Below, piece by piece: positions 1-64,000 of a stretch of DNA of 64,000 bases. The position numbers and the translations under genes were made by a program. Within the stretch, counting starts at the first letter, position 1. Each line of letters begins with the position of its first letter. The stretch covers positions 9,660 to 73,659 of the forward strand of contig JBLWVX010000011.1 of NCBI GenBank assembly GCA_048268245.1, in the 5' to 3' direction. The notes below the pieces were generated by a model, which ran no database searches, was not told the origin of the DNA, and saw nothing but the letters and a program-made list of their open reading frames with translations. The stretch comes from Arcobacteraceae bacterium. GTDB taxonomy: Bacteria > Campylobacterota > Campylobacteria > Campylobacterales > Arcobacteraceae.

Positions 1-724
1 ATATTAAAGCTACAAAAATCAAAAAAGGTGCTAAGAACATAACTCTTATCATTTTCACAACAACTGAATTATTTGAGATTAGTTCATTATCTAAACTATT
101 AGCAGCTCCTACTACATGAGCTACTTCATGTAAAGTTCCACCTATATACAAAGCCATTTCTTGCTCGTTCAAATTTAATAAACCAATATTATAAAAGTAA
201 GGATATATAAACATTGCCAATGTTCCAAAAAGAACAACTGTTGATATTGCAATACTAGTTTTATAAGCTTTGTTTTTTAGTACTGACTCAGTTGCCAAAA
301 CAGCAGCAGCACCACAGATAGAACTTCCTGCACTAACTAAAATAGCTATTTGTTTATCAATCTTAAGAACTTTAACTCCAATAATATATCCAAAAATAAA
401 AGTCCCTACAACAATTATAAAACTATATAAAACTCCTTGAATCCCAATATTTTGTAAATCACTTACAGTTAATCTAAATCCATATAAAACTATAGCAAAA
501 CGTAAAAGCTGTTTTGTACAAAAGTTTAAACTATTTTTGTTTTCAATTAATACAAAACCTTTTAAACTATTTGATAAAAATATTCCTAGAAGTATTGCAA
601 TTATTAAAAATGAAAATCCTAGATTTTCGATAAATGTTATCTTTGTAATATAAAAACTTAAAACAGTAAATAGTAAAATAAATCCTATGCCCTTATAAAA
701 CTTTAAATCTTTAAAATCTTCCAT
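1..724 (-). CDS. YeiH/YadS-like putative sulfate exporter family membrane protein (3' end outside window)
   Basis: Not in ORF track. Manual translation from ATG at 724: MEDFKDLKFYKGIGFILLFTVF..., hydrophobic, with family motifs GSSICGAAAV, GTLHEVAHVV and VKMIRVMFLAP. Divergent from a LysR gene, as in the yeiE-yeiH pair. Confidence 0.85.
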   Translation of the reverse strand, partial: MEDFKDLKFYKGIGFILLFTVLSFYITKITFIENLGFSFLIIAILLGIFLSNSLKGFVLIENKNSLNFCTKQLLRFAIVLYGFRLTVSDLQNIGIQGVLYSFIIVVGTFIFGYIIGVKVLKIDKQIAILVSAGSSICGAAAVLATESVLKNKAYKTSIAISTVVLFGTLAMFIYPYFYNIGLLNLNEQEMALYIGGTLHEVAHVVGAANSLDNELISNNSVVVKMIRVMFLAPFLIFVALI

Positions 725-825
725 TATTTTTCCTTTTAATCCTGACTCAATTATAAAGGATTATTTTTTATTTGTAAAATTAATTAATTTTGCTATAATA
801 ATAAAAAAAATTTATAGGATATATT

Positions 826-1713
826 TTGATTACAATTAAAGAACTGGATATTTTTTTTAAACTTTGTGAAGATTCTCATATATCAAATCTTGCAAAACAA
901 ATAAATATGACTCAAGCAGCAATTTCATCAAGTCTTAATTCATTAGAAAAAAAACTTGAAGAAAAACTTTTTGATAGAGTGGGAAAAAGACTTATATTAA
1001 ATGAAAGAGGTAGGCTTTTTAAAGAGTACTCGTATAGTCCATACTTAGAGCTTTTATATAGCACTGAAATATTTAACAATGATAAACTAAAAGGTAATCT
1101 AATAATAGCTTCAAGTAAAACTTTTAACTGTATTGATTTATCTTTATATGTTTATGATTTTATATCAAAACATAATGTACAAATTACAAAACACTCAAAT
1201 AACACAAAGCAAATCATTCAATCTATAGTCGATTCTTCAATTGATATAGGTTTTATTGAAAATGAGTTTAATGACCCACATATAATAAAAGAAAAACTTA
1301 GTGATGATGAACTTATTGTTGTTAGCGCAAATGAACTTTATGCAAAAGAGAACTACTTTATAGATGAGTTATATAAAATGAATTGGATTCTAAGGGAAAA
1401 AGGTTCAGCAACAAGAGAAATATTTTTAAATAAAATTCCAGATCCTGCAAATATAAAAATAGCAATGGAAATATCAAATTTTGATGAGATAAAAAAGATT
1501 CTACTTCATGATAAAAATAGTATTACTTGTATCTCAAAACTTGCTGTTCAAAAAGAGCTAGAAGAGAAAAAACTATTTGCAATTGAGGTTAAGAATATAG
1601 ATTTCAAAAGAGAACTTTTCATGATATATCATAGAGATAAATATAAAAGCAAACTCTTTTTAGAATTCACTTCATATATAAGAGATTGTTTTTATAAAAA
1701 CTTTTATGAATAA
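826..1713 (+). CDS. LysR family transcriptional regulator (YeiE/CysL-like)
   Basis: N-terminal HTH (TQAAIS...LEKKL...LFDRVGKRLILNERG) and WILREKGSATRE motif; TTG start; divergent from yeiH-like gene. Confidence 0.9.
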   Translation: MITIKELDIFFKLCEDSHISNLAKQINMTQAAISSSLNSLEKKLEEKLFDRVGKRLILNERGRLFKEYSYSPYLELLYSTEIFNNDKLKGNLIIASSKTFNCIDLSLYVYDFISKHNVQITKHSNNTKQIIQSIVDSSIDIGFIENEFNDPHIIKEKLSDDELIVVSANELYAKENYFIDELYKMNWILREKGSATREIFLNKIPDPANIKIAMEISNFDEIKKILLHDKNSITCISKLAVQKELEEKKLFAIEVKNIDFKRELFMIYHRDKYKSKLFLEFTSYIRDCFYKNFYE

Positions 1714-1813
1714 TTACAAAGTGATTACGGTTACAATTTGATTACATAAAAAAGAACATATATTTAGCAATAATTTGTCATGATTCGCTCAACATAATCA
1801 TAAAAGGATATTC

Positions 1814-2026
1814 ATGACATTTATTCCAGTTTCAATACAACTTTTACAAGCAGTAAAATCAAATAATGCAACAAAAGTTGAAGAGCTTATTTTAAACTCA
1901 GATACAAAAAGAGAACTTATTTTAGAACATGTTTCTCAAAATGGTGAAAAATCTTTAGCTAGTTTACTTCCAAAGTTTAGAAGTAAAGGTTTAGTTTTAA
2001 ATATTCAAACTTTATTGGATATTTAA
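1814..2026 (+). CDS. Small hypothetical protein
   Basis: 70-aa ORF with AAGGA ribosome-binding site; convergent with the next gene. Confidence 0.7.
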   Translation: MTFIPVSIQLLQAVKSNNATKVEELILNSDTKRELILEHVSQNGEKSLASLLPKFRSKGLVLNIQTLLDI

Positions 2027-2029
2027 AAG

Positions 2030-2692
2030 CTAGGCTTTCTTTAGCCAAAGGCTAATTTCCTCTTTTCCTTTAGAACTTAAAGAATAAATACCCTTTCCAA
2101 CTCTTTCAAACCAAGCATAATAGTTATTATACATAATATCTCTAGCTTTAGCTTCATCCAAATTTTTAGCTATAACTGAGGCTTTACTATCTCCATGTTC
2201 TTGCAAATATAAAGCAATTTTTAAAGCTTTTTGCCTATAAGAAGTAAGTACTCCTTTTTTACTAGCCATACCACCTAAATTTGGATCCCCAATTCTACTT
2301 TGAAACTCTGCTAAAAGTTTTTCTTTTTTTTGTTTTATTTTTCTTGGTTTATACTCAACTGGGTCTAATACAACTTCAACACTATTTTTAATAGGCTCTA
2401 TTAAAATAAGACCAAAACCTAACATTTTTAGAAGTTTAATAGCTAGTTTTCTCTTTTTTTTTAAAGCTTTTGAATCCTTGGGAATACCTATATAAACTAT
2501 AGATGATAAATTAAGTCTATCTACACTTTGAAGTAAAACATCAAGATTTAAAGAGAGTTTCAACTCAACAATAAGAGGTTCTTCATCTTTTCTTATTGCT
2601 AGTACATCACAGCCACAAACTTCCCCTTTAACTTCATAGTTTTGTGCTTCCAAATATTGTTTTAAAGGTAGATATAAATCAGATTCTTTCAT
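2030..2692 (-). CDS. DUF2161-family PD-(D/E)XK-like protein
   Basis: MKESDLYLPLKQYLE..GEV..CDVLA...IVELK, GDPNLGG, YRQKA and NYYAWFERVGKGIY motifs typical of DUF2161. Confidence 0.8.
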   Translation of the reverse strand: MKESDLYLPLKQYLEAQNYEVKGEVCGCDVLAIRKDEEPLIVELKLSLNLDVLLQSVDRLNLSSIVYIGIPKDSKALKKKRKLAIKLLKMLGFGLILIEPIKNSVEVVLDPVEYKPRKIKQKKEKLLAEFQSRIGDPNLGGMASKKGVLTSYRQKALKIALYLQEHGDSKASVIAKNLDEAKARDIMYNNYYAWFERVGKGIYSLSSKGKEEISLWLKKA

Positions 2693-2938
2693 AATTGTTC
2701 TTTTATAGTAAATTTTATGAAATATAGTATATAAAAATCACTTAATTAGCTTTGTAGTTAGAGACATTGTAATAAAAATATAATGCTTAGAACATATAAC
2801 AATAAAAGGAGTTATCATATGTTCTAGCTATCAGTTTTTTGTTGCAGAATTTTTACTTATTTTTATGATTTGAGTTTTAACTAATTTAAATTATTAGCCT
2901 ATGTATAGATTGACTTTTAAATATAATCTGTCCAAAAT

Positions 2939-3622
2939 TTAAAGTTCATACTTATTTTTATTAAACTTATTACTAATATCGTAACAAAATTTAGTAAAAT
3001 TTGATTTGATTTTTAACATGTTTTTATTTATAAACTCTCTAAGAATATAGCAGCAAACTTCTTTATCTTTTTTTTCTTGTAACAGTTTTTTATGAACATC
3101 AATTGAATAATCAAGTAGTTCTTTTGCTTCTTTATAAGGTTTGCCTATTTCATTAAGTAAATTAATTTCATCATTTAAATTAAAATTTTTAATACCATCT
3201 CTATTGTGAGAATATCTAAAACTGACAGAATACTTATCTAACTCAATAATCTTATCATTAAGTTTTTTTAAATTTTTAAAATATAACTTGATTTTATTTT
3301 TTAGCTCATCATCAGAATTTATAAAAGTAGAAATACTTTCATCAAAATGTTTTTTAAATGAACAATACAATTTGTTTAAATCATGTGTTGCGTATAATTT
3401 ACTTACTAATTCATTAGTGTTTGAATAATCTTTAAAATATTCAATATTATATTTAAAGGACAACTCTAAATAATGTCTTAGTAAATATATTAGAGGTATA
3501 TCACATAGCTTAGATTGTGAAATTATTTCACTTCTATTATTATATAAATATTCAAAAGCATCTTGATATTGCAAAGCATATGACGTATTAGTTGTAGAAA
3601 TTGTACCGATATAAGATTTCAT
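2939..3622 (-). CDS. Hypothetical protein, HEPN-like
   Basis: PLIYLLRHYLELSFK, THDLNKLY and SVSFRY motifs resemble HEPN-superfamily helices; very AT-rich compared with purH. Confidence 0.5.
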   Translation of the reverse strand: MKSYIGTISTTNTSYALQYQDAFEYLYNNRSEIISQSKLCDIPLIYLLRHYLELSFKYNIEYFKDYSNTNELVSKLYATHDLNKLYCSFKKHFDESISTFINSDDELKNKIKLYFKNLKKLNDKIIELDKYSVSFRYSHNRDGIKNFNLNDEINLLNEIGKPYKEAKELLDYSIDVHKKLLQEKKDKEVCCYILREFINKNMLKIKSNFTKFCYDISNKFNKNKYEL

Positions 3623-3640
3623 TAGCTTTCCTAAGATATA

Positions 3641-3668
3641 AAGAAAGATTCTTTACAGAATCTTTCTT
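3641..3668 (-). terminator. Intrinsic terminator downstream of purH
   Basis: Perfect 12-bp inverted repeat AAGAAAGATTCT-ttac-AGAATCTTTCTT just after the purH stop. Confidence 0.7.
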
Positions 3669-3681
3669 CTATAATTTGAGA

Positions 3682-5214
3682 TTAATGTAAAAAGTGTCTT
3701 TTATTTGAGAAATAAAGCGCCATTCCAAATTCATTAGCAGCTTCAATAATCTCATCATCTCTGATAGAACCACCTGGTTCAATTACACACTTAACACCAG
3801 CTTCTTGTGCAGCGTCAATTGAATCTCTAAATGGGAAGAATGCTTCAGATGCTAAAGCAGCACCAGTTACATCAATACCTAAATCTTCTGCTTTTCTTAA
3901 TGCAGCTTTTGCAGCGTCAACTCTTGAAGTCATACCCATACCAACAGCAACCATTGCAGAATCTTTTACGTATACAACACAGTTTGATTTAGTTAATGAA
4001 GCCACTTTATAAGCAATCTCCATATCTTTTTTCTCTTGTGCAGTAGCTTCTCTAGTTGATTTTAATTCAGAGTTTGCAACTTCATCATCTTCAACTTTAT
4101 CAGCATCTTGGAATACAAAACCACCATCAACTATTTTAAAGTTAATATCATCATTTGCCATTTCAAGTTTTGTTGTACCTTGTTTAAATAGTTTGATTCT
4201 TTTCTTTTTATTTAACTCTTCTTCTGCTTCAGGAGTGAAATCAGCAGCAAATACCACTTCTAAGAAGATTTCATTCATTTTAACAGCTAAGGGTAAATCA
4301 ACGATACCATTAACAGCAACTACTCCACCAAATGCAGAGATTGGGTCACATCTTAAAGCTTGCTCATAAGACTCTAATAATGTATCTTTAATAGCAAAAC
4401 CACATGGATTTCCATGTTTTACGATACATACAGCATTTTCATCACCAAAAGCAGATGCAATTTTTGCAGCTCCCGAAATATCACCCATATTATTAAATGA
4501 TGCTTCACCTTTTAAAGTGATAAATTTATTAGATAAGTGCTTATCAAACTCATATAATGCACCTTTTTGATGAGGGTTTTCACCATATCTAGTATCAAAT
4601 ACTTTTTCACCAACGATGAATTGTTTATCACCCATACCATTGTTGAATCTTTTGTTCATATAATTAGCAATCATAGAGTCATAAGCAGCAGTATGCTCAT
4701 AAGCTTTAATCATCATATCTCTTCTGAACTCTTGAGTATTTGAATCGTTTTTTAAGTTATTAAGAACTAAGTCATAATCAGCTACGTCTGTTACAATAAT
4801 AACAGAATCATGGTTTTTTGCTGCAGATCTAACCATAGCAGGTCCACCAATATCAATGTTTTCAATAATCTCTTCGAAATCATCAGTTTTTTCAATAGTA
4901 GCTTTGAATGGATATAAATTAACACATACCAAATCAATACCTTCTACACCTAACTCTTTTGCTTGATCTAAGTGTGATTGTTTATCTCTTCTATGTAAGA
5001 TACCACCATGAATATATGGATTTAAAGTTTTAACTCTACCTTCAAAACACTCTGGGAATTTAGTAACTTCATTTGCTTCAATTACTGCAATTCCTGCTTC
5101 TTTTAATTTATTATAAGTACCACCTGTTGAAATAATCTCATAACCTAAAGATACTAACTCTTTTGCAAAGTTTTCAACACCACTTTTATCACTTACAGAT
5201 ATTAATGCTCTCAT
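3682..5214 (-). CDS. purH: Bifunctional AICAR transformylase/IMP cyclohydrolase
   Basis: [51 protein letters not shown]. Confidence 0.98.
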
Positions 5215-5253
5215 TTAAATTTTTCCTTGTTAAATTGTAAATATTAATAAAAT

Positions 5254-5287
5254 AAAAAAAGCCAGACTCTGTTTAGAGTCTGGCTTT
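5254..5287 (-). terminator. Intrinsic terminator between purL and purH
   Basis: 13-bp inverted repeat AAAGCCAGACTCT-gttt-AGAGTCTGGCTTT with a U-tract on the minus strand. Confidence 0.75.
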
Positions 5288-5299
5288 AGGCTTGTTTGA

Positions 5300-7513
5300 T
5301 TATAAGTCTTGCTCGATTACTTGCTTAAACTTATTGAAATAAACATCAGACATATCATCTAACTCTTTAGAAATGTCATTGATTGAGAATTTATCAGTAC
5401 CAACAGTACCAATTTTATTACACTCAATACCTTGTGCAGATGCTACAGCTTCAAACGCAGCTGCATTTTCAGGCTTAACTTCTACAATAGCTCTTGATAA
5501 AGACTCAGCAAAAATATCTTTTGAATCATTTAAAGAGATATTTGCTTCAACACCTTTTTTACCAACTACAGCCATTTTAGCTAAAGCAATAGCAATACCA
5601 CCAACATTAACATCTTTAGCAGCTTTTACTAAACCATCTTTGTTAGCTTCAATTACAGTATTCCATAAAGAAAGTTCTTTTTTGAAATCAACTTCTGGGT
5701 GTGCTCCTGCTACTTGACCATACATTTTTTTCATATATAAAGATCCACCAAATTCAGCTTTAGTTTCACCTAATAGATAAACTATATTTCCTTCTTCTTG
5801 GAAAGAAGATGGAACTACTTTATTTGCATCATCATTTACACCAACCATAGCAATTGCTGGAGTTGGGAATACACCAACACCATTTGTTTCATTATATAAT
5901 GATACGTTTCCACCAATTACAGGTGTGTTAAGTTCAGCACAAGCTTTTTTGATACCTTCACAAGCTTGAGCAAATTGCCACATAACCTCTGGGTTTTGTG
6001 GGTTACCAAAGTTAAGACAATCAGTAATAGCTTTTGGAGTTGCTCCTGTCATAGCTACATTTCTTCCTGATTCCATAACAGCTGCAGCAGCACCTAGTTC
6101 AGGGTTAATATAACACTGTCTTGTATTACAATCAGCAGACATTGCTAAAGCTTTTCCATTCTCTTTAACTCTAATTACAGAACCATCATTTTGACCTGGA
6201 CCTTTAACAGTGTTTGTTTGTACCATTGAATCATATTGGTTATAAACCCATGATTTATCAACTACTTCCATATCTGAGAATAACTCTTCAAATACTTCTT
6301 GGTTTGATAATTCTTTATCTAAAACAATATCTTCAATACCATCTAAATATGCAGGTTTTTGTACAGGTCTATCTAATACAGGAGATTGTTCAGATACAGG
6401 CTGAACAGGAACTTCTGCACATTTTTCACCATGCCAGAATAATTCCATATTTCCAGTAGCAGTAACTTCACCAATTACAGCAACATCTAATTCCCATTTT
6501 TCAAAAATATCAATAATTGCTTGCTCACTACCTTTTTTAGCACAAATAAGCATTCTTTCTTGCGATTCTGAAAGCATGAAATCATAAGGAGTCATTCCTT
6601 CTTCTCTTGCAGGAACTTTATCTAAATGCATAATCATACCAGAACCAGATCTTCCTGCCATTTCAAATGAAGATGAAGTAAGACCAGCAGCACCCATATC
6701 TTGAATACCAATAATTAAATCTTCTTTAAATAACTCTAAACAAGCTTCTAAAAGTAATTTTTCAGTAAATGGATCACCAACTTGAACAGTTGGTCTTTTA
6801 GACTCAGAATCTTCATCAAATGAAGCAGAACTCATAACAGCTCCACCAAGTCCATCTCTACCAGTTTTTGAACCTACATACATTACTGGGTTCCCAATAC
6901 CTTCAGCTTTACCATAGAAGATTTCATCAGCTTTTGCGATACCTAAGTTAAATGCATTTACAAGATTGTTTCCTGCATAACACTCTTCGAAGTTAGTTTG
7001 TCCACCAATAGTTGGAACTCCCATACAGTTACCGTATCCACCAATACCAGCAACAACACCTCTTAATAAATATCTGTGTTTCTTAGCAGTTTCACTATCA
7101 CCTTCAATTCCAGCAAATTGAATTAAGTTCATAGATGCAACAGGTCTAGCACCCATTGTAAATACGTCTCTCATAATTCCACCAACACCAGTAGCAGCAC
7201 CTTGGTATGGTTCAATAAATGATGGATGGTTGTGTGATTCCATTTTAAATACAGCAGCATATCCATCACCGATGTCAATAACACCAGCATTTTCACCTGG
7301 ACCTTGGATAACCCATGGAGCTTTTGTTGGGAATCCTCTTAAGTATTTTGTACTAGATTTGTATGAACAGTGTTCAGACCACATCGCAGAAAAGATACCA
7401 ATTTCAACATGGTTTGGATCTCTTCCTAAGATTTCTTTTATATTCTCTAATTCTTCAAGTGTCAAAGAGTGTGCAAGTGCCATCTCTTCTAGGTTCATCT
7501 CTTTATTTTGCAT
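5300..7513 (-). CDS. purL: Phosphoribosylformylglycinamidine synthase subunit PurL (small type)
   Basis: [40 protein letters not shown]. Confidence 0.98.
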
Positions 7514-7578
7514 TTTTCGCCTTAAAATATGGTTATTAAGTAAGCGTGATTATATCCAAAAAAGAGTTAAACTATGTT

Positions 7579-8580
7579 TTAGTCTTCAAATAAAATTTTC
7601 ATTTTCCCATTAACTAGCTCTACGATTAGTTCTTTATTACCTATAAATTTTAAAGTATCACTTTTATAATATTGATTCATAAAAACTTTAAACAGTCTTT
7701 TATTTAAAGAGTTTGGATAAACATAAATATTTATATCTGAAAACCTTATGATTTTATCTTCATCTTTTGAGAAAACTCTTTTTTTGTATTTTGAAAACTC
7801 TTCTATTTGCATTCCATTATATCTTTTAAACTCATTTGAATAAAAGGCTAAATAATCATCAATTTTTGAGTATTTCCATGTTAATTTCCATTGATTAATT
7901 GAAGATAAGATTATTGCTAGTTCATCTTTTGAAGCTTCTACAAACTCTTCTTCACTTGTTATTAAAACTGAGTCTTCTAAATCAATTTTACTTTCTAAAT
8001 CAAGAAGTTTTTCATTATCTAAGGCAATACAACCTTTTGTGTACTCTTCTCTATCTCCATTTAAAGGCATACCATGTATCCAAATACCATGACCTTTTTT
8101 GTTTTGACTTTTATCAAAGTTATTAGGATAAGAAGTTACAAGTGCAAAAGGACCATAAAACTGATCTAAATCAGTTCTTTTTCTTGTTAGGTCATATACA
8201 CCAATAGGAGTTTTTTTATCTCCTTCAAGATATTTATCTCCATCAATCTCACCTGTAATAACATCATCTTCAAAAAACCTTGTAAGTTTCATATTTTTAT
8301 TCTCATATAAAAACAATTTTTTTGCTTTTTTATTTAAATGTAAAGTATATCTTTTACTCTCTAAATAACCAAATTTCGTATCATAATTTTTTAATGTTTC
8401 TTGCCAATAATCTTTTTGGGCAAGTCGTTTTTCAAGCTCCAACTCTACGGCAGCAATACCTTCAAGACGGTATAAGTCTATCAATTTATTTGCAAAAACA
8501 CTTGTAGTAAATAAGAAAGAAATTAAAAATAATAATCTAAACAAAAATAACTCCGTAATATAATTTTTTAAGTTGTGCAA
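7579..8580 (-). CDS. L,D-transpeptidase/carboxypeptidase (YkuD domain plus NTF2-like domain, Csd6/Pgp2-like)
   Basis: GDKKTPIGVY, YPN, GIWIHG...TKGCIAL catalytic His/Cys motif; N-terminal signal sequence. Confidence 0.88.
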   Translation of the reverse strand: MHNLKNYITELFLFRLLFLISFLFTTSVFANKLIDLYRLEGIAAVELELEKRLAQKDYWQETLKNYDTKFGYLESKRYTLHLNKKAKKLFLYENKNMKLTRFFEDDVITGEIDGDKYLEGDKKTPIGVYDLTRKRTDLDQFYGPFALVTSYPNNFDKSQNKKGHGIWIHGMPLNGDREEYTKGCIALDNEKLLDLESKIDLEDSVLITSEEEFVEASKDELAIILSSINQWKLTWKYSKIDDYLAFYSNEFKRYNGMQIEEFSKYKKRVFSKDEDKIIRFSDINIYVYPNSLNKRLFKVFMNQYYKSDTLKFIGNKELIVELVNGKMKILFED

Positions 8581-8613
8581 TTGTATAATGATACTCCTAA
8601 TTTTTAAATAAAA

Positions 8614-9807
8614 GTGAATATATCCGTGAAAAAAATCATTATTAGTTTGTTATTTGTTATAAATTTTTTATTTGGTACAGAAGTAAAAGAGTTGCCTTGG
8701 CCAAAAGGTGAAACGTTTTTAACTTTTTTAGAAAAGTATTCTATTCCTCAAAAACTCTATTTTGATTTAGAAAAAGAAGATAAAGAATTATGTTCAGAAA
8801 TAAGAGCTGAAAATAGATTTTATTTATATGAAAATGAAGATGGCACATTAAATCAAGTTTTAATTCCAGTCTCAGAAGAGATACAACTTCATATTTATAA
8901 AGATGTAGATAATACATATAAATTTCAAACTTTACCTATAAATTATACGGAGTTTACAGAAACTATTATTGTTCCTATTACAAACTCTGTATCATATGAT
9001 TTACAAAAAGCAACTGGAAACGCAGCAATTTCTGCACAGATAAAAGCACTATTTAATGATGTTAATTTTAGAGGTATGCAAAAAGGTGACAATGTAGCTG
9101 TTAAATACTCTCAAAAAGTATTACTAGGAAAAGCACTTGGCCTACCTGATATAAAATCTGCTATGGTTGAAGTAGCAGGAAAAAAACATTATAGATTCAA
9201 AAATGAAAAAGATGAAAAATACTACAATGAAAAAGGTGTAGGTTTTACAAAAACTTACTTTTTTAGAATACCACTTACTTACAAAAGAATTTCAAGTCAT
9301 TTTACTAAAAAAAGATGGCACCCTGTACTTAAGAGATATAGAGCTCATTTAGGAACAGATTTTGCAGCACCAACAGGAAGAAAAATCTATGCAGCAGGAG
9401 ATGGTATAGTTGAATTTGTAGGAAGACGAGGTGGATATGGAAAAACTATTATAATTAACCACAGAAATGGATATAAAACTCTTTATGCTCATCAAAATAG
9501 ATTTAATAAAAGTATTAGAAGAGGTCAAAAAGTAAAAAAAGGTCAACATATTGGTTATGTAGGAAGTACAGGACTTAGTTCAGGACCTCACTTACACCTT
9601 GGTTTATACAAAAATGGAAGAGCTGTTAATTCTTTAAAAGTTATTAGAAAACCTGATACAAAAGGATTAAAAGGAAAAGCTAAACAAACATTTATAGCAA
9701 ATGCTAAGCTAAAAATTGATGAAATAAATGCAAGAATAGAAAATAAAGATACAATAGAACCAACTAGATTAGATAGAATATCATACAAAAGTGACTTAAA
9801 AATCTAA
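8614..9807 (+). CDS. M23 family peptidoglycan metallopeptidase (Csd3-like)
   Basis: HLGTDFAAP, YAH, STGLSSGPHLH zinc motifs; N-terminal WPKGETFLTFL segment. Confidence 0.9.
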   Translation: MNISVKKIIISLLFVINFLFGTEVKELPWPKGETFLTFLEKYSIPQKLYFDLEKEDKELCSEIRAENRFYLYENEDGTLNQVLIPVSEEIQLHIYKDVDNTYKFQTLPINYTEFTETIIVPITNSVSYDLQKATGNAAISAQIKALFNDVNFRGMQKGDNVAVKYSQKVLLGKALGLPDIKSAMVEVAGKKHYRFKNEKDEKYYNEKGVGFTKTYFFRIPLTYKRISSHFTKKRWHPVLKRYRAHLGTDFAAPTGRKIYAAGDGIVEFVGRRGGYGKTIIINHRNGYKTLYAHQNRFNKSIRRGQKVKKGQHIGYVGSTGLSSGPHLHLGLYKNGRAVNSLKVIRKPDTKGLKGKAKQTFIANAKLKIDEINARIENKDTIEPTRLDRISYKSDLKI

Positions 9808-9833
9808 ATAAACTCAAAAGTAAGGAGTCCATT

Positions 9834-11186
9834 ATGCCTCATGAAGAAGTTATAATAACTGACCCAAACAAACTAATAGAGAGCTTTGACTCTCTACACC
9901 CCACAGATATTGCAAACTCCTTAAAAAAAATAGAAAAAGATAGTGTTGATGACTTCTTTTTTGTTCTTAAAAAAGTTCCAGATGAATTACTAGGAGAAGT
10001 TTTACTTGAACTTCCTGATAATCTAAGAGAGTTAGCTTATGAAGAGCTATCTATTAAAAAACTTACAGATGCAGTTGAAGAACTTGAATCAGATGACCAA
10101 ACAGACTTAATTTTAGAACTTGAAGAAATAGATGAAGAAAAAGCAAAAGAGATTTATGATGGTCTAGAAGAAGAAGACCAAAAAGATATTGACTGGCTTA
10201 AAAAGTATGAGGAAGATGAAGCTGGTGCTTATATGCAAACGGAGCTTTTCTCAGCTAGTCTTGATGAGACAATCGGGGATTCAGTAAAAAGGCTAAAAGA
10301 AGCTAAAGCCTCTGATGAAGTAGAAAACATTCATCAAGTTTTTGTAATAGATGAAAATAGGATATTAATAGCCTCAATACTTTTAGAAGATTTAATCATT
10401 TTTGACTTCAATAAAACATATGATGAGATTTTAAAGACAGATGAGAATAGGTTTAAACCCTTTAAAGTTGATGACCATGAACATATTGATAATGTAGCTA
10501 AGCAATTTGAGCAATATGACTTATCTGTAGTTGCAGTAACTGGATACCAAGGTATCTTAATGGGTAGAATTACTTCAGATGATATTTTAGATGTAATTGA
10601 AGAGAATGCAACAGAACAAATGTATCAATTAGCAGGGGTTGATGATGATTTTGAGCATGAAGACAAACTATCAACTACAGCTAAGAAAAGAGCATTTTGG
10701 CTGTTTTTAAATTTAGGAACTGCTATTTTAGCATCTTTAGTAATTGGCTTATTTGATGAAACAATTCAAGCTTATGTTGCACTAGCTATTTTAATGCCAA
10801 TAGTTGCATCAATGGGTGGAAATGCTGGTACTCAAACTTTAGCCGTTATGGTTAGACAGTTAGCCTTAGGTGATATTGAACTTGAGAATGCAAAAGATGC
10901 AGTAAAAAAAGAAGTGGTCATATCTTTAATAAATGGTTTTTTATTCGCAGTTATAATGGGAATAATCGCATGGCTTTGGTTTGATACAAAACTTCTTGGT
11001 TTAGTAATTGCTATGTCAATGGTAATAAATCTATTTAGTGCTGGTTTCTTTGGTGCAGCAATACCGCTTATATTAAAAAGATTTGATATAGACCCAGCTA
11101 TTGGAAGTACAGTATTACTTACAACAGTAACAGATATTGTAGGCTTCTTTAGTTTCTTAATGCTTGCAAAAGTAATACTACTATAA
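9834..11186 (+). CDS. mgtE: Magnesium transporter MgtE
   Basis: Acidic N-domain, CBS pair, MGGNAGTQ and DPA...TTVTD transmembrane motifs. Confidence 0.95.
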   Translation: MPHEEVIITDPNKLIESFDSLHPTDIANSLKKIEKDSVDDFFFVLKKVPDELLGEVLLELPDNLRELAYEELSIKKLTDAVEELESDDQTDLILELEEIDEEKAKEIYDGLEEEDQKDIDWLKKYEEDEAGAYMQTELFSASLDETIGDSVKRLKEAKASDEVENIHQVFVIDENRILIASILLEDLIIFDFNKTYDEILKTDENRFKPFKVDDHEHIDNVAKQFEQYDLSVVAVTGYQGILMGRITSDDILDVIEENATEQMYQLAGVDDDFEHEDKLSTTAKKRAFWLFLNLGTAILASLVIGLFDETIQAYVALAILMPIVASMGGNAGTQTLAVMVRQLALGDIELENAKDAVKKEVVISLINGFLFAVIMGIIAWLWFDTKLLGLVIAMSMVINLFSAGFFGAAIPLILKRFDIDPAIGSTVLLTTVTDIVGFFSFLMLAKVILL

Positions 11187-11206
11187 AAGGTTACCCTTTT
11201 ATAGTA
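11179..11206. terminator. Bidirectional terminator between convergent mgtE and folE
   Basis: 12-bp inverted repeat TACTATAAAAGG-ttac-CCTTTTATAGTA. Confidence 0.65.
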
Positions 11207-11209
11207 AAC

Positions 11210-11782
11210 TTATTTATGAAAAGAGTTTTTAACTATTGATAAGAACTCATCTTTAGTTTTCTTATTTGTTTTAAATAATCCTCTTAAAGCAGATGTAACT
11301 GTAGTAGAATTGATTTTTTGAACCCCTCTCATTTCCATACACATATGTCTTGCATCAATAATAACTGCAACACCTTTTGGTTTTAAGTGTTCATTTAAAG
11401 CATCACAGATTTGTTCTGTTAGCTGCTCTTGGATTTGTAATCTTCTAGCAAACACATCTACAACTCTTGGAATTTTTGAAAGTCCAACAACTTTTCCATC
11501 TGGAATGTAAGCCACATGAGCTTTTCCAATAATAGGAAGCATATGATGTTCACATTGAGAGTAAAATTCTATATCTTTTACCACTACCATCTCATCATTT
11601 GTTGATGTAAATAATGCTTTTTGAAGAATCTCTTTTGGATCTTGATTATAACCACCACACATAAATTCATATGCTTTTCTAACTCTACTTGGTGTGTCAA
11701 TTAAACCTTCTCTTGAAGGATCTTCTCCTACATACTCTAATACTTTTTTTATTGATTCTTCAAATTCTTCTTTTGTAACCAT
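11210..11782 (-). CDS. folE: GTP cyclohydrolase I
   Basis: [32 protein letters not shown]. Confidence 0.97.
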
Positions 11783-11794
11783 AATAATATTCCT

Positions 11795-12988
11795 TTAGTT
11801 CTTCATCATACTTCCCATATCCCATATTGGTATAAAAATTGCTAATATTATCCATAAGACTAAACTTACTATGACTATTAAAAATATAGGTTCTATATAT
11901 GATATAAACTTTTTCATTTTTTCATCAAATCTATTTTTATAAATATCTTTTATTTCTTTAGATATTAAAGTTAAACTATTTGAAGCTTCTGCTGTATTAA
12001 TCAAGTTTAACACTAGAGAATCAAATATATTTGATCTTTTAAATGATAGATTGATACTCTTACCATTTTTTAATAGATTTTCAATGAGCGATATTTTATC
12101 TAAAAGGTATTTATTTCTTATTAAAGTTTTTGATGAATTTAAAGCTTTTATAAATTCATAGTTTGATTCAAGCATTATATTTATTACTAAAAAAATACGA
12201 TATAACTGCATAAATGAGTATAAGTCCCTTATAAAATATATATCTTTAAACAGCAATTTTGATAGCAGATATTCGAACTCTTTATTTTTCAAATAAAAAT
12301 ATATAACTAGAAAAACTATAGATAAAAATAGCAATATTAAGTAAACAAAATAAGACATATATAAAGTATGGATATTAAATAAAGTTTTTGTTGCAAAGGG
12401 CAATGATTCATAGTTATTTACAAATATAACTTTAAACTTTGGAACAACAAAATAGAAAATGATATTTATTGATAAAAATAAAGATATTAAAAGTATAAAT
12501 GGATACCTTATAGCTTTTGAAAAATCTTTTTTTATTTTTAATTCTTCTTTTAAAAGCATAGATAATGCATTGATATTTGCATTAATATTTCCATTTTTTT
12601 GGCATAATTTTAGAAAAGAAACAATATAAATATCGATACGATAATCTTTAAAAATATTATCTATACTATCTAAACCTAAAAGTGCTTTTTTTAAATCTTC
12701 AATAAATCTTTTAAATTTTTCTTCTTTATAGTTTTGAGTCAAGATACCCAAAGCATCATTTAACATTAGATTTGCTTGTAGCATTATATTTAATTCATAA
12801 AATATAGAGATTAAAACATTTTTGTCAATCTTTATTTTGGATTTAAAGATATTCAAATCTTTTTTTTCATTTATAGGTTTTATTGTAAGTATTTTACTAG
12901 GTAAACTCTCTTCTTGTAAGTTTGAACTCTCTATTATTTTCGTTTTTACTCTATTTTCATCTTGATAAGTTATTTTATACTTTTTCAT
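11795..12988 (-). CDS. Type II secretion/type IV pilus platform protein (GspF/PilC/CtsF family)
   Basis: Two T2SSF repeats, AIRYP, LPFATK, IEPIF...AIFIPIWDM; adjacent to a GspE gene. Confidence 0.85.
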   Translation of the reverse strand: MKKYKITYQDENRVKTKIIESSNLQEESLPSKILTIKPINEKKDLNIFKSKIKIDKNVLISIFYELNIMLQANLMLNDALGILTQNYKEEKFKRFIEDLKKALLGLDSIDNIFKDYRIDIYIVSFLKLCQKNGNINANINALSMLLKEELKIKKDFSKAIRYPFILLISLFLSINIIFYFVVPKFKVIFVNNYESLPFATKTLFNIHTLYMSYFVYLILLFLSIVFLVIYFYLKNKEFEYLLSKLLFKDIYFIRDLYSFMQLYRIFLVINIMLESNYEFIKALNSSKTLIRNKYLLDKISLIENLLKNGKSINLSFKRSNIFDSLVLNLINTAEASNSLTLISKEIKDIYKNRFDEKMKKFISYIEPIFLIVIVSLVLWIILAIFIPIWDMGSMMKN

Positions 12989-14355
12989 TATATACCGATA
13001 ACTTTAATTAATTCAGTCATTGAAGTTATATTTTCACTTACCTTTAGCTTTCCATCATCAAATAAACTTTTATACTTTATCTTTCTTAAATATTCATTGA
13101 AACTATTAATACTTTCTTTTTTAAAAATCATTGACGATAGATTTTCATCAATATTCAATGCTTCTGCAATAACAGTTCTTCCTTTATATTTTGTAAAGTT
13201 ACATTTACTACAACCTTTTGAGCCACAATGTTTACAATAAGACAAAACTAACCTTTGAGATAAAATAAGCTTTAAAGTAGTTGATATTAAAAAAGGGTCT
13301 GCTTTTAAATCAAAGAGTCTTGTTATTGTTTCACTACTACTATTTGCATGAATACTAGCTAGTACTAAATGACCTGTTAAAGAAGCTTGTAAAGCAATTT
13401 GTAAAGATAGTTCATCTCTTATTTCTCCTATAAAAATGATATCAGGATCTTGTCTTAGAATGTTTCGTAATACTAAATCAAAATTCAAACCTATTTTATT
13501 GTTAACTTGAACTTGAGTAATATTTTCAAGCTTGTACTCTATTGGATCTTCTATAGTAATAATTTTTCTTTCATTAGAATTTAGCATATTTAACATTGAA
13601 TAAAGAGTGGTAGTTTTACCACTACCTGTAGGACCTGTAACTAAAATCAAACCTTGAGTTAATTTTAATGCATTTTGAATATGAAGTAAAATATGAGAAG
13701 AAAAACCTATTTCATCAATATTTATATTGATATTCTTACTATCTAAGACTCTAATTACTATTGATTCTGCTTCTAATGTAGGCATTGTTGATAATCTAAA
13801 ATCAAACTTTTTTTCATTTAAAATAAGAGAAAATCTACTATCTAAAGGAAGCCTGGTTTGAGTGATATCAAGATTAGAGATTAGTTTTAAATATGAAGAT
13901 ACAAGTTTTATAAAATTCTTTTCTAAAACTAAAAAAGTCTTTAGATTACCATCAATTCTAAATCTAAAAAGAGTTAAATGATTACTGAATTCAATATGTA
14001 TATCACTACTATTTTTCTCAATAGAATAGCTTAAAAGCTTTTCTAAAAAAGTTTGCATATATGAACTGTTTAAGTCATCATACTCTCTACTTTTTCTTGC
14101 TAGTGAAAAAAGCTTAAGCTTGATATTTATATCACTTAATAAAAATTGAATATCTTCTTTTTTACAAGAGAAAAATTTTAGGTTCCTGTTCTCAAAAAAC
14201 TCTTTACAGCTATCTAATTTTGAGTATTCACTTACATATAAATATAAAGTTAGTCCATCATCAAAAAAAGGTAAAATAATATTATCTTTTAAGTAAGACA
14301 TATCATAACTTTTAATTAAATCGTAATCTATTTTTTCATTTAAAACTGTTTTCAT
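12988..14355 (-). CDS. GspE/PulE/CtsE family secretion ATPase
   Basis: SDIHIE, RFRIDG, GPTGSGKTTT, TIEDPIE, LRQDPD, GEIRD, TGHLV, Cys4 motif. Confidence 0.93.
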   Translation of the reverse strand: MKTVLNEKIDYDLIKSYDMSYLKDNIILPFFDDGLTLYLYVSEYSKLDSCKEFFENRNLKFFSCKKEDIQFLLSDINIKLKLFSLARKSREYDDLNSSYMQTFLEKLLSYSIEKNSSDIHIEFSNHLTLFRFRIDGNLKTFLVLEKNFIKLVSSYLKLISNLDITQTRLPLDSRFSLILNEKKFDFRLSTMPTLEAESIVIRVLDSKNININIDEIGFSSHILLHIQNALKLTQGLILVTGPTGSGKTTTLYSMLNMLNSNERKIITIEDPIEYKLENITQVQVNNKIGLNFDLVLRNILRQDPDIIFIGEIRDELSLQIALQASLTGHLVLASIHANSSSETITRLFDLKADPFLISTTLKLILSQRLVLSYCKHCGSKGCSKCNFTKYKGRTVIAEALNIDENLSSMIFKKESINSFNEYLRKIKYKSLFDDGKLKVSENITSMTELIKVIGI

Positions 14356-15010
14356 TATAAACCTTTAACTCTAATTTCTTACCATCTTTTTTTAAAATTA
14401 CACTATTTTTATTTATTTGTATTATTTTATAAGATGAAAAACTCTCTCCCTTTACTCTCCACTTATTATCTAAAAATGCATAGTTATAAATGATTGCTTT
14501 TAACTTAGGTTTAGTATTTCTAACTTGAGATAGGGTTGATTGTTTTTTAATATTTTTTATATAAGATTTTTTAAAGTCTATTTTTACTTTTGCATTTAAT
14601 ATATTTGTTTTCGAACTATATATTTTTGATGTTTCAAAAAAAAGAATATTAGAGTTAGTATCAATATTTTCAATAAATAAAATAAATTTATCTATATCTT
14701 TACTCTTAGCTTTAAAAGCTATATTAATTACCCTATTTTTTATAGCAATACTTAAGATTTTAATACTTTTCTTATTAGCATAGTTTTGAATTTTTGATAT
14801 TAAATCTATTGATGAAAATTTATAATCAATTGTTTTTACCTTTGGTAAAGATACTTTAATCTCTTTATGATTTTCATAAGTCATAAAAAATAAAAATAGT
14901 ATTAAAATAGGTAATAAATATAATTGTAATTTTGTCTTAAAGTTTAAGTTTTTAAACTTTTTATTTAATTGATTTAAAGCTTCCATGAAAAACATACCTT
15001 TTATTATCAA
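14336..15010 (-). CDS. Hypothetical single-TM protein of the T2SS/pilus cluster (possible PilO/GspM-like); true start may be a few codons downstream
   Basis: One N-terminal TM helix; overlaps neighbours in the same operon. Confidence 0.55.
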   Translation of the reverse strand: MIIKGMFFMEALNQLNKKFKNLNFKTKLQLYLLPILILFLFFMTYENHKEIKVSLPKVKTIDYKFSSIDLISKIQNYANKKSIKILSIAIKNRVINIAFKAKSKDIDKFILFIENIDTNSNILFFETSKIYSSKTNILNAKVKIDFKKSYIKNIKKQSTLSQVRNTKPKLKAIIYNYAFLDNKWRVKGESFSSYKIIQINKNSVILKKDGKKLELKVYNENSFK

Positions 15011-15836
15011 ACTGTAAACTACTCGAAATAATTTTACTTTTATAGATATCTAGGAACTTAAAAATCTTACTTTTATTATCTGTAGAGATTAAAAATTCAA
15101 ATCTATTATTAATATATTTGAAATTTACAAGTTCTAAATCATATTTTTTTATGTTTTCATAAAAGAAAATAAATCTATCATGAAAAGAGATAAAACTCAT
15201 TTCATCACTTTTGTTTTTTAAGTTTTGTAAATATTTTTGTTTTTGAAGTTGTGCTATTTTTTCATTTTCTATTTTTGTATAGTTTATATATGTTGTAGAA
15301 ACAACTAGTAGTACTAATAAATATAGAAGAAAATAAATAAAACCATACTCTTTAGTTTTATTTATATCAATTAATATTGATTCTATTTTGTTTTGATTAT
15401 AAGATGAAATCAATGAATTTAACTCATCACTAGATACATGAATAATTTCATCAATATTAATACTTAAATTGAAAGATACAAACTCAATTAGTTTTTCATC
15501 ACTAAGTTCATAATCTAAATCTTTATAAAAGTAAAACTTACAATTTACATAAACACAAAAAAATGATTCACATATAACTAATGTATATTTAGATTTTTTA
15601 CAAATGTTTGAAAATAACTCAAAAACAAAATGTTTAGTATTTGGAAGAGCTATAAAAAGTTGATATTTATTTGATAGATATAAGTAGTTTACATATATTG
15701 CTTTTTTTTCATAAGAGTCTTGTTCATTTATATATAAAGAAGTAAGAATAAAATCTTTTAAATTTTTTCTTTTTATTTTTTCATTGGATTCTATTTCTAA
15801 AGTTTTAAAGTCATTTTTTAATGCAATAGTATTCAT
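14961..15836 (-). CDS. Hypothetical single-TM protein of the T2SS/pilus cluster (possible PilM/N or GspL-like)
   Basis: Cytoplasmic N-domain, central TM helix, coiled coil; first gene of the operon. Confidence 0.55.
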   Translation of the reverse strand: MNTIALKNDFKTLEIESNEKIKRKNLKDFILTSLYINEQDSYEKKAIYVNYLYLSNKYQLFIALPNTKHFVFELFSNICKKSKYTLVICESFFCVYVNCKFYFYKDLDYELSDEKLIEFVSFNLSINIDEIIHVSSDELNSLISSYNQNKIESILIDINKTKEYGFIYFLLYLLVLLVVSTTYINYTKIENEKIAQLQKQKYLQNLKNKSDEMSFISFHDRFIFFYENIKKYDLELVNFKYINNRFEFLISTDNKSKIFKFLDIYKSKIISSSLQFDNKRYVFHGSFKSIK

Positions 15837-15873
15837 AATAACTCACTTCAAATAATATAATGAGTTATTATGA
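15833..15873. promoter_or_regulatory. Perfect 13-bp inverted repeat covering the RBS/start codon of the T2SS-like operon
   Basis: TCATAATAACTCA-N15-TGAGTTATTATGA; the left arm includes the CAT (ATG) at 15834-15836. Confidence 0.55.
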
Positions 15874-15911
15874 CAATAAAAAGTTTTAAAGTAACTTAAG
15901 TTATAACTTTT

Positions 15912-16796
15912 TTAATTATCTACATCATAACCTAATTCTTTTAAGCCTTTTTTATTTTTAGTCCAACCTTTTTTAATTGAAACAAAAAGCTCTAAGTAAC
16001 ACTTTCTTCCTGTTAGTTTTTCTATTTTAAGTCTAGCATCTTTTCCTATTCTTTTAATAGCAGTTGCACCTTTTCCAATAATCATACCCTTTTGAGTACC
16101 CTTTTGTACAATAATAGTAGCTTTTATAACATCTAAGTTTTCTTTTTCTTCAACTTTTTCAATTAAAACATCTGTTTCATAAGGAATCTCATCTGAAATA
16201 TTTTCAAAAATTGATTCTCTAATAAACTCTTTAAATATATCTCTTAAATGTTCTGTAGTCATAATCTCAGGATCAAAAAGATAAGGATGTTCAGGAAGAT
16301 AATTTACGACATCATCTAAAATATCACTATGTGTTGTTTGCTTTTTAATAGATACAGGAATAATAGACTCATATCTATCAGAGTATTTTTCATACTCTTT
16401 CATTTTTTCTAAAACTTCTGCATTAGATACATTATCAATTTTAGTTAAAAGAAGAACATGCTTTACATTTTTTTTGTTTTTTTCTAAAAAGTTTTCATAA
16501 TGTGACAGTTTATCTGTAACAGGAGCTAAAAATAAAATCAAATCACAATCACCCATTGCTTTTAGCGCTTCATCTAACATAAACTGATTTAAAAGTTTTT
16601 CTGTTTCATGAATTCCTGGAGTATCTACAAATATAATTTGATTGTCTTCATGCATTACAATAATATTTGATCTTCTTCTCGTAGCATTTGCTTTATGTGA
16701 TACCATTGCAATTTTCTCACCAACTAGCCAATTTAAAAGTGAACTTTTACCAGCGTTGGGTCTTCCAACTACAGATACATAACCACATCTTGTCAT
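15912..16796 (-). CDS. era: GTPase Era
   Basis: GRPNAGKSS, DTPG, TKID, EIPY and KH-domain KGMIIGKG. Confidence 0.97.
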   Translation of the reverse strand: MTRCGYVSVVGRPNAGKSSLLNWLVGEKIAMVSHKANATRRRSNIIVMHEDNQIIFVDTPGIHETEKLLNQFMLDEALKAMGDCDLILFLAPVTDKLSHYENFLEKNKKNVKHVLLLTKIDNVSNAEVLEKMKEYEKYSDRYESIIPVSIKKQTTHSDILDDVVNYLPEHPYLFDPEIMTTEHLRDIFKEFIRESIFENISDEIPYETDVLIEKVEEKENLDVIKATIIVQKGTQKGMIIGKGATAIKRIGKDARLKIEKLTGRKCYLELFVSIKKGWTKNKKGLKELGYDVDN

Positions 16797-16877
16797 TAAT
16801 ATTCTCCTTAGGCAATAAGCCTATTTTATTATTTAAGAAAGATTTTAACATCAAAGTGTTTACAAAGTGGTAAAGCC

Positions 16878-18746
16878 CTAAAACACATCTTTGTATCTTT
16901 CTTTTACAGCAAGAAATTCATCAAAGTTCTCAAAAAGTATATCTACTAATAGTGGATCAAAGTGAGTTCCTCTATTTTCTTTAAAAAATTTCTTAATATC
17001 CTCAATAGGCCATGCTTTTTTATAACATCTATCACTTCCTAAGGCATCAAAGACATCTGCAACAGCAGTGATTCTTCCATAAATATGTATTTCATCTCCT
17101 TTAAGTCCTCTTGGATACCCTGAGCCATCCCATTTCTCATGATGTTCATGTGCAACAATTGCAGCAGCTTTTAATATATTCCTTTGTGAATGTTTCAACA
17201 TATCATATCCAAGCTGAGTATGGGTTCTCATAACTTCCCATTGGTCTGAATCTAATTTTGCTGGTTTCTTTAAAATATTATCAGGAATACCAACTTTTCC
17301 TATATCATGCATAGGAGAAGCTTCTTTTAAAAGCTCTGAAGTTTTTTTATCAAGCCCATATTTTAAAGCTAGTATTCTAGAATACTCTGCAACCCTTCTT
17401 ACATGATTACCTGTCTCTTTTGATCTACTTTCACCAATAGCACCCATTGTAAAGATAACCTCTTTTTGAGTATCTTCAATCTCTTTATTTAAAGACTCAA
17501 TTTCATGAATATTCTCATCAATAGTTGATGTCATATTATTAAAAGAGCTTGATAGTTTTCCAAATTCATCATTTGTAAAAATAGGAAGTTTTGAAGATAA
17601 GTCTTTTTTTTCATTTACTATTTTTTCAATATATTGAATAATAAACTCTAAAGGAAAATTGATTCTATAAATTAATGTAGCAGCAGCTAAAGCTAATAAA
17701 AGTAAAGAAGCAAGTCCCACTATAATTATAGTAGAGGTAGTAGTTTTTGACACATTATCTGAATGTTCTAAAATATCTATTTTTATTTGAGATGATATAT
17801 CATTTAAACTATTAATTGTATCAATGATATCTAAGTTGATTTGTTCACTTTTTCTAATTAAGTTTTCAAACCTACTTTGCTCTTCTAGTAGTCTTTGCTT
17901 TGAAACAATAAATAGTTCTATAAGATCTTTAGCTTGGAAGAACTCATTATTTATATTTTTTAAATTATTTTGAAATCTTAAATCATCTATACCATTTATT
18001 CTAATTAAACTATTTTCAAAAAGAGTTATAACCTGAGTTAAATTATTTCTTTTAATACTTCTTATAAAGTCTTCACTTTTCGTACTATTTATAGTTGATA
18101 AAAGTGTTGGAAGTTTTAAAATTGAGCTATCCAAATCCTTAGATAAACTCATAATTCTTTCGAAGTTGAAAATTAAATTTAAATCTGAATTTTGCATTTT
18201 TTTTCTAGTGTATCTTTTACTGTATAATGAAGCTTTACCATATAAAGCCTCTGTTTCATTTGAAATAAATTTAATTGAATTATCTATTCTTGATTTATAT
18301 TGACTTATTTCATCATTAAAAAATAAAACTATACTTTTTGAATCATATGTTTTCTTTTGCAATTCAACTAAACTAATCAAACTAAAAGAGATTTTCTTTA
18401 ACTCTTTATTGTATTTTTCTAAATACTCTTCTTCTTTTATAACTAAAAAATTATCATCTATTTCTAATAGTTTACTTTCATATACATCAAACTGTTTTTT
18501 ATTATCAATTAATACAATTCTATTTTCTAAATAGTTTATATCTTTGATTATACTTAGTACTTTCTGATTTTGTTTTTCTAAATCTAGAATATTTTTTAAT
18601 GTAGTCTGATCATATTTAATAGTAGAAGATAAGTATGTCATTGTAATAGCAAAAATGACAATTACGATACCCATTACAACAACACCTAAAATAACTATCT
18701 TTTTAATTGATAGATTTTGTGTAAGTTTTTGAAATAATTTTAACAT
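16878..18746 (-). CDS. Membrane-bound HD-GYP cyclic-dinucleotide phosphodiesterase (2 TM, periplasmic domain, HAMP)
   Basis: ETGNHVRRV, HDIGK, HHEKWDGSGYP, ADVFDAL; HAMP motif DEFGKLSSSFNNM. Confidence 0.92.
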   Translation of the reverse strand: MLKLFQKLTQNLSIKKIVILGVVVMGIVIVIFAITMTYLSSTIKYDQTTLKNILDLEKQNQKVLSIIKDINYLENRIVLIDNKKQFDVYESKLLEIDDNFLVIKEEEYLEKYNKELKKISFSLISLVELQKKTYDSKSIVLFFNDEISQYKSRIDNSIKFISNETEALYGKASLYSKRYTRKKMQNSDLNLIFNFERIMSLSKDLDSSILKLPTLLSTINSTKSEDFIRSIKRNNLTQVITLFENSLIRINGIDDLRFQNNLKNINNEFFQAKDLIELFIVSKQRLLEEQSRFENLIRKSEQINLDIIDTINSLNDISSQIKIDILEHSDNVSKTTTSTIIIVGLASLLLLALAAATLIYRINFPLEFIIQYIEKIVNEKKDLSSKLPIFTNDEFGKLSSSFNNMTSTIDENIHEIESLNKEIEDTQKEVIFTMGAIGESRSKETGNHVRRVAEYSRILALKYGLDKKTSELLKEASPMHDIGKVGIPDNILKKPAKLDSDQWEVMRTHTQLGYDMLKHSQRNILKAAAIVAHEHHEKWDGSGYPRGLKGDEIHIYGRITAVADVFDALGSDRCYKKAWPIEDIKKFFKENRGTHFDPLLVDILFENFDEFLAVKERYKDVF

Positions 18747-18755
18747 AATTATCTC

Positions 18756-19907
18756 CTAAAATTTTACATCATTAGATATCAAGACTAGTTCAAAGTTTTT
18801 ATTAATTTTACCAATCCAAACCCTATCGCTATATTGTGAGTTCGGATTGTTAAAATCTGATTTAAATCCAAATCCTAAATCAAATTTATGTAAATTATTT
18901 AAAGCTTCATATATAGAATTTTTACTTAATGAATTTGTATCTTTACCAATAGCTTTTATAAGTAACTTACCTGCTAAATAGCCCTCAAAAGATATTTGAT
19001 TATAATCTTTTCTTCCATATTTTAATTCATAAGCTTTTTTAAATTCATTTATAACTTGTAAATTTCCTTCATTTTTTAAAGGTGGTAAAACTAAGGTAGT
19101 ATAAATATCTTCTCTATAAGTTGGGAGCTGCTTTACTACCTCTTTTATATTTACAGGAGATAATAAGAAAAATTTTGCATTAGGGAAATCTTCTTTAGCA
19201 TAATTAATAAACTTTATTGTTGCTTTATTAACACCAACAACTATAATTGCTTTAAATGACTTATTCCAGTCTAATAATTTACTTAAGCCTAATTCTATAT
19301 TATTAGTATCTTTTGTGTATCTCTCATGAGCAATATTAGAAGCAGTAAAATTTCCATTATCTAATATAGCTTTTAATACACCTAAATAACCACTATCACC
19401 ATAAGTATCATTTTGAGAAAAAACCGCAATCTCATCTTCTTTTATTCCTAAATCCAATAATTTTTTAGTAATAAAATATGCTTCTTGAGTATATGAAGCT
19501 CTAAGATTAAAGATATATTTATCATTTTTATTTCTAAGTATGTTTCCTCCACTATATGAAGCAACAAAAGGTATTTTATTCTCTTTGATAATAGGAAGTA
19601 CTACATTAGCAGTTGGAGTACCAACACTACCTAATATAGCATGTACTTTATCTTTAAAAATCAATCTTTTTACATATTTACTTGCTAATAGTGGTTTATA
19701 TTCATCATCATATGAGATAAGTTTATATTTATCATTTGAATTTTTATTATGCGTATGAAAATAAGTTTCTATTCCTTTTTTCATATTTTCACCTAAATAA
19801 GAAATAGAACCTGAAAAATCAGCTGTCATCCCAATCTTGATTTCAGTTGCATAAGAAAAAGAAAAAAGAGAAATAATACATAAAAATTTTTTAATAAGGT
19901 TAAACAT
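18756..19907 (-). CDS. Periplasmic ligand-binding protein (LivJ/Peripla_BP_6 type)
   Basis: Signal peptide, IKIGM..DFSG, YDDEYKP, GSVGTPT, FNLRASY, QNDTYG, SFEGY. Confidence 0.85.
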   Translation of the reverse strand: MFNLIKKFLCIISLFSFSYATEIKIGMTADFSGSISYLGENMKKGIETYFHTHNKNSNDKYKLISYDDEYKPLLASKYVKRLIFKDKVHAILGSVGTPTANVVLPIIKENKIPFVASYSGGNILRNKNDKYIFNLRASYTQEAYFITKKLLDLGIKEDEIAVFSQNDTYGDSGYLGVLKAILDNGNFTASNIAHERYTKDTNNIELGLSKLLDWNKSFKAIIVVGVNKATIKFINYAKEDFPNAKFFLLSPVNIKEVVKQLPTYREDIYTTLVLPPLKNEGNLQVINEFKKAYELKYGRKDYNQISFEGYLAGKLLIKAIGKDTNSLSKNSIYEALNNLHKFDLGFGFKSDFNNPNSQYSDRVWIGKINKNFELVLISNDVKF

Positions 19908-19960
19908 AAGAAACCCTTTAAATATTATTATTTTATTATAACATATTTATTTTAGAATTT

Positions 19961-21469
19961 CTATCTTTTTCTAAAGTTTAAACTTTTAAGTAAATCTGAC
20001 TTTTCTATTTTTACATGATTATTTAAATCTGCTATTGTTCTAGCAACTTTTAAAACTTTATTTATACTTCTATAAGATAATTGATAATTAATAATTGCTT
20101 TATTTAATATCTCATCAGATTCTTTATCTAAAACACAATATTTTTTTATATCTTTATCATTTAACTTACCATTTAAATCTTTCTGACCTCTTTTTATCTG
20201 TTTTAAAAATACTTCTATTACACTTTTGTGAAGTTCTTTTGATGTTACGATATTTTTATTATCACTCAAATTATCATTCATAGTTACAAACATATCAATT
20301 CTATCTAAGAATGGTTCAGATAGTCTATTTTTATATCTTTGTATTTCTAGGTCACTACATCTACACTCTTTTATATTTGATAGAAGGTTTCCACATGGAC
20401 AAGGGTTCATAGCAGCTATAAATGTAAACTTTGTCTCATATTCTATTTTTGTATTTACCCTTGATATTAAAATTTTGTTATCTTCTAAGGGTTCTCTTAA
20501 AGCTTCTAAAATTGATTTTGAAAAATGAGGAAGTTCATCAAAGAACAATATGCCATTATTACTTAAAGCCACCTCTCCTATTTTTGCATTTTGACTACCT
20601 CCTCCAAAAATTGAAGACTTTGTACTGCTGTTATGAGGACTTCTAAAACTTCTAGTAGGTGAAAAATCCACTTCTTTAAAATCTAATGCCATCAATTTTG
20701 CTTTTTCTAAAATCTCTTCTAAATTCATAGGTGGCATTATATATTTTATTCTTTTTGCAATCATTGATTTCCCACATCCTGGACTACCTTCCATTAAAAG
20801 ATTATGATTCCCAGCTGCGCTAATAAGTGCTGCAAATTTAGCCATATCTTGTCCTATTACATCTAAAAAGTTTAAATCATATTCTTCTTTATAGTAAAAT
20901 TTCTGTTCTTTATACTCTAAAAAATTATAATCTAAAGAACTATTTTTAAAAAAGTTTTCTTTTTTATCTGAAGAAAAAAACTCTATTGCTTCACTTAAAG
21001 TATTTACTACATATATTTCTAAACCTGGAATTTTGGATATTTTCTGAGCTGTTTTATAACAAACTAAAACTTTTTTTATAGTTTTCTGTTTAGATAAAGA
21101 TAAAACAATTGGAAAAATAGAATTTGTATCTTTTATTTTTCCATCCAATCCAAGTTCACCAAAAATATAGAATCCCTCAAATAGTTCATTTTTATTATCA
21201 TAAAAACATATTTGTAAGGCAATTGCTAAATCAAAGTGAGAACCTTTTTTCTTAATTTCGCTTGGAGCTAAATTGATAGTAATTTTTAGTGGTGGAAATT
21301 TGAAATCATTGGTTAACAGTGCTGATTTTACTCTATCTTTTGATTCTTGAATACTCGTAGAGATCAATCCTACTATTGTAAATGATGGTAAACCTTTTGT
21401 AAAAGTAGCTTCAACACTTACAGGATGAGCTTCTATTGTTTCTAAAGATGCTGATTTTATTATTTTCAT
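19961..21469 (-). CDS. comM: YifB/ComM family Mg-chelatase-like AAA+ ATPase
   Basis: GLPSFTIVGL, ITINLAP, HFDLAIA, GSPGCGKS, RSPH, FDELP, AAMNPCPCG, DRID. Confidence 0.9.
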   Translation of the reverse strand: MKIIKSASLETIEAHPVSVEATFTKGLPSFTIVGLISTSIQESKDRVKSALLTNDFKFPPLKITINLAPSEIKKKGSHFDLAIALQICFYDNKNELFEGFYIFGELGLDGKIKDTNSIFPIVLSLSKQKTIKKVLVCYKTAQKISKIPGLEIYVVNTLSEAIEFFSSDKKENFFKNSSLDYNFLEYKEQKFYYKEEYDLNFLDVIGQDMAKFAALISAAGNHNLLMEGSPGCGKSMIAKRIKYIMPPMNLEEILEKAKLMALDFKEVDFSPTRSFRSPHNSSTKSSIFGGGSQNAKIGEVALSNNGILFFDELPHFSKSILEALREPLEDNKILISRVNTKIEYETKFTFIAAMNPCPCGNLLSNIKECRCSDLEIQRYKNRLSEPFLDRIDMFVTMNDNLSDNKNIVTSKELHKSVIEVFLKQIKRGQKDLNGKLNDKDIKKYCVLDKESDEILNKAIINYQLSYRSINKVLKVARTIADLNNHVKIEKSDLLKSLNFRKR

Positions 21470-21591
21470 ATTATAACTCTTTTAAAATAATTAAATAAAT
21501 TATAACACAATCTTTATAAATATAAAATATGAAGGACAAATAAGATAGTATCTTCGTTATTAAATATTTAAATTAGAAAAGAAAGGTCATC

Positions 21592-21830
21592 ATGTTTGGA
21601 TTAGTATCAAATGCTCAGCTAGAAGTACTAAATAATTACTTTAAACAATTTGTAGAACTAGTACAGTGTAAAAGAAATAAAATTGAATATATAGAAATAT
21701 TTTACAATAGGCAAAGATTACATTCGTATAATAATTATATGTCACCATTAGAATTTGAAGAGAAAATGTTACATTTAGAAATGGCTTCGTAGATTATTAT
21801 TCTTGTGTCCTATTTGGGGTTGACATATCA
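21592..21830 (+). pseudogene. IS3-family remnant (transposase C-terminus plus right inverted repeat)
   Basis: YIEIFYNRQRLHSYNNYMSPLEFE is the typical IS3 OrfB C-terminus. It is followed by TGTCCTATTTGGGGTTGACATATCA (ends 21830 with CA), an IS3-type right end. Confidence 0.75.
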
Positions 21831-21998
21831 GAACTTTATGTTACCTTGAACAAAGAGGAAGGAAGATTTTAAACTTCTACTCTTCAAACGCTTCAAAACT
21901 AAACTATTAATCAAAAAAAAATTTTAATAAACTAACATAAATATTTGATTTATCTATAATAGGTATAATAAGAAAAATTTTATTATGGAGTAATTTTT

Positions 21999-22367
21999 AT
22001 GGACTTAATAAATTGTCCTGTATGTGAACATCAAATATTATCAAGAATTGGAACTATTTGTCCAAATTGTGGTCATACAGTAAAATATTTTGAAGGGAAT
22101 AAAAAAAGAAAAGCTTATAGCAAATATTTTGCATTATCTATTTTTGTACCATTTACATCTTTTCTAATTGTATTATTCTCAGCAGTTAATCAAATAGCAT
22201 TTTATGTAGCAATTGCACTATTTATAGTTCTTGCTATATACACAATACCTCTAAGATATAAAGATTTATTTTTTACTAGTTATGAAAGATATTTATTTTG
22301 GGGAATTTGGCTATTAGGAAATGGTTTAGTTGTAACTATGATTTACAATCTATTAAATAAGTTTTAG
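21999..22367 (+). CDS. Zinc-ribbon membrane protein (hypothetical)
   Basis: CPVC...CPNC followed by three hydrophobic helices; GGAG RBS and upstream TATAAT. Confidence 0.75.
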   Translation: MDLINCPVCEHQILSRIGTICPNCGHTVKYFEGNKKRKAYSKYFALSIFVPFTSFLIVLFSAVNQIAFYVAIALFIVLAIYTIPLRYKDLFFTSYERYLFWGIWLLGNGLVVTMIYNLLNKF

Positions 22368-22397
22368 AAATAAAAGAAAAAAGAGTTAAAAAGTTTA

Positions 22398-22919
22398 TTA
22401 ACTTTTTCCTTTTTCTTTTAACTTCTTTTTCCACTCTTTTTCGAATTTTTTTCTTTTTAAAAATGATAAGTTTTCAATAAATAAGTGACCTTCTAAATGC
22501 TCCATTTCATGTTGCCATGCAACTGATAGAAAGTCTTCAGCTTCCATAGTTTGTTTTTGACCATATCTATCATAGTATTCAACTATAATATGCTGTGCTC
22601 TTTTTACATCCTCATGAAACCCTGGTACACTTAAACATCCTTCAGTAAAAACTTGTTCACCATCTTTATGAGTAATAACTGGGTTTATAGCCTCAATTAA
22701 ATCCTCTTTTGCTTGAACATCATTCTCATCAGGTAGACTAATAATAAGTATGTTTAATGGAATCCCAACTTGAATTGCAGCTAGTCCAACTCCATTTTGA
22801 TCAATCATTGTATCATACATATCATCTAAAAGTGTGTGAAGTTCATCATCGAACTTCTCCACATCTTTAGACTTTGTTCGAAGTAATTTATTTGGATAAG
22901 TAATAACTTCTCTAATCAT
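22398..22919 (-). CDS. def: Peptide deformylase
   Basis: GVGLAAIQ, EGCLS, QHEMEH. Confidence 0.97.
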   Translation of the reverse strand: MIREVITYPNKLLRTKSKDVEKFDDELHTLLDDMYDTMIDQNGVGLAAIQVGIPLNILIISLPDENDVQAKEDLIEAINPVITHKDGEQVFTEGCLSVPGFHEDVKRAQHIIVEYYDRYGQKQTMEAEDFLSVAWQHEMEHLEGHLFIENLSFLKRKKFEKEWKKKLKEKGKS

Positions 22920-22930
22920 TATATAAATCT

Positions 22931-23515
22931 CTATTTATGTCTTGCTATAACTTCGTCAACTAAACCATACTCTTTTGCTTCAGTTGCACTCATAAAATTA
23001 TCTCTATCAGTATCTTTTTCAACAGTTTCAATATCTTGACCTGTTTGTTCTGCAATCATACCGTTTAATTGATCTTTCATTCTTTGAATCTCTTTAGCTT
23101 GAATCTGAATATCAGTAGCTTGACCTTGTGCTCCACCTAATGGTTGGTGAATCATAATTCTAGAGTGAGGAAGAGAATATCTCTTACCTTTTACTCCAGA
23201 AGATAATAAAAATGCACCCATAGATGCTGCTTGTCCTATACAAATAGTACAAACATCTGGCTTTATATAATTCATTGTATCATAAATAGACATACCACTT
23301 GTAATCACTCCACCTGGAGAGTTGATATAAAGATAGATGTCTTTATCTGGATCTTCAGCTTCTAAAAATAAAAGCTGTGCAACAACTGTAGAAGCTACTT
23401 GGTCATTAATCTCACCACTTAACATAATAATTCTATCTTTAAGAAGTCTTGAGTAGATGTCATAACTTCTCTCACCTCTTCCACTTTTCTCAACTACGTA
23501 TGGTATATAGCTCAT
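22931..23515 (-). CDS. clpP: ATP-dependent Clp protease proteolytic subunit
   Basis: [26 protein letters not shown]. Confidence 0.98.
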
Positions 23516-23532
23516 TTATCTATCCTAGTTAA

Positions 23533-24834
23533 TTATTTACCTAATTTTTCATCTAATAATTTAGAGATAACTCTCTCTTCAATCATAGACATTTTAATAG
23601 CTGGTAGGTATCCTGCTTCTTCATATTGTTTTAATACTTCTTGTGGGTTTTGACCCATTTGCATTGCTTCAAAGTATAATACTTGAGTAACTTCTTGATC
23701 AGATACTTCTACTTCTTCAGCTTTTGCAAGTGCATCAACAATGAATGTAGCTTTTACAGAGTTTTGAGCATCTTCTTTTAACTCATCTCTCATATCTTCT
23801 ACTTTAGATGCATCTTCTTGTAATGCTTTGATTTCATCTTCACTCATAGTTCTAACTTTGTTATTTAACGCATGGTTAACTTCTTGCTCAACTACTGTTG
23901 CAGGTAAAGCAAACTCTAAAGTTTCAACTAATTTCTCTAAGTAAGCAGGCTTTAACTCTTCTCTGTAGTATTTAGCTTTTGCTTCGTTAGTGATTTGCTC
24001 TTTGATTTTCTCTTTTAAAGTTTCTAAAGTTGCACCCTCTTCTTGTGGTAACATTTTAGTTGCTAACTCGTCATTTAACTCAGGAGCTGCTTTTTCTTGA
24101 ATTTCATGTAAAGTTACTTTAAATGTAGCTTCTTTACCTGCTAATTCTTTTGATTGGTACTCTTCTGGGAATGTAACAACTACATCTTTTTCTTCTTCAT
24201 ATTTCATACCAATGATTTGATCTTCAAATCCTGGGATAAATGAACCTGAACCGATTTCTAAAGAATACTTCTCAGCTTTTCCACCGTCAAATGCTACACC
24301 ATCAACAAAACCTTCGAAATCGATAACAGCGAAGTCACCTTCTCTTACCATTCTTTTTCTTTTGATTTTTTCTAATGGAGCTGATTGTTTAGCTAATTCT
24401 TCTAATCTAGAAGTTACTTCTTCATCAGATGCTTCTTTAGACTCTACTTCTGGTAATAATGCTTTATAATCACCTAAATCTACATTTGGCTTAACAGCTA
24501 CTTTTACTTCTACATCAATAGAACCATCTTCGTTTTTCTCAAATTTAGAGATAGCTGGTTCACCAACCATATCTTCATTTTTAACGTCTAATTCTTTTAA
24601 TCCATCAGTTAATACTGTTCTTAATGCATCACCTTCAGCATCTTCTCTTAACTTGTCAGCATATCTTTGCTTAACTACCGCTACAGGAACTTTTCCTTTT
24701 CTAAAACCTTGGATATCCATTGTTTTTGCAGCTTGTTTAGCTAATTTGTCTAAGTTTGTTTCAATAGTGTCTTTTTCAATTTTTGAAGAAATCACTACAT
24801 TTGCTTCATCAACTCTTTGTGCGTTAAATTCCAT
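23533..24834 (-). CDS. tig: Trigger factor
   Basis: GFRKGKVP ribosome-binding motif, FKBP domain FIPGFEDQ; upstream of clpP. Confidence 0.97.
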   Translation of the reverse strand: MEFNAQRVDEANVVISSKIEKDTIETNLDKLAKQAAKTMDIQGFRKGKVPVAVVKQRYADKLREDAEGDALRTVLTDGLKELDVKNEDMVGEPAISKFEKNEDGSIDVEVKVAVKPNVDLGDYKALLPEVESKEASDEEVTSRLEELAKQSAPLEKIKRKRMVREGDFAVIDFEGFVDGVAFDGGKAEKYSLEIGSGSFIPGFEDQIIGMKYEEEKDVVVTFPEEYQSKELAGKEATFKVTLHEIQEKAAPELNDELATKMLPQEEGATLETLKEKIKEQITNEAKAKYYREELKPAYLEKLVETLEFALPATVVEQEVNHALNNKVRTMSEDEIKALQEDASKVEDMRDELKEDAQNSVKATFIVDALAKAEEVEVSDQEVTQVLYFEAMQMGQNPQEVLKQYEEAGYLPAIKMSMIEERVISKLLDEKLGK

Positions 24835-24923
24835 TAAATTTACTCCGATTGTTATAATTTAAACGAAGATTTTATCTAAAAATTACTAAGGCTTTTATAA
24901 AATACTTTTTCAAAGGAGTTCAG

Positions 24924-26642
24924 TTGAGTTTTTTATACGAAAATGTACTATTTTTTATGCTTATTCCAAGCTTTATTTTACTATTTATAATTATCAAAAA
25001 AGGTGACAAATTTGCACAATATTTCAATAAAGAAACACTAGATAAATTATCTGTTTCAAATAGATATTTTTCTGCAAAAGCAAGAAGTATTACTCTTTTG
25101 ATAGCTCTAATTTTTATGATAATAGCCCTTGCAAGACCTGTAACAAATGAGAAGAATGTAACTTCAAAACAAAAAATAAGTTCTGTTGTAATAGCCATTG
25201 ATATTTCAAAATCAATGCTTGCAAATGATATTTTACCAAGCAGATTAACCTTTGCAAAAGAAAAAACTATTAATTTAATAGATGAATATAAAGACTTTGC
25301 TATAGCTGTTATAGTTTTTGCAAAAGATGCATTTATATTATCTCCATTAACACAAGATTTAAATTCATTGAAATATCTAGTAAACAATCTTGATTATACA
25401 CTTGACTTTAATAATGGTACAAATATATATGCAACACTTGAAGCTTCAAATAAACTTCTAAAGGATTATGAAAATAAAAACCTTATTTTACTTACAGATG
25501 GAGGGGATAAAAAAGATTTTCAAGATGAGATTGAACTTGCTTTAGAAAATAAAATAAAAGTCTATACAATTGCAACAGCAACAGCTAAACCTACACCAAT
25601 TAAACTTAAAGACAATACTTTTTTAACTAATAAAAACAATCAAGTAGTAACAGTTAAACTAAATGAGAATATAAAAAAATTAGCTTTACAAAGTGATGGA
25701 GGATATATAAATTTTACTTTAAACAATAGTGATATTTTACAAATAAAAAATGAGATAAATAGTTCATTTGCAAATAAACAGTTCAAATCAAAAAACCATA
25801 AAACATATACAGAATTATTTTACTACCCTCTTGCTTTTAGTATATTTTTATTACTTATTGCTTTTTCATCTCTACCTAATTTAAAAAATTTTAACAAAAA
25901 AACTACTAGTTTTTTTATACTTATTACATTTTTTGTTATTAGTCCATATAATTTAAAAGCTTCAATTTTTGATTTTAAATATATTGAAGAATCAAACAAA
26001 GCTTATGAAGAAAAAAATTATGACAAAGCATATGATGAGCTCTTAAAAATCAATGATAGCAAAGAAAAAGAGTATAACCTTGCAAATATACTTTACAAAC
26101 AAAACAAATATAAAGAAGCTATAAAAAGATATGAAAGTATCAAAAGTGATGATAGAATTTTAGAGTTTAACAGACTTCACAATCTAGGAAATGCTTATGC
26201 CAAAGACAAGCAATATAAAAAAGCAATCAAGAGCTATAAAGAAGCTCTTAAAATCAAAGAAGATAAAGCAACTAGGCAAAACCTAGAAAAAGTAAAAAAA
26301 CTTCTTGAAAACAAAAATAAGCCTAATAAAGACAATAACAATTCTAATGAGAATAAAAAGAACAATAAACAAAAAGAGAATAAAAAACAAACTCCTAAGC
26401 AGAATAATCAAAAAAACAAGCAAAAGCGAGAAGATAAAAAAGAAAACCAAAACTCTAAGAAATCTAAAGACACTAAAAATAAAAATCAAGAAAACAAACA
26501 ACAAGAAAATATAAATGAAAAGAAGTATATATCTAAAAAAGAAGAAGAAAAATGGCTTAATCAATTAGAAAAGAAAAAGCCTAAAGTATTTTTACAAAAA
26601 GTAAAATCTAAAAACAATCAAGAATCCCAAACTGCTTGGTAG
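24924..26642 (+). CDS. VWA plus TPR protein (BatB/BatC-like)
   Basis: ALARP, DISKSM (MIDAS), SPLT, LLTDG, TPRs (YNLANILY, HNLGNAY), N/K/Q-rich low-complexity tail. Confidence 0.88.
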   Translation: MSFLYENVLFFMLIPSFILLFIIIKKGDKFAQYFNKETLDKLSVSNRYFSAKARSITLLIALIFMIIALARPVTNEKNVTSKQKISSVVIAIDISKSMLANDILPSRLTFAKEKTINLIDEYKDFAIAVIVFAKDAFILSPLTQDLNSLKYLVNNLDYTLDFNNGTNIYATLEASNKLLKDYENKNLILLTDGGDKKDFQDEIELALENKIKVYTIATATAKPTPIKLKDNTFLTNKNNQVVTVKLNENIKKLALQSDGGYINFTLNNSDILQIKNEINSSFANKQFKSKNHKTYTELFYYPLAFSIFLLLIAFSSLPNLKNFNKKTTSFFILITFFVISPYNLKASIFDFKYIEESNKAYEEKNYDKAYDELLKINDSKEKEYNLANILYKQNKYKEAIKRYESIKSDDRILEFNRLHNLGNAYAKDKQYKKAIKSYKEALKIKEDKATRQNLEKVKKLLENKNKPNKDNNNSNENKKNNKQKENKKQTPKQNNQKNKQKREDKKENQNSKKSKDTKNKNQENKQQENINEKKYISKKEEEKWLNQLEKKKPKVFLQKVKSKNNQESQTAW

Positions 26643-26673
26643 TTTGATACTCTTTTTTATAAAGTCTAAAAAC

Positions 26674-27795
26674 TTAGTAGTTTTTAGACTTTCTCATTTG
26701 AAGTAATTCTCTTTGAACTGAAATATTTACTTCTTCGTCAGGATCAAAGTCTAATGAGTAATTTCTTCCATCATAGTCGACAGAATTTAAAATAACCTTC
26801 ATAGCTTCAAGTCTCGCTTTATGTTTATCATCACTTCTTACAATATGCCAAGGAGCAGACCTTGAAGTAGTTCTTCTTAACATCTCATATTTTTTCTCTG
26901 AGAACTCATCCCATAAATCTTGAGCTTGCATATCAACCTCAGAGAATTTCCACTGTCTTAAAGGGTCATTAATTCTTCTATCAAATCTTCTTTTTTGCTC
27001 TTCTTTTGATACAGAGAAATAAAGTTTGATTAAAATCATTCCTTGTCTTACTAAATCTTGTTCAAAATTAACAACATCTTCCATAAAGATTTCATGTTCT
27101 TCATTTGTACAAAATCCAAAAATAGGTTCAACCATAGCTCTGTTATACCAAGATCTATCAAATAAAACCATCTCACCACCTGTTGGGAAATGTTCAATAT
27201 ATCGTTGGAAGAACCATTGGTTTCTTTGAGTTTCTGTTGGCTTACCAAGTGCAACAACTCTATAATGCTTATTGTTCATATACCTAGTGATTCGTCTAAT
27301 GGCACCACCTTTACCTGAAGCATCTCTTCCTTCAAAAAGAATAATCATTCTTTTATTCTCTTTTTCAAGATAATTTTGAAGCTTTATAAGTTCTATTTGA
27401 TATTTTTTTAACTCTTCTAAGTCATAGATTTTTTGAATTCCATATGATAGAGTTTCTGGGTGAAGTTTTTTATAATCACCTAATATATCTATTAATTCTT
27501 GATTTTCTTTAATTAGTCTTTCTAATTCTTCATTTACTTGTGTATTTGTTTCAGCAGTCACTTCTTTTTTCTTTTCCTTTGCTTTTTTTGACACAATTGA
27601 TTCTTTGAAACTTTTCATAAGTTCTAAAGCAGTTTTCTTTGTAAGGTCATCTTTTTTTGTATAACCTAATACTTTAACATATCTTTTTCTTTCAAATTGA
27701 AATCTAGCAATATATTTCTTTCCAAAAACTGGGTGCGTGGCTTTTGAAATATATAAGCCACTATAGTTTGTCTTTTCAAAATCACTTAAATTCAT
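26674..27795 (-). CDS. ppk2: Polyphosphate kinase 2 with N-terminal extra domain
   Basis: FEGRDASGKGG, FDRSWYNRA, LRQWKFS; about 120-aa N-terminal extension. Confidence 0.93.
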   Translation of the reverse strand: MNLSDFEKTNYSGLYISKATHPVFGKKYIARFQFERKRYVKVLGYTKKDDLTKKTALELMKSFKESIVSKKAKEKKKEVTAETNTQVNEELERLIKENQELIDILGDYKKLHPETLSYGIQKIYDLEELKKYQIELIKLQNYLEKENKRMIILFEGRDASGKGGAIRRITRYMNNKHYRVVALGKPTETQRNQWFFQRYIEHFPTGGEMVLFDRSWYNRAMVEPIFGFCTNEEHEIFMEDVVNFEQDLVRQGMILIKLYFSVSKEEQKRRFDRRINDPLRQWKFSEVDMQAQDLWDEFSEKKYEMLRRTTSRSAPWHIVRSDDKHKARLEAMKVILNSVDYDGRNYSLDFDPDEEVNISVQRELLQMRKSKNY

Positions 27796-28722
27796 CTATT
27801 GTGCCTTTGCGAACTTATTTTCTTGTTCCATGATTTCTATTTCTTTTGTTCCACTAATTAAAATATCTGAATCAGTATTTTCAATAACTTCATGAACTTT
27901 ATTTGGATACTCAATATTTGATAATATATGTTTTATACAATTTAATCTAGCTTTTTTCTTATTATCACTTCTAATTACTGTCCATGGAGCATGATCAGAA
28001 TTTGAAGCCATAAGCATTGAGAATTTTGCAACAGTATATTTATCCCATAAATTTTGAGATTCTTTATCTACAGGAGATAATTTATATTGCTTTAATGGAT
28101 CAACTTCTCTTTTTTTGAATCTTCTAGCTTGTTCTTTTTTAGATACTGAAAAATAGAACTTCATTAAAACAATACCAGATTTTACAAGCATTTTTTCAAA
28201 CTCTGGAACTTCTCTTAAAAACTCATGATGCTCTTCAGTAGAACAAAATCCCATTACAGGTTCAACTCCACCTCTGTTGTACCATGATCTATCAAAAAGA
28301 ACTATTTCTCCAGCACTTGGAAGATGCTTTGTATATCTTTGGAAATACCATTGAGTTTTTTCTATATCACTTGGTTTTTCAAGTGCAACAACTCTTGCAC
28401 CTCTTGGATTTAGATGTTCAGTAATTCTTTTTATTGTACCACCTTTACCTGCGGCATCTCTACCTTCAAAAATCATAAGAACTTTAAGTCCTTTTTCTTT
28501 TACATGATTTTGAAGTTTTAAAAGCTCGATTTGTAAAGAAGTCAATTCTCTTTCATATTCTAAAGTCTCTTTTTTTACCCAAATTTGAACTTTTTTACCT
28601 TTGTGCTTAAGTTCGCCTCTTTTTCTTGACTTGTCTTTATAGTTATGTTTTATATCATCTTGTGTATCAATCTCATCCATGTCTTTGAATTCTTCATTTA
28701 TGATATCTCTTTCTTGCCCCAT
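27796..28722 (-). CDS. ppk2: Polyphosphate kinase 2
   Basis: FEGRDAAGKGG, FDRSWYNRG, PLKQYKLSP. Confidence 0.95.
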   Translation of the reverse strand: MGQERDIINEEFKDMDEIDTQDDIKHNYKDKSRKRGELKHKGKKVQIWVKKETLEYERELTSLQIELLKLQNHVKEKGLKVLMIFEGRDAAGKGGTIKRITEHLNPRGARVVALEKPSDIEKTQWYFQRYTKHLPSAGEIVLFDRSWYNRGGVEPVMGFCSTEEHHEFLREVPEFEKMLVKSGIVLMKFYFSVSKKEQARRFKKREVDPLKQYKLSPVDKESQNLWDKYTVAKFSMLMASNSDHAPWTVIRSDNKKKARLNCIKHILSNIEYPNKVHEVIENTDSDILISGTKEIEIMEQENKFAKAQ

Positions 28723-28739
28723 TATCCACCTTTATTTAT

Positions 28740-29888
28740 TCATGATAGTCTCATTTTATAATCATTATATCCAAAATTGTTTACAACTTGGTAACAATCA
28801 TTGTTCTTTTTTAACACAATAGATGGTAACTTTATACCATTAAATGTAGTTGTTTTAACCATTGTGTAATGAATCATATCTTCTAAGATAATTCTATCAC
28901 CTATTTTTAGTTCCTCATCAAAAGAATAATCTCCAATAACATCCCCTGCTAAGCAAGTATTGCCAGCAAATCTATAAGTATATTTTTTTTCATTTGCAAG
29001 ACCACTATTTCTTACATCAGGTCTATATGGCATTGCTAAAGTATCAGGCATATGTGCTTCTGCAGAAGTATCTAAAATGGCTACTTTCATTCCATTATCA
29101 ACAATATCAAGTACTGTTGCACTTAGGTATCCAGTTTGCCAACCAACTGCTTCACCTGGTTCTAGATATACTTCAAGATGAGGGTATCTTTTTTTGAAAG
29201 CTTTTAAAACTTCAATTAATCTATTAACATCATAATCAACTCTAGTAATATGATGCCCTCCTCCGAAGTTTACCCATTTCATTGAAGGTAAAAACTCACC
29301 AAAGTTTTTTTCAAAATTTGATAATGCCCCCTCTAAAACATCAACATTTTGTTCACATAAAGCATGAAAGTGTAAACCTTCAACTCCTTCAATTTCATCT
29401 TTTTGGAAATTTGCCTTTGTAATACCAAGTCTTGAAAATGGTGCACAAGGATTATATAAATCAACCTCAACAGATGAATATTCAGGATTTACTCTAAGAC
29501 CAATAGATGTTTTTCCAAGTGCTTTGTGTTTTAATCTTTTTAGTTGTGAAAAAGAGTTGAAAACTACATGATTTGATAAAGATACAATTTCATCAAACTC
29601 TTCTTCCTTAAAAGCAGGAGAGTAAGTATGAACTTCTCCTCCAAACTCTTCTTTTGCAAGGATTGCTTCATGTAGTCCTGAAGCACAACAACCTTTTAAA
29701 TACTTTTTACATATATCAAATGTACTAAAAAGAGCAAAGCCTTTTAAAGCAAGAAGTATATTTACTTCTGCTTCATCTTGTACTCTTTTTAAAGTCTCTA
29801 AATTTTTTATAAGTAAAGCTTCCTCACAAACAAAAGCTGGGCTTGGAAGCTCTTCATTTTTAACAATATTATTCTTCAAGCGGTTCAA
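28740..29888 (-). CDS. nspC: Carboxynorspermidine decarboxylase (true start possibly TTG near 29879)
   Basis: [56 protein letters not shown]. Confidence 0.95.
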
Positions 29889-30033
29889 AATCCTCTTTAC
29901 CTACACCACAATCAGGACATTCCCAATCTTCAGGAATATCTTCAAAAGCAGTCCCTGGTTCGATCCCACTATCAGGATCACCTATTGCTGGGTCATATAC
30001 ATAGTCACATACAGTACAAATATATTTTTGCAT
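29869..30033 (-). CDS. Rubredoxin
   Basis: Below the ORF-track cutoff. Manual translation [54 protein letters not shown] with two CxxC motifs; AAGGA RBS. Confidence 0.95.
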
Positions 30034-30117
30034 TTTATATCCTTTGTTTTAATATGACTTATTATACACCTATTTTAAATAATAGAACACTTAAATAAAG
30101 CACTATCTTTTATTATT

Positions 30118-31347
30118 TTATTCAATTGGTAAATCTAATATCTTCCAAGGTAAACCTTGAGTCATTAGTTCATCCATAAAAGGTTTAGCTTCAAACTCTT
30201 CTATATTGAATACACCTTTACCATCCCAAATACCTTTATAAAGCATTTTTGTTCCAATCATAGCAGGAACTCCAGTTGTATAAGATACTGCTTGTGCTCC
30301 TGTTTCTTTGAAACACTCTTGATGATCACATACATTGTAAATATATACTTTTTTCTTTTTCCCGTCCTTAATACCTTCAATAATACAACCAATATTTGTT
30401 TTACCAACAGTTCTAGGTCCAAGACTAGCTGGATCTGGTAATAGTGTAGTTAAAAACTCAATTGGAGTAATCTCAACACCTTTATGCATAATAGGCTCAA
30501 TACCAAGCATACCTACATTTTGTAAGCAGTTCATGTGTTGAATATATGAATCTCCAAATGTCATAAAGAATCTAATTCTTTTTAAACCTTTAATATTTTT
30601 TGATAAAGACTCTAACTCTTCATGATATAAAAGATATGAAGGTTTTACTCCAACTTCTGGATAATCATGTTCAACTCTAATTTCAAGGGGTTTTGTTTCA
30701 ACCCATTCTCCAACACCTTCATCATTTTTTTGCCAATATCTACCATTTGCAGATACTTCTCTTAAATTGATTTCTGGATTAAAGTTTGTAGCAAATGGGT
30801 ATCCATGGTCACCTGCATTACAATCCATAATATCAATATAGTTTATTTCATCAAATAAGTTTTGTTGCGCATATGCACAAAATACCCCTGTAACACCTGG
30901 GTCAAAACCAGAACCTAATAAAGCTTTAATTCCAGCTTTTTCAAATTGTTCATGTCTAGCCCATTGTTCTTTATACTCAAATTTAGCCTCATCAGGGTGC
31001 TCATAATTTGCAGTATCAACATAATCAACACCTGTTTGTGTACAAGCATCCATGATTGTCAAGTCTTGGTAAGGAAGTGCTACGTTTAGCACTACTTTTG
31101 GATTTACTTTTTTTATAAGCTCTACTAGCTCAGGAATATTATCAGCATCTACAGACGCAGTATCAATATCAACATCTTGATTTTTCTTAATATCAGCAGC
31201 AATAGCATCACACTTTGAAACTGTTCTTGATGCTAAAGTGATTTTTTCAAATGTATCGATATTCATAGCACACTTAACAGTAGCCACTCTACTAACTCCA
31301 CCTGCACCGATGATTAAAATACCTTTTTTATCCATTTTTTTCTCCAA
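30118..31347 (-). CDS. Carboxynorspermidine synthase (saccharopine dehydrogenase family)
   Basis: IIGAGGV, ALPYQDL, DTANYE, GFDPG, FATNFNPEINLRE, SYTTGVPA; upstream of nspC. Confidence 0.92.
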   Translation of the reverse strand: MEKKMDKKGILIIGAGGVSRVATVKCAMNIDTFEKITLASRTVSKCDAIAADIKKNQDVDIDTASVDADNIPELVELIKKVNPKVVLNVALPYQDLTIMDACTQTGVDYVDTANYEHPDEAKFEYKEQWARHEQFEKAGIKALLGSGFDPGVTGVFCAYAQQNLFDEINYIDIMDCNAGDHGYPFATNFNPEINLREVSANGRYWQKNDEGVGEWVETKPLEIRVEHDYPEVGVKPSYLLYHEELESLSKNIKGLKRIRFFMTFGDSYIQHMNCLQNVGMLGIEPIMHKGVEITPIEFLTTLLPDPASLGPRTVGKTNIGCIIEGIKDGKKKKVYIYNVCDHQECFKETGAQAVSYTTGVPAMIGTKMLYKGIWDGKGVFNIEEFEAKPFMDELMTQGLPWKILDLPIE

Positions 31348-31450
31348 ATTAATATGTATGATATTATAAACTTTTTTTAGTAAATAACTATTGAATTTTT
31401 AATTTGATTTTAATTTATTTGCTTTATACTATTTTTTAAGAAAATTACGA

Positions 31451-31456
31451 TATAGT
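31451..31456 (+). promoter_or_regulatory. Candidate -10 box of the native ssrA promoter
   Basis: TATAGT 16 nt upstream of the GGGG tmRNA 5' end, preceded by AT-rich periodic DNA. Confidence 0.4.
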
Positions 31457-31470
31457 TTCAAATATTTTTT

Positions 31471-31531
31471 ATGGGGATGATATGGCTTCGATTAGAGCAT
31501 CGAGGCTTGATTGCATGTCGGCCTGAGCATG
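31471..31531 (+). repeat. attL of island 1: 61-bp direct repeat equal to the displaced 5' fragment of ssrA
   Basis: ATGGGGATGATATGGCTTCGATTAGAGCATCGAGGCTTGATTGCATGTCGGCCTGAGCATG is identical to 44839-44899. Confidence 0.95.
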
Positions 31532-31612
31532 GTGGCTAAATGTTCAAACACATCTCAGACTAATGCCATCTTTAGGTATCTAGAGCTATTTTTTAATTTT
31601 AGCTTAAACCTC

Positions 31613-31635
31613 TCATTCACAAACTCATTCACATT
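31613..31635 (+). repeat. Putative integrase arm-type site (left)
   Basis: TCATTCACAAACTCATTCACATT (tandem TCATTCACA, 12-nt period), identical to 44751-44773. Confidence 0.75.
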
Positions 31636-31671
31636 TTACGTGTTTTAGTCCAATTATTTAGGCTAATTACT

Positions 31672-32904
31672 ATGAGTGTTAATAAACTACTAACTTCACT
31701 TAATATCAACAAATATGGAGTATATTATCTTAGGTTTAGAGTCTCAAATAAACTAAGTAGATTTTTCAAAAAAGAGTACATTTCAAAGTCTTTATTTACA
31801 AAAGAAAAGAAGACAGCAAAAATTAAAGCTATGGTTTACAGAAGTAAATATATAGAGCTACTTCAAATATCAGAATGGATTGACGATAAGACACTTCAAT
31901 TAAAAGTTAATGAATACATGAAGGATACTCTTAAAGTTGAATGTCCAAGTATTGAACAAGAACAACCTAAGCAAGATGAGTTTAGATTAAAAGATGCTAT
32001 TGCCTTATATAACAAATGGTACAAAAAACAAGGTGTAGCAGAGAAACAATATAAGATGATACAAAAAAGATTAAATGTGGCTATTTCATATTTTGGTGAA
32101 AATAGAATACTGAAAGAACTTAATACAGATGATATTGAAGAATACATTGATTTTTTAACTAAGTATCCTAACCCTAACAAAAAACCTTACAAAACAATGA
32201 GTTTCAAACAAATACTTAGGCTCAAAAATGTACCTCAACAAGACTATATCTCACCTAGTACAGTTATTAAATATATCAAAGCATTTCAACAGCTTGAAAA
32301 CTTCTTAGTTGATGATGGTAAACTTGACAGGAAAATAAGTAAAAGAGCTAAACTTCCAAATGTTAAAGATGCATCTAGAAGTCCGTTTACCGAAGATGAC
32401 TTAAAAACTCTCTATAATAAGTTTGATAAAATGGGTGATTTAGGTCTACTCTACTACACATTTGCTTATTCAGGTATGAGAACTTCAGAGTTTTGGAAAT
32501 CTAAAATAGGATATGAAGATGGCATATACTTTTTTGATTTATCCTATGAAGGGGTAGAGCTTAAAACTAATTCAAGTAAACGTAAAATACCTATTCATTC
32601 TAAACTAATTGAAAAAGGTATCTTATATAAATTAGAGGAACTTCAAGAATCATATAAACAGGGATATGTAAGTGAAATCTTTAACAGAAAACTAATCAAC
32701 CTTATCAGAGACTCTAAGAATAAAGTAATGTATAGTTTTAGGCATACTGTAGCAACTCATTTAAAGAGAGCTGATGTTGATATTGATAAAATCTCTGAGA
32801 TACTTGGACATCGCTATGAAAATACTTCTATGACTAAAACAGTTTATACTAATGGTTATTCTTTACTTCAACTAAAAGAAGCAATAGATAGATTAGATTT
32901 TTAG
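31672..32904 (+). CDS. Tyrosine integrase of island 1 (N-terminal DUF6538-like arm domain)
   Basis: GVYYLRFRV N-terminus; catalytic SGMRTSE, LKT, YSFRHT, LGH, VY; adjacent to attL. Confidence 0.9.
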   Translation: MSVNKLLTSLNINKYGVYYLRFRVSNKLSRFFKKEYISKSLFTKEKKTAKIKAMVYRSKYIELLQISEWIDDKTLQLKVNEYMKDTLKVECPSIEQEQPKQDEFRLKDAIALYNKWYKKQGVAEKQYKMIQKRLNVAISYFGENRILKELNTDDIEEYIDFLTKYPNPNKKPYKTMSFKQILRLKNVPQQDYISPSTVIKYIKAFQQLENFLVDDGKLDRKISKRAKLPNVKDASRSPFTEDDLKTLYNKFDKMGDLGLLYYTFAYSGMRTSEFWKSKIGYEDGIYFFDLSYEGVELKTNSSKRKIPIHSKLIEKGILYKLEELQESYKQGYVSEIFNRKLINLIRDSKNKVMYSFRHTVATHLKRADVDIDKISEILGHRYENTSMTKTVYTNGYSLLQLKEAIDRLDF

Positions 32905-32910
32905 TCTTGT

Positions 32911-35781
32911 CTATCTATCGTAAAACATTCCTACAAAACTAGTCACTTTATCAATGATATTAGTTATAGCTTTCTTTCTACCTAATGCTTTAGGTTTTTC
33001 CACTAAAGTATTAATAACTACATCAGGTTCAGGTTTCTTACCATCATAAATATATGTATCTACGACTGACTTAAAGGCTTCTTTATGTAAGTTCTCTTCT
33101 TTAACCATTACTTCAAATACTTTGGTTTTTTCTTCTTCCATAAAATTATCAAACTCTTCTTCAATCTCTTCAATATTAATGCTATCAAGTGTAGTATCTA
33201 TGAACTTCTCAATTAATTCTTTCTTACTTCTTAGCTTAGGGTTTGAGTTTATGATATTAATAATATTAGCTCTTTGTTTTTCTTTTTGTTCTGCTGTCGA
33301 GTTTGCATACTTAGCTAGAAGCTTTAGGATATAAGCTACATTAATCTCATCTTTATGAATCAACTCTAATTCAAAGTCAACGTCATCAAGTATAGAAACT
33401 TTCTCGCTTCCTTGTCCTGTTTTGTTAGCTTTGATTTTATCATAAAGGTCAAGGTACTTAGATTTATAGTCTTCAAACATTTGTTCACTCATGGACAAGT
33501 CAGACCATTTGAAGTCACTAAACCCATCAAGAATATTTTTTAGTCTTATTAGCTCTCTAAATGCTTTAATAAACTCTAATTGTTCTTCTTCATCGATGAT
33601 TGAATCAACACTGCTAACACTTGGAGCAATCTTAATTAATTCTTGAAATGCTTCATTGAACTTTTGTACATAATACTCATAAGGCTTCATTAAAATAATG
33701 TCTTTAGCTTCTTTGTTAGAGAACAATGCAATAGCATCATCTGTGTTTTTCTTCAAGTTTCTAAAACACACAATGTTACCTTGAGACTTTTGCTCATTTA
33801 GTATTCTATTAGTTCTACTATAGGCTTGTATCAGACCATGATACTTCAAGTTCTTATCAACATAAAGGGTATTAAGCCTTGGACTGTCAAAGCCTGTTAA
33901 GAACATGTTTACTACCAACAGAATGTCTATCTCTTTTTGCTTAACCTTCTTAGAGATGTCATTATAGTAGTTATAGAAGCTTTGAGAGTCTTTTGTGCTG
34001 AACTTAGTGTTAAACATAGAGTTATAGTCTTCAATGTACTCATCAAGCTTCTCACGACTGTGTTTATTAATATGAGACTCATCTATGTGTGCTCCATCAG
34101 ATTCATCAAGTTCATAGATTCCATTAGCATCTTTGTCATCTTCATTTGCACTGTATGAAAAGATAGTAGCTACTTTTAGCTTGTGCTCTTTGCTCTTGAA
34201 AGCTTCATAATACTTGTGAAGAACATCAACACTACTAACACACATCATAGCTGTGAACTCTCTAGAGTGAGTTTTCCTGTCATGGTTAGCTAAGATATAA
34301 TCAACAATCTTTCCAACCCTTTCTTTACTTTCTAACAGCTCTTTAACGTCTATGTTTTCAACTTCAATATCTACTTCAGTAGCACTGCCTTCTTTCTCTT
34401 TGTATCTTCCTATGTACTCAACTGAGAACTTCAACACATTATCATCACTAATAGCATCTGTTATCACATACTGATGAAGCTTTCCATCTTCTCCACCAAA
34501 CAGCTCTGCTGTAGTTCTCTTTCCATACTTATTGCCTACTGCATTCTCAGGAAAGATTGGAGTACCTGTAAAGCCTATTAGCTGAGCTTTTTCAAAGAAG
34601 CCTGTGATGTTTTTATGGGTTTCTCCAAACTGTGACCTATGGCACTCATCAAAGATGAAGACAACGTTTTTATCTCTTAAAGCTTCCATCTCTTTTAGGT
34701 AGTGAGGTTTACTAATAGCTGTATTTAGCTTTTGAATGGTAGTGATGATTAGGTTACTATCTTTTAGTACACCTTTTCTGTCTTTGTGTTTTCCTAAGAA
34801 CTGATTCACTAGAACTTTAGTATTGTCTGTTCCATCAACTGAACCATCAGAGAAGCTGTTGAACTCTTTTGAGGTTTGAAAGTCTAAGTCTTTTCTATCA
34901 ACAACAAAGACAACCTTATCAACTTCAGGAAGCTTCACTAGGATTTGAGATGCTTTGAATGATGTTAGAGTTTTACCTGAACCTGTTGTATGCCAAATGT
35001 AACCATTCTTTTGAGTGTTCTTAATCCTATCAACAATAGCTTCAACTGCATAGTATTGATAAGGTCTTAGAACCATTAGTATCTTTGGAACTTCAGCTAA
35101 AACAATATACTTACAAATCATCTTAGACACATGACATCGCTCTAGAAAGATTGAAGTGAACTCCTCAAGGTTTTTGATGTTAATGTTGTTCTTATCAGCC
35201 CAATAGAAAGTCTGCTTGAATGACTGCTTACGATTGTTCGCATAGTACTTAGTGTTAACACCATTAGAGATTACAAAAAGCTGTACATAGTGAAATAAAG
35301 CACTGTTAAACCCATATGAGTGTCTTTGGTATCTGTTGATTTGATTGAAGGCTTCCTTTAGTTCTAGACCTCTCCTTTTTAGCTCAATCTGAACTAGAGG
35401 TAATCCATTGATAAGGATTGTTACATCGTATCTGTTCTTGTACTTACCTTCTATAGTAACTTGTTGTGTAACTTGAAATAGATTCTGACACCAATGCTCT
35501 GAGTCTAAAAACTCAATATACTTTGTGTCTCCATTGTCTAAAGTTAAAGCATATTTGTCTCGAAGAAGTTTAGCCTTCTCAAAGACATTACCTTTGTTTA
35601 TATGGTTTAGGATTCTTTCAAACTCATCAGAGCTTAGACTTGTCTTGTTGTGTTTTTCAAGTTGTGACTTTAGGTTTGACAGAAGTGAAGCTTCGTCTTT
35701 GATGACCACTTTCTCATAGCCTTGAGAGCTTAACTGTTTTACTAAGTTGTCTTCTAGTACTGCTTCACTTTGTTTACTCAT
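32911..35781 (-). CDS. hsdR: Type I restriction endonuclease subunit R
   Basis: RYDVTILINGLPLVQIELK, QINRY, HTTGSGKT, DECHR, GFTGTP, FLTGFD, QAYSRTNR. Confidence 0.96.
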   Translation of the reverse strand: MSKQSEAVLEDNLVKQLSSQGYEKVVIKDEASLLSNLKSQLEKHNKTSLSSDEFERILNHINKGNVFEKAKLLRDKYALTLDNGDTKYIEFLDSEHWCQNLFQVTQQVTIEGKYKNRYDVTILINGLPLVQIELKRRGLELKEAFNQINRYQRHSYGFNSALFHYVQLFVISNGVNTKYYANNRKQSFKQTFYWADKNNINIKNLEEFTSIFLERCHVSKMICKYIVLAEVPKILMVLRPYQYYAVEAIVDRIKNTQKNGYIWHTTGSGKTLTSFKASQILVKLPEVDKVVFVVDRKDLDFQTSKEFNSFSDGSVDGTDNTKVLVNQFLGKHKDRKGVLKDSNLIITTIQKLNTAISKPHYLKEMEALRDKNVVFIFDECHRSQFGETHKNITGFFEKAQLIGFTGTPIFPENAVGNKYGKRTTAELFGGEDGKLHQYVITDAISDDNVLKFSVEYIGRYKEKEGSATEVDIEVENIDVKELLESKERVGKIVDYILANHDRKTHSREFTAMMCVSSVDVLHKYYEAFKSKEHKLKVATIFSYSANEDDKDANGIYELDESDGAHIDESHINKHSREKLDEYIEDYNSMFNTKFSTKDSQSFYNYYNDISKKVKQKEIDILLVVNMFLTGFDSPRLNTLYVDKNLKYHGLIQAYSRTNRILNEQKSQGNIVCFRNLKKNTDDAIALFSNKEAKDIILMKPYEYYVQKFNEAFQELIKIAPSVSSVDSIIDEEEQLEFIKAFRELIRLKNILDGFSDFKWSDLSMSEQMFEDYKSKYLDLYDKIKANKTGQGSEKVSILDDVDFELELIHKDEINVAYILKLLAKYANSTAEQKEKQRANIINIINSNPKLRSKKELIEKFIDTTLDSINIEEIEEEFDNFMEEEKTKVFEVMVKEENLHKEAFKSVVDTYIYDGKKPEPDVVINTLVEKPKALGRKKAITNIIDKVTSFVGMFYDR

Positions 35782-35797
35782 GGGTTTCCTTTAGTCT

Positions 35798-37018
35798 TTA
35801 CACAAACATCTGTTGTAGGAGTGCTTTCTTGAACTGTTTTGTTGCTTCTAGTTGTCTTGTAAACTTTTGTATTTTATCATCTAAGCTTTGGAAGAAAACA
35901 ACTATCTTCGATTGTTCTTCTAACTCAGGAATAGATATTGAATCACTTATTGCATAAGAGTTATTGATTTTCATATCATTTTTTGCTCCTTTGTGAACAA
36001 GTGGTCTAAAGTAACTATTCACATTGTCATCAAGCTGAAAATAGTAGTCAATAAATAAAGGATTCAAGTTTTCTTTTGGTCTATAAACTGCATAAAGAGT
36101 TGAAACAACTCCAGCTTTTTTCTTGTTAACCTTTACAATACCATAAGGATTAGCCTTCAATGGACTTTTAGTATAAACAATATCATTAACCTTTACTACA
36201 TGATAGTTATTTATTGACGCCCCTGCAAAAGAACGACCTTGAAACTCTATTTGATTAACAATCCCAAACTCTCCCGAAACTGATAATACATCATTTTTTG
36301 TATAGCTATCATCAATGTTTCTTTCTTTGTGTTCATACATTAGTTCATTTAGCTTTCTTTTTTTCCAAGAAGGAAACTCTCTTCCATCATCAGCTTTAAA
36401 CCTAATCTCTTGTGAGAAGATTTTCTGCATCACACCTTTTTTGTATTGCTTTAGTAGTTCTTCTTTTTTTGTTAGCTGTTCTATTTTAGTATCAACTGAA
36501 GTAAGGAATGAAGCTATCTTTTCTTGTTCTTGTTTTACAGGAATTGATATAGGAATACTTTTGATTATAGAACCACTTAAGTTTTTTTGTCCACCATCAT
36601 TACTAAGATTTCGGATGTTATCATACTGTCCTGCTAAATATTGATATAAGAATATATAACTTGTATCTTTTGGTTTGATAGATGCACACGCTTGATTTGT
36701 AGTTGCTTGTATTTTTAAAATACCTACTTTGCCTCTTGTCTTACCTTGTCCATACATAGCCATCAGTATAGTGTTTTTTTCAAATAGTTTGGCAGATGAG
36801 TTATTTAAGGCTTCTTCTGTTATGTATTCTTCTGCACCTTGGATATCTTTAAAATCAATCAAAGAAGTAGTAACCCAAGGTATAGTTCCATTCCAATAAG
36901 AGGATTTGCTTCTTGATGGGGTACCACCTGAACTAACAACAGCTATATTACCAATATTAGTATTTTCCCACTCTCTACTAAACTCTTTGAATCTTAACTT
37001 AGGTACATTACTCATCAT
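35798..37018 (-). CDS. hsdS: Type I R-M specificity subunit S
   Basis: PKLRF, two TRDs, conserved EQEKIASFL / EQSKIV helices, KKALLQQMFV. Confidence 0.95.
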   Translation of the reverse strand: MMSNVPKLRFKEFSREWENTNIGNIAVVSSGGTPSRSKSSYWNGTIPWVTTSLIDFKDIQGAEEYITEEALNNSSAKLFEKNTILMAMYGQGKTRGKVGILKIQATTNQACASIKPKDTSYIFLYQYLAGQYDNIRNLSNDGGQKNLSGSIIKSIPISIPVKQEQEKIASFLTSVDTKIEQLTKKEELLKQYKKGVMQKIFSQEIRFKADDGREFPSWKKRKLNELMYEHKERNIDDSYTKNDVLSVSGEFGIVNQIEFQGRSFAGASINNYHVVKVNDIVYTKSPLKANPYGIVKVNKKKAGVVSTLYAVYRPKENLNPLFIDYYFQLDDNVNSYFRPLVHKGAKNDMKINNSYAISDSISIPELEEQSKIVVFFQSLDDKIQKFTRQLEATKQFKKALLQQMFV

Positions 37019-37024
37019 CTACCT

Positions 37025-38587
37025 CTAAAATGGCTTAGCAATACCAAGCTCATCACAGAACTCAGCTATTGTTTCATCTGTAGTAACCATATCTGACTCT
37101 AAAGCTTTTAGCTTAGAACTAACTTCATCTAAGTCAACAGGTTCTTCTTCTTCAAAAGTGTCTACATACCTAGGGATATTTAAGTTATAGTCATTCTCTT
37201 TGATTTCATCCATTGAAGCTAGGTGTGAATACTTCTCTATCTCTTCTCTATTAGTGTAAGTCTGTACAATCTTAGAGACATTCTCATCAGTCATGTAGTT
37301 TTGGTTCTTAGCTTTCTCAAACTCATTTGAAGCATCCATAAACAAGACATTGTCACTATCTTCTCTGCACTTCTTAAACACTAAGATACAAGTAGGGATT
37401 GAAGTTCCATAGAAGATGTTAGCAGGAAGACCAATAACAGCGTCTAAGTAGTTTCTATCTTCAATCAGGTACTTTCTTATGTGTCCTTCTGCTGAACCTC
37501 TGAACAGTACTCCATGGGGTAAAACTATAGCCATAGTTCCATTATCATCTAAGTGATGTATCATATGCTGTACAAAAGCAAAGTCTGCTTTAGAAGAAGG
37601 TGCTAGTTTTCCATACTGAGAGAATCTGTCATCACTTAAGAACAAATCATTAGCTGACCATTTAGCTGAGAATGGAGGATTAGCAACGATTGCTTCAAAC
37701 CTGTCATCCAAGTGCTGAGGGTGTTCTAAAGTATCTTCATGCTTGATGTCAAACTTTCTGTAGTGCACATCATGCATAATCATGTTCATTCTTGCTAAGT
37801 TGTAAGTTGTAGCATTTAACTCTTGACCATAGAAGTTAGAGACATCAGATACCTCTTTAGCAACTCTAAGAAGTAGTGAACCTGAACCACATGTTGGGTC
37901 ATACACAGACTTTAGTTTTGTCTTACCAGTAGTTACTATCTTAGCTAAGACTTTAGATACTTGCTGAGGTGTATAAAACTCTCCTGCTTTCTTTCCTGCA
38001 CCTGCGGCGAACTGACCAATAAGATACTCATAAGCATCACCAAGGATGTCACTTTCGGTATCTTTTAGTTCAAAGTCTATGTTATCTAAGTGAGTAAGAA
38101 CTCTTACTATCAACTCATTTCTTTTTTCAACAGTTTTCCCAAGTTTCACAGAAGTTAGGTCAAGGTCATCAAACAGGTTTACGAAGTCATCTTCACTGTC
38201 ATGCCCCATTGTTGTTTGCTCTATGTTTCTTAGGATTGACGTTAGGTCTTCAAGGATGAAGTTGTTCTCTGTTCCACTTCCTCTTTTTGCTATTTCAGAA
38301 AATAGTTCATTAGGTCTTAAAAAGTATCCTAGTTTTTCTAAAGCTTCATCTTTAACTACTTCAATATACTCTTTTTCTTGTTCATGTCCTAAAACTTCTA
38401 GATATGAAATACCATCCTCTTTTAGTATTTGTGTATTTGCATAATCTTCAATCTTCTCAGATAAGTACTTGTAAAAAATAAATCCTAGTATGTAATCTCT
38501 AAACTCATCAGCATCCATCTTCCCTCTAAGGGTATCTGCAATGTTCCATAGTTGTCTTTCAAGTTGTTTTTTATGCTCGTCGCTCAA
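37025..38587 (-). CDS. hsdM: Type I R-M methyltransferase subunit M (m6A)
   Basis: LWNIAD, GEFYTP, YDPTCGSGSLL, NPPF, PHGVLFR, YNLNIPRYV. Confidence 0.96.
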   Translation of the reverse strand: MSDEHKKQLERQLWNIADTLRGKMDADEFRDYILGFIFYKYLSEKIEDYANTQILKEDGISYLEVLGHEQEKEYIEVVKDEALEKLGYFLRPNELFSEIAKRGSGTENNFILEDLTSILRNIEQTTMGHDSEDDFVNLFDDLDLTSVKLGKTVEKRNELIVRVLTHLDNIDFELKDTESDILGDAYEYLIGQFAAGAGKKAGEFYTPQQVSKVLAKIVTTGKTKLKSVYDPTCGSGSLLLRVAKEVSDVSNFYGQELNATTYNLARMNMIMHDVHYRKFDIKHEDTLEHPQHLDDRFEAIVANPPFSAKWSANDLFLSDDRFSQYGKLAPSSKADFAFVQHMIHHLDDNGTMAIVLPHGVLFRGSAEGHIRKYLIEDRNYLDAVIGLPANIFYGTSIPTCILVFKKCREDSDNVLFMDASNEFEKAKNQNYMTDENVSKIVQTYTNREEIEKYSHLASMDEIKENDYNLNIPRYVDTFEEEEPVDLDEVSSKLKALESDMVTTDETIAEFCDELGIAKPF

Positions 38588-38661
38588 TCTAAACCTTATA
38601 AATATTATCTGTATAAAGTTAAGATATTACCTAAAAAGTGCTAATTATAAAATAAAAATAA

Positions 38662-39819
38662 CTAACTTACATATTCATATAACGTTATATCTTGGTTACT
38701 AATAATTGAGCCATCTTTTATATCATCAACTCCTAAATGAATATAGTTTAAACTAGTATGATAACTTTTATGTCCCATAAATGTCATAATTTTATACCCA
38801 TTCCATTTACTTACACTCGCTAGTCTTGATGCAACTGTATGTCTCAGTCCATAAGGGACATAGTCTTTATGTATTTCTTTATCAGTCCAGTTTAGATGTT
38901 TTTTCATTATTGTCCATCTGTTGCCAACCATATCTTGTGTTAGTCTAGTGAACTTTAGAGTTTTGTATTTACTGTCACTTACAATGTCTTTAAGTTCAAT
39001 ATCGCAAGGAAGTTTCTTTTTATGTATGATAGTTAGAGAGTATTTAATATGCTCTTTAATAGCTTTTAGTACAATGCCTTCAAGTGGCAAAGTCCTGATG
39101 AGATTGTTTTTTGTTGAATTATATGAACCTCTAGATATTGTAACATGGTTATTATAGAAATCAAAGTCACCTAACTGAAGATTAAAATATTCTGCTGGTC
39201 TTAATCCAAGTGATATATTAATTATAAAATACTTTATCATTTCCCAATCAGTACTATTATTTGTTTCCTTGTATCTTTCAACTAATGTTTGGTACATTTG
39301 ATATTCTTCATATCTTGAAAAGCATATTTTTCTTTTCTTATATACAGGCATTCTCAAACCTTCAAATGGAAGTTTATTGTCTAAAATTAGTTTTTGTTTA
39401 TTTTCCAAATACTCAATTGATGTTTTTAATGTTGATATATAGTGATTTATTGTTTTATTTGCGTAATTCTTCTTTATAAGATACCTTTTAAACCTATCAA
39501 GGTCATCGACAGTTAATGTTGAGATAAGTCTACTTTCTCCGAAAAACATAGATATTTTTTCCCATCTCATTAGTGGATTTTTTTTATCCCTAAAATATAT
39601 CCATTTAGTTTCATAAATATATGATGTAGCATCTTTGAAGCTTAATCCTAAGTCTATTTCTTTGGGATTGAGGTACTCTATAGGGTTAATAATATGTTTC
39701 TTCCATTCATCTTCTTTTTCTAAAGCTTTTTTCTTTATTTTTGTAGTCCAAGTTTTTTGATAACGTATTTTATTAATTATAAAATCAGACTTCCAAAATC
39801 CATTTTGTTTCTTATACAT
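38662..39819 (-). CDS. Second tyrosine recombinase/phage-type integrase
   Basis: KTINHYISTL, GLRPAE, TKN, YGLRHT, MGH, NYIH catalytic pattern. Confidence 0.85.
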   Translation of the reverse strand: MYKKQNGFWKSDFIINKIRYQKTWTTKIKKKALEKEDEWKKHIINPIEYLNPKEIDLGLSFKDATSYIYETKWIYFRDKKNPLMRWEKISMFFGESRLISTLTVDDLDRFKRYLIKKNYANKTINHYISTLKTSIEYLENKQKLILDNKLPFEGLRMPVYKKRKICFSRYEEYQMYQTLVERYKETNNSTDWEMIKYFIINISLGLRPAEYFNLQLGDFDFYNNHVTISRGSYNSTKNNLIRTLPLEGIVLKAIKEHIKYSLTIIHKKKLPCDIELKDIVSDSKYKTLKFTRLTQDMVGNRWTIMKKHLNWTDKEIHKDYVPYGLRHTVASRLASVSKWNGYKIMTFMGHKSYHTSLNYIHLGVDDIKDGSIISNQDITLYEYVS

Positions 39820-40198
39820 TTTTCTCCTTTATATGAATAATATTGGAAAAAATAAAATAAAGTCAAAGTTTTGAAAGACTATGATTACCCAAAGCTTACG
39901 AATCTACTCGTTAAGTAAAAAAAATACCAAAAAAATCTGAAACCCCATAATGTAAACCACAGTAAAAGTTATCCCCCCATACCCCCTCTTAAGTTCACAG
40001 ATAAAGAACTTTAAGGGGAAACTTCAAGCCCAACTATTAAAACCTTTCTGTGAGAAGCCTACAAGCTCTTTTCCTTTTTTAGTCTAATGTTTATATCAAG
40101 AAATAAGCTCTAGGGTTTCTACATAACCTTACAGACTTCTATTAATCTATCAATCTATAACCTTCATTAAAACTAAAGTATTTTATAAAGTCTTATAC

Positions 40199-40227
40199 TT
40201 GACAAAGTATTTATAATTTGATAAAGT
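40199..40227 (+). promoter_or_regulatory. Sigma70 promoter of the resolvase gene, overlapping a probable res-site palindrome
   Basis: TTGACA-N17-TAAAGT with an extended TG; the -35 lies inside ATACTT-gaca-AAGTAT. Confidence 0.55.
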
Positions 40228-40268
40228 TTCAAGCATAATATACCTTAAGACTTGAAAGGAGATTTTAA

Positions 40269-40901
40269 ATGACAATAGGATACCTAAGAGTTTCAACTGA
40301 TAGACAAACTGTAGAGAACCAAAAGAGTGTTATTAGAGCTTACTGTAATGATAAGTTAAAGATAACTGTTGATGATTGGATTGAAGTTGTAATGAGTTCA
40401 AGAAAAGACTTAAGAGACAGAAAGATAGATGAACTTTTATCAATACTTTCAAAAGATGATAAAGTGATTGTGAGTGAACTATCAAGGTTAGGTAGGTCAA
40501 CTCAAGAGGTTCTACAGACTATAGAGAAGCTTATGAAGTTAGAGGTAGAACTACATATCATTAAACAAAACCTTACAGTTAATCCAAACAATAAGAATGA
40601 CTTTGTATCAAAAGCTATGATTACTTTATTTGGTCTATTTGCAGAGTTAGAGCGAGACTTAATCAGTCAAAGAACTAAAGAGGCTTTAACAGCTAGAAAA
40701 GAACAAGGAGTTACTTTAGGGAAGCCTAAAGGTACACTTCAAAAGTCAAAATATGATGAGCATAAAGATAGGATAGTTGAACTTAAGAGTTTAGGTTTAT
40801 CACTTAACAAGATTGTATCTAATCATTTAGAGCCAGTTATGGGAAAAGGTAACTGTTCTGTTCAAAGCTTATCTACTTACTTAAAGAAAAGAGGTCTGTA
40901 A
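40269..40901 (+). CDS. Serine recombinase (resolvase family)
   Basis: GYLRVST, SELSRLGRS, FAELERDLISQRTKE, LGKPKG. Confidence 0.93.
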   Translation: MTIGYLRVSTDRQTVENQKSVIRAYCNDKLKITVDDWIEVVMSSRKDLRDRKIDELLSILSKDDKVIVSELSRLGRSTQEVLQTIEKLMKLEVELHIIKQNLTVNPNNKNDFVSKAMITLFGLFAELERDLISQRTKEALTARKEQGVTLGKPKGTLQKSKYDEHKDRIVELKSLGLSLNKIVSNHLEPVMGKGNCSVQSLSTYLKKRGL

Positions 40902-41272
40902 GTCTATCTTACAGCTCTTCTTTTAATCCACTAATACTTTTTATTAACTTACAACTAAAAGGCTTTGTAGGGTTTCCTACAGACTGTCTATACCTCAAAA
41001 ATTACTTACTAAAACTTATTTATTACAATACCCATAAAATCGAGCCTTTTTGAAGATACCCCTCTCTAGGAAGAGTGTTTAACTTATCAACTTCTAAAAA
41101 GACCTTTATTAAGGCTTTCTCTTAAGAGGGTGCAGTATAGGAGAGAACTTAATTTAGTAATCTCAATAATTCCCCTTAATTAGGTAGTTATCTGAAGGGG
41201 GACCCGTATAGGAAGTAAAGAGTGCTTCCTCTAGGAGGAAAACTAAAATCAAAATCATAAAAGGAGGTTCAG

Positions 41273-41752
41273 ATGAACAACAATCAAACACAACTGAAAG
41301 ATGTTGTAATGTTTACTGATGGCTCTTGTTTAGATAATGGTAGAAATGGAACTGGAGGATACTGTGCATTACTACAGACACCTAACAAGAAACATCAAAA
41401 GATAATTAAAGGTAGTGAGTTAGATACTACGAATAATCGTATGGAGATAACAGCTATCATTGAAGGACTAAAGGCAATTAAAAAGCCTTCAAGAGTTACA
41501 GTCTATAGTGACTCTAATATAACTGTAAGAGCTATTAATGAATGGCTTGAGGGTTGGATAAGAAAGAACTTTAGAAAGGTTGCTAATGTAGACCTTTGGA
41601 AAGAGTATTTAGAGGTATCAGCTAAACACCAAATTAAGGCTATATGGGTTAAAGCTCATAGTGGTATTTATGAGAATGAGCTTGTAGATGATATAGCTAG
41701 AAGTGAAGCTATGAAGTTACATAGTAAGAGAGGTGTTCATTATGAGTATTAA
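41273..41752 (+). CDS. rnhA: Ribonuclease HI (element-borne copy)
   Basis: TDGSC, TTNNRME, YSDS, WLEGW, NVDLW, WVKAHSG, NELVD; all catalytic residues present; strong AGGAGG RBS. Confidence 0.92.
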   Translation: MNNNQTQLKDVVMFTDGSCLDNGRNGTGGYCALLQTPNKKHQKIIKGSELDTTNNRMEITAIIEGLKAIKKPSRVTVYSDSNITVRAINEWLEGWIRKNFRKVANVDLWKEYLEVSAKHQIKAIWVKAHSGIYENELVDDIARSEAMKLHSKRGVHYEY

Positions 41753-42530
41753 GATTGATAACTTTAAACCATTTGATGAGTATGCAAAAGAAACTTACTT
41801 AAGTATTCTACATAACAAACAGCTCAAAACTCCTCAAGCACATATTACAGATGAAGATAGAAATATTCTTGAAAGAAAATGTCATGCTTATACTAAAAAC
41901 AATTATGAAGTCTTTAGTGAGTACCTTGAAGATATAATTATTAGCTATGAAAATGAAGCAGAACTTGAAATACATAATACTACGCTCTTAATAAATAAGC
42001 ATACAGGAGAGATTTTATCTGAAGATTTTCATATCATAGACAAGGATTATATAAAACTAAAAAGAAAAGAGTTAAATAGTCTTAAATATTACAAAAAGAA
42101 GTTTACTAAATCAAAAACTAATAGTAAGGTTAAAGTTGAAAACTATAAGTCTAACCACAGATATACTAAGCTCTTCTCTAAGGTTAAACCATTATTTAAA
42201 AACCATAAATATCTTGGTATCTTTTATGACATTAGTAGAGAATTAAGCCCTTATGAAAACATAGTATCTCAACAAAACAATGATGGTAGATTTACTCCAT
42301 TAACAACTAAACAGATACAAGAGAGGTTTAATATTTCTCCTGATGATATGAAGAGATTTAAAGCTGAAGCAAAAAGACTTAAAGTTATTAGTGATGTAAA
42401 ACTAAAAGGAAGAACTTTAGGTATAAGGGTAAATCCAGTTTATGCTCTAAATGGGCAAGATATAAGTGAAAGCTTATATAAAGCATTTAAAGACTCTAAA
42501 GAGTTTATAGAGAACTTCAAAGAAAACTAA
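41733..42530 (+). CDS. Putative replication/maintenance protein (RepL-like C-terminal winged HTH); likely start ATG 41742
   Basis: INKHTGEI motif, YTKLF, HTH-like LTTKQIQERFNIS and RVNPVYALNG; overlaps the rnhA stop. Confidence 0.5.
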   Translation: MFIMSIKIDNFKPFDEYAKETYLSILHNKQLKTPQAHITDEDRNILERKCHAYTKNNYEVFSEYLEDIIISYENEAELEIHNTTLLINKHTGEILSEDFHIIDKDYIKLKRKELNSLKYYKKKFTKSKTNSKVKVENYKSNHRYTKLFSKVKPLFKNHKYLGIFYDISRELSPYENIVSQQNNDGRFTPLTTKQIQERFNISPDDMKRFKAEAKRLKVISDVKLKGRTLGIRVNPVYALNGQDISESLYKAFKDSKEFIENFKEN

Positions 42531-42873
42531 AGGTGTATATACGCACTATTATAAAATCACTAGAACACCTATAATATGGGCTTTATTAAAGATTTAAGTT
42601 AACAAATGCTTCTTATATATAGTGAAAAATCTATAGATAACTTATATATTTAATTAGTATAGAAATGAGTTTAGGCTAGAGCTATATTAGCATTAAAAGT
42701 AAAGCTATTACTAGACCTTAATTTCATTTCTAAACAATCATAATCTTAGAGTAATACTTAAGTAATAACTATAAATTGACTTTAAATAAATACATTACTC
42801 CGTGTCTTTGATACTACCTATTTCTCTTTATCTAGTCTAAAAATATCACTTTCAACAAATCTCATTACAAAGG

Positions 42874-43086
42874 CTATCGGGTTTTTAGTCCCTCTTCACT
42901 GCTTCCTCTAGGAGAAGAAACTACAAAATCTCCATTGGAAATATGTTCTATTGCCCTTATTATAGGCTTAAGTAGAAAGACTATCGGGTTTTTAGTCCCT
43001 ATTACACCCCCTCTAGGAGAAGACTTTAATTAAAACTACAAAATCTCCATCGGAAATATATCCTGTTGCCCTTATTGTAGGGTTAA
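42874..43086 (+). repeat. Two imperfect ~100-bp tandem direct repeats
   Basis: Units 42874-42971 and 42981-43086 share CTATCGGGTTTTTAGTCCCT, CCTCTAGGAGAAGA, AAACTACAAAATCTCCAT, GGAAATAT, TTGCCCTTATT. Confidence 0.9.
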
Positions 43087-43124
43087 TTTAAAAAAATAAA
43101 ACAAGTACATAAAAGGAGAAGTAA

Positions 43125-43187
43125 ATGCCTACAGTTAAAGAGGTACTAGAAGAGCAAGCAATAGAATATGAAAGAAGTGCGTTATAG
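43125..43187 (+). CDS. Possible 20-aa peptide or gene remnant
   Basis: MPTVKEVLEEQAIEYERSAL* with a well-spaced AGGAG RBS. Confidence 0.35.
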   Translation: MPTVKEVLEEQAIEYERSAL

Positions 43188-43198
43188 GGAGACCTAAA

Positions 43199-43844
43199 AT
43201 GAAAACTGAAGTTATGATGATAAGACAACTTGGAGATATTCAAGTAAGACAATCTAATCAGACTGAGATGTTTAATGCTACAGATTTGGTGAATGGGTTT
43301 AATGAGTATAGAAAGGCTATGGGATTACCTGAGAAGAGACTACAACACTATTGGGAAAATGACTCAACTAAAGAGTTCCTTGAAGCCCTAGAAATGGAGC
43401 TTAGTTTAAATAACCGGAAATCCGGTGAATTAAAAATCACTAGAAAAGGAAAGTATGGAGGGACTTATGTTGCTCCTGAAGTGTTCGTAGATATTGCTAT
43501 GTGGTTAAACCCTAGCTTCAAAGCTAAAGTAATGATTTGGGTGTCAGACAATCTGTTAGGTGTTAGGAATACTTCAGGTATCCAACAGCAAGTTATGAAC
43601 AGAGTTAGCTGAGAAGTTCAGTAATAGGACTACAAAATGGTTGATTATGAGGTTTAGTAAAAGAATTAATGAACATATCCTAGAGGAAGGTCAAGACTGG
43701 CAGAGTGCTACTACAGAACAACTAGAGCAAAGACTAGCACTACAAACTAAGATTATAAATGCGTGTGAGCTTTTACCTGATGGTATTAGTGAAGATGAGT
43801 TCTGTGAAATAGTGTTTAAAGTTAGACCTAAAGTTGTAGCTTAA
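43199..43844 (+). pseudogene. KilA-N domain protein split by a frameshift near 43599-43609
   Basis: FNATDL, STKEFLEAL, KGKYGGTYV, DIAMWLNPSFK (KilA-N). The adjacent frame is open from 43599 and continues AEKFSNRTTKWL...ATTEQLEQRLAL. Confidence 0.7.
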
Positions 43845-43855
43845 GGAGGACTACT

Positions 43856-43960
43856 ATGTCAATACATATATACAAGATGTTCTTAGCTAGAGGACACAAT
43901 AAAAAAACAGCTCAGAAGATGTATAAAAATTATATAGGAAAAATGAAGGAGGAAAAATAA
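43856..43960 (+). CDS. Small basic hypothetical protein (34 aa)
   Basis: MSIHIYKMFLARGHNKKTAQKMYKNYIGKMKEEK* with AAGGAGG RBS, packed between neighbours. Confidence 0.5.
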   Translation: MSIHIYKMFLARGHNKKTAQKMYKNYIGKMKEEK

Positions 43961-43961
43961 A

Positions 43962-44414
43962 ATGATTAAAAATGAAATATTAAAAGTAGATATTAGTGAG
44001 GAAGTTGTAGTAGAGGTTCAGCCACACAAAGAGCATGAGTGGCTGTTGTCAAGTAAAGATGTGGCTGAAAGTTATGGTTTGAGTAGAAGTGGTCTTACTA
44101 AAACTAAAAGTAGATATGCAGATGAACTTGAAGAAGGTAAACACTGGGTTGTGACAGATTGTCACACCCTTGGAGGAAAACAAAAAACAGTTTATTGGAC
44201 TAAAGAAGGCGTAGTAATGTTAGGGTTCTTCATTAAGACACCTACAGCTAAAAAGTTTAGAAGATGGGCTTCAAACTTTATCGTTGAGAAAAGTAAAGAA
44301 CCAAAAGCCCCTGTAGTACCTCAGACATACATAGAGGCACTTCAAGCTCACTTAGAGTCAGTTAGAGAGTCAGAGGAAGGTAATAGAGTTATTACTTTAC
44401 AAGCGCCTAAATGA
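43962..44414 (+). CDS. Phage antirepressor-like protein (Bro-N/ORF6N-like), probably 3'-truncated
   Basis: LSSKDVAESYG, ELEEGKHW, TLGGKQ, WTKEGVVMLGFFIKTPTAKKFRRWA, then VPQTYIEAL (antirepressor linker); stop-ridden sequence follows. Confidence 0.75.
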   Translation: MIKNEILKVDISEEVVVEVQPHKEHEWLLSSKDVAESYGLSRSGLTKTKSRYADELEEGKHWVVTDCHTLGGKQKTVYWTKEGVVMLGFFIKTPTAKKFRRWASNFIVEKSKEPKAPVVPQTYIEALQAHLESVRESEEGNRVITLQAPK

Positions 44415-44750
44415 TGACTTGATGGATAAAGAGAGCCTTATGTACCCTATGAATGGTTTGTAATGATATAAGTACCAAACTATAAAGACCCTGAGATAAG
44501 ACTAGAGAGTATATGGTTATTACTCTTGAGGGTGTTAGCTGAGATTAAGCCTATTGCAGATGAAGTTATAGCAAATGGTTTAATTAAGCCTGTAGGTAAG
44601 TAAGATATTAATAAAACATTTATGTTTAAGTTATGGTCATGTGGGTCATTTAGTGTACCTACATGATGACCACCTATTGAGAGAAGTGTTACTCAAGACA
44701 TATAGTTACAGTTAAAGAATCTTATCTCAACTATAAATTAAACTTTAAGG

Positions 44751-44773
44751 TCATTCACAAACTCATTCACATT
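44751..44773 (+). repeat. Putative integrase arm-type site (right)
   Basis: Identical 23-mer to 31613-31635, 65 nt inside attR. Confidence 0.75.
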
Positions 44774-44838
44774 ATACTAATTTTAAGAAATACTTGGATA
44801 GTATTTCGTTTTACTAAACACGCCGTAAATGAATATCG

Positions 44839-44899
44839 ATGGGGATGATATGGCTTCGATTAGAGCATCGAGGCTTGATTGCATGTCGGCCTGAGCATG
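44839..44899 (+). repeat. attR of island 1 (restores the ssrA 5' end)
   Basis: 61-bp identity with 31471-31531. Confidence 0.95.
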
Positions 44900-45238
44900 C
44901 CGTTACGCGGCTCATTTTTTTTAGACGCAAACAATACAAATTACGCTCCAGCTTACGCAAAAGCTGCGTAAGTTTAACAACTTATAACGAGCTCCCTTCG
45001 GGTTGAGCTTTTGGAGGTTCGCTCTGTAGATTCTATCTATGCAGGATTTAGCGGATTCACCCAGATAGATTACCAAAGAGAGATTGATCGAATTTCTTTG
45101 GGACATCCTTAGATCTTAGCTTTTTAGTTGCCTTGCAGGTTGAGCTGCTAGAAAGTGAAATTTTTCAACCTCACTAAGCATGTAGACGTCAAGAGTAGAT
45201 GTTTTAAGACTCCGGTTCGATCCCGGACATCTCCACCA
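44841..45238 (+). ncRNA. ssrA: tmRNA
   Basis: 5' GGGGATG pairs with 3' CATCTCC-ACCA (G3:U alanine determinant); T-arm CCGGTTCGATCCCGG; internal tag ORF. Confidence 0.97.
44927..44971 (+). other. tmRNA proteolysis tag reading frame (A)ANNTNYAPAYAKAA*
   Basis: Resume codon GCA after TAGAC; ends in AA-TAA, similar to Campylobacterota tags. Confidence 0.9.
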
Positions 45239-45352
45239 TTACACAATCTAACACAATCCATAAAACTATTCAAAAACCCCAATTTATCGAGATGTAATCA
45301 TAAAAATAGTCCGATATGAACTTACTTAAAATATTGTAATCCAACTCTTTTC

Positions 45353-45409
45353 GGGGTATATTTAGGGGTACTCTGATAAAATCTTATATACATATTTTTA
45401 ATATACCCC
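45353..45409. repeat. Arm-type sites of the P4-like integrase
   Basis: GGGGTATA (45353), GGGGTA (45365) and inverted TATACCCC (45402). Confidence 0.65.
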
Positions 45410-45423
45410 CTAAAGGATTCTAA

Positions 45424-46641
45424 ATGGCTAAAGTTATAGTACCTCTGTCAAGTACACAAATTAAAAGTGCAAAACCAAAAGAAAAAGATTATAAACTTTT
45501 TGATGGTGGTGGTTTATTTTTATTAATAGCTAAAACTGGTGGTAAAAGATGGAGAATGAAATACAGATTTAATGGAAAAGAAAAACTTATTGCATTAGGT
45601 GTTTATCCTCAAATTTCATTAAAAGTTGCTAGGGAATTAAGAGAGCAATATAAATCTATGATAGCACAAGGAATTGATCCAAACCAAGAAAAAAAACAAA
45701 AAAAAGAAGAGACTAAAAGAACTGAGGAAAAAAAAGAAAATACTTTCTTTAAAATTTCACAAGAATGGCATAAAAATTATGCAACTGAGGTATCAGAGAA
45801 TTATCATTATAAACTTGAAAGAGCATTAGAAAACTATATATATCCTTTCATAAAAAACAAAGCTATAGAAGATATAACAAGACTAGATATTATAGAAATA
45901 CTTCAAGATTTAAAGAATAAAGGTATTATAGACACAGCAAATAGAGTTTATATGCTTTTAAATAAAATATATAAATACGCGGTAACATTGGAGTATGTTC
46001 CTCATAACATAATAGCAGATATTGAGCAAAAAAATATATTAGGTAAAATAGAGAAAAAACATTATCCAACTTTTACAAAAGATGAAGACATAAAAGGATT
46101 ACTTCTATCAATTGATGAATATGAAGGTGATTATTCAACAAAAATGGCTTTAAAAATACTTCCTTATATATTTGTAAGAAGTTACAATATAAGACATGCT
46201 AAGTGGTCTGAAATAAATTTTGATACAAAAGAATGGATTATACCAGCGTCGAAAATGAAAACTAAAAAAGAATTTATATTACCTTTACCTAAAAATGTAA
46301 TAGAATTACTTTATGAAGTAAATAAGATTACAGGACAAGAAGAGTACATTTTTCCAAGTTATAGACAAAGAAACAGACCAATGAGTGACAATACTTTATT
46401 ATCAGCTATAAGAAGGATGGGATATACAAAAGAAGAATTTGTACCTCACAGTTTTAGAGCAATGTTTTCAACAATAGCATATGAAAATATGGAAGAACAT
46501 GGATATAGTAGTGAAGTTATAGAATCACTACTTGCTCATGTAGAAAAAAATAAAGTGAAAGAAGCTTACAATAGAGCATCTTATAAAAAATCAATGAGAG
46601 GATTAATCGAGTGGTATGCTAATTATTTAAAAAATAAGTAG
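45424..46641 (+). CDS. P4-like tyrosine integrase
   Basis: KDYKLFDGGGLFL...GVYPQISLKVARE arm domain; VRSYN, MK, HSFRAMFST, LAH, AYNR. Confidence 0.95.
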   Translation: MAKVIVPLSSTQIKSAKPKEKDYKLFDGGGLFLLIAKTGGKRWRMKYRFNGKEKLIALGVYPQISLKVARELREQYKSMIAQGIDPNQEKKQKKEETKRTEEKKENTFFKISQEWHKNYATEVSENYHYKLERALENYIYPFIKNKAIEDITRLDIIEILQDLKNKGIIDTANRVYMLLNKIYKYAVTLEYVPHNIIADIEQKNILGKIEKKHYPTFTKDEDIKGLLLSIDEYEGDYSTKMALKILPYIFVRSYNIRHAKWSEINFDTKEWIIPASKMKTKKEFILPLPKNVIELLYEVNKITGQEEYIFPSYRQRNRPMSDNTLLSAIRRMGYTKEEFVPHSFRAMFSTIAYENMEEHGYSSEVIESLLAHVEKNKVKEAYNRASYKKSMRGLIEWYANYLKNK

Positions 46642-46756
46642 CCACAAATTTATCTTTTTAAATTTTTTCATTCCAAATAATCTATAAATTACTAATTATT
46701 TATATTTTATAAATATATACAATACATTATAAAAACGATATTTATCAATATACTAT

Positions 46757-46826
46757 ATTCACTATAGGGAATTTATTTAATAATCATATTCATGTAATAT
46801 TTTATTATTAAATCACTATGGGGAAT
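46757..46826. promoter_or_regulatory. Two candidate operator boxes upstream of the XRE-dndFGH operon
   Basis: ATTCACTATAGGGAAT (near-palindrome, 46757-46772) and TCACTATGGGGAAT (46813-46826), 13/14 identical. Confidence 0.55.
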
Positions 46827-46830
46827 AATT

Positions 46831-47076
46831 ATAGAATATTTAGAAATATCACAAAAAGAGATAAGTAACTTTCATACTAAAATTGCTGAAAATGTAAAAA
46901 AAATAAGACAAGAAAAAAAAGTCACTCAACTTGAATTAGCTCTTAGAATTGGTCATAAGTCTATGAGTACTATCGCAAAAATTGAATCTAATCTTGAAAA
47001 TAAACACTATAACTTAGAACAATTATATAAAATTTCTAAAGCCCTTGATGTAGATATAAAAGAATTCTTTTTATAA
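46831..47076 (+). CDS. XRE-family HTH regulator with non-canonical (ATA/ATT) or mutated start
   Basis: Not in ORF track. Open frame IEYLEISQ...IAENVKKIRQEKKVTQLELALRIG..SMSTIAKIE...LEQLYKISKALDVDIKEFFL*; GGGGA RBS upstream; no in-frame ATG/GTG/TTG before the HTH. Confidence 0.8.
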   Translation: MEYLEISQKEISNFHTKIAENVKKIRQEKKVTQLELALRIGHKSMSTIAKIESNLENKHYNLEQLYKISKALDVDIKEFFL

Positions 47077-47086
47077 AGAGAGTAAA

Positions 47087-48673
47087 ATGTCAAAACTTGA
47101 GTCTTTAATTGAAAAACTGTCTAAATCTTCACCTGAAGCAGTAAATACTCTAAATAGTAGTACAGATGAAATTATAGAATATCTTCATATAGAAACAGAT
47201 ATTGAAGAAAGATATTTAGAGTTACTAAAGCAAAATAAACAAAATAAATGTTTAATTTTTCTTTGTGGTAGTAGTGGTGATGGTAAATCAGCCATTATAA
47301 ACAGACATATAAATACTTTTAAAGATTCTTATAATTTTCATGTTGATGCAACTCACAGTTTTAAACCAAATCAAACTGCAATTGAAGCTTTAACTGAAAG
47401 TTTTAAGAAATATCAAAATGATAATAAATCTTTAGTTATTGGAATTAATATTGGTATCATGTTAAATTTTACAGACCATCTAATATCAGAACTTGAAGAA
47501 ATACAAAAAGCAATCAAAAAATTTTTAGATCAAAAAAAAGATAGTAAAAACGTCTATTTTATTAACTTTGAAAACTATTCTAAATTTAATTTTCAAGATA
47601 ATAAAATAGAATCTCCTTTCATAAAAAAATTATTGAATAAAATTACAATTGAGTCTGATGATAATCCTTTCTTTAAAGCTTTAATTGAAGATAACAAATC
47701 TAATATAAGTTCAATAGTACATCAAAACTATAGATTATTATCAAACAATTATCTACAAAATGAAATTATTAATTTACTTATTCTTTCTAATCTAAAATAT
47801 GATCAGTTTTTAACAATAAGAAGTCTTTTAGATTTTATTTATATCTTATTAAAAGGACCCAATTTATTGGTTAATCAGATCTTTGAAGATACTTCAAATG
47901 ATATTATTAAAAATATAAAAAAAGAAGACCCCATATTAAAAAGATCTTTTTTATTAGATAAGTTTATACTTGAAAGATTTAGTTCAAAAAAAGATGATTC
48001 TTTAAATAGATTTATTGATGAATTTAATGATCTATTTAAAAAAGAAATTTTAGACTCAAAATGTCCATTTACTCTGATAAGGACATTTTTTATATTTAAA
48101 GAAATGGAAATTTCAAATAATTATCATAAAAACTTTTTAAAAGACTTCGACAATGCTGAATTAATAAATTTTGTTGAATTGATATCAATTCATAGAGACT
48201 ATAGAGAAGAGCATAGAAAAAGAGTAAAAGAATTCTATGAAAAAGCTATTAAAGCTATTTATATTTTTATCAATAAAAACTATCCTGATTTAGTTAAAAA
48301 AAGTTTTGTAGTTTTATCTTCAGATAAAGAATTAACAATCTCTGCATATGCAAAGATATTACCTAATTGGAATATTATTAAATCTTCAAAAACTGATTCA
48401 TTTAGATATTTTCCTTTTTATCTAAAAATTAATGGTGAAGAGTTAGAAAAAGAAATCCATATTACACTGAATATGTACCTTATGATTAACCTAATTAATA
48501 ATGGATATAGACCAAATAAACATGATAGAAACACAATTATTATCTTTGAAGAATTAATTGAATCCGTATTAGAATCTGCCGTACATTCTGATAAATTAGC
48601 AATCATAAAAAAAGATATGATAAAAACATTTTCTAAAGATGAAGATGAAATAGAGGTAGATGATGAAATCTAG
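47087..48673 (+). CDS. dndF: Phosphorothioation-dependent restriction protein DndF/DptF
   Basis: LSKSSPEAV, LCGSSGDGKS, DATHSF, IGINIG, GYRPNKHD. Confidence 0.9.
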   Translation: MSKLESLIEKLSKSSPEAVNTLNSSTDEIIEYLHIETDIEERYLELLKQNKQNKCLIFLCGSSGDGKSAIINRHINTFKDSYNFHVDATHSFKPNQTAIEALTESFKKYQNDNKSLVIGINIGIMLNFTDHLISELEEIQKAIKKFLDQKKDSKNVYFINFENYSKFNFQDNKIESPFIKKLLNKITIESDDNPFFKALIEDNKSNISSIVHQNYRLLSNNYLQNEIINLLILSNLKYDQFLTIRSLLDFIYILLKGPNLLVNQIFEDTSNDIIKNIKKEDPILKRSFLLDKFILERFSSKKDDSLNRFIDEFNDLFKKEILDSKCPFTLIRTFFIFKEMEISNNYHKNFLKDFDNAELINFVELISIHRDYREEHRKRVKEFYEKAIKAIYIFINKNYPDLVKKSFVVLSSDKELTISAYAKILPNWNIIKSSKTDSFRYFPFYLKINGEELEKEIHITLNMYLMINLINNGYRPNKHDRNTIIIFEELIESVLESAVHSDKLAIIKKDMIKTFSKDEDEIEVDDEI

Positions 48674-49970
48674 ATTAAATAACATTACAGTAAATGATAT
48701 TGGATCAAAAAATGATGTTAAAAATTTTTATCCTTTTACAACTAAAGATGATAGAAACAAAATACAGTTTTCATTTAACCAAATTATAGGACTTATGATT
48801 TCATATATTTCGTCAAAGAAATTACATGATTTTGAATATGAAAACTTCAAAGATAACTGCATAAAAAAACTTGAAGAATGTATTGATGATGACGAAGCCA
48901 TAAAATTATTAGAAAACGTTTATTTTAAAGATAACTCTATAGCTATTGATTCTTTATTAACAAAACAAATTGATATTGCCGAGAATAAATCAAAAAAAGT
49001 ATTTGAAATATTTAAAGAACTAATTAACGAACAAAATTTAGATATAAGATTTGACTCTAATTTAAACTTTTTAGAACAGATAATCGAAAATCAATTAAAA
49101 TCAGAACTTGTAAAAACAAATTTTAGCAATAAAAGAGGATCATACTTAAAGTTTTTGGAAAAAGTATTTATAAAAGATTTAGAGTTTTTAAGTTCTAATA
49201 AACACTACTTTAATAAATCACTAGAGAGTTTTTTAGAGCTATACCTATTTATTTATTGTTCTCAATTGGCTCTAAATATTCAGCCTGTTGAAAATGCTTT
49301 ATCAACACCTTCATCAAAAGAATTATATTTTATTCTAAATAATGAAACAGCAAGTAAAGAAAGAAAGAAAATTGAAGAGTTTGGATATAAAAAACTCTAT
49401 GATAAAGCTAAATATATTTTCCCTTACTTTTCACTTTTATCAGTTTTCTCTAAAGTCCTAGAAAAAGAAAACCTAAAACTTTTTGAACTAGAAAATATCT
49501 TTCAGGAAGAAGATAAAGAGCTAATAGATAGTTTTCATGAAAAATTTAGAGAAGCTAAAAAACTAGAAAAACTTGAAATAGCTTCTAAATCATTGAATGA
49601 AGCTATTCATTCATTATTTAAATCTTCTTTTGAACAATTTCAAGAGGGGAATCAAGTAGATAGAAAAAATGCTTTAGATAAGTATTTAAAAGCATTTGAA
49701 AAGCAAGCAGCAAAACCTTTTTTAATCAATAGAGGAAGAGCTGGGAAAGTATTAGTTTTAGATCAAGATATATTAATTTTATTAACGAACGTATCAATTG
49801 GCAAAGAGAAAAAAATTAGATTTCATGAGTTAATAAATGAGTTTAATAAAAGAGGTGTTTATTTTGACCTAAAGTCTCAAGCAGAATTAATAAATACATA
49901 TGAAAAAATTGGAAATATAGAGAGAAAAAGTGATAGTGGAGATGCAGTTTATGTTAAAACAACAATATAA
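48660..49970 (+). CDS. dndG: Phosphorothioation-dependent restriction protein DndG/DptG
   Basis: YCSQLAL, ASKER, RGRAGKVL, RGVYFD, GNIERKSDSGDAVYVKTTI. Confidence 0.9.
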   Translation: MMKSRLNNITVNDIGSKNDVKNFYPFTTKDDRNKIQFSFNQIIGLMISYISSKKLHDFEYENFKDNCIKKLEECIDDDEAIKLLENVYFKDNSIAIDSLLTKQIDIAENKSKKVFEIFKELINEQNLDIRFDSNLNFLEQIIENQLKSELVKTNFSNKRGSYLKFLEKVFIKDLEFLSSNKHYFNKSLESFLELYLFIYCSQLALNIQPVENALSTPSSKELYFILNNETASKERKKIEEFGYKKLYDKAKYIFPYFSLLSVFSKVLEKENLKLFELENIFQEEDKELIDSFHEKFREAKKLEKLEIASKSLNEAIHSLFKSSFEQFQEGNQVDRKNALDKYLKAFEKQAAKPFLINRGRAGKVLVLDQDILILLTNVSIGKEKKIRFHELINEFNKRGVYFDLKSQAELINTYEKIGNIERKSDSGDAVYVKTTI

Positions 49971-52900
49971 TGATTTTTTAGTAGATATACTTTACAAATG
50001 GTTATCAAATAATATAAAAGAAGGTCATAGGTATAAATATTATTCTGAAAATCATGAATATTTAAAAAGACTTTCTAATTCATTTCATAAATATAATTTA
50101 GAGAATTTAATACATAAAGATAATAAACTATGCTATATAAAGATCAATGAAGTAAAACTGATAATCTTATCTGAATTAGAAATGAACAATGGTTTTATTT
50201 CTAATCTTAGAGATGAAAAAATAAAAAATTCTTCACTGTTGATATTTGATACTTCAAAAATCGATACATTAGATAGTACAACAATAAATTTAGAGTTAGA
50301 AGACTATCCTTTAAACCCAATTCTTATTAAAGATTATTTAGAAACACTTATTAACGAAGAGACTAAATACCCAACACTTTTTAAGTACTTACTTGAATAT
50401 CAAACTAAATTTCTAATTGCTGAAGAACAATCTGCATTTGGATATGAAGCTTTATACAATTCGGTAATCGATAATAAGATTAATTTTCAAGCTTTTGAAT
50501 TATTTAAAGATGAAGATCTATATAATTTAGAAAATGATAAAAAAAGTATTGAAAAAAGAATAAAAGACAATGAAGAAAGATATAGAAAGATTAAAGATAC
50601 TATTATAAATTTTCCAAATGAATTAGATGAAAAACTTCAAAGCTATTCACCTGAATTTATAAAAGATAAAATTACAATCAATGATTGGCCAGATTTAACA
50701 TACAATGACTTAAAAAATGAAGAAGAAAATAATAAAGGTCAAAAAATATCTTTTGACAAAATAGTAGAAAATATGTTTGGTGTTAAAACTTTTATTAGAA
50801 GTACTAGTTCAAGTGCAGCGGGACAAAGAGCCCAAAATATCATCATTTTTACAAAAGACTCAAATTTTTCTTTATCTTTTAAATTTAATGGTTATGGAAT
50901 TAAAACTTCTGAATTTTCAACAGATGCAAAAAATTTAACTACTGAACTAAAATATGATGGAGGGAAAAGAGAGCTTACTTTTAGTGTAAAAGATTATGAT
51001 TTTACACCTAATTTTTTTAATATAAACCTAAAAAGAATTAAAACTTCAGAAAACCATAAATTTAGAGTTTTATTGGTAAATGAAAATGATTTTAATCTTG
51101 ATTTAATAAAAAATCATTTCATTATAAAACCTAAAGAAAAACATATATTGTTACAACTAGATGAAGATGAATTTAATCTTGACTTTAATCCAAATAAAAA
51201 TACTTCTATTAAACTTGAAAAGGACAAACAAGAAATAGATATAGAAACATTCGGAAAAATCGATATTGAGGAATATTACAAAAACAATGACGAGGTTAAC
51301 TTTACTATAAAAAATGGAACTAATACTTTAACTTTTTTTGTAGAGGGATCTAAAGATGAAGATGAGTTCCCAATTCCATTTCTTTTTGATAAAAATAGAG
51401 CAAAAGCAAATAGATTATTTAACGACAATAAAAACACAGAATTTAATAAATTAAAAAATAAAGCTATTTATGATGGTAGAGAAAAAACTATTGGAGGAGA
51501 AAGACTTAATTATATAAAATATGAACAAGAATTTATAGACAAGAATAAATTTATTTTGAATACTCAAATTGATTCAGATATATCTCATTTAGAAAATATT
51601 GACCAAAATATTTATTCTTCATTTAAAGATTTAATTTCATACTTTAGAGATAATAGAACGACACCTTCTTTATGTGCTTGGAATGATGAACTATTTGAAC
51701 TTTCAGAGATATTTATAAACTCTTACTTAGAATATATGAAAAATATAGAAGAAAATATTTTCTTATCTAATGATGTTATCACTCTTTTTGAATTTGGTTT
51801 CGTATATAAAGAAAATAAAAAAATGATGTCACCATTTTCCCCACTAATTCTTTCATATATAATTAATTTAGTAAAAGAAGTCAAAGAAGATGAATCGTTT
51901 AAAAACTTGTCTGATGTGACATTAAATAGATTAAATGCTAAGGGATTATTTCCATATCTTTACATAAATTCTGAGAATTATGCATTTACAAATGTAGTAA
52001 AAGAAAATTCACTATGGTTAGAATTTATTCCAAATGAGGAAAATGAGTTTTCATATATCAAAAAACTTAGTCTAGAAAAGATTGATGAATTCACAAGTTC
52101 ATTTCAAGACTTATTTGAATTTAAAAAAGATGCTCCACTCATAATCAATAGTATTAATAATTCAAAGAATGAAGAACTGTTTGAAGGAATTGTAACTTTC
52201 TATAAAAAAACAATCAAAGAATCAAAAACACCCATAAAAACAATAGTAAATATCTATGATGAAAACTATCACTTTACATCATTTGATCTATTTGCAGATC
52301 TTGACAAATATGATGATATAAAAAATAAGTTTTCATTTATCAAAAAAGATGACGATAGTTTAATTGATATTATTCGAACTAATTTAAGCTACAGTAAACA
52401 TAATATTGATGAAGAACAAAATTACAGTCACCTGTCATTTTTCAAAAACAATGAAAGAGTGCAAATACAAGAAAGAACTTTCGAACAAACAAAATCAGGT
52501 TTGCTTTCAAATGGTTTAATATCCGGAGAAAGTTCACAAAAAGATGAAAAGTTTTATTACAGTGGGTTTGGACTTAAGAATGTACAAGATTTAACTAAAT
52601 CACATATTCAATTAGCAAAGATATATAACTCTATGCAAAAAGCTGTTTATAATCCTGGGGCAAACTACAAATCTAATGAAAATATTTCTTTAATGATTAG
52701 TGAAAACTTTAGAACTCTTTTAAAAAAATCATATAAAAGTTCTTTATGGACAGTAGTAATTGACCCTAAAGTAACTCTTGATTTCTTTGATAATGAAGAA
52801 AACCTTATCTTAATTCATTATTCTGATCAATACAGTTCATCTGCAAACTATGATGCAGTAACAGTAACTGCCCAAAAAGAATTATATTCAAATGTTTTAT

Positions 52901-55005
52901 TTGAAGAATTAGGAAATATAGATAAAGAAAATATTGTAAAACAATTTAATGCATTCAATGGTGAATGGTTAATTAAAATGATTACAGAAAATGATAAGAA
53001 TAAAAAAGAAAAAGAATCAATAATTTCTGCATACAAATATATGACCTCTCTTGTAGATACAGATGAAATTACATGGGTACCTATGTCAGTTGCTGAGATG
53101 ATAAGAGTTTCAGGAAATGTTGGACTATCGATGTCCGATAGTGATTTTTCAAGATACAATGAATCTAAAAATGATGAAGATTCAAAACTAAATAAGGGTG
53201 CTATTTCAGATGATATTCTTCTTGTTGGATTTAAAGATGACCATGTAATTTTATACCCAGTTGAAGTAAAATCAAGTAGTGCAGACATAAAAAAAGCAAT
53301 AGAACAATCAAAATCTCTTAGAAACTTTTTCTATGAGCATCTTTTTGAAGGGAATAGTTTAAAAACTAGACTTCTAAAAGGTCTCTTTATAAGACAAGTA
53401 TTTATGCAAGTAGAGAAATATGAGCTTTATGATATTTTTGATGAGTCTTATTTTAATCCATTATATGAAAAAAGAGAACAACTACTAGATGGTGAATTTA
53501 AACTAATAGATTTAGATAATTACTCTAAATGTTCAGTGATTGCATTCTTAGAAAAAGAATACAATACTACAATGAAAATTGAAGAGGATATTGTCTTAAA
53601 AATTCAAATGCCATATCCATTTCAAAAGCAAATGATTCACTTATCATATGATGAACTAAAAGATAAAGTTTACAATGGTACTTTTGGTGGAAATGAAAAA
53701 TTCATATTATCAAAAACAAGCGAAACAAAAAATGAACCTAATGAAAGTACTACAACAATACAAACTATAGAACAAGAAGAAAATTTAGAAGAATCTATAG
53801 AAGAAATACCTAATGAAACTACTATTGATACTAAGCCTACAGAATCGCTAAAACCAATAGAAATTAAATTTGGTATGGATAGTATAGAACACGAAGAGAT
53901 TTTTTGGTATCCAACAGATACAAGACAAAATCAAAATACTAATACAGGTATCATAGGTACTATGGGTACAGGTAAGACTCAATTTACAAAATCACTTGTA
54001 ACACAACTAGTTAATCAATCTTCAAATAATGTAGGTGCATCTAAAATAGATATGATTATCTTTGACTATAAGGGTGACTATATTGGAGAAGACTTTGTAA
54101 ATGCAACTAATGCAACTGTGTATGAACTTGAAAAACTTCCTATAAATCCTTTAGAATTATTTGGGAACAAGCCAAAACTTCCTACTCATACGGGTAGGAC
54201 TTTAACAACTACATTAGCAAAAGCTTTTAATCTTGGTAATGTTCAAAAATCAATCCTAAAAAATGCAATACAAAATGCTTATCAAGAAAAAGGTATAGAG
54301 TCATCAGATAAAGATACTTGGAATTTAACTGCTCCAACTTTAGAAGATGTATGGGATTTATATACTCAAAGTGATGATGTCAAACAAGATTCTCTTTATG
54401 CCGCCCTTGATGATTTGATAGATTTTGAGATATTTGAAAGTGATACATCAAAAACAAAATCACTTTATGATGTGATTGATGGCGTTACAGTTATGAATCT
54501 ATCAGGATATGACTCAAATATACAAAATCTTGTAGTAGCAATTATTTTAGACCTTTTTTATGTACAAATGCACAATAGAGGTTCTTCAAGCGTAGATGGT
54601 GATTTTAGACAAATTACTAAAATGATACTTGTAGATGAAGCAGATAATTTTATGTCTCAAGATTTTGATAGTCTGAAAAAAATACTTAAAGAAGGTAGAG
54701 AGTTTGGAGTAGGAACAATACTATCAACTCAAGAATTAACACACTTTAAAACTTCAGAAGATAATTATGCAAACTATATCTTTACTTGGATAGTACATAA
54801 AGTGGCAAATATCAAAACACAGGATATTCAATCTATTTTTAATATTAATAGCAAAGTAGAAGCAGAAGGACTTATGAGTCAAGTCAGAGAACTTCAGAAA
54901 CATTATAGCTTTTATGTAGATGGAAATAAAGAAATTAAAAAGATGCGTGACTTAGCATTTTGGGAACTAAATAAATTATTACGAAGAGAGAAAAATGGAA
55001 TATAA
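49930..55005 (+). CDS. dndH: Phosphorothioation-dependent restriction protein DndH/DptH (likely start ATG 49951)
   Basis: DPKVTLDFF, IHYSDQY, FNAFNGEWL, nuclease SDDIL...PVEVK, HerA/FtsK-like GTMGTGKT, FDYKGDY, DEAD, EGREFG. Confidence 0.92.
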   Translation: MIVEMQFMLKQQYNDFLVDILYKWLSNNIKEGHRYKYYSENHEYLKRLSNSFHKYNLENLIHKDNKLCYIKINEVKLIILSELEMNNGFISNLRDEKIKNSSLLIFDTSKIDTLDSTTINLELEDYPLNPILIKDYLETLINEETKYPTLFKYLLEYQTKFLIAEEQSAFGYEALYNSVIDNKINFQAFELFKDEDLYNLENDKKSIEKRIKDNEERYRKIKDTIINFPNELDEKLQSYSPEFIKDKITINDWPDLTYNDLKNEEENNKGQKISFDKIVENMFGVKTFIRSTSSSAAGQRAQNIIIFTKDSNFSLSFKFNGYGIKTSEFSTDAKNLTTELKYDGGKRELTFSVKDYDFTPNFFNINLKRIKTSENHKFRVLLVNENDFNLDLIKNHFIIKPKEKHILLQLDEDEFNLDFNPNKNTSIKLEKDKQEIDIETFGKIDIEEYYKNNDEVNFTIKNGTNTLTFFVEGSKDEDEFPIPFLFDKNRAKANRLFNDNKNTEFNKLKNKAIYDGREKTIGGERLNYIKYEQEFIDKNKFILNTQIDSDISHLENIDQNIYSSFKDLISYFRDNRTTPSLCAWNDELFELSEIFINSYLEYMKNIEENIFLSNDVITLFEFGFVYKENKKMMSPFSPLILSYIINLVKEVKEDESFKNLSDVTLNRLNAKGLFPYLYINSENYAFTNVVKENSLWLEFIPNEENEFSYIKKLSLEKIDEFTSSFQDLFEFKKDAPLIINSINNSKNEELFEGIVTFYKKTIKESKTPIKTIVNIYDENYHFTSFDLFADLDKYDDIKNKFSFIKKDDDSLIDIIRTNLSYSKHNIDEEQNYSHLSFFKNNERVQIQERTFEQTKSGLLSNGLISGESSQKDEKFYYSGFGLKNVQDLTKSHIQLAKIYNSMQKAVYNPGANYKSNENISLMISENFRTLLKKSYKSSLWTVVIDPKVTLDFFDNEENLILIHYSDQYSSSANYDAVTVTAQKELYSNVLFEELGNIDKENIVKQFNAFNGEWLIKMITENDKNKKEKESIISAYKYMTSLVDTDEITWVPMSVAEMIRVSGNVGLSMSDSDFSRYNESKNDEDSKLNKGAISDDILLVGFKDDHVILYPVEVKSSSADIKKAIEQSKSLRNFFYEHLFEGNSLKTRLLKGLFIRQVFMQVEKYELYDIFDESYFNPLYEKREQLLDGEFKLIDLDNYSKCSVIAFLEKEYNTTMKIEEDIVLKIQMPYPFQKQMIHLSYDELKDKVYNGTFGGNEKFILSKTSETKNEPNESTTTIQTIEQEENLEESIEEIPNETTIDTKPTESLKPIEIKFGMDSIEHEEIFWYPTDTRQNQNTNTGIIGTMGTGKTQFTKSLVTQLVNQSSNNVGASKIDMIIFDYKGDYIGEDFVNATNATVYELEKLPINPLELFGNKPKLPTHTGRTLTTTLAKAFNLGNVQKSILKNAIQNAYQEKGIESSDKDTWNLTAPTLEDVWDLYTQSDDVKQDSLYAALDDLIDFEIFESDTSKTKSLYDVIDGVTVMNLSGYDSNIQNLVVAIILDLFYVQMHNRGSSSVDGDFRQITKMILVDEADNFMSQDFDSLKKILKEGREFGVGTILSTQELTHFKTSEDNYANYIFTWIVHKVANIKTQDIQSIFNINSKVEAEGLMSQVRELQKHYSFYVDGNKEIKKMRDLAFWELNKLLRREKNGI

Positions 55006-55600
55006 ACTAGATTATGTTGAATTTAAAGAAAATGTTGCTGATAGTGTTTCAGAAGGTGCTGGTATTTATCAAATTATAGCATTGCCATTTTCAGAAAAAA
55101 TTAAAATTGATGATATTGATATGCTACATGGTTATGTAGATTATTGCCAAAACTCTTTTTTACATTCTTGGGAAAATAAAGTTAAAGCAAAAACCCTTTT
55201 TAAGGACAGAAAGATACAAATAGAGATGAATAAAATTTACCCTAAGCAAATTAAGAACTCTGAACAATATATAAAGGATAAAAGTAAAAAAGAGTTAAGA
55301 GAGTTTTTTTTACAATTTTTACCATTTTTACCTTCATTATATATTGGGATCGCAGATAATTTAAAAAGACGTTTTCAAGACCATACAAGAATTACAGATC
55401 AAGATAGTACTATTTACAAGATTACAAATGATACGGAATATAAAATTTTTTCTGATGCAAAAATTTATTTTATTTGGAAAGAAATTGAAACTGGCTCTTT
55501 GCCAGATGGAGTCAAATTAAGAGAAGATATTTTAGAAGACTTTGAAAGAGTTATGATACAAACAAGAAAACCACTAATTAATAAAGTAAAAAGGAAATAA
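54995..55600 (+). CDS. GIY-YIG nuclease-like protein with a long insertion between the GIY and YIG motifs
   Basis: AGIYQI (aa ~22) ... LYIGIADNLKRRFQDH (aa ~115) ... FERVMI...KPLIN; overlaps the dndH stop. Confidence 0.72.
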   Translation: MEYKLDYVEFKENVADSVSEGAGIYQIIALPFSEKIKIDDIDMLHGYVDYCQNSFLHSWENKVKAKTLFKDRKIQIEMNKIYPKQIKNSEQYIKDKSKKELREFFLQFLPFLPSLYIGIADNLKRRFQDHTRITDQDSTIYKITNDTEYKIFSDAKIYFIWKEIETGSLPDGVKLREDILEDFERVMIQTRKPLINKVKRK

Positions 55601-55602
55601 TT

Positions 55603-57000
55603 ATGAGTGAAGATTCAATAGATTTATCTGGAGAGGAAAGTGTAGAGGATTACTTTTGTCAAAAAGGTGAGTTTACAAATGTTACTTATTATATGACATC
55701 ACTTAGTTTAGCTGAAGCAGCAGATGGGTTAAATTATGAAAATGAGATTTTAACAGATGGTTCATTTGCAGAAAGAATGCAAAGAGATATTAATGAAAAA
55801 AGAGCTCAAGAAGAAATTTATGAAGGTTACTTAAAACATAATGGAACTAGGTTTTTTAATGCATTAGTAGTTACTTTTATTCCAGAGACTAATGATGATT
55901 CAGGTTATTTAATAGAAAAAGAATTAGGAAAAGATTTTGTAAAGTTGAGTGTAAAAAAGAGTGTAAAGAAACTTGTGTTAGATGGACAACATAGACTATT
56001 TGCATTAAGATCATTAAGACATGATATTTTAACAAAAAAAGTAAATGATCCCGAATTGAAAAGAATTAAAGTGCCTGTTGTTTTTGTATCTTTCTCTAAC
56101 TTAGATAATAATATCACAGATATAACACCTATTAGGCAAGATATTATAAGTGAAACTAGAAATGTCTTTATTTCGCTAAATAAAACAGCAAAGAAAATAG
56201 ATAAATATACTGCATTAATAACTGATGATAGTGATTTATCAGCCGTATCTGCAAGAAGGTTATTGGAGACAGGAAGAATAGATGAAATATTTGTAAAGTG
56301 GGCTATCCCAAATCATGCATTAAGTCAGTATGACCCTTATTTCACTACATTAAATTTTTTAAATGATTGTTTTGATGTATGTGAATCAAATTTTAATACA
56401 TCCATAGAAGATGAAAAGAAGTCATTATCAAATGACGAAAAAGAAAAACTAATAAATGAAAAATATTTTGATTTTGTTGAGGAACTAGGATTTACTCCAA
56501 GTATTTTAATTGAAGACTTTTTTATAAAAAATAACTTTTTTAATGAATGGAAACAGTCATTAGAGACTATAACTTTACCAAAACAACCTTCTTTACCAGA
56601 ACTTTCAAAGGATGATAGACTATTAATTAAATCAATAAGATCAAATAATATATTAGCAACTATAGCTGGACAAAAAGCATTATTTCTTGCCATAGTAAAT
56701 TCATTTAATTTAATGGGAGACGATACTGAAGAGAAAAATGAAAACATTTTTTCCAGAATCAATGAATTACATTCGAAAGAATTCTTTAATAGAGAAAGTG
56801 ATATTTGGAAATTAATATTAGTTAGAAATGATAAAAACAAAAGTATGATTTTTAAAATTAGTAATATTTTAATTGCACAAAAACTAATAAGTTTTGTACT
56901 TTTAAAGAAAGAAAAAGAATGTCAAGTCTTTTGTAATTCTATAGTCGAAGATATAGGTATTGATAATAAGTTTTCACTACTTAGTGAATATTTAAAATAA
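55603..57000 (+). CDS. DGQHR-domain (DndB/ParB-like fold) protein
   Basis: MQRDINEKRA, YL, FFNALVV, LDGQHRLFAL, FISLNKTAK. Confidence 0.88.
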   Translation: MSEDSIDLSGEESVEDYFCQKGEFTNVTYYMTSLSLAEAADGLNYENEILTDGSFAERMQRDINEKRAQEEIYEGYLKHNGTRFFNALVVTFIPETNDDSGYLIEKELGKDFVKLSVKKSVKKLVLDGQHRLFALRSLRHDILTKKVNDPELKRIKVPVVFVSFSNLDNNITDITPIRQDIISETRNVFISLNKTAKKIDKYTALITDDSDLSAVSARRLLETGRIDEIFVKWAIPNHALSQYDPYFTTLNFLNDCFDVCESNFNTSIEDEKKSLSNDEKEKLINEKYFDFVEELGFTPSILIEDFFIKNNFFNEWKQSLETITLPKQPSLPELSKDDRLLIKSIRSNNILATIAGQKALFLAIVNSFNLMGDDTEEKNENIFSRINELHSKEFFNRESDIWKLILVRNDKNKSMIFKISNILIAQKLISFVLLKKEKECQVFCNSIVEDIGIDNKFSLLSEYLK

Positions 57001-57010
57001 GAGATACTAT

Positions 57011-57748
57011 ATGAGAGAATTTTATTATAAAAATAAACTAATCGTTTTACTTATATTAATTGTTATAGCTTTTATAGTTCACATAGCCATATATGAACTA
57101 AATTTCAAACTTTTAGTAGAGACTTTAATTTTTGCATTTATTGCATTTGTTTTCTTTGATTGGGTAGCAAATGTTACTACTAAAAAAGAATTATTTGAAA
57201 ATTTATTTAGAATGATGAAAAATCATAATGATAACATTGATATGGGGTTTGAAAGAGTGATTTTAAATGCTGGTAAAATTGATTATAAAGAGTTAATAAA
57301 TAAATCATCAAATATTTATATATGCCAAATATATGGAAGACAGTGGCTTAGTAATTATAAAAGAGCCATCATAGAAAAGTTAAGTAATGATCCAAATGCA
57401 AAAATACATTTTCTAATTTATGATGAAAAAAATGTATCTATAAAAGGTTATTCTCATTTATTTACTGAAGGTTCTAAAAAGAAACTATCTTCAAAAATTA
57501 AAGAAAGTTTAGAAATATGTGAGTCAATAAAAGAGATTAAACCTTCTCAAGTGAAAATTACAAAAGTTAAAGATAGACCTCTTATAGGTGCAATTTATAT
57601 CTTTGACAATTACTTAATTCAAATTCCTTTATCTGTATCAAAAAAAGATTTTTCAAACTTTATTGCATACGAATTTGAAAAAACTGAAAATGAAAATGAT
57701 GGATATAAAGTATTTAAATCACAAGTTGAAGAATTAATAGAAAATTAA
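57011..57748 (+). CDS. 2-TM membrane protein with a degenerate PLD-like (DUF5919-like) cytoplasmic domain
   Basis: Two N-terminal hydrophobic helices, then IDYKELINKSSNIYICQIYGRQW, KIHFLIYD, AIYIFDNYLI; no HxK motif. Confidence 0.55.
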   Translation: MREFYYKNKLIVLLILIVIAFIVHIAIYELNFKLLVETLIFAFIAFVFFDWVANVTTKKELFENLFRMMKNHNDNIDMGFERVILNAGKIDYKELINKSSNIYICQIYGRQWLSNYKRAIIEKLSNDPNAKIHFLIYDEKNVSIKGYSHLFTEGSKKKLSSKIKESLEICESIKEIKPSQVKITKVKDRPLIGAIYIFDNYLIQIPLSVSKKDFSNFIAYEFEKTENENDGYKVFKSQVEELIEN

Positions 57749-58146
57749 AGAAACTCCTGTTTAATCCATTCAAAAATATTACTATTTTCATTTAGTGAAG
57801 AGGCTAAAATGTTAAAGCCTCTTTCACAGTGTTGTTCTAGTTTTAGTTCAAGACCTCTAAGAGTATTTACTTTTTTCTTCTCATAGTTAGATATAAATAA
57901 AGCTATCATATCAGTATAGTCAGCTTGTACACCTTGTGTATCTACTTTGCCTTTACCTGTTATAACATCAAGAGCATAAGTTTTACCATCTTTGAAATCT
58001 ATTTTTTCACTTGAATCTAACTCTTCCTCAATTGATAATGAAATAAATATAGCAAATCTTATAGTTACCCATCTAGGATCTTTTTCAAAACCTAAAAGTT
58101 TAGCTATTCTTGGGATCTGTAGTTCTGTATGTGCAGTTGTTCTCAT
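57745..58146 (-). CDS. dndE: DNA sulfur modification protein DndE
   Basis: Small protein directly after dndD; RFAIFISL and HCERG motifs of the DndE family. Confidence 0.75.
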   Translation of the reverse strand: MRTTAHTELQIPRIAKLLGFEKDPRWVTIRFAIFISLSIEEELDSSEKIDFKDGKTYALDVITGKGKVDTQGVQADYTDMIALFISNYEKKKVNTLRGLELKLEQHCERGFNILASSLNENSNIFEWIKQEFL

Positions 58147-60105
58147 TTATTTATACCTATTTTCAAAAAAGTCTGATTTATTTTGTTCATTCATTGATGT
58201 GGCTGAACCTTGGTTTGATAATGTAAAGATTTGAGATATTTCATCTTTTAAGTTTTTAAATCCTTCATGTCTTAATTCACTTGGTGTTGGTAATATTAAC
58301 ACTTGTGATGAAGCATTTGGATAGAATTGATTTAAAATAAGCGATTGGTTCTTTTCATCAAGTCTTCCAAGAGGAGTATCAATAATCATAGGTATTTCTT
58401 CTGAAATATATTCAGATATTCCCCAGATAAGTGCAGTTGCAATTACTTGTTTTTGCCCTGATGAACTAGATAGTATATCCATTGCTCTTTGATTTTTATC
58501 AAATACATTTATATTAAAATCATTATCTAAAACAATTTTATCTGCTTCATAACCTTCTTTTTTAAGTAAGTTAAATTTAATGTTAATAGACTCTTCTAAC
58601 ATTTCTCTTTTATCTTCTTTTATTTTTTCTTTCATTTGTTTAGATACTTTAATAGTAGCTTCCAAAGATTCTATTTTGATTTTTGCTAGAGAGTTTTGAT
58701 GATCTTGAATACTTGTTTTTGCAATTTCTCTTTCTATTTCTTTTTTATCTAAGCTTAGTTGATTAAGTTTATTTTCTAACTCATTTATCCTTTCTTTTTG
58801 TACACCAATATCTTGAGCTATAAGTTTAACTTTTTTAAAGTCTTCTTCATACTCTTTCTTATCATCTTGCATTTGAAGTTCTAGTGAGTATATCTCATCT
58901 TCATAGTGTTTAATATCATCTTTTATTGATATTAATCTATCTAGAATATTTGACAAACTTACTTCTTTTAGTTCTTTGTATTGTGCTTCAATTTTTATAG
59001 AATCAGCAAAAGGTACACTCTGCTTATTATTTTCAGAGTTAAATACCTTATCAAATATCTTTTCAATAGAGTCTTTTTGTGAGTCTTCTATTTGAGATAA
59101 AAACTCTTTTCTTTTAATATCTATAATATTTTTAGAAATAGATATATTACCTTTATAGTTTTCATTTAAATCTTTACTTACTTTTTCTTTTAGTTTTCTA
59201 TTTAAAAGTAAAGGAAGCTGAATATAACTTAACTCTTTAAACGTAGTCAGATACTTCTGTTTCTCTTCTTCAAGATTAGATAGATTTTCTTTTGCTTCTT
59301 TCAAAGGTTTTTTATGTTTACCTTCTAACTTTTTAAGTCTTTTATCTAATTGATTTTCTTGTGAAATTAATTCTTTAAGTTTTAAAGTCTCTTCTTTTAA
59401 ACTTTCTTCTTTTTCTTCTATTGCTGATTTTATATTCTCTAACTCTTCTTCTTTTTGAGTTAGTATCTTTTGAAGTTCTGGATTCAACTCTTGCTTGTTA
59501 ATCTTTTTTATTACATTTTCAGAGTCCATTACTAATTGATCATAAATATCTAGCTCTAAAACATCTTCAAGCATTTGTCTAAATTCATCTTTACTAAAGT
59601 CTGCAATAGTTTGAATCTTTTCTCCATCAAAGAAAAAGAATTTTGCTAAAGTAGGAGAGATTTTATAGTTTATAAAGTCTTGTGCTTCATAATCATAAAA
59701 GAAACTTTCATTTTCAAAATCTTGTATAGTTAATTTTTCATTGTAAGAGTTATCAGATATACTAAATTCTCTTTTTATTCTATATAAACCACCATCTTCT
59801 AACTCTATAATGATTGAAGCTTTGTTTTTACCTTCTGATTTTGCAATTCTATTTAAAACACCACTAAAATTTTTTGTAGAACTACCAATAATGTAGTCTT
59901 GTTTACTAAGAGTTAATTCACCTATTTGAAGTAAATCTTTTGTAATACCATGTAATGCAATTTTTATAGAATTAATAAATGAAGTCTTACCAAATCCATT
60001 TTCTCCAATTATAAGAGAGATTGGTTGTGATGCATTATTAAATTCAAACTTTATTTGTCCATGATATGAAAATAAGTTGTTAATAGTTATTGATTTAAAC
60101 TTCAT
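58147..60105 (-). CDS. dndD: DNA sulfur modification protein DndD (SMC-like ATPase)
   Basis: NLFSY, GENGFGKTS, FFFFDGEKI, coiled coil, SSGQKQ, IIDTPLGRLD. Confidence 0.92.
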   Translation of the reverse strand: MKFKSITINNLFSYHGQIKFEFNNASQPISLIIGENGFGKTSFINSIKIALHGITKDLLQIGELTLSKQDYIIGSSTKNFSGVLNRIAKSEGKNKASIIIELEDGGLYRIKREFSISDNSYNEKLTIQDFENESFFYDYEAQDFINYKISPTLAKFFFFDGEKIQTIADFSKDEFRQMLEDVLELDIYDQLVMDSENVIKKINKQELNPELQKILTQKEEELENIKSAIEEKEESLKEETLKLKELISQENQLDKRLKKLEGKHKKPLKEAKENLSNLEEEKQKYLTTFKELSYIQLPLLLNRKLKEKVSKDLNENYKGNISISKNIIDIKRKEFLSQIEDSQKDSIEKIFDKVFNSENNKQSVPFADSIKIEAQYKELKEVSLSNILDRLISIKDDIKHYEDEIYSLELQMQDDKKEYEEDFKKVKLIAQDIGVQKERINELENKLNQLSLDKKEIEREIAKTSIQDHQNSLAKIKIESLEATIKVSKQMKEKIKEDKREMLEESINIKFNLLKKEGYEADKIVLDNDFNINVFDKNQRAMDILSSSSGQKQVIATALIWGISEYISEEIPMIIDTPLGRLDEKNQSLILNQFYPNASSQVLILPTPSELRHEGFKNLKDEISQIFTLSNQGSATSMNEQNKSDFFENRYK

Positions 60106-61411
60106 TTATTTTTCCTAATGCGTATGCTTCAACAGTTTCTTCAATATCTGTAAATACTCCAGATCTTTTAAGTTGATGTCTATATTTATGTTCAGTTTGG
60201 ATTAGCTTATCCATAAGTTCAATTTGAATACCATTTTCTTCACATAGTGATTTAAAGTAATCTTGTTCTTCATTTGAAAAAGCTTTTTTAGACTCATGTC
60301 TAATATTTCGTCCATATCTATTTGCAAGACTTATTGCTGTTTCAAAGAAGTCTCCATCGTGAAGCCATTCTTTTTGAATCTGAATAATATCCTCATCTGA
60401 TATAAGGTATCTTCCCTCAAGATTATTAAGTAGGTCTTTTTCTATTTTTAAAAGTTTTTTAAAAAGTTCTTGTCTCGTAGCCATTGTAAATGGACCGAAA
60501 CCTTTTTGCCCATTTCTCCTAATAGATTGTCTTTTCCCTGAATCAACTTCTCTATATTTTTCTAGAATATTTCTAAACTTATGAAGTGGCGTCATCCATT
60601 TATCTTCTTTATGTCTAAGCATATTCTCCATAGACTTATCTTTTGAAACTACAGTACAAACCCAACAACCAAATCTAGTTTTCCCACATGATGGAGACTC
60701 TGGATTTAATGCAATATTACAATCAGCTTCACCACTACCTTTGTCATATAACTTCATCATATCATCATGGCTACCCCATGGTGCTTTATATGTACTTAAA
60801 AAACTCCATACTTCTGGATTAGTCCAATGTTTTACAGGAGATAATACAAATGCATTAGGAACATTGTCATGTTTTACTAGTCCTCTATGATTTCTATCTC
60901 TTTTCTCAATAGATTTTGCTCTTGTTTGTGATTCATCACTTCTTACACCAAGCAACATCAAAATTGATTTATTATTTGTTGAAAGTGAAGTTAAAAACTT
61001 TGTTGCAGGTTTTATTTTTAGTCTGTCTGTACACCATCTAAAGCTCTGATTTGGAGAAGGATACCCTTTACCTAGTAATAATGGCCAATATGAATCTTTT
61101 GATTCAGGAGATACAACAGCTACTTGCATATTTAATTGATGTTTATTTATAAATTTTCTTAATTCATCAATTTTCTTATGAAAATATTTATCGATAACAG
61201 GCATTTCTACTCTAGTATCAGATGATACTATATATACTGTTTTTGTATCTTTGTTTTCTTTTTTTAATTCTTGTATTACTTCAACTGTTAAATGTAATAC
61301 AGTAGATGAGTCTTTCCCACCAGAAAATGTAACAACCCATGGTCTATCATCTGCTAAATATTGTTCTTTTAATAATTGTTTAGTTTCTTCAATTCTTTCT
61401 GTAAGGTTCAT
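60095..61411 (-). CDS. dndC: DNA phosphorothioation sulfurtransferase DndC
   Basis: PWVVTFSGGKDS, DTRVE, GKGYPSP, RWCTDRLKIKP, GVRSDES, SCGKTRFGCWVCTVV. Confidence 0.95.
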   Translation of the reverse strand: MNLTERIEETKQLLKEQYLADDRPWVVTFSGGKDSSTVLHLTVEVIQELKKENKDTKTVYIVSSDTRVEMPVIDKYFHKKIDELRKFINKHQLNMQVAVVSPESKDSYWPLLLGKGYPSPNQSFRWCTDRLKIKPATKFLTSLSTNNKSILMLLGVRSDESQTRAKSIEKRDRNHRGLVKHDNVPNAFVLSPVKHWTNPEVWSFLSTYKAPWGSHDDMMKLYDKGSGEADCNIALNPESPSCGKTRFGCWVCTVVSKDKSMENMLRHKEDKWMTPLHKFRNILEKYREVDSGKRQSIRRNGQKGFGPFTMATRQELFKKLLKIEKDLLNNLEGRYLISDEDIIQIQKEWLHDGDFFETAISLANRYGRNIRHESKKAFSNEEQDYFKSLCEENGIQIELMDKLIQTEHKYRHQLKRSGVFTDIEETVEAYALGKINEV

Positions 61412-61590
61412 TTATATTTTATCTTATTTTTAAAGTTTTATTCTAATTTTTTAGAATGGTATCTAAATTTTCATTTAAAAGATGTTATGAAAAAATCTAT
61501 ATTTAATTAACTGAAATCAAATATAATATAATACTAGTAATAGTATTGGGGATTAGCCCCTCCCCTCATATTTAGAGTTTATAAAAAGTT

Positions 61591-62202
61591 TTATAATTTT
61601 CTACTTTTTATATAATCGTTTAAAGACTGCCTAGTACCAATACCAATATGATTTACAATCTTTTGATGAGATAATCCATAACTTAATAGTTCAATAATTT
61701 TATCTTTATGCTCATCATATTTAGACTTAACAAGTTGGCCTTTCTTTCTTCCTAGTTTTATACCTTGTGCTTTTCTTTGTGCTAATGCAGACTTAGTTCT
61801 CTCACTTATAAAAGACCTTTCCATTTGTGCAAATCCTGTAAGCAAAGTTAACATCATTTGATTTATTGGATTATCATTTTCAGAATTTACAATAATTCCA
61901 TCTTTAATGATATGAAGAATAATTCCTTTATTCTTTATATCTTCAATAATCTGCAAAACTTCAATAGTAGATCTTCCTAATCTATCTAATTTTGTAACTA
62001 TTAAAATATCTCCTTGATCTAATTTTTCTAAAGTATTATCTATTAATCTGCTCTTCTTATCTTTTTTTGATGATATTTCTATTTCAATAATTTCATCAAT
62101 TAAAAAATTCTTAGTATGAGCATAATCCAATATCTCTTTTCTCTGATTATCAGTTGTCTGTATTCCAGTTGAAACTCTTGCATATCCATAAATTTTACTC
62201 AT
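61591..62202 (-). CDS. Serine recombinase (resolvase family)
   Basis: YGYARVST, TKLDRLGRS, FAQMERSFISERTK, LGRKKG. Confidence 0.93.
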   Translation of the reverse strand: MSKIYGYARVSTGIQTTDNQRKEILDYAHTKNFLIDEIIEIEISSKKDKKSRLIDNTLEKLDQGDILIVTKLDRLGRSTIEVLQIIEDIKNKGIILHIIKDGIIVNSENDNPINQMMLTLLTGFAQMERSFISERTKSALAQRKAQGIKLGRKKGQLVKSKYDEHKDKIIELLSYGLSHQKIVNHIGIGTRQSLNDYIKSRKL

Positions 62203-62243
62203 GATTTAACCTTTTGTTGCTTTAAATGTCTTATTCTAATTAA

Positions 62244-62263
62244 ACTTTACATTCATGTAAAGT
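62244..62263. promoter_or_regulatory. Candidate res subsite upstream of the resolvase
   Basis: ACTTTACAT-tc-ATGTAAAGT: 9-bp inverted repeat with a 2-bp core. Confidence 0.45.
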
Positions 62264-62369
62264 CTTTATAATATATTTAAACTAGACAATAAAGTAATAT
62301 TAATTGAACGGTTAGACTTATTTTAAAAGCTCAAAATTACTTTTATTATATTTTGTTTATAAATAAATG

Positions 62370-62912
62370 CTATCCAAAATCAAAATTGATTATTTCTTCT
62401 GTAGTATATTCTTTTGATTCATTATTTTTATTGATAGTGCTATTATTTAAATTTTGTGGCATTCCAACTGGTATTGAATTGTGGTAAGAAGGAATATCAT
62501 GCAATTTATTTGGTTGTATAATCATCTTTTCTGTAAAAGTAGGAATTCTTTTAGATGCAATGTTCTTGTTTATCATATAGATTTCTTGTTTTGTTCGTTT
62601 TCTATTTTTAATTCTTTCTTGATAGAATTCTTCATTTTTTGGATTTTTTTTACGTACTTTATTAATTATATACTGAACAGTGTACAATCTAACATTAAAA
62701 TTTTTTGCTATTTGATTTAAAGTAGTTCCCTCTCTAAATTGATTTAATATTTCAATTTGTTGATGTTCTAATAGTCTTGAATACCTTTCTTGTCCTGTAA
62801 AAATACAAGGGCACTCTTTACACTTATATTTTTGAATTTTGCTATCTTTTATTTTTTTGAATCCAGCTTTTACAACTTTATCACTATTACATTTTTTACA
62901 CAATATTTTCAT
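62370..62912 (-). CDS. InsA-like zinc-ribbon plus HTH protein (no transposase catalytic domain)
   Basis: CKKC..VVKAG...QKYKCKEC, then TLNQIAKNFNVRLYTVQYII. Confidence 0.65.
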   Translation of the reverse strand: MKILCKKCNSDKVVKAGFKKIKDSKIQKYKCKECPCIFTGQERYSRLLEHQQIEILNQFREGTTLNQIAKNFNVRLYTVQYIINKVRKKNPKNEEFYQERIKNRKRTKQEIYMINKNIASKRIPTFTEKMIIQPNKLHDIPSYHNSIPVGMPQNLNNSTINKNNESKEYTTEEIINFDFG

Positions 62913-63011
62913 CTAATTATTATAGCATATTATATACCCATTTGGTTACTATATAAAGGGAAGTTAAAATTTTAAAGTATAATTTTAATAAAACATACAA
63001 GATAGCTTTTG

Positions 63012-63212
63012 CTATCTTGCCTTTTTATACTTATCTTTAATCTCTTTAATTAACTCTTCGTCAACTTCAAATATCTTTGCTAATGATTCATTTGAACCAC
63101 TTGAATTTAGTATATTGTAAAATAGTGTTCTAGGACTAAGGGAATAGGGATCTTGTGATGTTATTTCTATAAGTCTTATTTGTAAACTTTTATCAATATC
63201 TTCATAATCCAT
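63012..63212 (-). CDS. Hypothetical protein (possible small HTH)
   Basis: 66 aa abutting the upstream gene; NESLAKIFEVDEELIKEIK. Confidence 0.6.
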   Translation of the reverse strand: MDYEDIDKSLQIRLIEITSQDPYSLSPRTLFYNILNSSGSNESLAKIFEVDEELIKEIKDKYKKAR

Positions 63213-63533
63213 TTATTTGTACTCCCTTACCCTTGATTTAACTTCTGCTATTACAGAAGTTCCACTATTTATCATCTCAATAACTCTTTTCCAATTACAA
63301 GCATCTGCTTCCCATAATATGTCATGTATCTCATATCTACATTGTAAATTTGAAAATGATAATCCTACATTACTGTTGTAATGTGATAATCTAAATTTTT
63401 CATCTTGCTTGTAAATTCTAATGTATGATACGTTATCGCACATACATGAAACTAATGTAAATATTACTTCATTTGCTTTATCTTTTATATTTAGCTTTGG
63501 TTTTGCTAATAACACATCTTTATATCTACTCAT
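63213..63533 (-). CDS. Hypothetical protein
   Basis: 106-aa ORF with a 4-nt overlap with the DUF2958 gene. Confidence 0.65.
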   Translation of the reverse strand: MSRYKDVLLAKPKLNIKDKANEVIFTLVSCMCDNVSYIRIYKQDEKFRLSHYNSNVGLSFSNLQCRYEIHDILWEADACNWKRVIEMINSGTSVIAEVKSRVREYK

Positions 63534-63826
63534 TTTTCTAAATCCTTAAACTTTGTTGGTTTAAAGTTCTCATCCCTTATAATTATTGTTTCTTTTGAAT
63601 TGATACTCTCAAATTCATTTAATCCAAAGTATCCCCATTCATCAGATAAACCTTTAACAAATCCAAAGAATATTTTATCCTCTGGACAATACTCTACTGC
63701 ATACCAAGTCCAACTTTTGTCATGTGTAAAGTATTTTACTTGTACTATTTTGTCGCTAGTTGGAATATGCTCAGTTGCATATAACTTTGGTAATTGTTCT
63801 TGTATTTCTTTTGGTAGTAATTCCAT
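63530..63826 (-). CDS. DUF2958-family protein
   Basis: LPKLYATE, VKYF...WTWYAVE, FFGFV, EWGYF..E, RDENF; AAGGA RBS. Confidence 0.75.
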   Translation of the reverse strand: MELLPKEIQEQLPKLYATEHIPTSDKIVQVKYFTHDKSWTWYAVEYCPEDKIFFGFVKGLSDEWGYFGLNEFESINSKETIIIRDENFKPTKFKDLEK

Positions 63827-64000
63827 AATCTAATCCTTTTATTGTTGTTTGATTAAATTATTTCTATGTTAGAAGATTATTATAGTAAGTGTTTTTCTAT
63901 AGATATAATATTGAGAAATACCTTATCAAAATAAAGGAATCAAGTGCTTTCTTCTTCTTGAAATAATATTACCTCTCCATTTCTCTAATATATTTTATTA

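Follow-up and report, generated by a model that had tools for sequence, protein, structure and literature searches.

An island integrated at the 5′ end of the tmRNA gene in an Arcobacteraceae bacterium, with ssrA rebuilt behind a predicted island promoter

The tmRNA gene, ssrA, is among the most used integration sites in bacteria, and the usual rationale is that elements replace its 3′ end, leaving the gene with its own promoter. The tmRNA sublocations described by Williams in 2002 and 2003 are said all to replace the 3′ part and to leave the promoter untouched, and the CP4So prophage reportedly sits at the ssrA 3′ end, where, unlike in the island considered here, no promoter is exchanged. Integration into the 5′-distal part of tRNA genes was reportedly described by Zhao and Williams in 2002 (J Bacteriol 184:859). 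In a study on archaeal elements, such 5′-distal integration is called 'considerably less frequent' (Krupovic et al., 2019, PMC6563490), and a separate study on CP4So at the Shewanella ssrA gene reports that excision matters for host physiology (PMC5148205). The configuration filter of Islander/TIGER accepts a 5′ fragment upstream of the tDNA (Hudson, Lau & Williams, 2015, PMC4383910), dusA-specific integrases insert at the 5′ end of their target and the element restores that end (Farrugia, 2015, PMC4482086), and SpyCI encodes a promoter for the genes downstream of its mutL site, with integration silencing mutL and acting as a switch (PMC3430984). Targeting of tDNA 5′ ends is known but rare. 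In the literature searched, no island at the 5′ end of tmRNA was found.

The locus lies in a 64,000-nt stretch of an Arcobacteraceae genome (the window). Whereas the usual tDNA islands replace the 3′ part of their target and leave its promoter untouched, here the first 59 nt and the promoter are the parts that appear to be replaced. A repeat search of the window recovered a 61-nt direct repeat in two 100% identical copies, 13,368 nt apart on the forward strand, at 31471–31531 (attL) and 44839–44899 (attR), each made up of two leader nucleotides and ssrA nt 1–59 (nt −2 to 59). The right copy is the start of the functional ssrA, an intact tmRNA gene at 44841–45238 (+) with the tag ANNTNYAPAYAKAA, placed there by ARAGORN and by Rfam (RF00023, model positions 1–374, 132.1 bits against a gathering score of 47). 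This is the sole tmRNA above the cut-off in the whole genome, in which one further copy of the ssrA 5′ end occurs. The left copy, aligned to relatives, holds a displaced ssrA 5′ fragment (31473–31531) and is separated by 124 nt from the start of a carboxynorspermidine-synthase-like (CANSDH) gene on the reverse strand (30118–31347), which belongs to the chromosomal flank outside the island, carries the Pfam domains Sacchrp_dh_NADP and Sacchrp_dh_C, and matches NCBIfam NF043000 over its full length with 395.8 bits, under the strict cut-off of 800. The preliminary description had proposed this composition of the repeat, with the truncated copy on the chromosomal side and the full gene about 13.4 kb away behind island DNA, and the exact repeat and the independent placement of the tmRNA gene agree with it.

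The same description had expected island-free relatives to carry the CANSDH gene directly beside an intact ssrA. This is what related genomes display: a query spanning CANSDH, the intergenic region and the ssrA 5′ end was matched contiguously in 6 of 40 other genomes (G001, G002, G003, G022, G023 and G014), and an intact tmRNA gene adjoins CANSDH in 11 of the 18 relatives' loci scanned. In the three same-genus genomes (G001–G003), the intergenic region aligns with the left flank of the window and is unrelated to the DNA upstream of 44839, which indicates that the left copy keeps the native promoter and that the rebuilt ssrA stands behind island DNA; the idea that the sequence upstream of 44841 could be the ancestral ssrA promoter region is not borne out. 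The arrangement has the features that Islander looks for, namely an intact tDNA, a 5′ fragment upstream, an integrase gene between them, all three on the forward strand, and an uninterrupted site in related genomes. As in the islands presented in that work (PMC4383910), a tyrosine integrase is accompanied by an intact target and a fragment in the same direction, with the gene restored. The block from nt −2 to 59 falls outside the classical 3′-end definition of tmRNA islands, which is matched instead by a second island at the ssrA 3′ end, with a P4-type integrase gene at 45424–46641 and its 3′ fragment on another contig (C26).

Spanning about 13.4 kb, the island is non-conjugative by gene content and encodes, besides its integrase and a type I restriction-modification system, two more recombinases and KilA-N/Bro-N proteins. 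Following attL, tandem arm-type repeats (31612–31633, +; two copies of CTCATTCACA in a 12-nt register, repeat family D4) precede by 39 nt the integrase gene, int (31672–32904, +), which encodes a 410-aa tyrosine integrase with a DUF6538 N-terminal domain (Pfam, PHROG 1). Three adjacent full-length genes on the reverse strand make up a complete restriction-modification system, the activity of which is predicted: hsdR (32911–35781; Pfam HSDR_N, SWI2_SNF2, T1R_D3-like and EcoR124_C), hsdS (35798–37018; Methylase_S in two stretches) and hsdM (37025–38587; N6_Mtase at 1.9e-115, HsdM_N). A second tyrosine recombinase (38662–39819, −; PF00589 at 50.7 bits, PHROG 1) is followed by six open reading frames (40269–44414), all on the forward strand and directed towards ssrA. 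These encode a serine recombinase or DNA invertase (40269–40901; Pfam Resolvase at 4e-34, PHROG 125 DNA invertase), an RNase H (41273–41752; PF00075 at 8.3e-37), a 265-aa product with a weak DUF5390 match (41733–42530; 24.6 bits for a cut-off of 25) and no match in PHROGs or NCBIfam, a KilA-N domain protein (43199–43612; PF04383 at 4.9e-19), a 67-aa product recognized as an open reading frame only (43641–43844), and a Bro-N/anti-repressor-like protein (43962–44414; PF02498 at 26.7 bits, PHROG anti-repressor families). Searches against Pfam, PHROGs and NCBIfam identified no excisionase among the island frames; the 67-aa product, which has no match in these three collections, is the only small one that could be an excisionase and is a candidate for that role. 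A second tandem of arm-type repeats (GTCATTCACA and CTCATTCACA, family D4) lies at the right end (44750–44771, +). With one mismatch allowed, the arm motif occurs 6 times in the window for 4.9 expected from shuffles and is not enriched, so that its putative role derives its weight from position and conservation only.

The integrase matches PF00589 with 31.5 bits (cut-off 27.1) over residues 350–394 only, PF20172 with 26.7 bits, and PHROG 1 integrases at 4.2e-31 over residues 14–408. Its predicted catalytic residues appear intact: R270, K298, R357, H380 and Y392 do not vary among 18 homologues and align to the GLRVSE, LRHSFAT, LLGHS and IYT motifs of XerA (PDB 4a8e, E 0.0011), with the first His of the HxxR motif replaced by Tyr354. 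Two metagenomic relatives occupy the same ssrA position. In one metagenome contig (L045, integrase 92% identical), the order is CANSDH, promoter, nt 1–59 of a different ssrA allele and the same island DNA; in a second (L046, 70%), the 5′ stub and int are followed 8.2 kb further on by a full tmRNA gene. Three other relatives (70, 64 and 53%) have the purD leader RNA motif as their target and are arranged there as at ssrA. Rfam RF01069 (gathering score 41 bits) is detected directly upstream of int with 46.2 bits in L022 (genome G050), 42.2 in L047 and 36.1, below gathering, in L048, and in L047 and L048 the motif stands directly before int. In G050, an imperfect repeat of about 111–119 nt occurs in copies 15.6 kb apart, the second directly before purD. 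The order of target, arm repeats and int is common to these sister elements and the window island, with the arm repeats upstream of int kept in all six related islands aligned and those at the right end in the three islands where that end was seen (the window, L046 and G050).

The integrase clade accordingly targets ssrA nt 1–59 in three cases and the purD leader in three, and relatives at 29–35% identity use tRNA genes. The integrase belongs to a small clade of its own, and the mapped attachment sites agree with the earlier proposal of a specificity distinct from that of 3′-end integrases. As in 5′-distal tRNA integration, recombination involves the 5′ part of an RNA gene and the element must bring the upstream signals; unlike those cases, the target is tmRNA, the habit extends to a whole small clade, and a sister clade inserts in an mRNA leader. 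The dusA and SpyCI targets are protein-coding, whereas here an RNA gene is rebuilt intact. No core sequence common to the ssrA and purD attachment sites was found, the scores being reached by 381 and 1,014 of 2,000 shuffles. A search of genome contigs for related loci with the integrase alignment returned no match, 400 further genomes of the order held no close integrase homologue at E≤1e-60, no convincing repeat was present within 20 kb in G171, and no Rfam match lay downstream of int in L049, where the contig start cuts the gene. In viral contigs, the attL junction pattern had no matches; the single match of an arm/promoter 20-mer fell within unrelated coding sequence, where no RNA family was detected, and was taken as chance.

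Upstream of attL, the predicted native ssrA promoter (31435–31456, +; TTTAAG at 31435–31440 and a −10 element TATAGT at 31451–31456) is near-identical in G001–G003, where it precedes an intact ssrA, and its −10 hexamer is in the same register in other members of the family; its activity is suggested by this conservation. The preliminary description held that the native promoter points into the integrase, and this is upheld: the left flank is the relatives' promoter region, and the predicted promoter would now face the 59-nt ssrA stub and int, with no terminator predicted between the two. At the other end, an outward promoter-like module (44781–44804, +), TTTTAAGAAA-N8-TAGTAT with TTTTAAGAAA at 44781–44790 and the putative −10 at 44799–44804, lies about 36 nt before mature ssrA and is kept in the three island right ends seen. 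The pattern TTTTAAGAA-N-(G)ATAnnAT recurs elsewhere in family genomes upstream of unrelated DNA; 23 of the 183 other genomes of the family hold the motif at unrelated places, and among the loci inspected an RBS-like stretch and an ATG follow it in L098 and L099. As regards the earlier notion that the island must supply a promoter and a leader, ssrA is placed behind a conserved promoter-like module, the activity of which is predicted from conservation and fit to the recurring pattern. The likeness of the module to the native promoter, a score reached by 10 of 2,000 mononucleotide shuffles in the window and 39 of 2,000 for the purD pair, is attributable to a shared promoter pattern; capture of an ssrA promoter by the island was considered and dropped because the same motif occurs at those unrelated places. 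Generic sigma-70 and terminator scans, with counts not above those in shuffles, are uninformative for this AT-rich lineage, and the former marks neither the native nor the proposed island promoter. The ssrA leader would measure about 30 nt from the island as against about 10 nt natively, and in the predicted fold of a precursor from the putative island start the acceptor stem is kept and the leader is unpaired. The sequencing runs were searched as assembled contigs, in which the best share of the probe was 0.62 and no run held it whole; the sole RNA contig (X15) lies inside ssrA (44854–45060), a position that cannot show transcription starts.

An alternative source of ssrA transcription would be read-through from the co-oriented genes between the resolvase and Bro-N (40269–44414), with the 44781–44804 module acting as an integrase-binding or int-regulatory region rather than as a promoter of ssrA. 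The six forward-strand frames and the lack of a predicted terminator from 44414 to ssrA mean that read-through could replace or add to a dedicated promoter, and the module overlaps the arm repeats. Set against this, several other genomes have TTTTAAGAAA-N-TAnnnT, equally spaced, in front of unrelated DNA, followed in L098 and L099 by the RBS-like stretch and ATG; the pattern also resembles native ssrA promoters, and an essential-type RNA would be precariously supplied if it relied on accessory genes being read through. We regard read-through as the main supply of ssrA as unlikely, and favor a dedicated outward promoter.

The position of the crossover bears on how much of the functional ssrA is of island origin. 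Between L045 and the window, identity is 65% in the host flank, 81% in ssrA nt 1–59, and 89% in both the island spacer and int; the lower value for the stub than for the adjoining island DNA fits a host-derived stub in attL, although the argument is weak, at 11 of 59 versus 16 of 142 mismatches. In G050, the two positions at which the copies of the purD repeat differ do not help in locating the crossover, since the relatives G049 and G071 each have one allele pair. If the crossover instead took place at the 5′ boundary of the repeat, level with ssrA +1 or slightly upstream of it, the functional ssrA would be wholly native, and attL would receive the 59-nt copy brought by the island, which would serve recognition or homology only; the promoter swap would still hold. 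Such a position would follow from the geometry of G195 and G116, whose integrases (29–35% identical) use tRNA 3′ parts and have the identity block between the crossover and int. This is improbable in our view: in two diverged islands the start of the repeat falls within 1–2 nt of the mature 5′ terminus, and in three islands its end coincides with nt 59, as predicted for a gene-restoring cassette; the L045 stub, moreover, carries the host-lineage allele and is less similar to that of the window than the adjoining island DNA is, by the identities above. A crossover at the 3′ edge of the repeat, probably around ssrA nt 55–59, is the reading retained here.

Taken together, these observations suggest, with a probability of roughly 0.8, a 13.4-kb integrative island whose integrase recombines attP with the ssrA 5′ end, rebuilding tmRNA behind an island promoter. 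In this model, a site-specific element with restriction-modification cargo would carry an attP that runs from arm-type repeats through an outward consensus-type promoter, a leader (about 30 nt), a copy of ssrA nt 1–59 and a spacer (about 80 nt) to a second set of arm-type repeats and int, and its DUF6538-type tyrosine integrase would recombine this site with nt 1–59 of the host's ssrA. Integration would put the native promoter and a 59-nt stub in front of int and join the island promoter, leader and 5′ cassette to the remainder of ssrA, leaving the tmRNA gene whole but with transcription starting in island DNA, and RNase P would trim the foreign leader off the precursor. The island may still be mobile. 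In an excised circle, transcription from the outward promoter would cross the 59-nt stub and enter int, and the first job of this promoter would then probably be int expression on entry, with ssrA restoration second. The Pcirc outward promoter of ICEclc, reported by Sentchilo et al. in 2003, is said to drive intB13 after circularisation, and in the integrated state reportedly reads into the chromosome and restores no gene. The 44781–44804 module resembles it in geometry, being int-distal, outward and upstream of int once excised, and differs in that, by its predicted activity, it would also drive the target gene.

The preliminary description went further and saw in integration and excision a regulatory switch on tmRNA levels and hence on ribosome rescue. 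The geometry of two states with ssrA behind different promoters and leaders is all that speaks for it, and we consider it very unlikely: the island and native promoters conform to one pattern, which suggests restoration and not regulation, sister elements act alike at the unrelated target purD, and in the contigs of four runs, which cannot show rare forms, the two repeat copies are nowhere linked by an attB or attP joint. The switch finds no support here, and neutral gene restoration, in which the outward promoter would serve int once the island has circularised, is the simpler reading. An X2 contig extends only 30 nt past 44839 and was not counted as bridging. Lastly, a false joining of two loci at the 61-nt repeat, conceivable in a draft of 57 contigs and raised beforehand as an objection, is scarcely credible given that the same junction from ssrA nt 59 through island DNA to the integrase recurs in the two independent metagenome contigs L045 and L046, with both ends of the L046 island on one 245-kb contig, that the genome contains a single tmRNA and a single additional copy of its 5′ end, and that the island comes with a matching integrase and with arm repeats at each of its two ends.

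The finding is of value for island-prediction tools and integrase prospecting, for pipelines that seek only 3′ fragments would miss 5′-end islands, and a defined attP/attB pair, together with a small clade of integrases that use two unrelated RNA targets, is useful for studying the evolution of site choice. For ssrA, it indicates that the opposite of the usual solution exists, the element bringing promoter, leader and first 59 nt, in three independent elements. A host running on a foreign ssrA promoter and leader would also amount to a natural test of how much the promoter and leader of ssrA, or of purD, matter. A broader reading, which we put forward tentatively and hold to be more doubtful than probable, is that the 5′ ends of structured RNA elements have become the speciality of a small Arcobacteraceae integrase clade, with a portable cassette, an integrase under the control of the host target and a chimeric tmRNA. 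If so, each element would carry a promoter, a leader and a 5′ segment, either for tmRNA nt 1–59 or for the purD leader motif, and the resident int would be transcribed from the strong ssrA promoter or behind a complete purD riboswitch-like leader, wiring its expression, and possibly excision, to the translation or purine status of the host. The host's only tmRNA would in turn be chimeric, with its 5′ 55–59 nt and promoter an island property and its 3′ end derived from the second island.

The stretch between two 61-nt direct copies in the window (31471-31531 and 44839-44899), found by repeat search to be 100% identical and 13368 nt apart, is a bona fide integrative island: it occupies the 5' end of ssrA and exchanges the promoter and leader of that gene. 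ARAGORN and Rfam both identify a single intact tmRNA at 44841-45238 (+) (RF00023, 132.1 bits, model positions 1-374), encoding the tag ANNTNYAPAYAKAA. The position of the repeat relative to this gene implies that it comprises 2 leader nucleotides and ssrA nucleotides 1-59, which bears out the composition proposed in the preliminary description. A whole-genome search returned no second tmRNA above the cut-off, and the ssrA 5' segment is confined to the two repeat sites within this genome.

The ancestral side of the insertion was identified by running 732 nt of left flank, comprising 5' sequence of the neighbouring gene (30118-31347, -) together with the intergenic region and the left 61-nt copy, against 40 other genomes of the order. 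End-to-end matches were obtained in six of these, three from the same genus (G002, 93%; G003, 92%; G001, 92%) and three others (G022, 82%; G023, 77%; G014, 75%). The flanking gene is carboxynorspermidine-synthase-like according to Pfam and NCBIfam (NF043000, full length, 395.8 bits, under its strict cut-off), and the gene beyond it is nspC, with an NCBIfam score over the cut-off. As anticipated for island-free relatives, ARAGORN places an intact tmRNA beside the carboxynorspermidine-synthase-like gene in 11 of 18 loci; in four of the remaining seven (G017, G021, G019, G007) an ssrA 5' match lies 2.4-3.2 kb beyond, outside the locus scanned. Window positions 31340-31470 align almost identically with the ssrA upstream region of G001-G003, and in the same alignment the 130 nt preceding 44839 show no relationship to that region, so the DNA upstream of 44841 is not ancestral. 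An ancestral promoter at that position, the finding named beforehand as fatal to the proposed structure, is not what the comparison showed; it is the left flank that matches the relatives. Judged from these sequence comparisons, the native ssrA promoter is on the left side and the rebuilt gene lies behind island DNA. The structural part of the preliminary description, a 5'-end island with promoter and leader exchange, therefore stands, with a putatively active promoter, and its idea of a regulatory switch on ribosome rescue is unsupported.

The island carries a tyrosine integrase of 410 aa with a DUF6538 N-terminus (31672-32904, +). Next come hsdR, hsdS and hsdM (32911-38587, -) and, beside hsdM, a second tyrosine recombinase (38662-39819, -). 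The remaining genes, through to 44414, lie on the + strand: a serine invertase (40269-40901), then RNase H, an ORF without assigned function, a KilA-N gene, an ORF of 67 aa and a Bro-N gene. No conjugation, capsid, replication or excisionase genes were recognised between the repeats with Pfam, PHROGs and NCBIfam. The catalytic set of the end-proximal integrase (R270, K298, R357, H380, Y392) is unchanged across 18 homologues and aligns with the XerA motifs (PDB 4a8e). Tandem arm-type CTCATTCACA repeats at 31612-31633, 39 nt before the integrase gene, recur at 44750-44771, 68 nt before the right 61-nt repeat. The second recombinase and the invertase may serve in phase variation of the restriction-modification system, in resolution or as part of a nested element; the related island in G050 has an invertase-sized ORF and different genes where the second recombinase would be. 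A 66-nt sequence occurs twice in direct orientation within 42866-43098, at a distance of 115 nt, together with a 31-nt repeat in three copies, and the palindromic 20-mer TGCTTCCTCTAGGAGGAAAA occurs upstream of the RNase H (41223-41242) and KilA-N (42900-42919) genes; such sites may be operators or origin-like sites of the island.

A second integrase, of P4 type (Arm-DNA-bind_3, 45424-46641), begins 186 nt past ssrA, and a displaced 3' ssrA fragment on another contig of the same genome (C26, 32131-32154, -) runs straight into DNA that shares 93% identity with the G003 sequence downstream of ssrA, indicating that islands sit on both sides of ssrA. This second island (45239-64000, the contig end) is of the classical 3'-end type, and the contig stops inside it. 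In G002, an integrase region 77% similar follows ssrA. Four sequencing runs were searched, all as contigs. Related islands are present in two mollusc/oyster metagenomes, and an isolate-like run of high depth (X3) yields contigs over 31484-32935, 39712-42131 and 43584-45500 that are 90-99% identical to the integrase gene, the segment from resolvase to RNase H, and the right end as far as 44840. The restriction-modification genes are without cover in X3, pointing to a related island whose cargo differs. No excision joint was found among the contigs of the four runs, a form of data that does not show rare forms; the island is presumed to be mobile at present.

A protein search with the integrase gave 33 cluster representatives at E<=1e-30, mostly metagenomic, twelve of them at least 64% identical and one named Aliarcobacter butzleri. 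Homologues (E<=1e-20) occur in 14 of 184 species genomes of the family, G050 (70%) being the only close one, and none was found at E<=1e-60 in 400 further genomes of the order. Targets were compared for seven clade members at least 53% identical for which DNA sequence was available, window included; in one, L049, the upstream DNA is missing from the contig. Three target ssrA nucleotides 1-59: the window; L045 (integrase 92%), where the carboxynorspermidine-synthase-like gene, promoter and ssrA nucleotides 1-59 of a different host allele precede window-type island DNA (GTGGCTAAATG...); and L046 (70%), a 245-kb contig with the stub, the integrase gene and, 8.2 kb on, a full tmRNA. The junction right after nucleotide 59 is identical in all three, and the repeat begins 1-2 nt before the mature tmRNA 5' end in both cases with two ends seen. 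The other three, G050, L047 and L048 (70, 64 and 53%), target the purD leader. In G050, a complete purD RNA motif (RF01069, 46.2 bits; L022:1282-1389) precedes the integrase gene, the left flank is equal to the sequence that precedes purD in G049 and G071, both island-free, and the second copy of an imperfect repeat of ~111-119 nt lies 15.6 kb downstream, directly before purD (L043:18462-18580). The motif scores 42.2 bits in L047 (5-114) and 36.1 bits, below gathering, in L048 (45-162). In purD-type islands a complete riboswitch-like RF01069 motif and the native purD promoter stand ahead of the integrase gene, and in G050, the one case with the far end seen, purD itself lies behind a promoter carried by the island and a leader of reduced length.

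Since the island must carry the displaced gene part, crossover is expected where the identity block ends on its 3' side, probably near nucleotides 55-59. Identity between L045 and the window (host flank 65%, stub 81%, island spacer 89%, integrase gene 89%) fits a host-derived stub in the left copy, the difference being modest. Comparison of purD alleles between G050 and relatives did not locate the crossover, and no common core was found between the ssrA and purD targets.

At the right end, the arm repeats are followed by TTTTAAGAAA (44781-44790), 8 nt, TAGTAT (44799-44804), TTCG, a leader of ~30 nt and G44841. The L046 and G050 islands keep this promoter-like module at their right ends, despite the different target of G050. 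Native ssrA promoters in 16 family members have, 13-21 nt ahead of the mature end, a -10 hexamer and then TTC or TCG; the module has a native-type -10 and trailing features, its leader is ~20 nt longer, and its likeness score to the native promoter was reached by 10 of 2000 shuffles. A generic E. coli-type promoter scan was uninformative here. In the folded predicted precursor the acceptor stem is intact and the leader single-stranded, as needed in an RNase P substrate. Read-through from upstream + strand island genes may feed ssrA, and no terminator is predicted in between. Capture of an ssrA promoter as the origin of the module was rejected, because the island stretch matched 23 of 183 other family genomes at unrelated places. 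Eight inspected loci share a TTTTAAGAA-N-(G)ATAnnAT pattern, followed in L098 and L099 by a ribosome-binding-site-like stretch and ATG. With N8-10 spacing it lies upstream of unrelated DNA in L098, L099 and L103-L105, the TTTAAG element just 10-11 nt from the -10 hexamer; TTTAAG-type upstream elements occur in Campylobacter promoters. The module thus appears to be a consensus-type housekeeping promoter of this family, presumably active.

The native promoter (TTTAAG, 31435-31440; TATAGT, 31451-31456) now points at the 59-nt stub, beyond which lie a 140-nt spacer containing the arm repeats and then the integrase gene. No terminator is predicted between stub and integrase gene, and the region folds no more stably than shuffles. 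Geometrically, excision would yield a circle in which the outward promoter of the island and an ssrA stub precede the integrase gene, which would hence lie behind a promoter and ssrA 5' stub in the integrated and excised states alike. A like arrangement, with a promoter ahead of the integrase gene, is that of ICEclc Pcirc. Integrase expression in the circle may explain conservation of the module in purD-type islands too.

Among published detection schemes, the Islander rules admit a fragment of the 5' end that lies upstream of the tDNA (PMC4383910), and the Phage_Finder text gives 3' replacement only, for tRNA and tmRNA (PMC1635311). Protein genes are also known to receive islands at their 5' ends, as with dusA (PMC4482086) and mutL/SpyCI (PMC3430984). 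The literature search, incomplete on 5' wording and early site-use papers, turned up no account of an island at the tmRNA 5' end or in the purD leader; such islands may already be listed in the large TIGER/Islander database.

Distant homologues (29-35% identical) sit at tRNA genes. The repeat is the tRNA 3' part, in the classical arrangement, in G195 (tRNA-Ser) and G116, almost the entire tRNA-Thr in G127, and a whole duplicated tRNA antiparallel to the integrase gene in G130 and G131 (tRNA-Val) and G159 (tRNA-Pro). The loci of the latter three (L050, L052, L053) encode integrases 29-31% identical with the same Pfam architecture on islands of 5.4-6.6 kb, and both tRNA copies look full-length (Val-GAC, 76 and 86 nt at 100%; Pro, 91 nt at 92%). 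The mapping of attachment sites called for at the outset hence separates a close clade, at the ssrA 5' end or purD leader, from distant homologues at tRNA genes. The integrase of the island is a member of a small clade that also targets the purD leader, and the tRNA targets of the distant homologues, be they the 3' part, nearly the whole or the whole gene, indicate that the habit of using 5' RNA ends belongs to this narrow clade and not to all DUF6538 integrases.

Follow-up and report, generated by a model that had tools for sequence, protein, structure and literature searches.

Among the proteins known from phosphorothioate (PT) loci, two are close counterparts of the genes described here. 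DndI unites a ParB-like NTPase with a nickase; according to the available text of PMC11662687, it shares a transcript with dndFGH, and PT stimulates it. Canonical DndB is a demonstrated repressor (PMC4507180). Below we describe a Dnd locus in which a GIY-YIG nuclease gene, a DGQHR gene and a gene for a two-helix membrane protein follow dndFGH, and compare it with these and other systems.

Layout of the locus

The window, meaning the whole stretch of DNA analysed, comprises 64,000 nt from an Arcobacteraceae bacterium (GCA_048268245.1, JBLWVX010000011.1, positions 9,660–73,659, forward strand). NCBIfam, PADLOC and Pfam identify the flanking genes as DndF/G/H and DndC/D/E, and the reading direction of dndFGH runs on into the three genes of interest:

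44841–45238 and 45424–46641, + strand: tmRNA gene, then tyrosine integrase; left edge of the island
47087–55005, + strand: dndF (47087–48673), dndG (48660–49970) and dndH (49930–55005); restriction module
54995–55600, + strand: GIY-YIG (URI) endonuclease gene, 201 aa; nuclease half of the pair
55603–57000, + strand: DGQHR (DndB-like, ParB/Srx-fold NTPase) gene, 465 aa; putative sensor/regulator half of the pair
57011–57748, + strand: 2TM-PLD gene, 245 aa, in a variable slot; C-terminal PLD/TrmB-like (DUF5919-related) domain, non-catalytic
57745–61411, − strand: dndE (57745–58146), dndD (58147–60105) and dndC (60095–61411); phosphorothioate writer, convergent

We infer that the island carrying the Dnd locus spans from the tmRNA/integrase edge to the contig end. 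The first-pass annotation of this DNA had described three ORFs outside canonical dndFGH, with their spacings and a TTAA overlap, and all of this is present. The GIY-YIG gene overlaps dndH by 11 nt, gaps of 2 nt and 10 nt precede the DGQHR and 2TM-PLD genes, and the end of the latter and the stop of dndE, which converges on it, share positions 57745–57748 (TTAA). This last overlap carries no evidential weight, because two converging stops yield it in DNA of 25% GC. The three genes are real rather than chance ORFs, since homologues exist in 10 (GIY-YIG), 54 (DGQHR) and 5 (2TM-PLD) other protein clusters. The island contains neither dndA nor dndB, and the upstream neighbour of dndC is a resolvase gene. 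Canonical dndB is missing from the whole genome, where the DGQHR gene is the sole PF14072 match. The PADLOC check that had been suggested for the three genes was run and no model matched their proteins at E ≤ 0.1, the Dzb model being assumed to be in the library.

The nuclease and DGQHR proteins

The first gene encodes a GIY-YIG superfamily member, as judged by its motifs, its catalytic Arg and Glu, and its fold. Its Pfam GIY-YIG score of 21.4 bits lies just under the cut-off of 22.6, and the GIY and YIG tyrosines are separated by 91 residues, including an insert of ~85 residues. Y116, G118, R126 and E184 are intact in the window protein. Together with Y25 and H130 they are invariant in 19/19 nuclease sequences, and the same four are unchanged in 17/17 nucleases across 14–30% identity. 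All five best fold matches are of GIY-YIG type (T4 EndoII, Z 7.7, rmsd 3.2, 107 aligned), the Foldseek top match is Eco29kI (E 0.022), and PD-T4-3, a GIY-YIG enzyme titled a 5hmC-specific endonuclease, is also among the fold matches (Z 4.3).

The second protein has an intact NTPase motif and scores above the cut-offs of PF14072 (49.6 bits, cut-off 29.1) and TIGR03187 (61.2 bits). It matches neither the DndB equivalog TIGR03233 nor the PADLOC DndB model, nor TIGR04172 (PT-associated DGQHR protein 1), a model that matches L058 at 356 bits. In a tree of 31 rows it falls into a clade separate from canonical DndB; a branch (95/98) places 12/12 insert-type partners together on one side, and DndB is set apart (100/100). 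The missing TIGR03233 match, the separate clade and the convergent position rule out that it is canonical DndB. The Salmonella DndB box TACG-N10-CGTA has 0 matches with 0.02 expected and is uninformative for so divergent a protein.

Recurrence of the pair in other loci

Outside loci were collected by protein homology alone and not by PT context. The coupled GIY-YIG and DGQHR pair recurs in 16/18 readable loci, and 13 of these 16 pairs adjoin dnd, ssp or pbe phosphorothioate genes. A GIY gene stands directly upstream in 8/9 readable loci of the window's ~470-aa DGQHR subtype, 3/4 of the ~700-aa subtype and 5/5 of the short-GIY subtype, and directly upstream of none of the 7 canonical dndB genes whose upstream DNA could be read. 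The intergenic gap is ≤4 nt in 13/16 measured pairs, window included. Partner identities co-vary (Spearman 0.485, 17 pairs, 0/2000 permutations), a figure inflated by kin. A complex prediction for the two proteins gave 0.33 vs 0.00 for the best control and weakly supports an interaction: 18/157 solved complexes, and both of the passing mismatches, passed at ≤0.60, contact agreement between runs was at least 0%, and partner pLDDT was at least 67. Our literature search found no published description of the pair.

The window's DGQHR subtype is also present in ssp loci (L004, L005, L014), and in L026 the pair lies directly 3' of sspABCD, with no sspE annotated within the 14.8 kb examined. Canonical dndB and the pair coexist in L027, L030 and L055, all of sister subtypes; dndB is absent from the examined flanks of every locus of the window's own subtype. 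There are exceptions to the pairing. L002 and L056 carry a DGQHR gene without GIY, and no GIY match was found upstream of the DGQHR gene in L006 (345 nt) or L016 (510 nt). In L028, whose 17 kb contain no writer, the pair adjoins sspFGH; in L022 there is no adjacent PT gene.

The membrane protein

The third protein has two hydrophobic helices (residues 10–28 and 34–52) and a C-terminal domain with the PLD fold but without HKD. Its fold matches reach Z 12.2–12.8 with rmsd 2.5–2.8 over 122–135 residues, and the fold is common to the TrmB/TrmBL2 effector-binding domain, the PLD nucleases NucT/SauUSI and DUF5919. In the window protein and 96 rows, P-x-x-S/A-x-Y-x-F-D stands in place of the catalytic HxKxxxxD motif of PLD-superfamily enzymes. 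The family lacks HxK and carries N-terminal membrane helices where TrmB/NucT/SauUSI-type relatives have an HTH or helicase. Pfam finds no DUF5919 (PF19319) match in the window protein; the domain is found in 1/96 relatives (E 0.00088), and an Atlas cluster with 31% DUF5919 matches at 0.94.

The first-pass annotation had treated the three genes as one module and proposed to survey neighbourhoods for the trio or a pair. The pair recurs as described; the trio as a conserved unit does not, since the 2TM-PLD gene is present in 0/29 outside loci scanned (a set that includes duplicates and fragments) and its slot elsewhere is taken by genes of at least seven other types. On indirect grounds the trio is probably intact in near relatives, so a functional link between membrane protein and pair is possible.

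On 8/8 distinct viral contigs, the gene for a distant relative of the membrane protein immediately precedes one for a deoxydinucleotide-nuclease (diDNase)-like protein. These contigs carry one related partner group (support 86), found with a profile from the same group, and the tie of the window protein to this clade is distant and poorly resolved. A diDNase was found in 0/6 actinobacterial loci with homologues, and a full-length copy of the 2TM-PLD gene in 0/73 distant exonuclease loci. The window does not hold a cassette of this kind: dndE converges downstream, no diDNase adjoins the 2TM-PLD gene, no profile match occurs in the island's last 13.7 kb, and a genome-wide search returned distant exonuclease matches only. 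The diDNase pairing of its relatives suggests that the protein could be a dinucleotide-gated effector. The earlier idea that the DGQHR protein activates it finds no support here, the visible partner of the family elsewhere being a diDNase-like exonuclease.

Interpretation and alternatives

What was envisaged at first pass, an additional DGQHR and nuclease layer on the Dnd system, is still the reading we prefer, given that the two genes are conserved together, co-diverge and are linked to phosphorothioate loci. The nuclease motif, the DGQHR motif, translational coupling, co-divergence and the preference for all PT locus types are directly visible. On these sequence-based grounds, with a probability of roughly 0.45, we favour the pair as a split DndI/SspE-like PT accessory arm and the 2TM-PLD gene as a separately acquired variable-slot gene. 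By analogy, the pair is best read as a split functional counterpart of DndI/SspE in which a ParB-fold NTPase would gate a nuclease, here placed behind dndFGH. The two proteins would bind each other, and the DGQHR subunit would bind DNA and NTP. PT on self DNA would stimulate hydrolysis and hold off or release the nuclease, and incoming DNA without PT would be nicked or cut. The 2TM-PLD protein may be a ligand-gated membrane effector or sensor that responds to short products of nucleic-acid breakdown and has no fixed link to this unit.

Pairs such as those in L028 and L022 weigh against a strictly self-PT-dependent nuclease, which would not predict them. They fit a guard or toxin–antitoxin arrangement, which we consider unlikely overall: the DGQHR protein would restrain the nuclease until a phage that inhibits Dnd/Ssp or drains NTPs frees it to destroy host DNA in abortive infection, PT marks not being read. 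Translational coupling and co-divergence agree with such restraint, L002 and L056 would resemble antitoxin-only remnants that lost GIY, and the available text of PMC10853773 proposes, by inference only, stand-alone URI suicide back-ups and a DndB guard. However, the nuclease gene stands first in the pair, and the characterised PT effectors that combine a ParB fold with a nuclease (DndI, SspE) read PT directly, as far as the accessible accounts describe them. The same writer-less loci are also consistent with a pair that cuts or processes PT DNA, either as a type IV-like nuclease that attacks invaders bearing PT, or as a nickase in PT turnover or repair. GmrSD-type ParB-fold sensors that trigger cutting of modified DNA (PMC10952713 and PMC12065111, in the parts available) and the fold match to the 5hmC-specific PD-T4-3 point the same way, but most pairs adjoin an intact writer and such cutting would be self-destructive unless directed to another sequence context or tightly gated; we hold this very improbable.

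DGQHR genes upstream of dndCDE, the usual place of dndB (L002, L003, L006, L008–L010), count against the favoured split accessory arm. They would suit a DndB substitute that represses dndCDE or limits its ATP, with the nuclease and membrane protein as passengers or independent back-ups. The window genome (G000) encodes no further DndB, relatives in Campylobacterota are found upstream of dndCDE (directly so in L006, and without GIY in L002), and repression by DndB itself is established. Against this stand the separate clade, the missing DndB matches, the presence of the subtype in ssp loci and the orientation convergent to dndCDE; it would also leave unexplained the coupling to a nuclease whose catalytic residues are invariant at 14–30% identity, and we regard it as quite improbable. 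The three products might instead act as one signalling chain. PT-linked dinucleotides resist nucleases. The GIY-YIG pair, DndFGH or phage nucleases would yield deoxydinucleotides, perhaps PT-linked, whose binding to the PLD-like domain would open or aggregate the membrane helices and kill the cell; the 2TM-PLD protein would then be a linear deoxydinucleotide receptor coupling DNA cutting to membrane killing, and might read PT dinucleotides from the degraded chromosome. Such a chain, receptor included, appears rather improbable. The 2TM-PLD gene is missing from 29/29 outside loci, no diDNase is adjacent in the window, and GIY-YIG enzymes are endonucleases and are not known to produce dinucleotides. 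The trio probably kept in near relatives would fit, as would the 8/8 viral contigs set beside the 0/73 exonuclease loci, although those contigs represent a single related partner group retrieved with its own profile. In the part of the PMC11706625 supplement available, the first cluster of diDNase neighbours includes XRE regulators, a single DUF5919 protein, and accessions that neighbour two clostridial diDNases. There is also precedent: deoxydinucleotides activate ApeA and a diDNase relieves the toxicity (bioRxiv 10.64898/2026.01.26.701840), and a 2TM effector is activated by Cas13-made dinucleotides (PMC13692257).

If our preferred reading is true, the pair would add a third PT-coupled effector design to DndFGH and the DndI/SspE fusions, a small one that takes two genes and escapes PADLOC. 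It would offer the first direct test of the proposal that DndB-like ParB proteins, besides repressing, work together with nucleases. The pairing of membrane protein and diDNase-like gene provides a handle on a question raised in PMC11706625 and the ApeA preprint, namely the purpose of diDNases and the identity of other deoxydinucleotide sensors, and the two-gene prophage cassette is separately testable. Were the dinucleotide reading true, the sulfur mark would also serve as an intrinsic danger signal, and membrane effectors and the HTH regulators next to diDNases would have a dinucleotide sensor in common, the DUF5919-like domain.

Comparison with known systems

TdpABC consists of two DGQHR proteins and a DndC-like writer, whereas this genome has one PF14072 gene. 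Dazbog had been named at first pass as a system with a DGQHR/DndB domain, and as a possible identity of the first two genes. Its domain is DUF262 according to the available text of PMC10952713 and PMC12065111; as none of our three proteins contains DUF262, this identity fails on domain content. The overall layout of the membrane protein, two membrane helices and a soluble domain, is reminiscent of the Cap15-like 2TM-beta effectors of CBASS, Panoptes and Cas13, the last a case of nuclease-made dinucleotide signalling (PMC13692257). Those effectors carry a beta-barrel, whereas the window protein has a PLD-like alpha/beta domain, and the locus has no cyclase or Cas13. CBASS/Pycsar-type effectors further differ by an adjacent nucleotide cyclase, which no neighbouring gene encodes here, and by a beta-barrel, SAVED or cNMP-binding sensor in place of the PLD fold. 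In the diDNase cassettes (PMC11706625, PMC13464484), diDNase-like genes are flanked by the membrane protein's family, while the window lacks a diDNase; a term search of the main texts shows an HTH protein as partner and no mention of a membrane or PLD-fold one. ApeA provides a demonstrated deoxydinucleotide anti-phage signal, but is itself a HEPN RNase.

Canonical DndB shares the DGQHR motif and PF14072 domain, and relatives of the window gene are often upstream of dndCDE. It measures ~360–390 aa vs 465 aa, and its gene opens the dndBCDE operon, whereas the window gene converges on dndCDE, reads the same way as dndFGH and is coupled to a nuclease gene. PMC10853773 places URI/GIY-YIG proteins among the nucleases at Dnd locus edges, with suggested back-up suicide roles and a DndB guard; its available text describes no fixed URI and DndB-like pair or Ssp presence, and its supplementary dataset may show such neighbourhoods.

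The closest resemblance is to DndI (IscS-DndBCDE-DndI; PMC11662687, available text) and SspE, in which a ParB-fold NTPase with a nuclease is an optional supplement to a PT writer. The placement is similar, with dndFGH (11-nt dndH overlap) or 3' of sspABCD elsewhere. Membership in DndI/SspE/GmrSD is excluded by DGQHR in place of DGQQR, by no DUF262 at E ≤ 0.1 (Pfam) and by a nuclease on a separate GIY-YIG gene. Whereas DndI and SspE each join DUF262 (DGQQR) and a DUF1524 HNH domain in one chain, the window has two genes, one for a PF14072 DGQHR protein and one for an insert-bearing GIY-YIG nuclease.

Setting of the three-gene locus

The first-pass annotation had placed three tightly packed genes at the end of the dndFGH operon, overlapping dndH by 11 nt, spaced by 2 and 10 nt and sharing a TTAA stop overlap with the convergent dndE. 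All three open reading frames and every junction were recovered as described. The trio sits between dndFGH on the forward strand and the convergent dndCDE on the reverse strand:

54995-55600, forward, GIY-YIG gene (gene 1)
55603-57000, forward, DGQHR gene (gene 2)
57011-57748, forward, 2TM-PLD gene (gene 3, the TM gene)

We infer that the Dnd island opens with a tmRNA gene followed by a tyrosine integrase and reaches the contig end. Gene content and relatives suggest that the host is a low-GC member of the Campylobacterota, probably of the Arcobacteraceae. Neither dndA nor dndB lies in the island, and the genome (G000) carries an IscS-like gene outside it. G000 is the sole match of the DGQHR profile among 184 family genomes and again among 401 genomes of a phylum sample, and of the TM profile among the 184, which marks the locus as rare. 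No PADLOC model matched any of the three trio proteins. A promoter scan gave an uninformative 88 sites where 111.5 were expected, repeat scans of three intergenic regions found nothing above AT-rich chance, and the GC content of the TM gene (22.5%) is not separable from that of dndF (22.2%). No sequencing run is listed for 54000-59000, which bears neither way on expression.

The DndD gene (58147-60105) has as its top PADLOC model one labelled PbeC (1056 bits), while its position and NCBIfam match identify it as DndD; given this label, automated calls may misname the Dnd locus. A second mobile stretch lies left of the tmRNA gene; its integrases and restriction-modification set were named from reading translations:

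31672-44414, second mobile stretch, with resolvase, RNase H-like, KilA-N and Bro-N genes
31672-32904 and 38662-39819, integrases
32911-38587, type I restriction-modification set

The GIY-YIG and DGQHR proteins

Gene 1 encodes a GIY-YIG nuclease. It falls just below the Pfam cut-off because 91 residues part the tyrosines of its GIY and YIG motifs; in short-type partners, which lack the insert of about 85 residues, the spacing read off the sequences is about 20. Residues Y25, Y116, G118, R126, H130, E184 and P193 are invariant across 19 sequences with identities down to 14%. The predicted model (pLDDT 80) has T4 EndoII, UvrC, a plant GIY-YIG-like domain, I-TevI and Eco29kI as its top fold matches, with Z-scores of 7.7-5.3, a level at which Z is not decisive by itself, and a Foldseek E-value of 0.022. 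PADLOC matched none of eight outside GIY partner proteins.

The DGQHR motif of gene 2 is invariant across 57 aligned sequences, and outside DGQHR proteins matched the PADLOC DndB or DpdB models weakly or not at all. Family membership tests rejected DndB, DndI and TIGR04172 for gene 2. Tdp was likewise rejected, gene 2 being the single PF14072 gene of G000; TdpABC comprises two DGQHR proteins and a DndC-like writer. A Dazbog pair plus passenger, named in the first-pass annotation as a refuting outcome, was rejected on domain content, as the Dazbog domain, given as DUF262 in the accessible text of PMC10952713 and PMC12065111, is absent from the trio proteins. Alignments of the DGQHR, TM-close and GIY-close groups found no relatives on viral contigs. 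At L060:6773-9929, a Dam-like methyltransferase gene follows a gene for a 771-aa DGQHR-domain protein, with no GIY or phosphorothioate (PT) genes nearby.

A conserved GIY-DGQHR pair beside PT genes

The conserved unit is the GIY-DGQHR pair. Outside loci were gathered through DGQHR homology alone, from five genome loci, 15 metagenome loci, five plasmid regions fetched of 13 matched records, ten matches in 251 Verrucomicrobiota genomes and four in 301 Actinomycetota genomes. In the subtype of the window (about 470 aa), nine distinct loci have 600 nt or more of upstream DNA, and in eight of them a GIY gene lies directly upstream (L001, L003, L004, L005, L007, L008, L010 and L014; not L002). This count excludes L006 and L016, whose shorter upstream DNA holds no GIY match, the cut-off loci L009, L012, L013 and L017-L020, and the duplicates L011 (of L002) and L015 (of L005). 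A GIY gene is also upstream in 3/4 loci of the 640-750-aa subtype (L030, L055 and L064; not L056) and in 5/5 of the subtype with insert-free GIY partners (L022, L026, L027, L028 and L063), and in none of seven readable cases for canonical dndB genes.

The intergenic gap does not exceed 4 nt in 13 of 16 measured pairs, and partner identities correlate. A single branch sets apart each of three groups in a 31-row tree: the 12 insert-type partners (95/98), the five short-type partners (93/88) and the eight canonical DndB proteins (100/100). Thirteen of 16 outside pairs adjoin PT genes, and all kinds of these are represented; the fetched DNA of L007 and L064 is too short to judge, and the L022 pair is some 10 kb away from an ssp locus.

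PT genes adjoining outside pairs
dndCDE: L001, L003, L008, L010
dndABCDE with true dndB: L027, L030, L055
ssp writers: L004, L005, L014, L026, L063
sspFGH: L005, L028

On a Ti plasmid (L028:7486-17203), the pair immediately precedes sspFGH, and the fetched 17 kb contain no PT writer. At L007:1248-3829, insert-type GIY-YIG genes flank the DGQHR gene on either side, downstream of a fragment that reads as GmrSD-like.

The TM gene occupies a variable slot

The first-pass proposal of a three-gene guard or defence module can hold within a narrow lineage at most; in the wider set, the TM gene was found in none of 29 outside loci (duplicates and fragments included) and is not part of the conserved pair unit. 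Elsewhere its slot is filled by a second GIY gene, by sspA, sspF or dndC, or by gene pairs of HepT/MntA, GHKL ATPase and two ParB-like kinds. In Campylobacterota Dnd loci, the DGQHR-to-dndC slot is a cassette hotspot (L002, L003, L008, L009 and L010), carrying either a GHKL ATPase with an unnamed 335-aa protein or ParB-like (PDC-M38A or PD-Lambda-5A-like) with unnamed nuclease-like proteins.

Three related proteins, 67-81% identical, have one contig count (15) and one longest contig (22,378 nt) in common, and one GIY and one TM relative both lie on 2,838-nt contigs, the trio itself spanning 2,754 nt. These shared figures speak indirectly against a purely accidental placement of the TM gene. 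The contigs of TM relatives at 52-58% identity correspond in size to no GIY or DGQHR match.

The TM family and a prophage cassette

Gene 3 encodes two hydrophobic helices and a PLD fold resembling TrmBL2, NucT and SauUSI (Z 12.2-12.8; model pLDDT 91.7); the HxK motif is absent from it and its family. This unnamed, DUF5919-related family has 108 representatives at E≤0.001, and the window protein, whose identity to the family core is about 20-25%, sits on a long branch in a quick tree (fork support 90). PADLOC matched 0/96 TM relatives, and tblastn found nothing with three relatives against plasmids or one against phages. Several members (P0086, P0087, P0104, P0142, P0093 and P0105) join the PLD-like domain to other heads or tails, which by motif reading include an alpha/beta-hydrolase-like N-terminus, a C-terminal NUDIX-like domain and a helical N-terminus. 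Such fusions would fit a portable ligand sensor.

A scan of viral contigs based on 15 core members of the family returned five loci, in all of which the next gene encodes a 206-214-aa DEDDy exonuclease. The reverse scan, covering the best 80 of 320 confirmed exonuclease loci, found a 2TM-PLD gene directly upstream in 7/7 close loci (at least 52% identity; three new) and a full-length copy in 0/73 distant ones, two 97-aa matches at E 0.0047 being left out of the latter count. The exonuclease ends in tyrosine on all eight distinct contigs, which carry related partners found with profiles built from that same group, and has the strict HHAxFD(L/I)xF motif in five, the others deviating at one or two positions. 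These two features are the deoxydinucleotide nuclease (diDNase) criteria in the accessible text of PMC11706625. According to that text, an HTH-protein gene adjoins two thirds of diDNase genes; in neighbour cluster 1 of its supplement, as far as available, XRE regulators are grouped with one DUF5919 protein and with accessions that adjoin two clostridial diDNases.

The resulting unnamed two-gene cassette, a 2TM-PLD-like gene followed directly by a diDNase-like exonuclease (L066-L070, L074, L075 and L077; for example L074:1644-3094 and L077:1681-3112), occupies accessory positions in Clostridia-like prophages and is itself a defence-system candidate. Its TM gene is broken into two ORFs in L070, and PADLOC matched none of three cassette TM genes. 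No diDNase was found in six loci read around actinobacterial TM homologues (seven matches in 251 genomes). A diDNase search matched seven of 401 actinobacterial genomes; one match is a stand-alone diDNase-like gene of HIRAN-HipA type with no TM-PLD neighbour, and six are longer exonuclease proteins.

Proposed function and relation to known systems

We tentatively favour, at a probability of about 45%, a split analogue of DndI/SspE combined with an independent ligand-gated membrane protein. The GIY-YIG and DGQHR proteins would bind each other, and the pair would hydrolyse NTP, read PT and cut DNA. Complex prediction for the pair (0.33 vs 0.00) lends this weak support. A guard or toxin-antitoxin pair is a serious but unlikely alternative; back-up roles have been suggested for URI nucleases at Dnd locus edges in the accessible text of PMC10853773. 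That the pair cuts PT-containing DNA is improbable.

Integrated dinucleotide signalling, for which ApeA and Cas13 with 2TM-beta provide precedent, seems rather improbable; no diDNase lies beside the window TM gene. A DGQHR protein acting as a DndB substitute, that is, as a repressor, is improbable, and retains some weight because true dndB and the pair were seen together only in sister subtypes.

The term GIY does not appear in the accessible text of PMC12704722 or PMC12839542. Literature searches, whose scope stopped short of subscription papers, bioRxiv supplements and the PMC10853773 supplement (which may show URI-DndB adjacency), returned no description of the pair, the TM family or the 2TM-PLD/diDNase cassette. 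The pair is a real accessory unit of PT systems, undescribed within that scope and tentatively assigned to the NTPase-gated nuclease kind, and the variable membrane gene would provide an unexpected, testable link to deoxydinucleotide biology. The split analogue we favour has its counterpart in DndI, an HNH nickase fused to a DUF262 NTPase and co-transcribed with dndFGH, whose ATPase is stimulated by PT and which harms PT-free cells, according to the accessible text of PMC11662687. The pair follows the logic of DndI in its parts and shares its setting.
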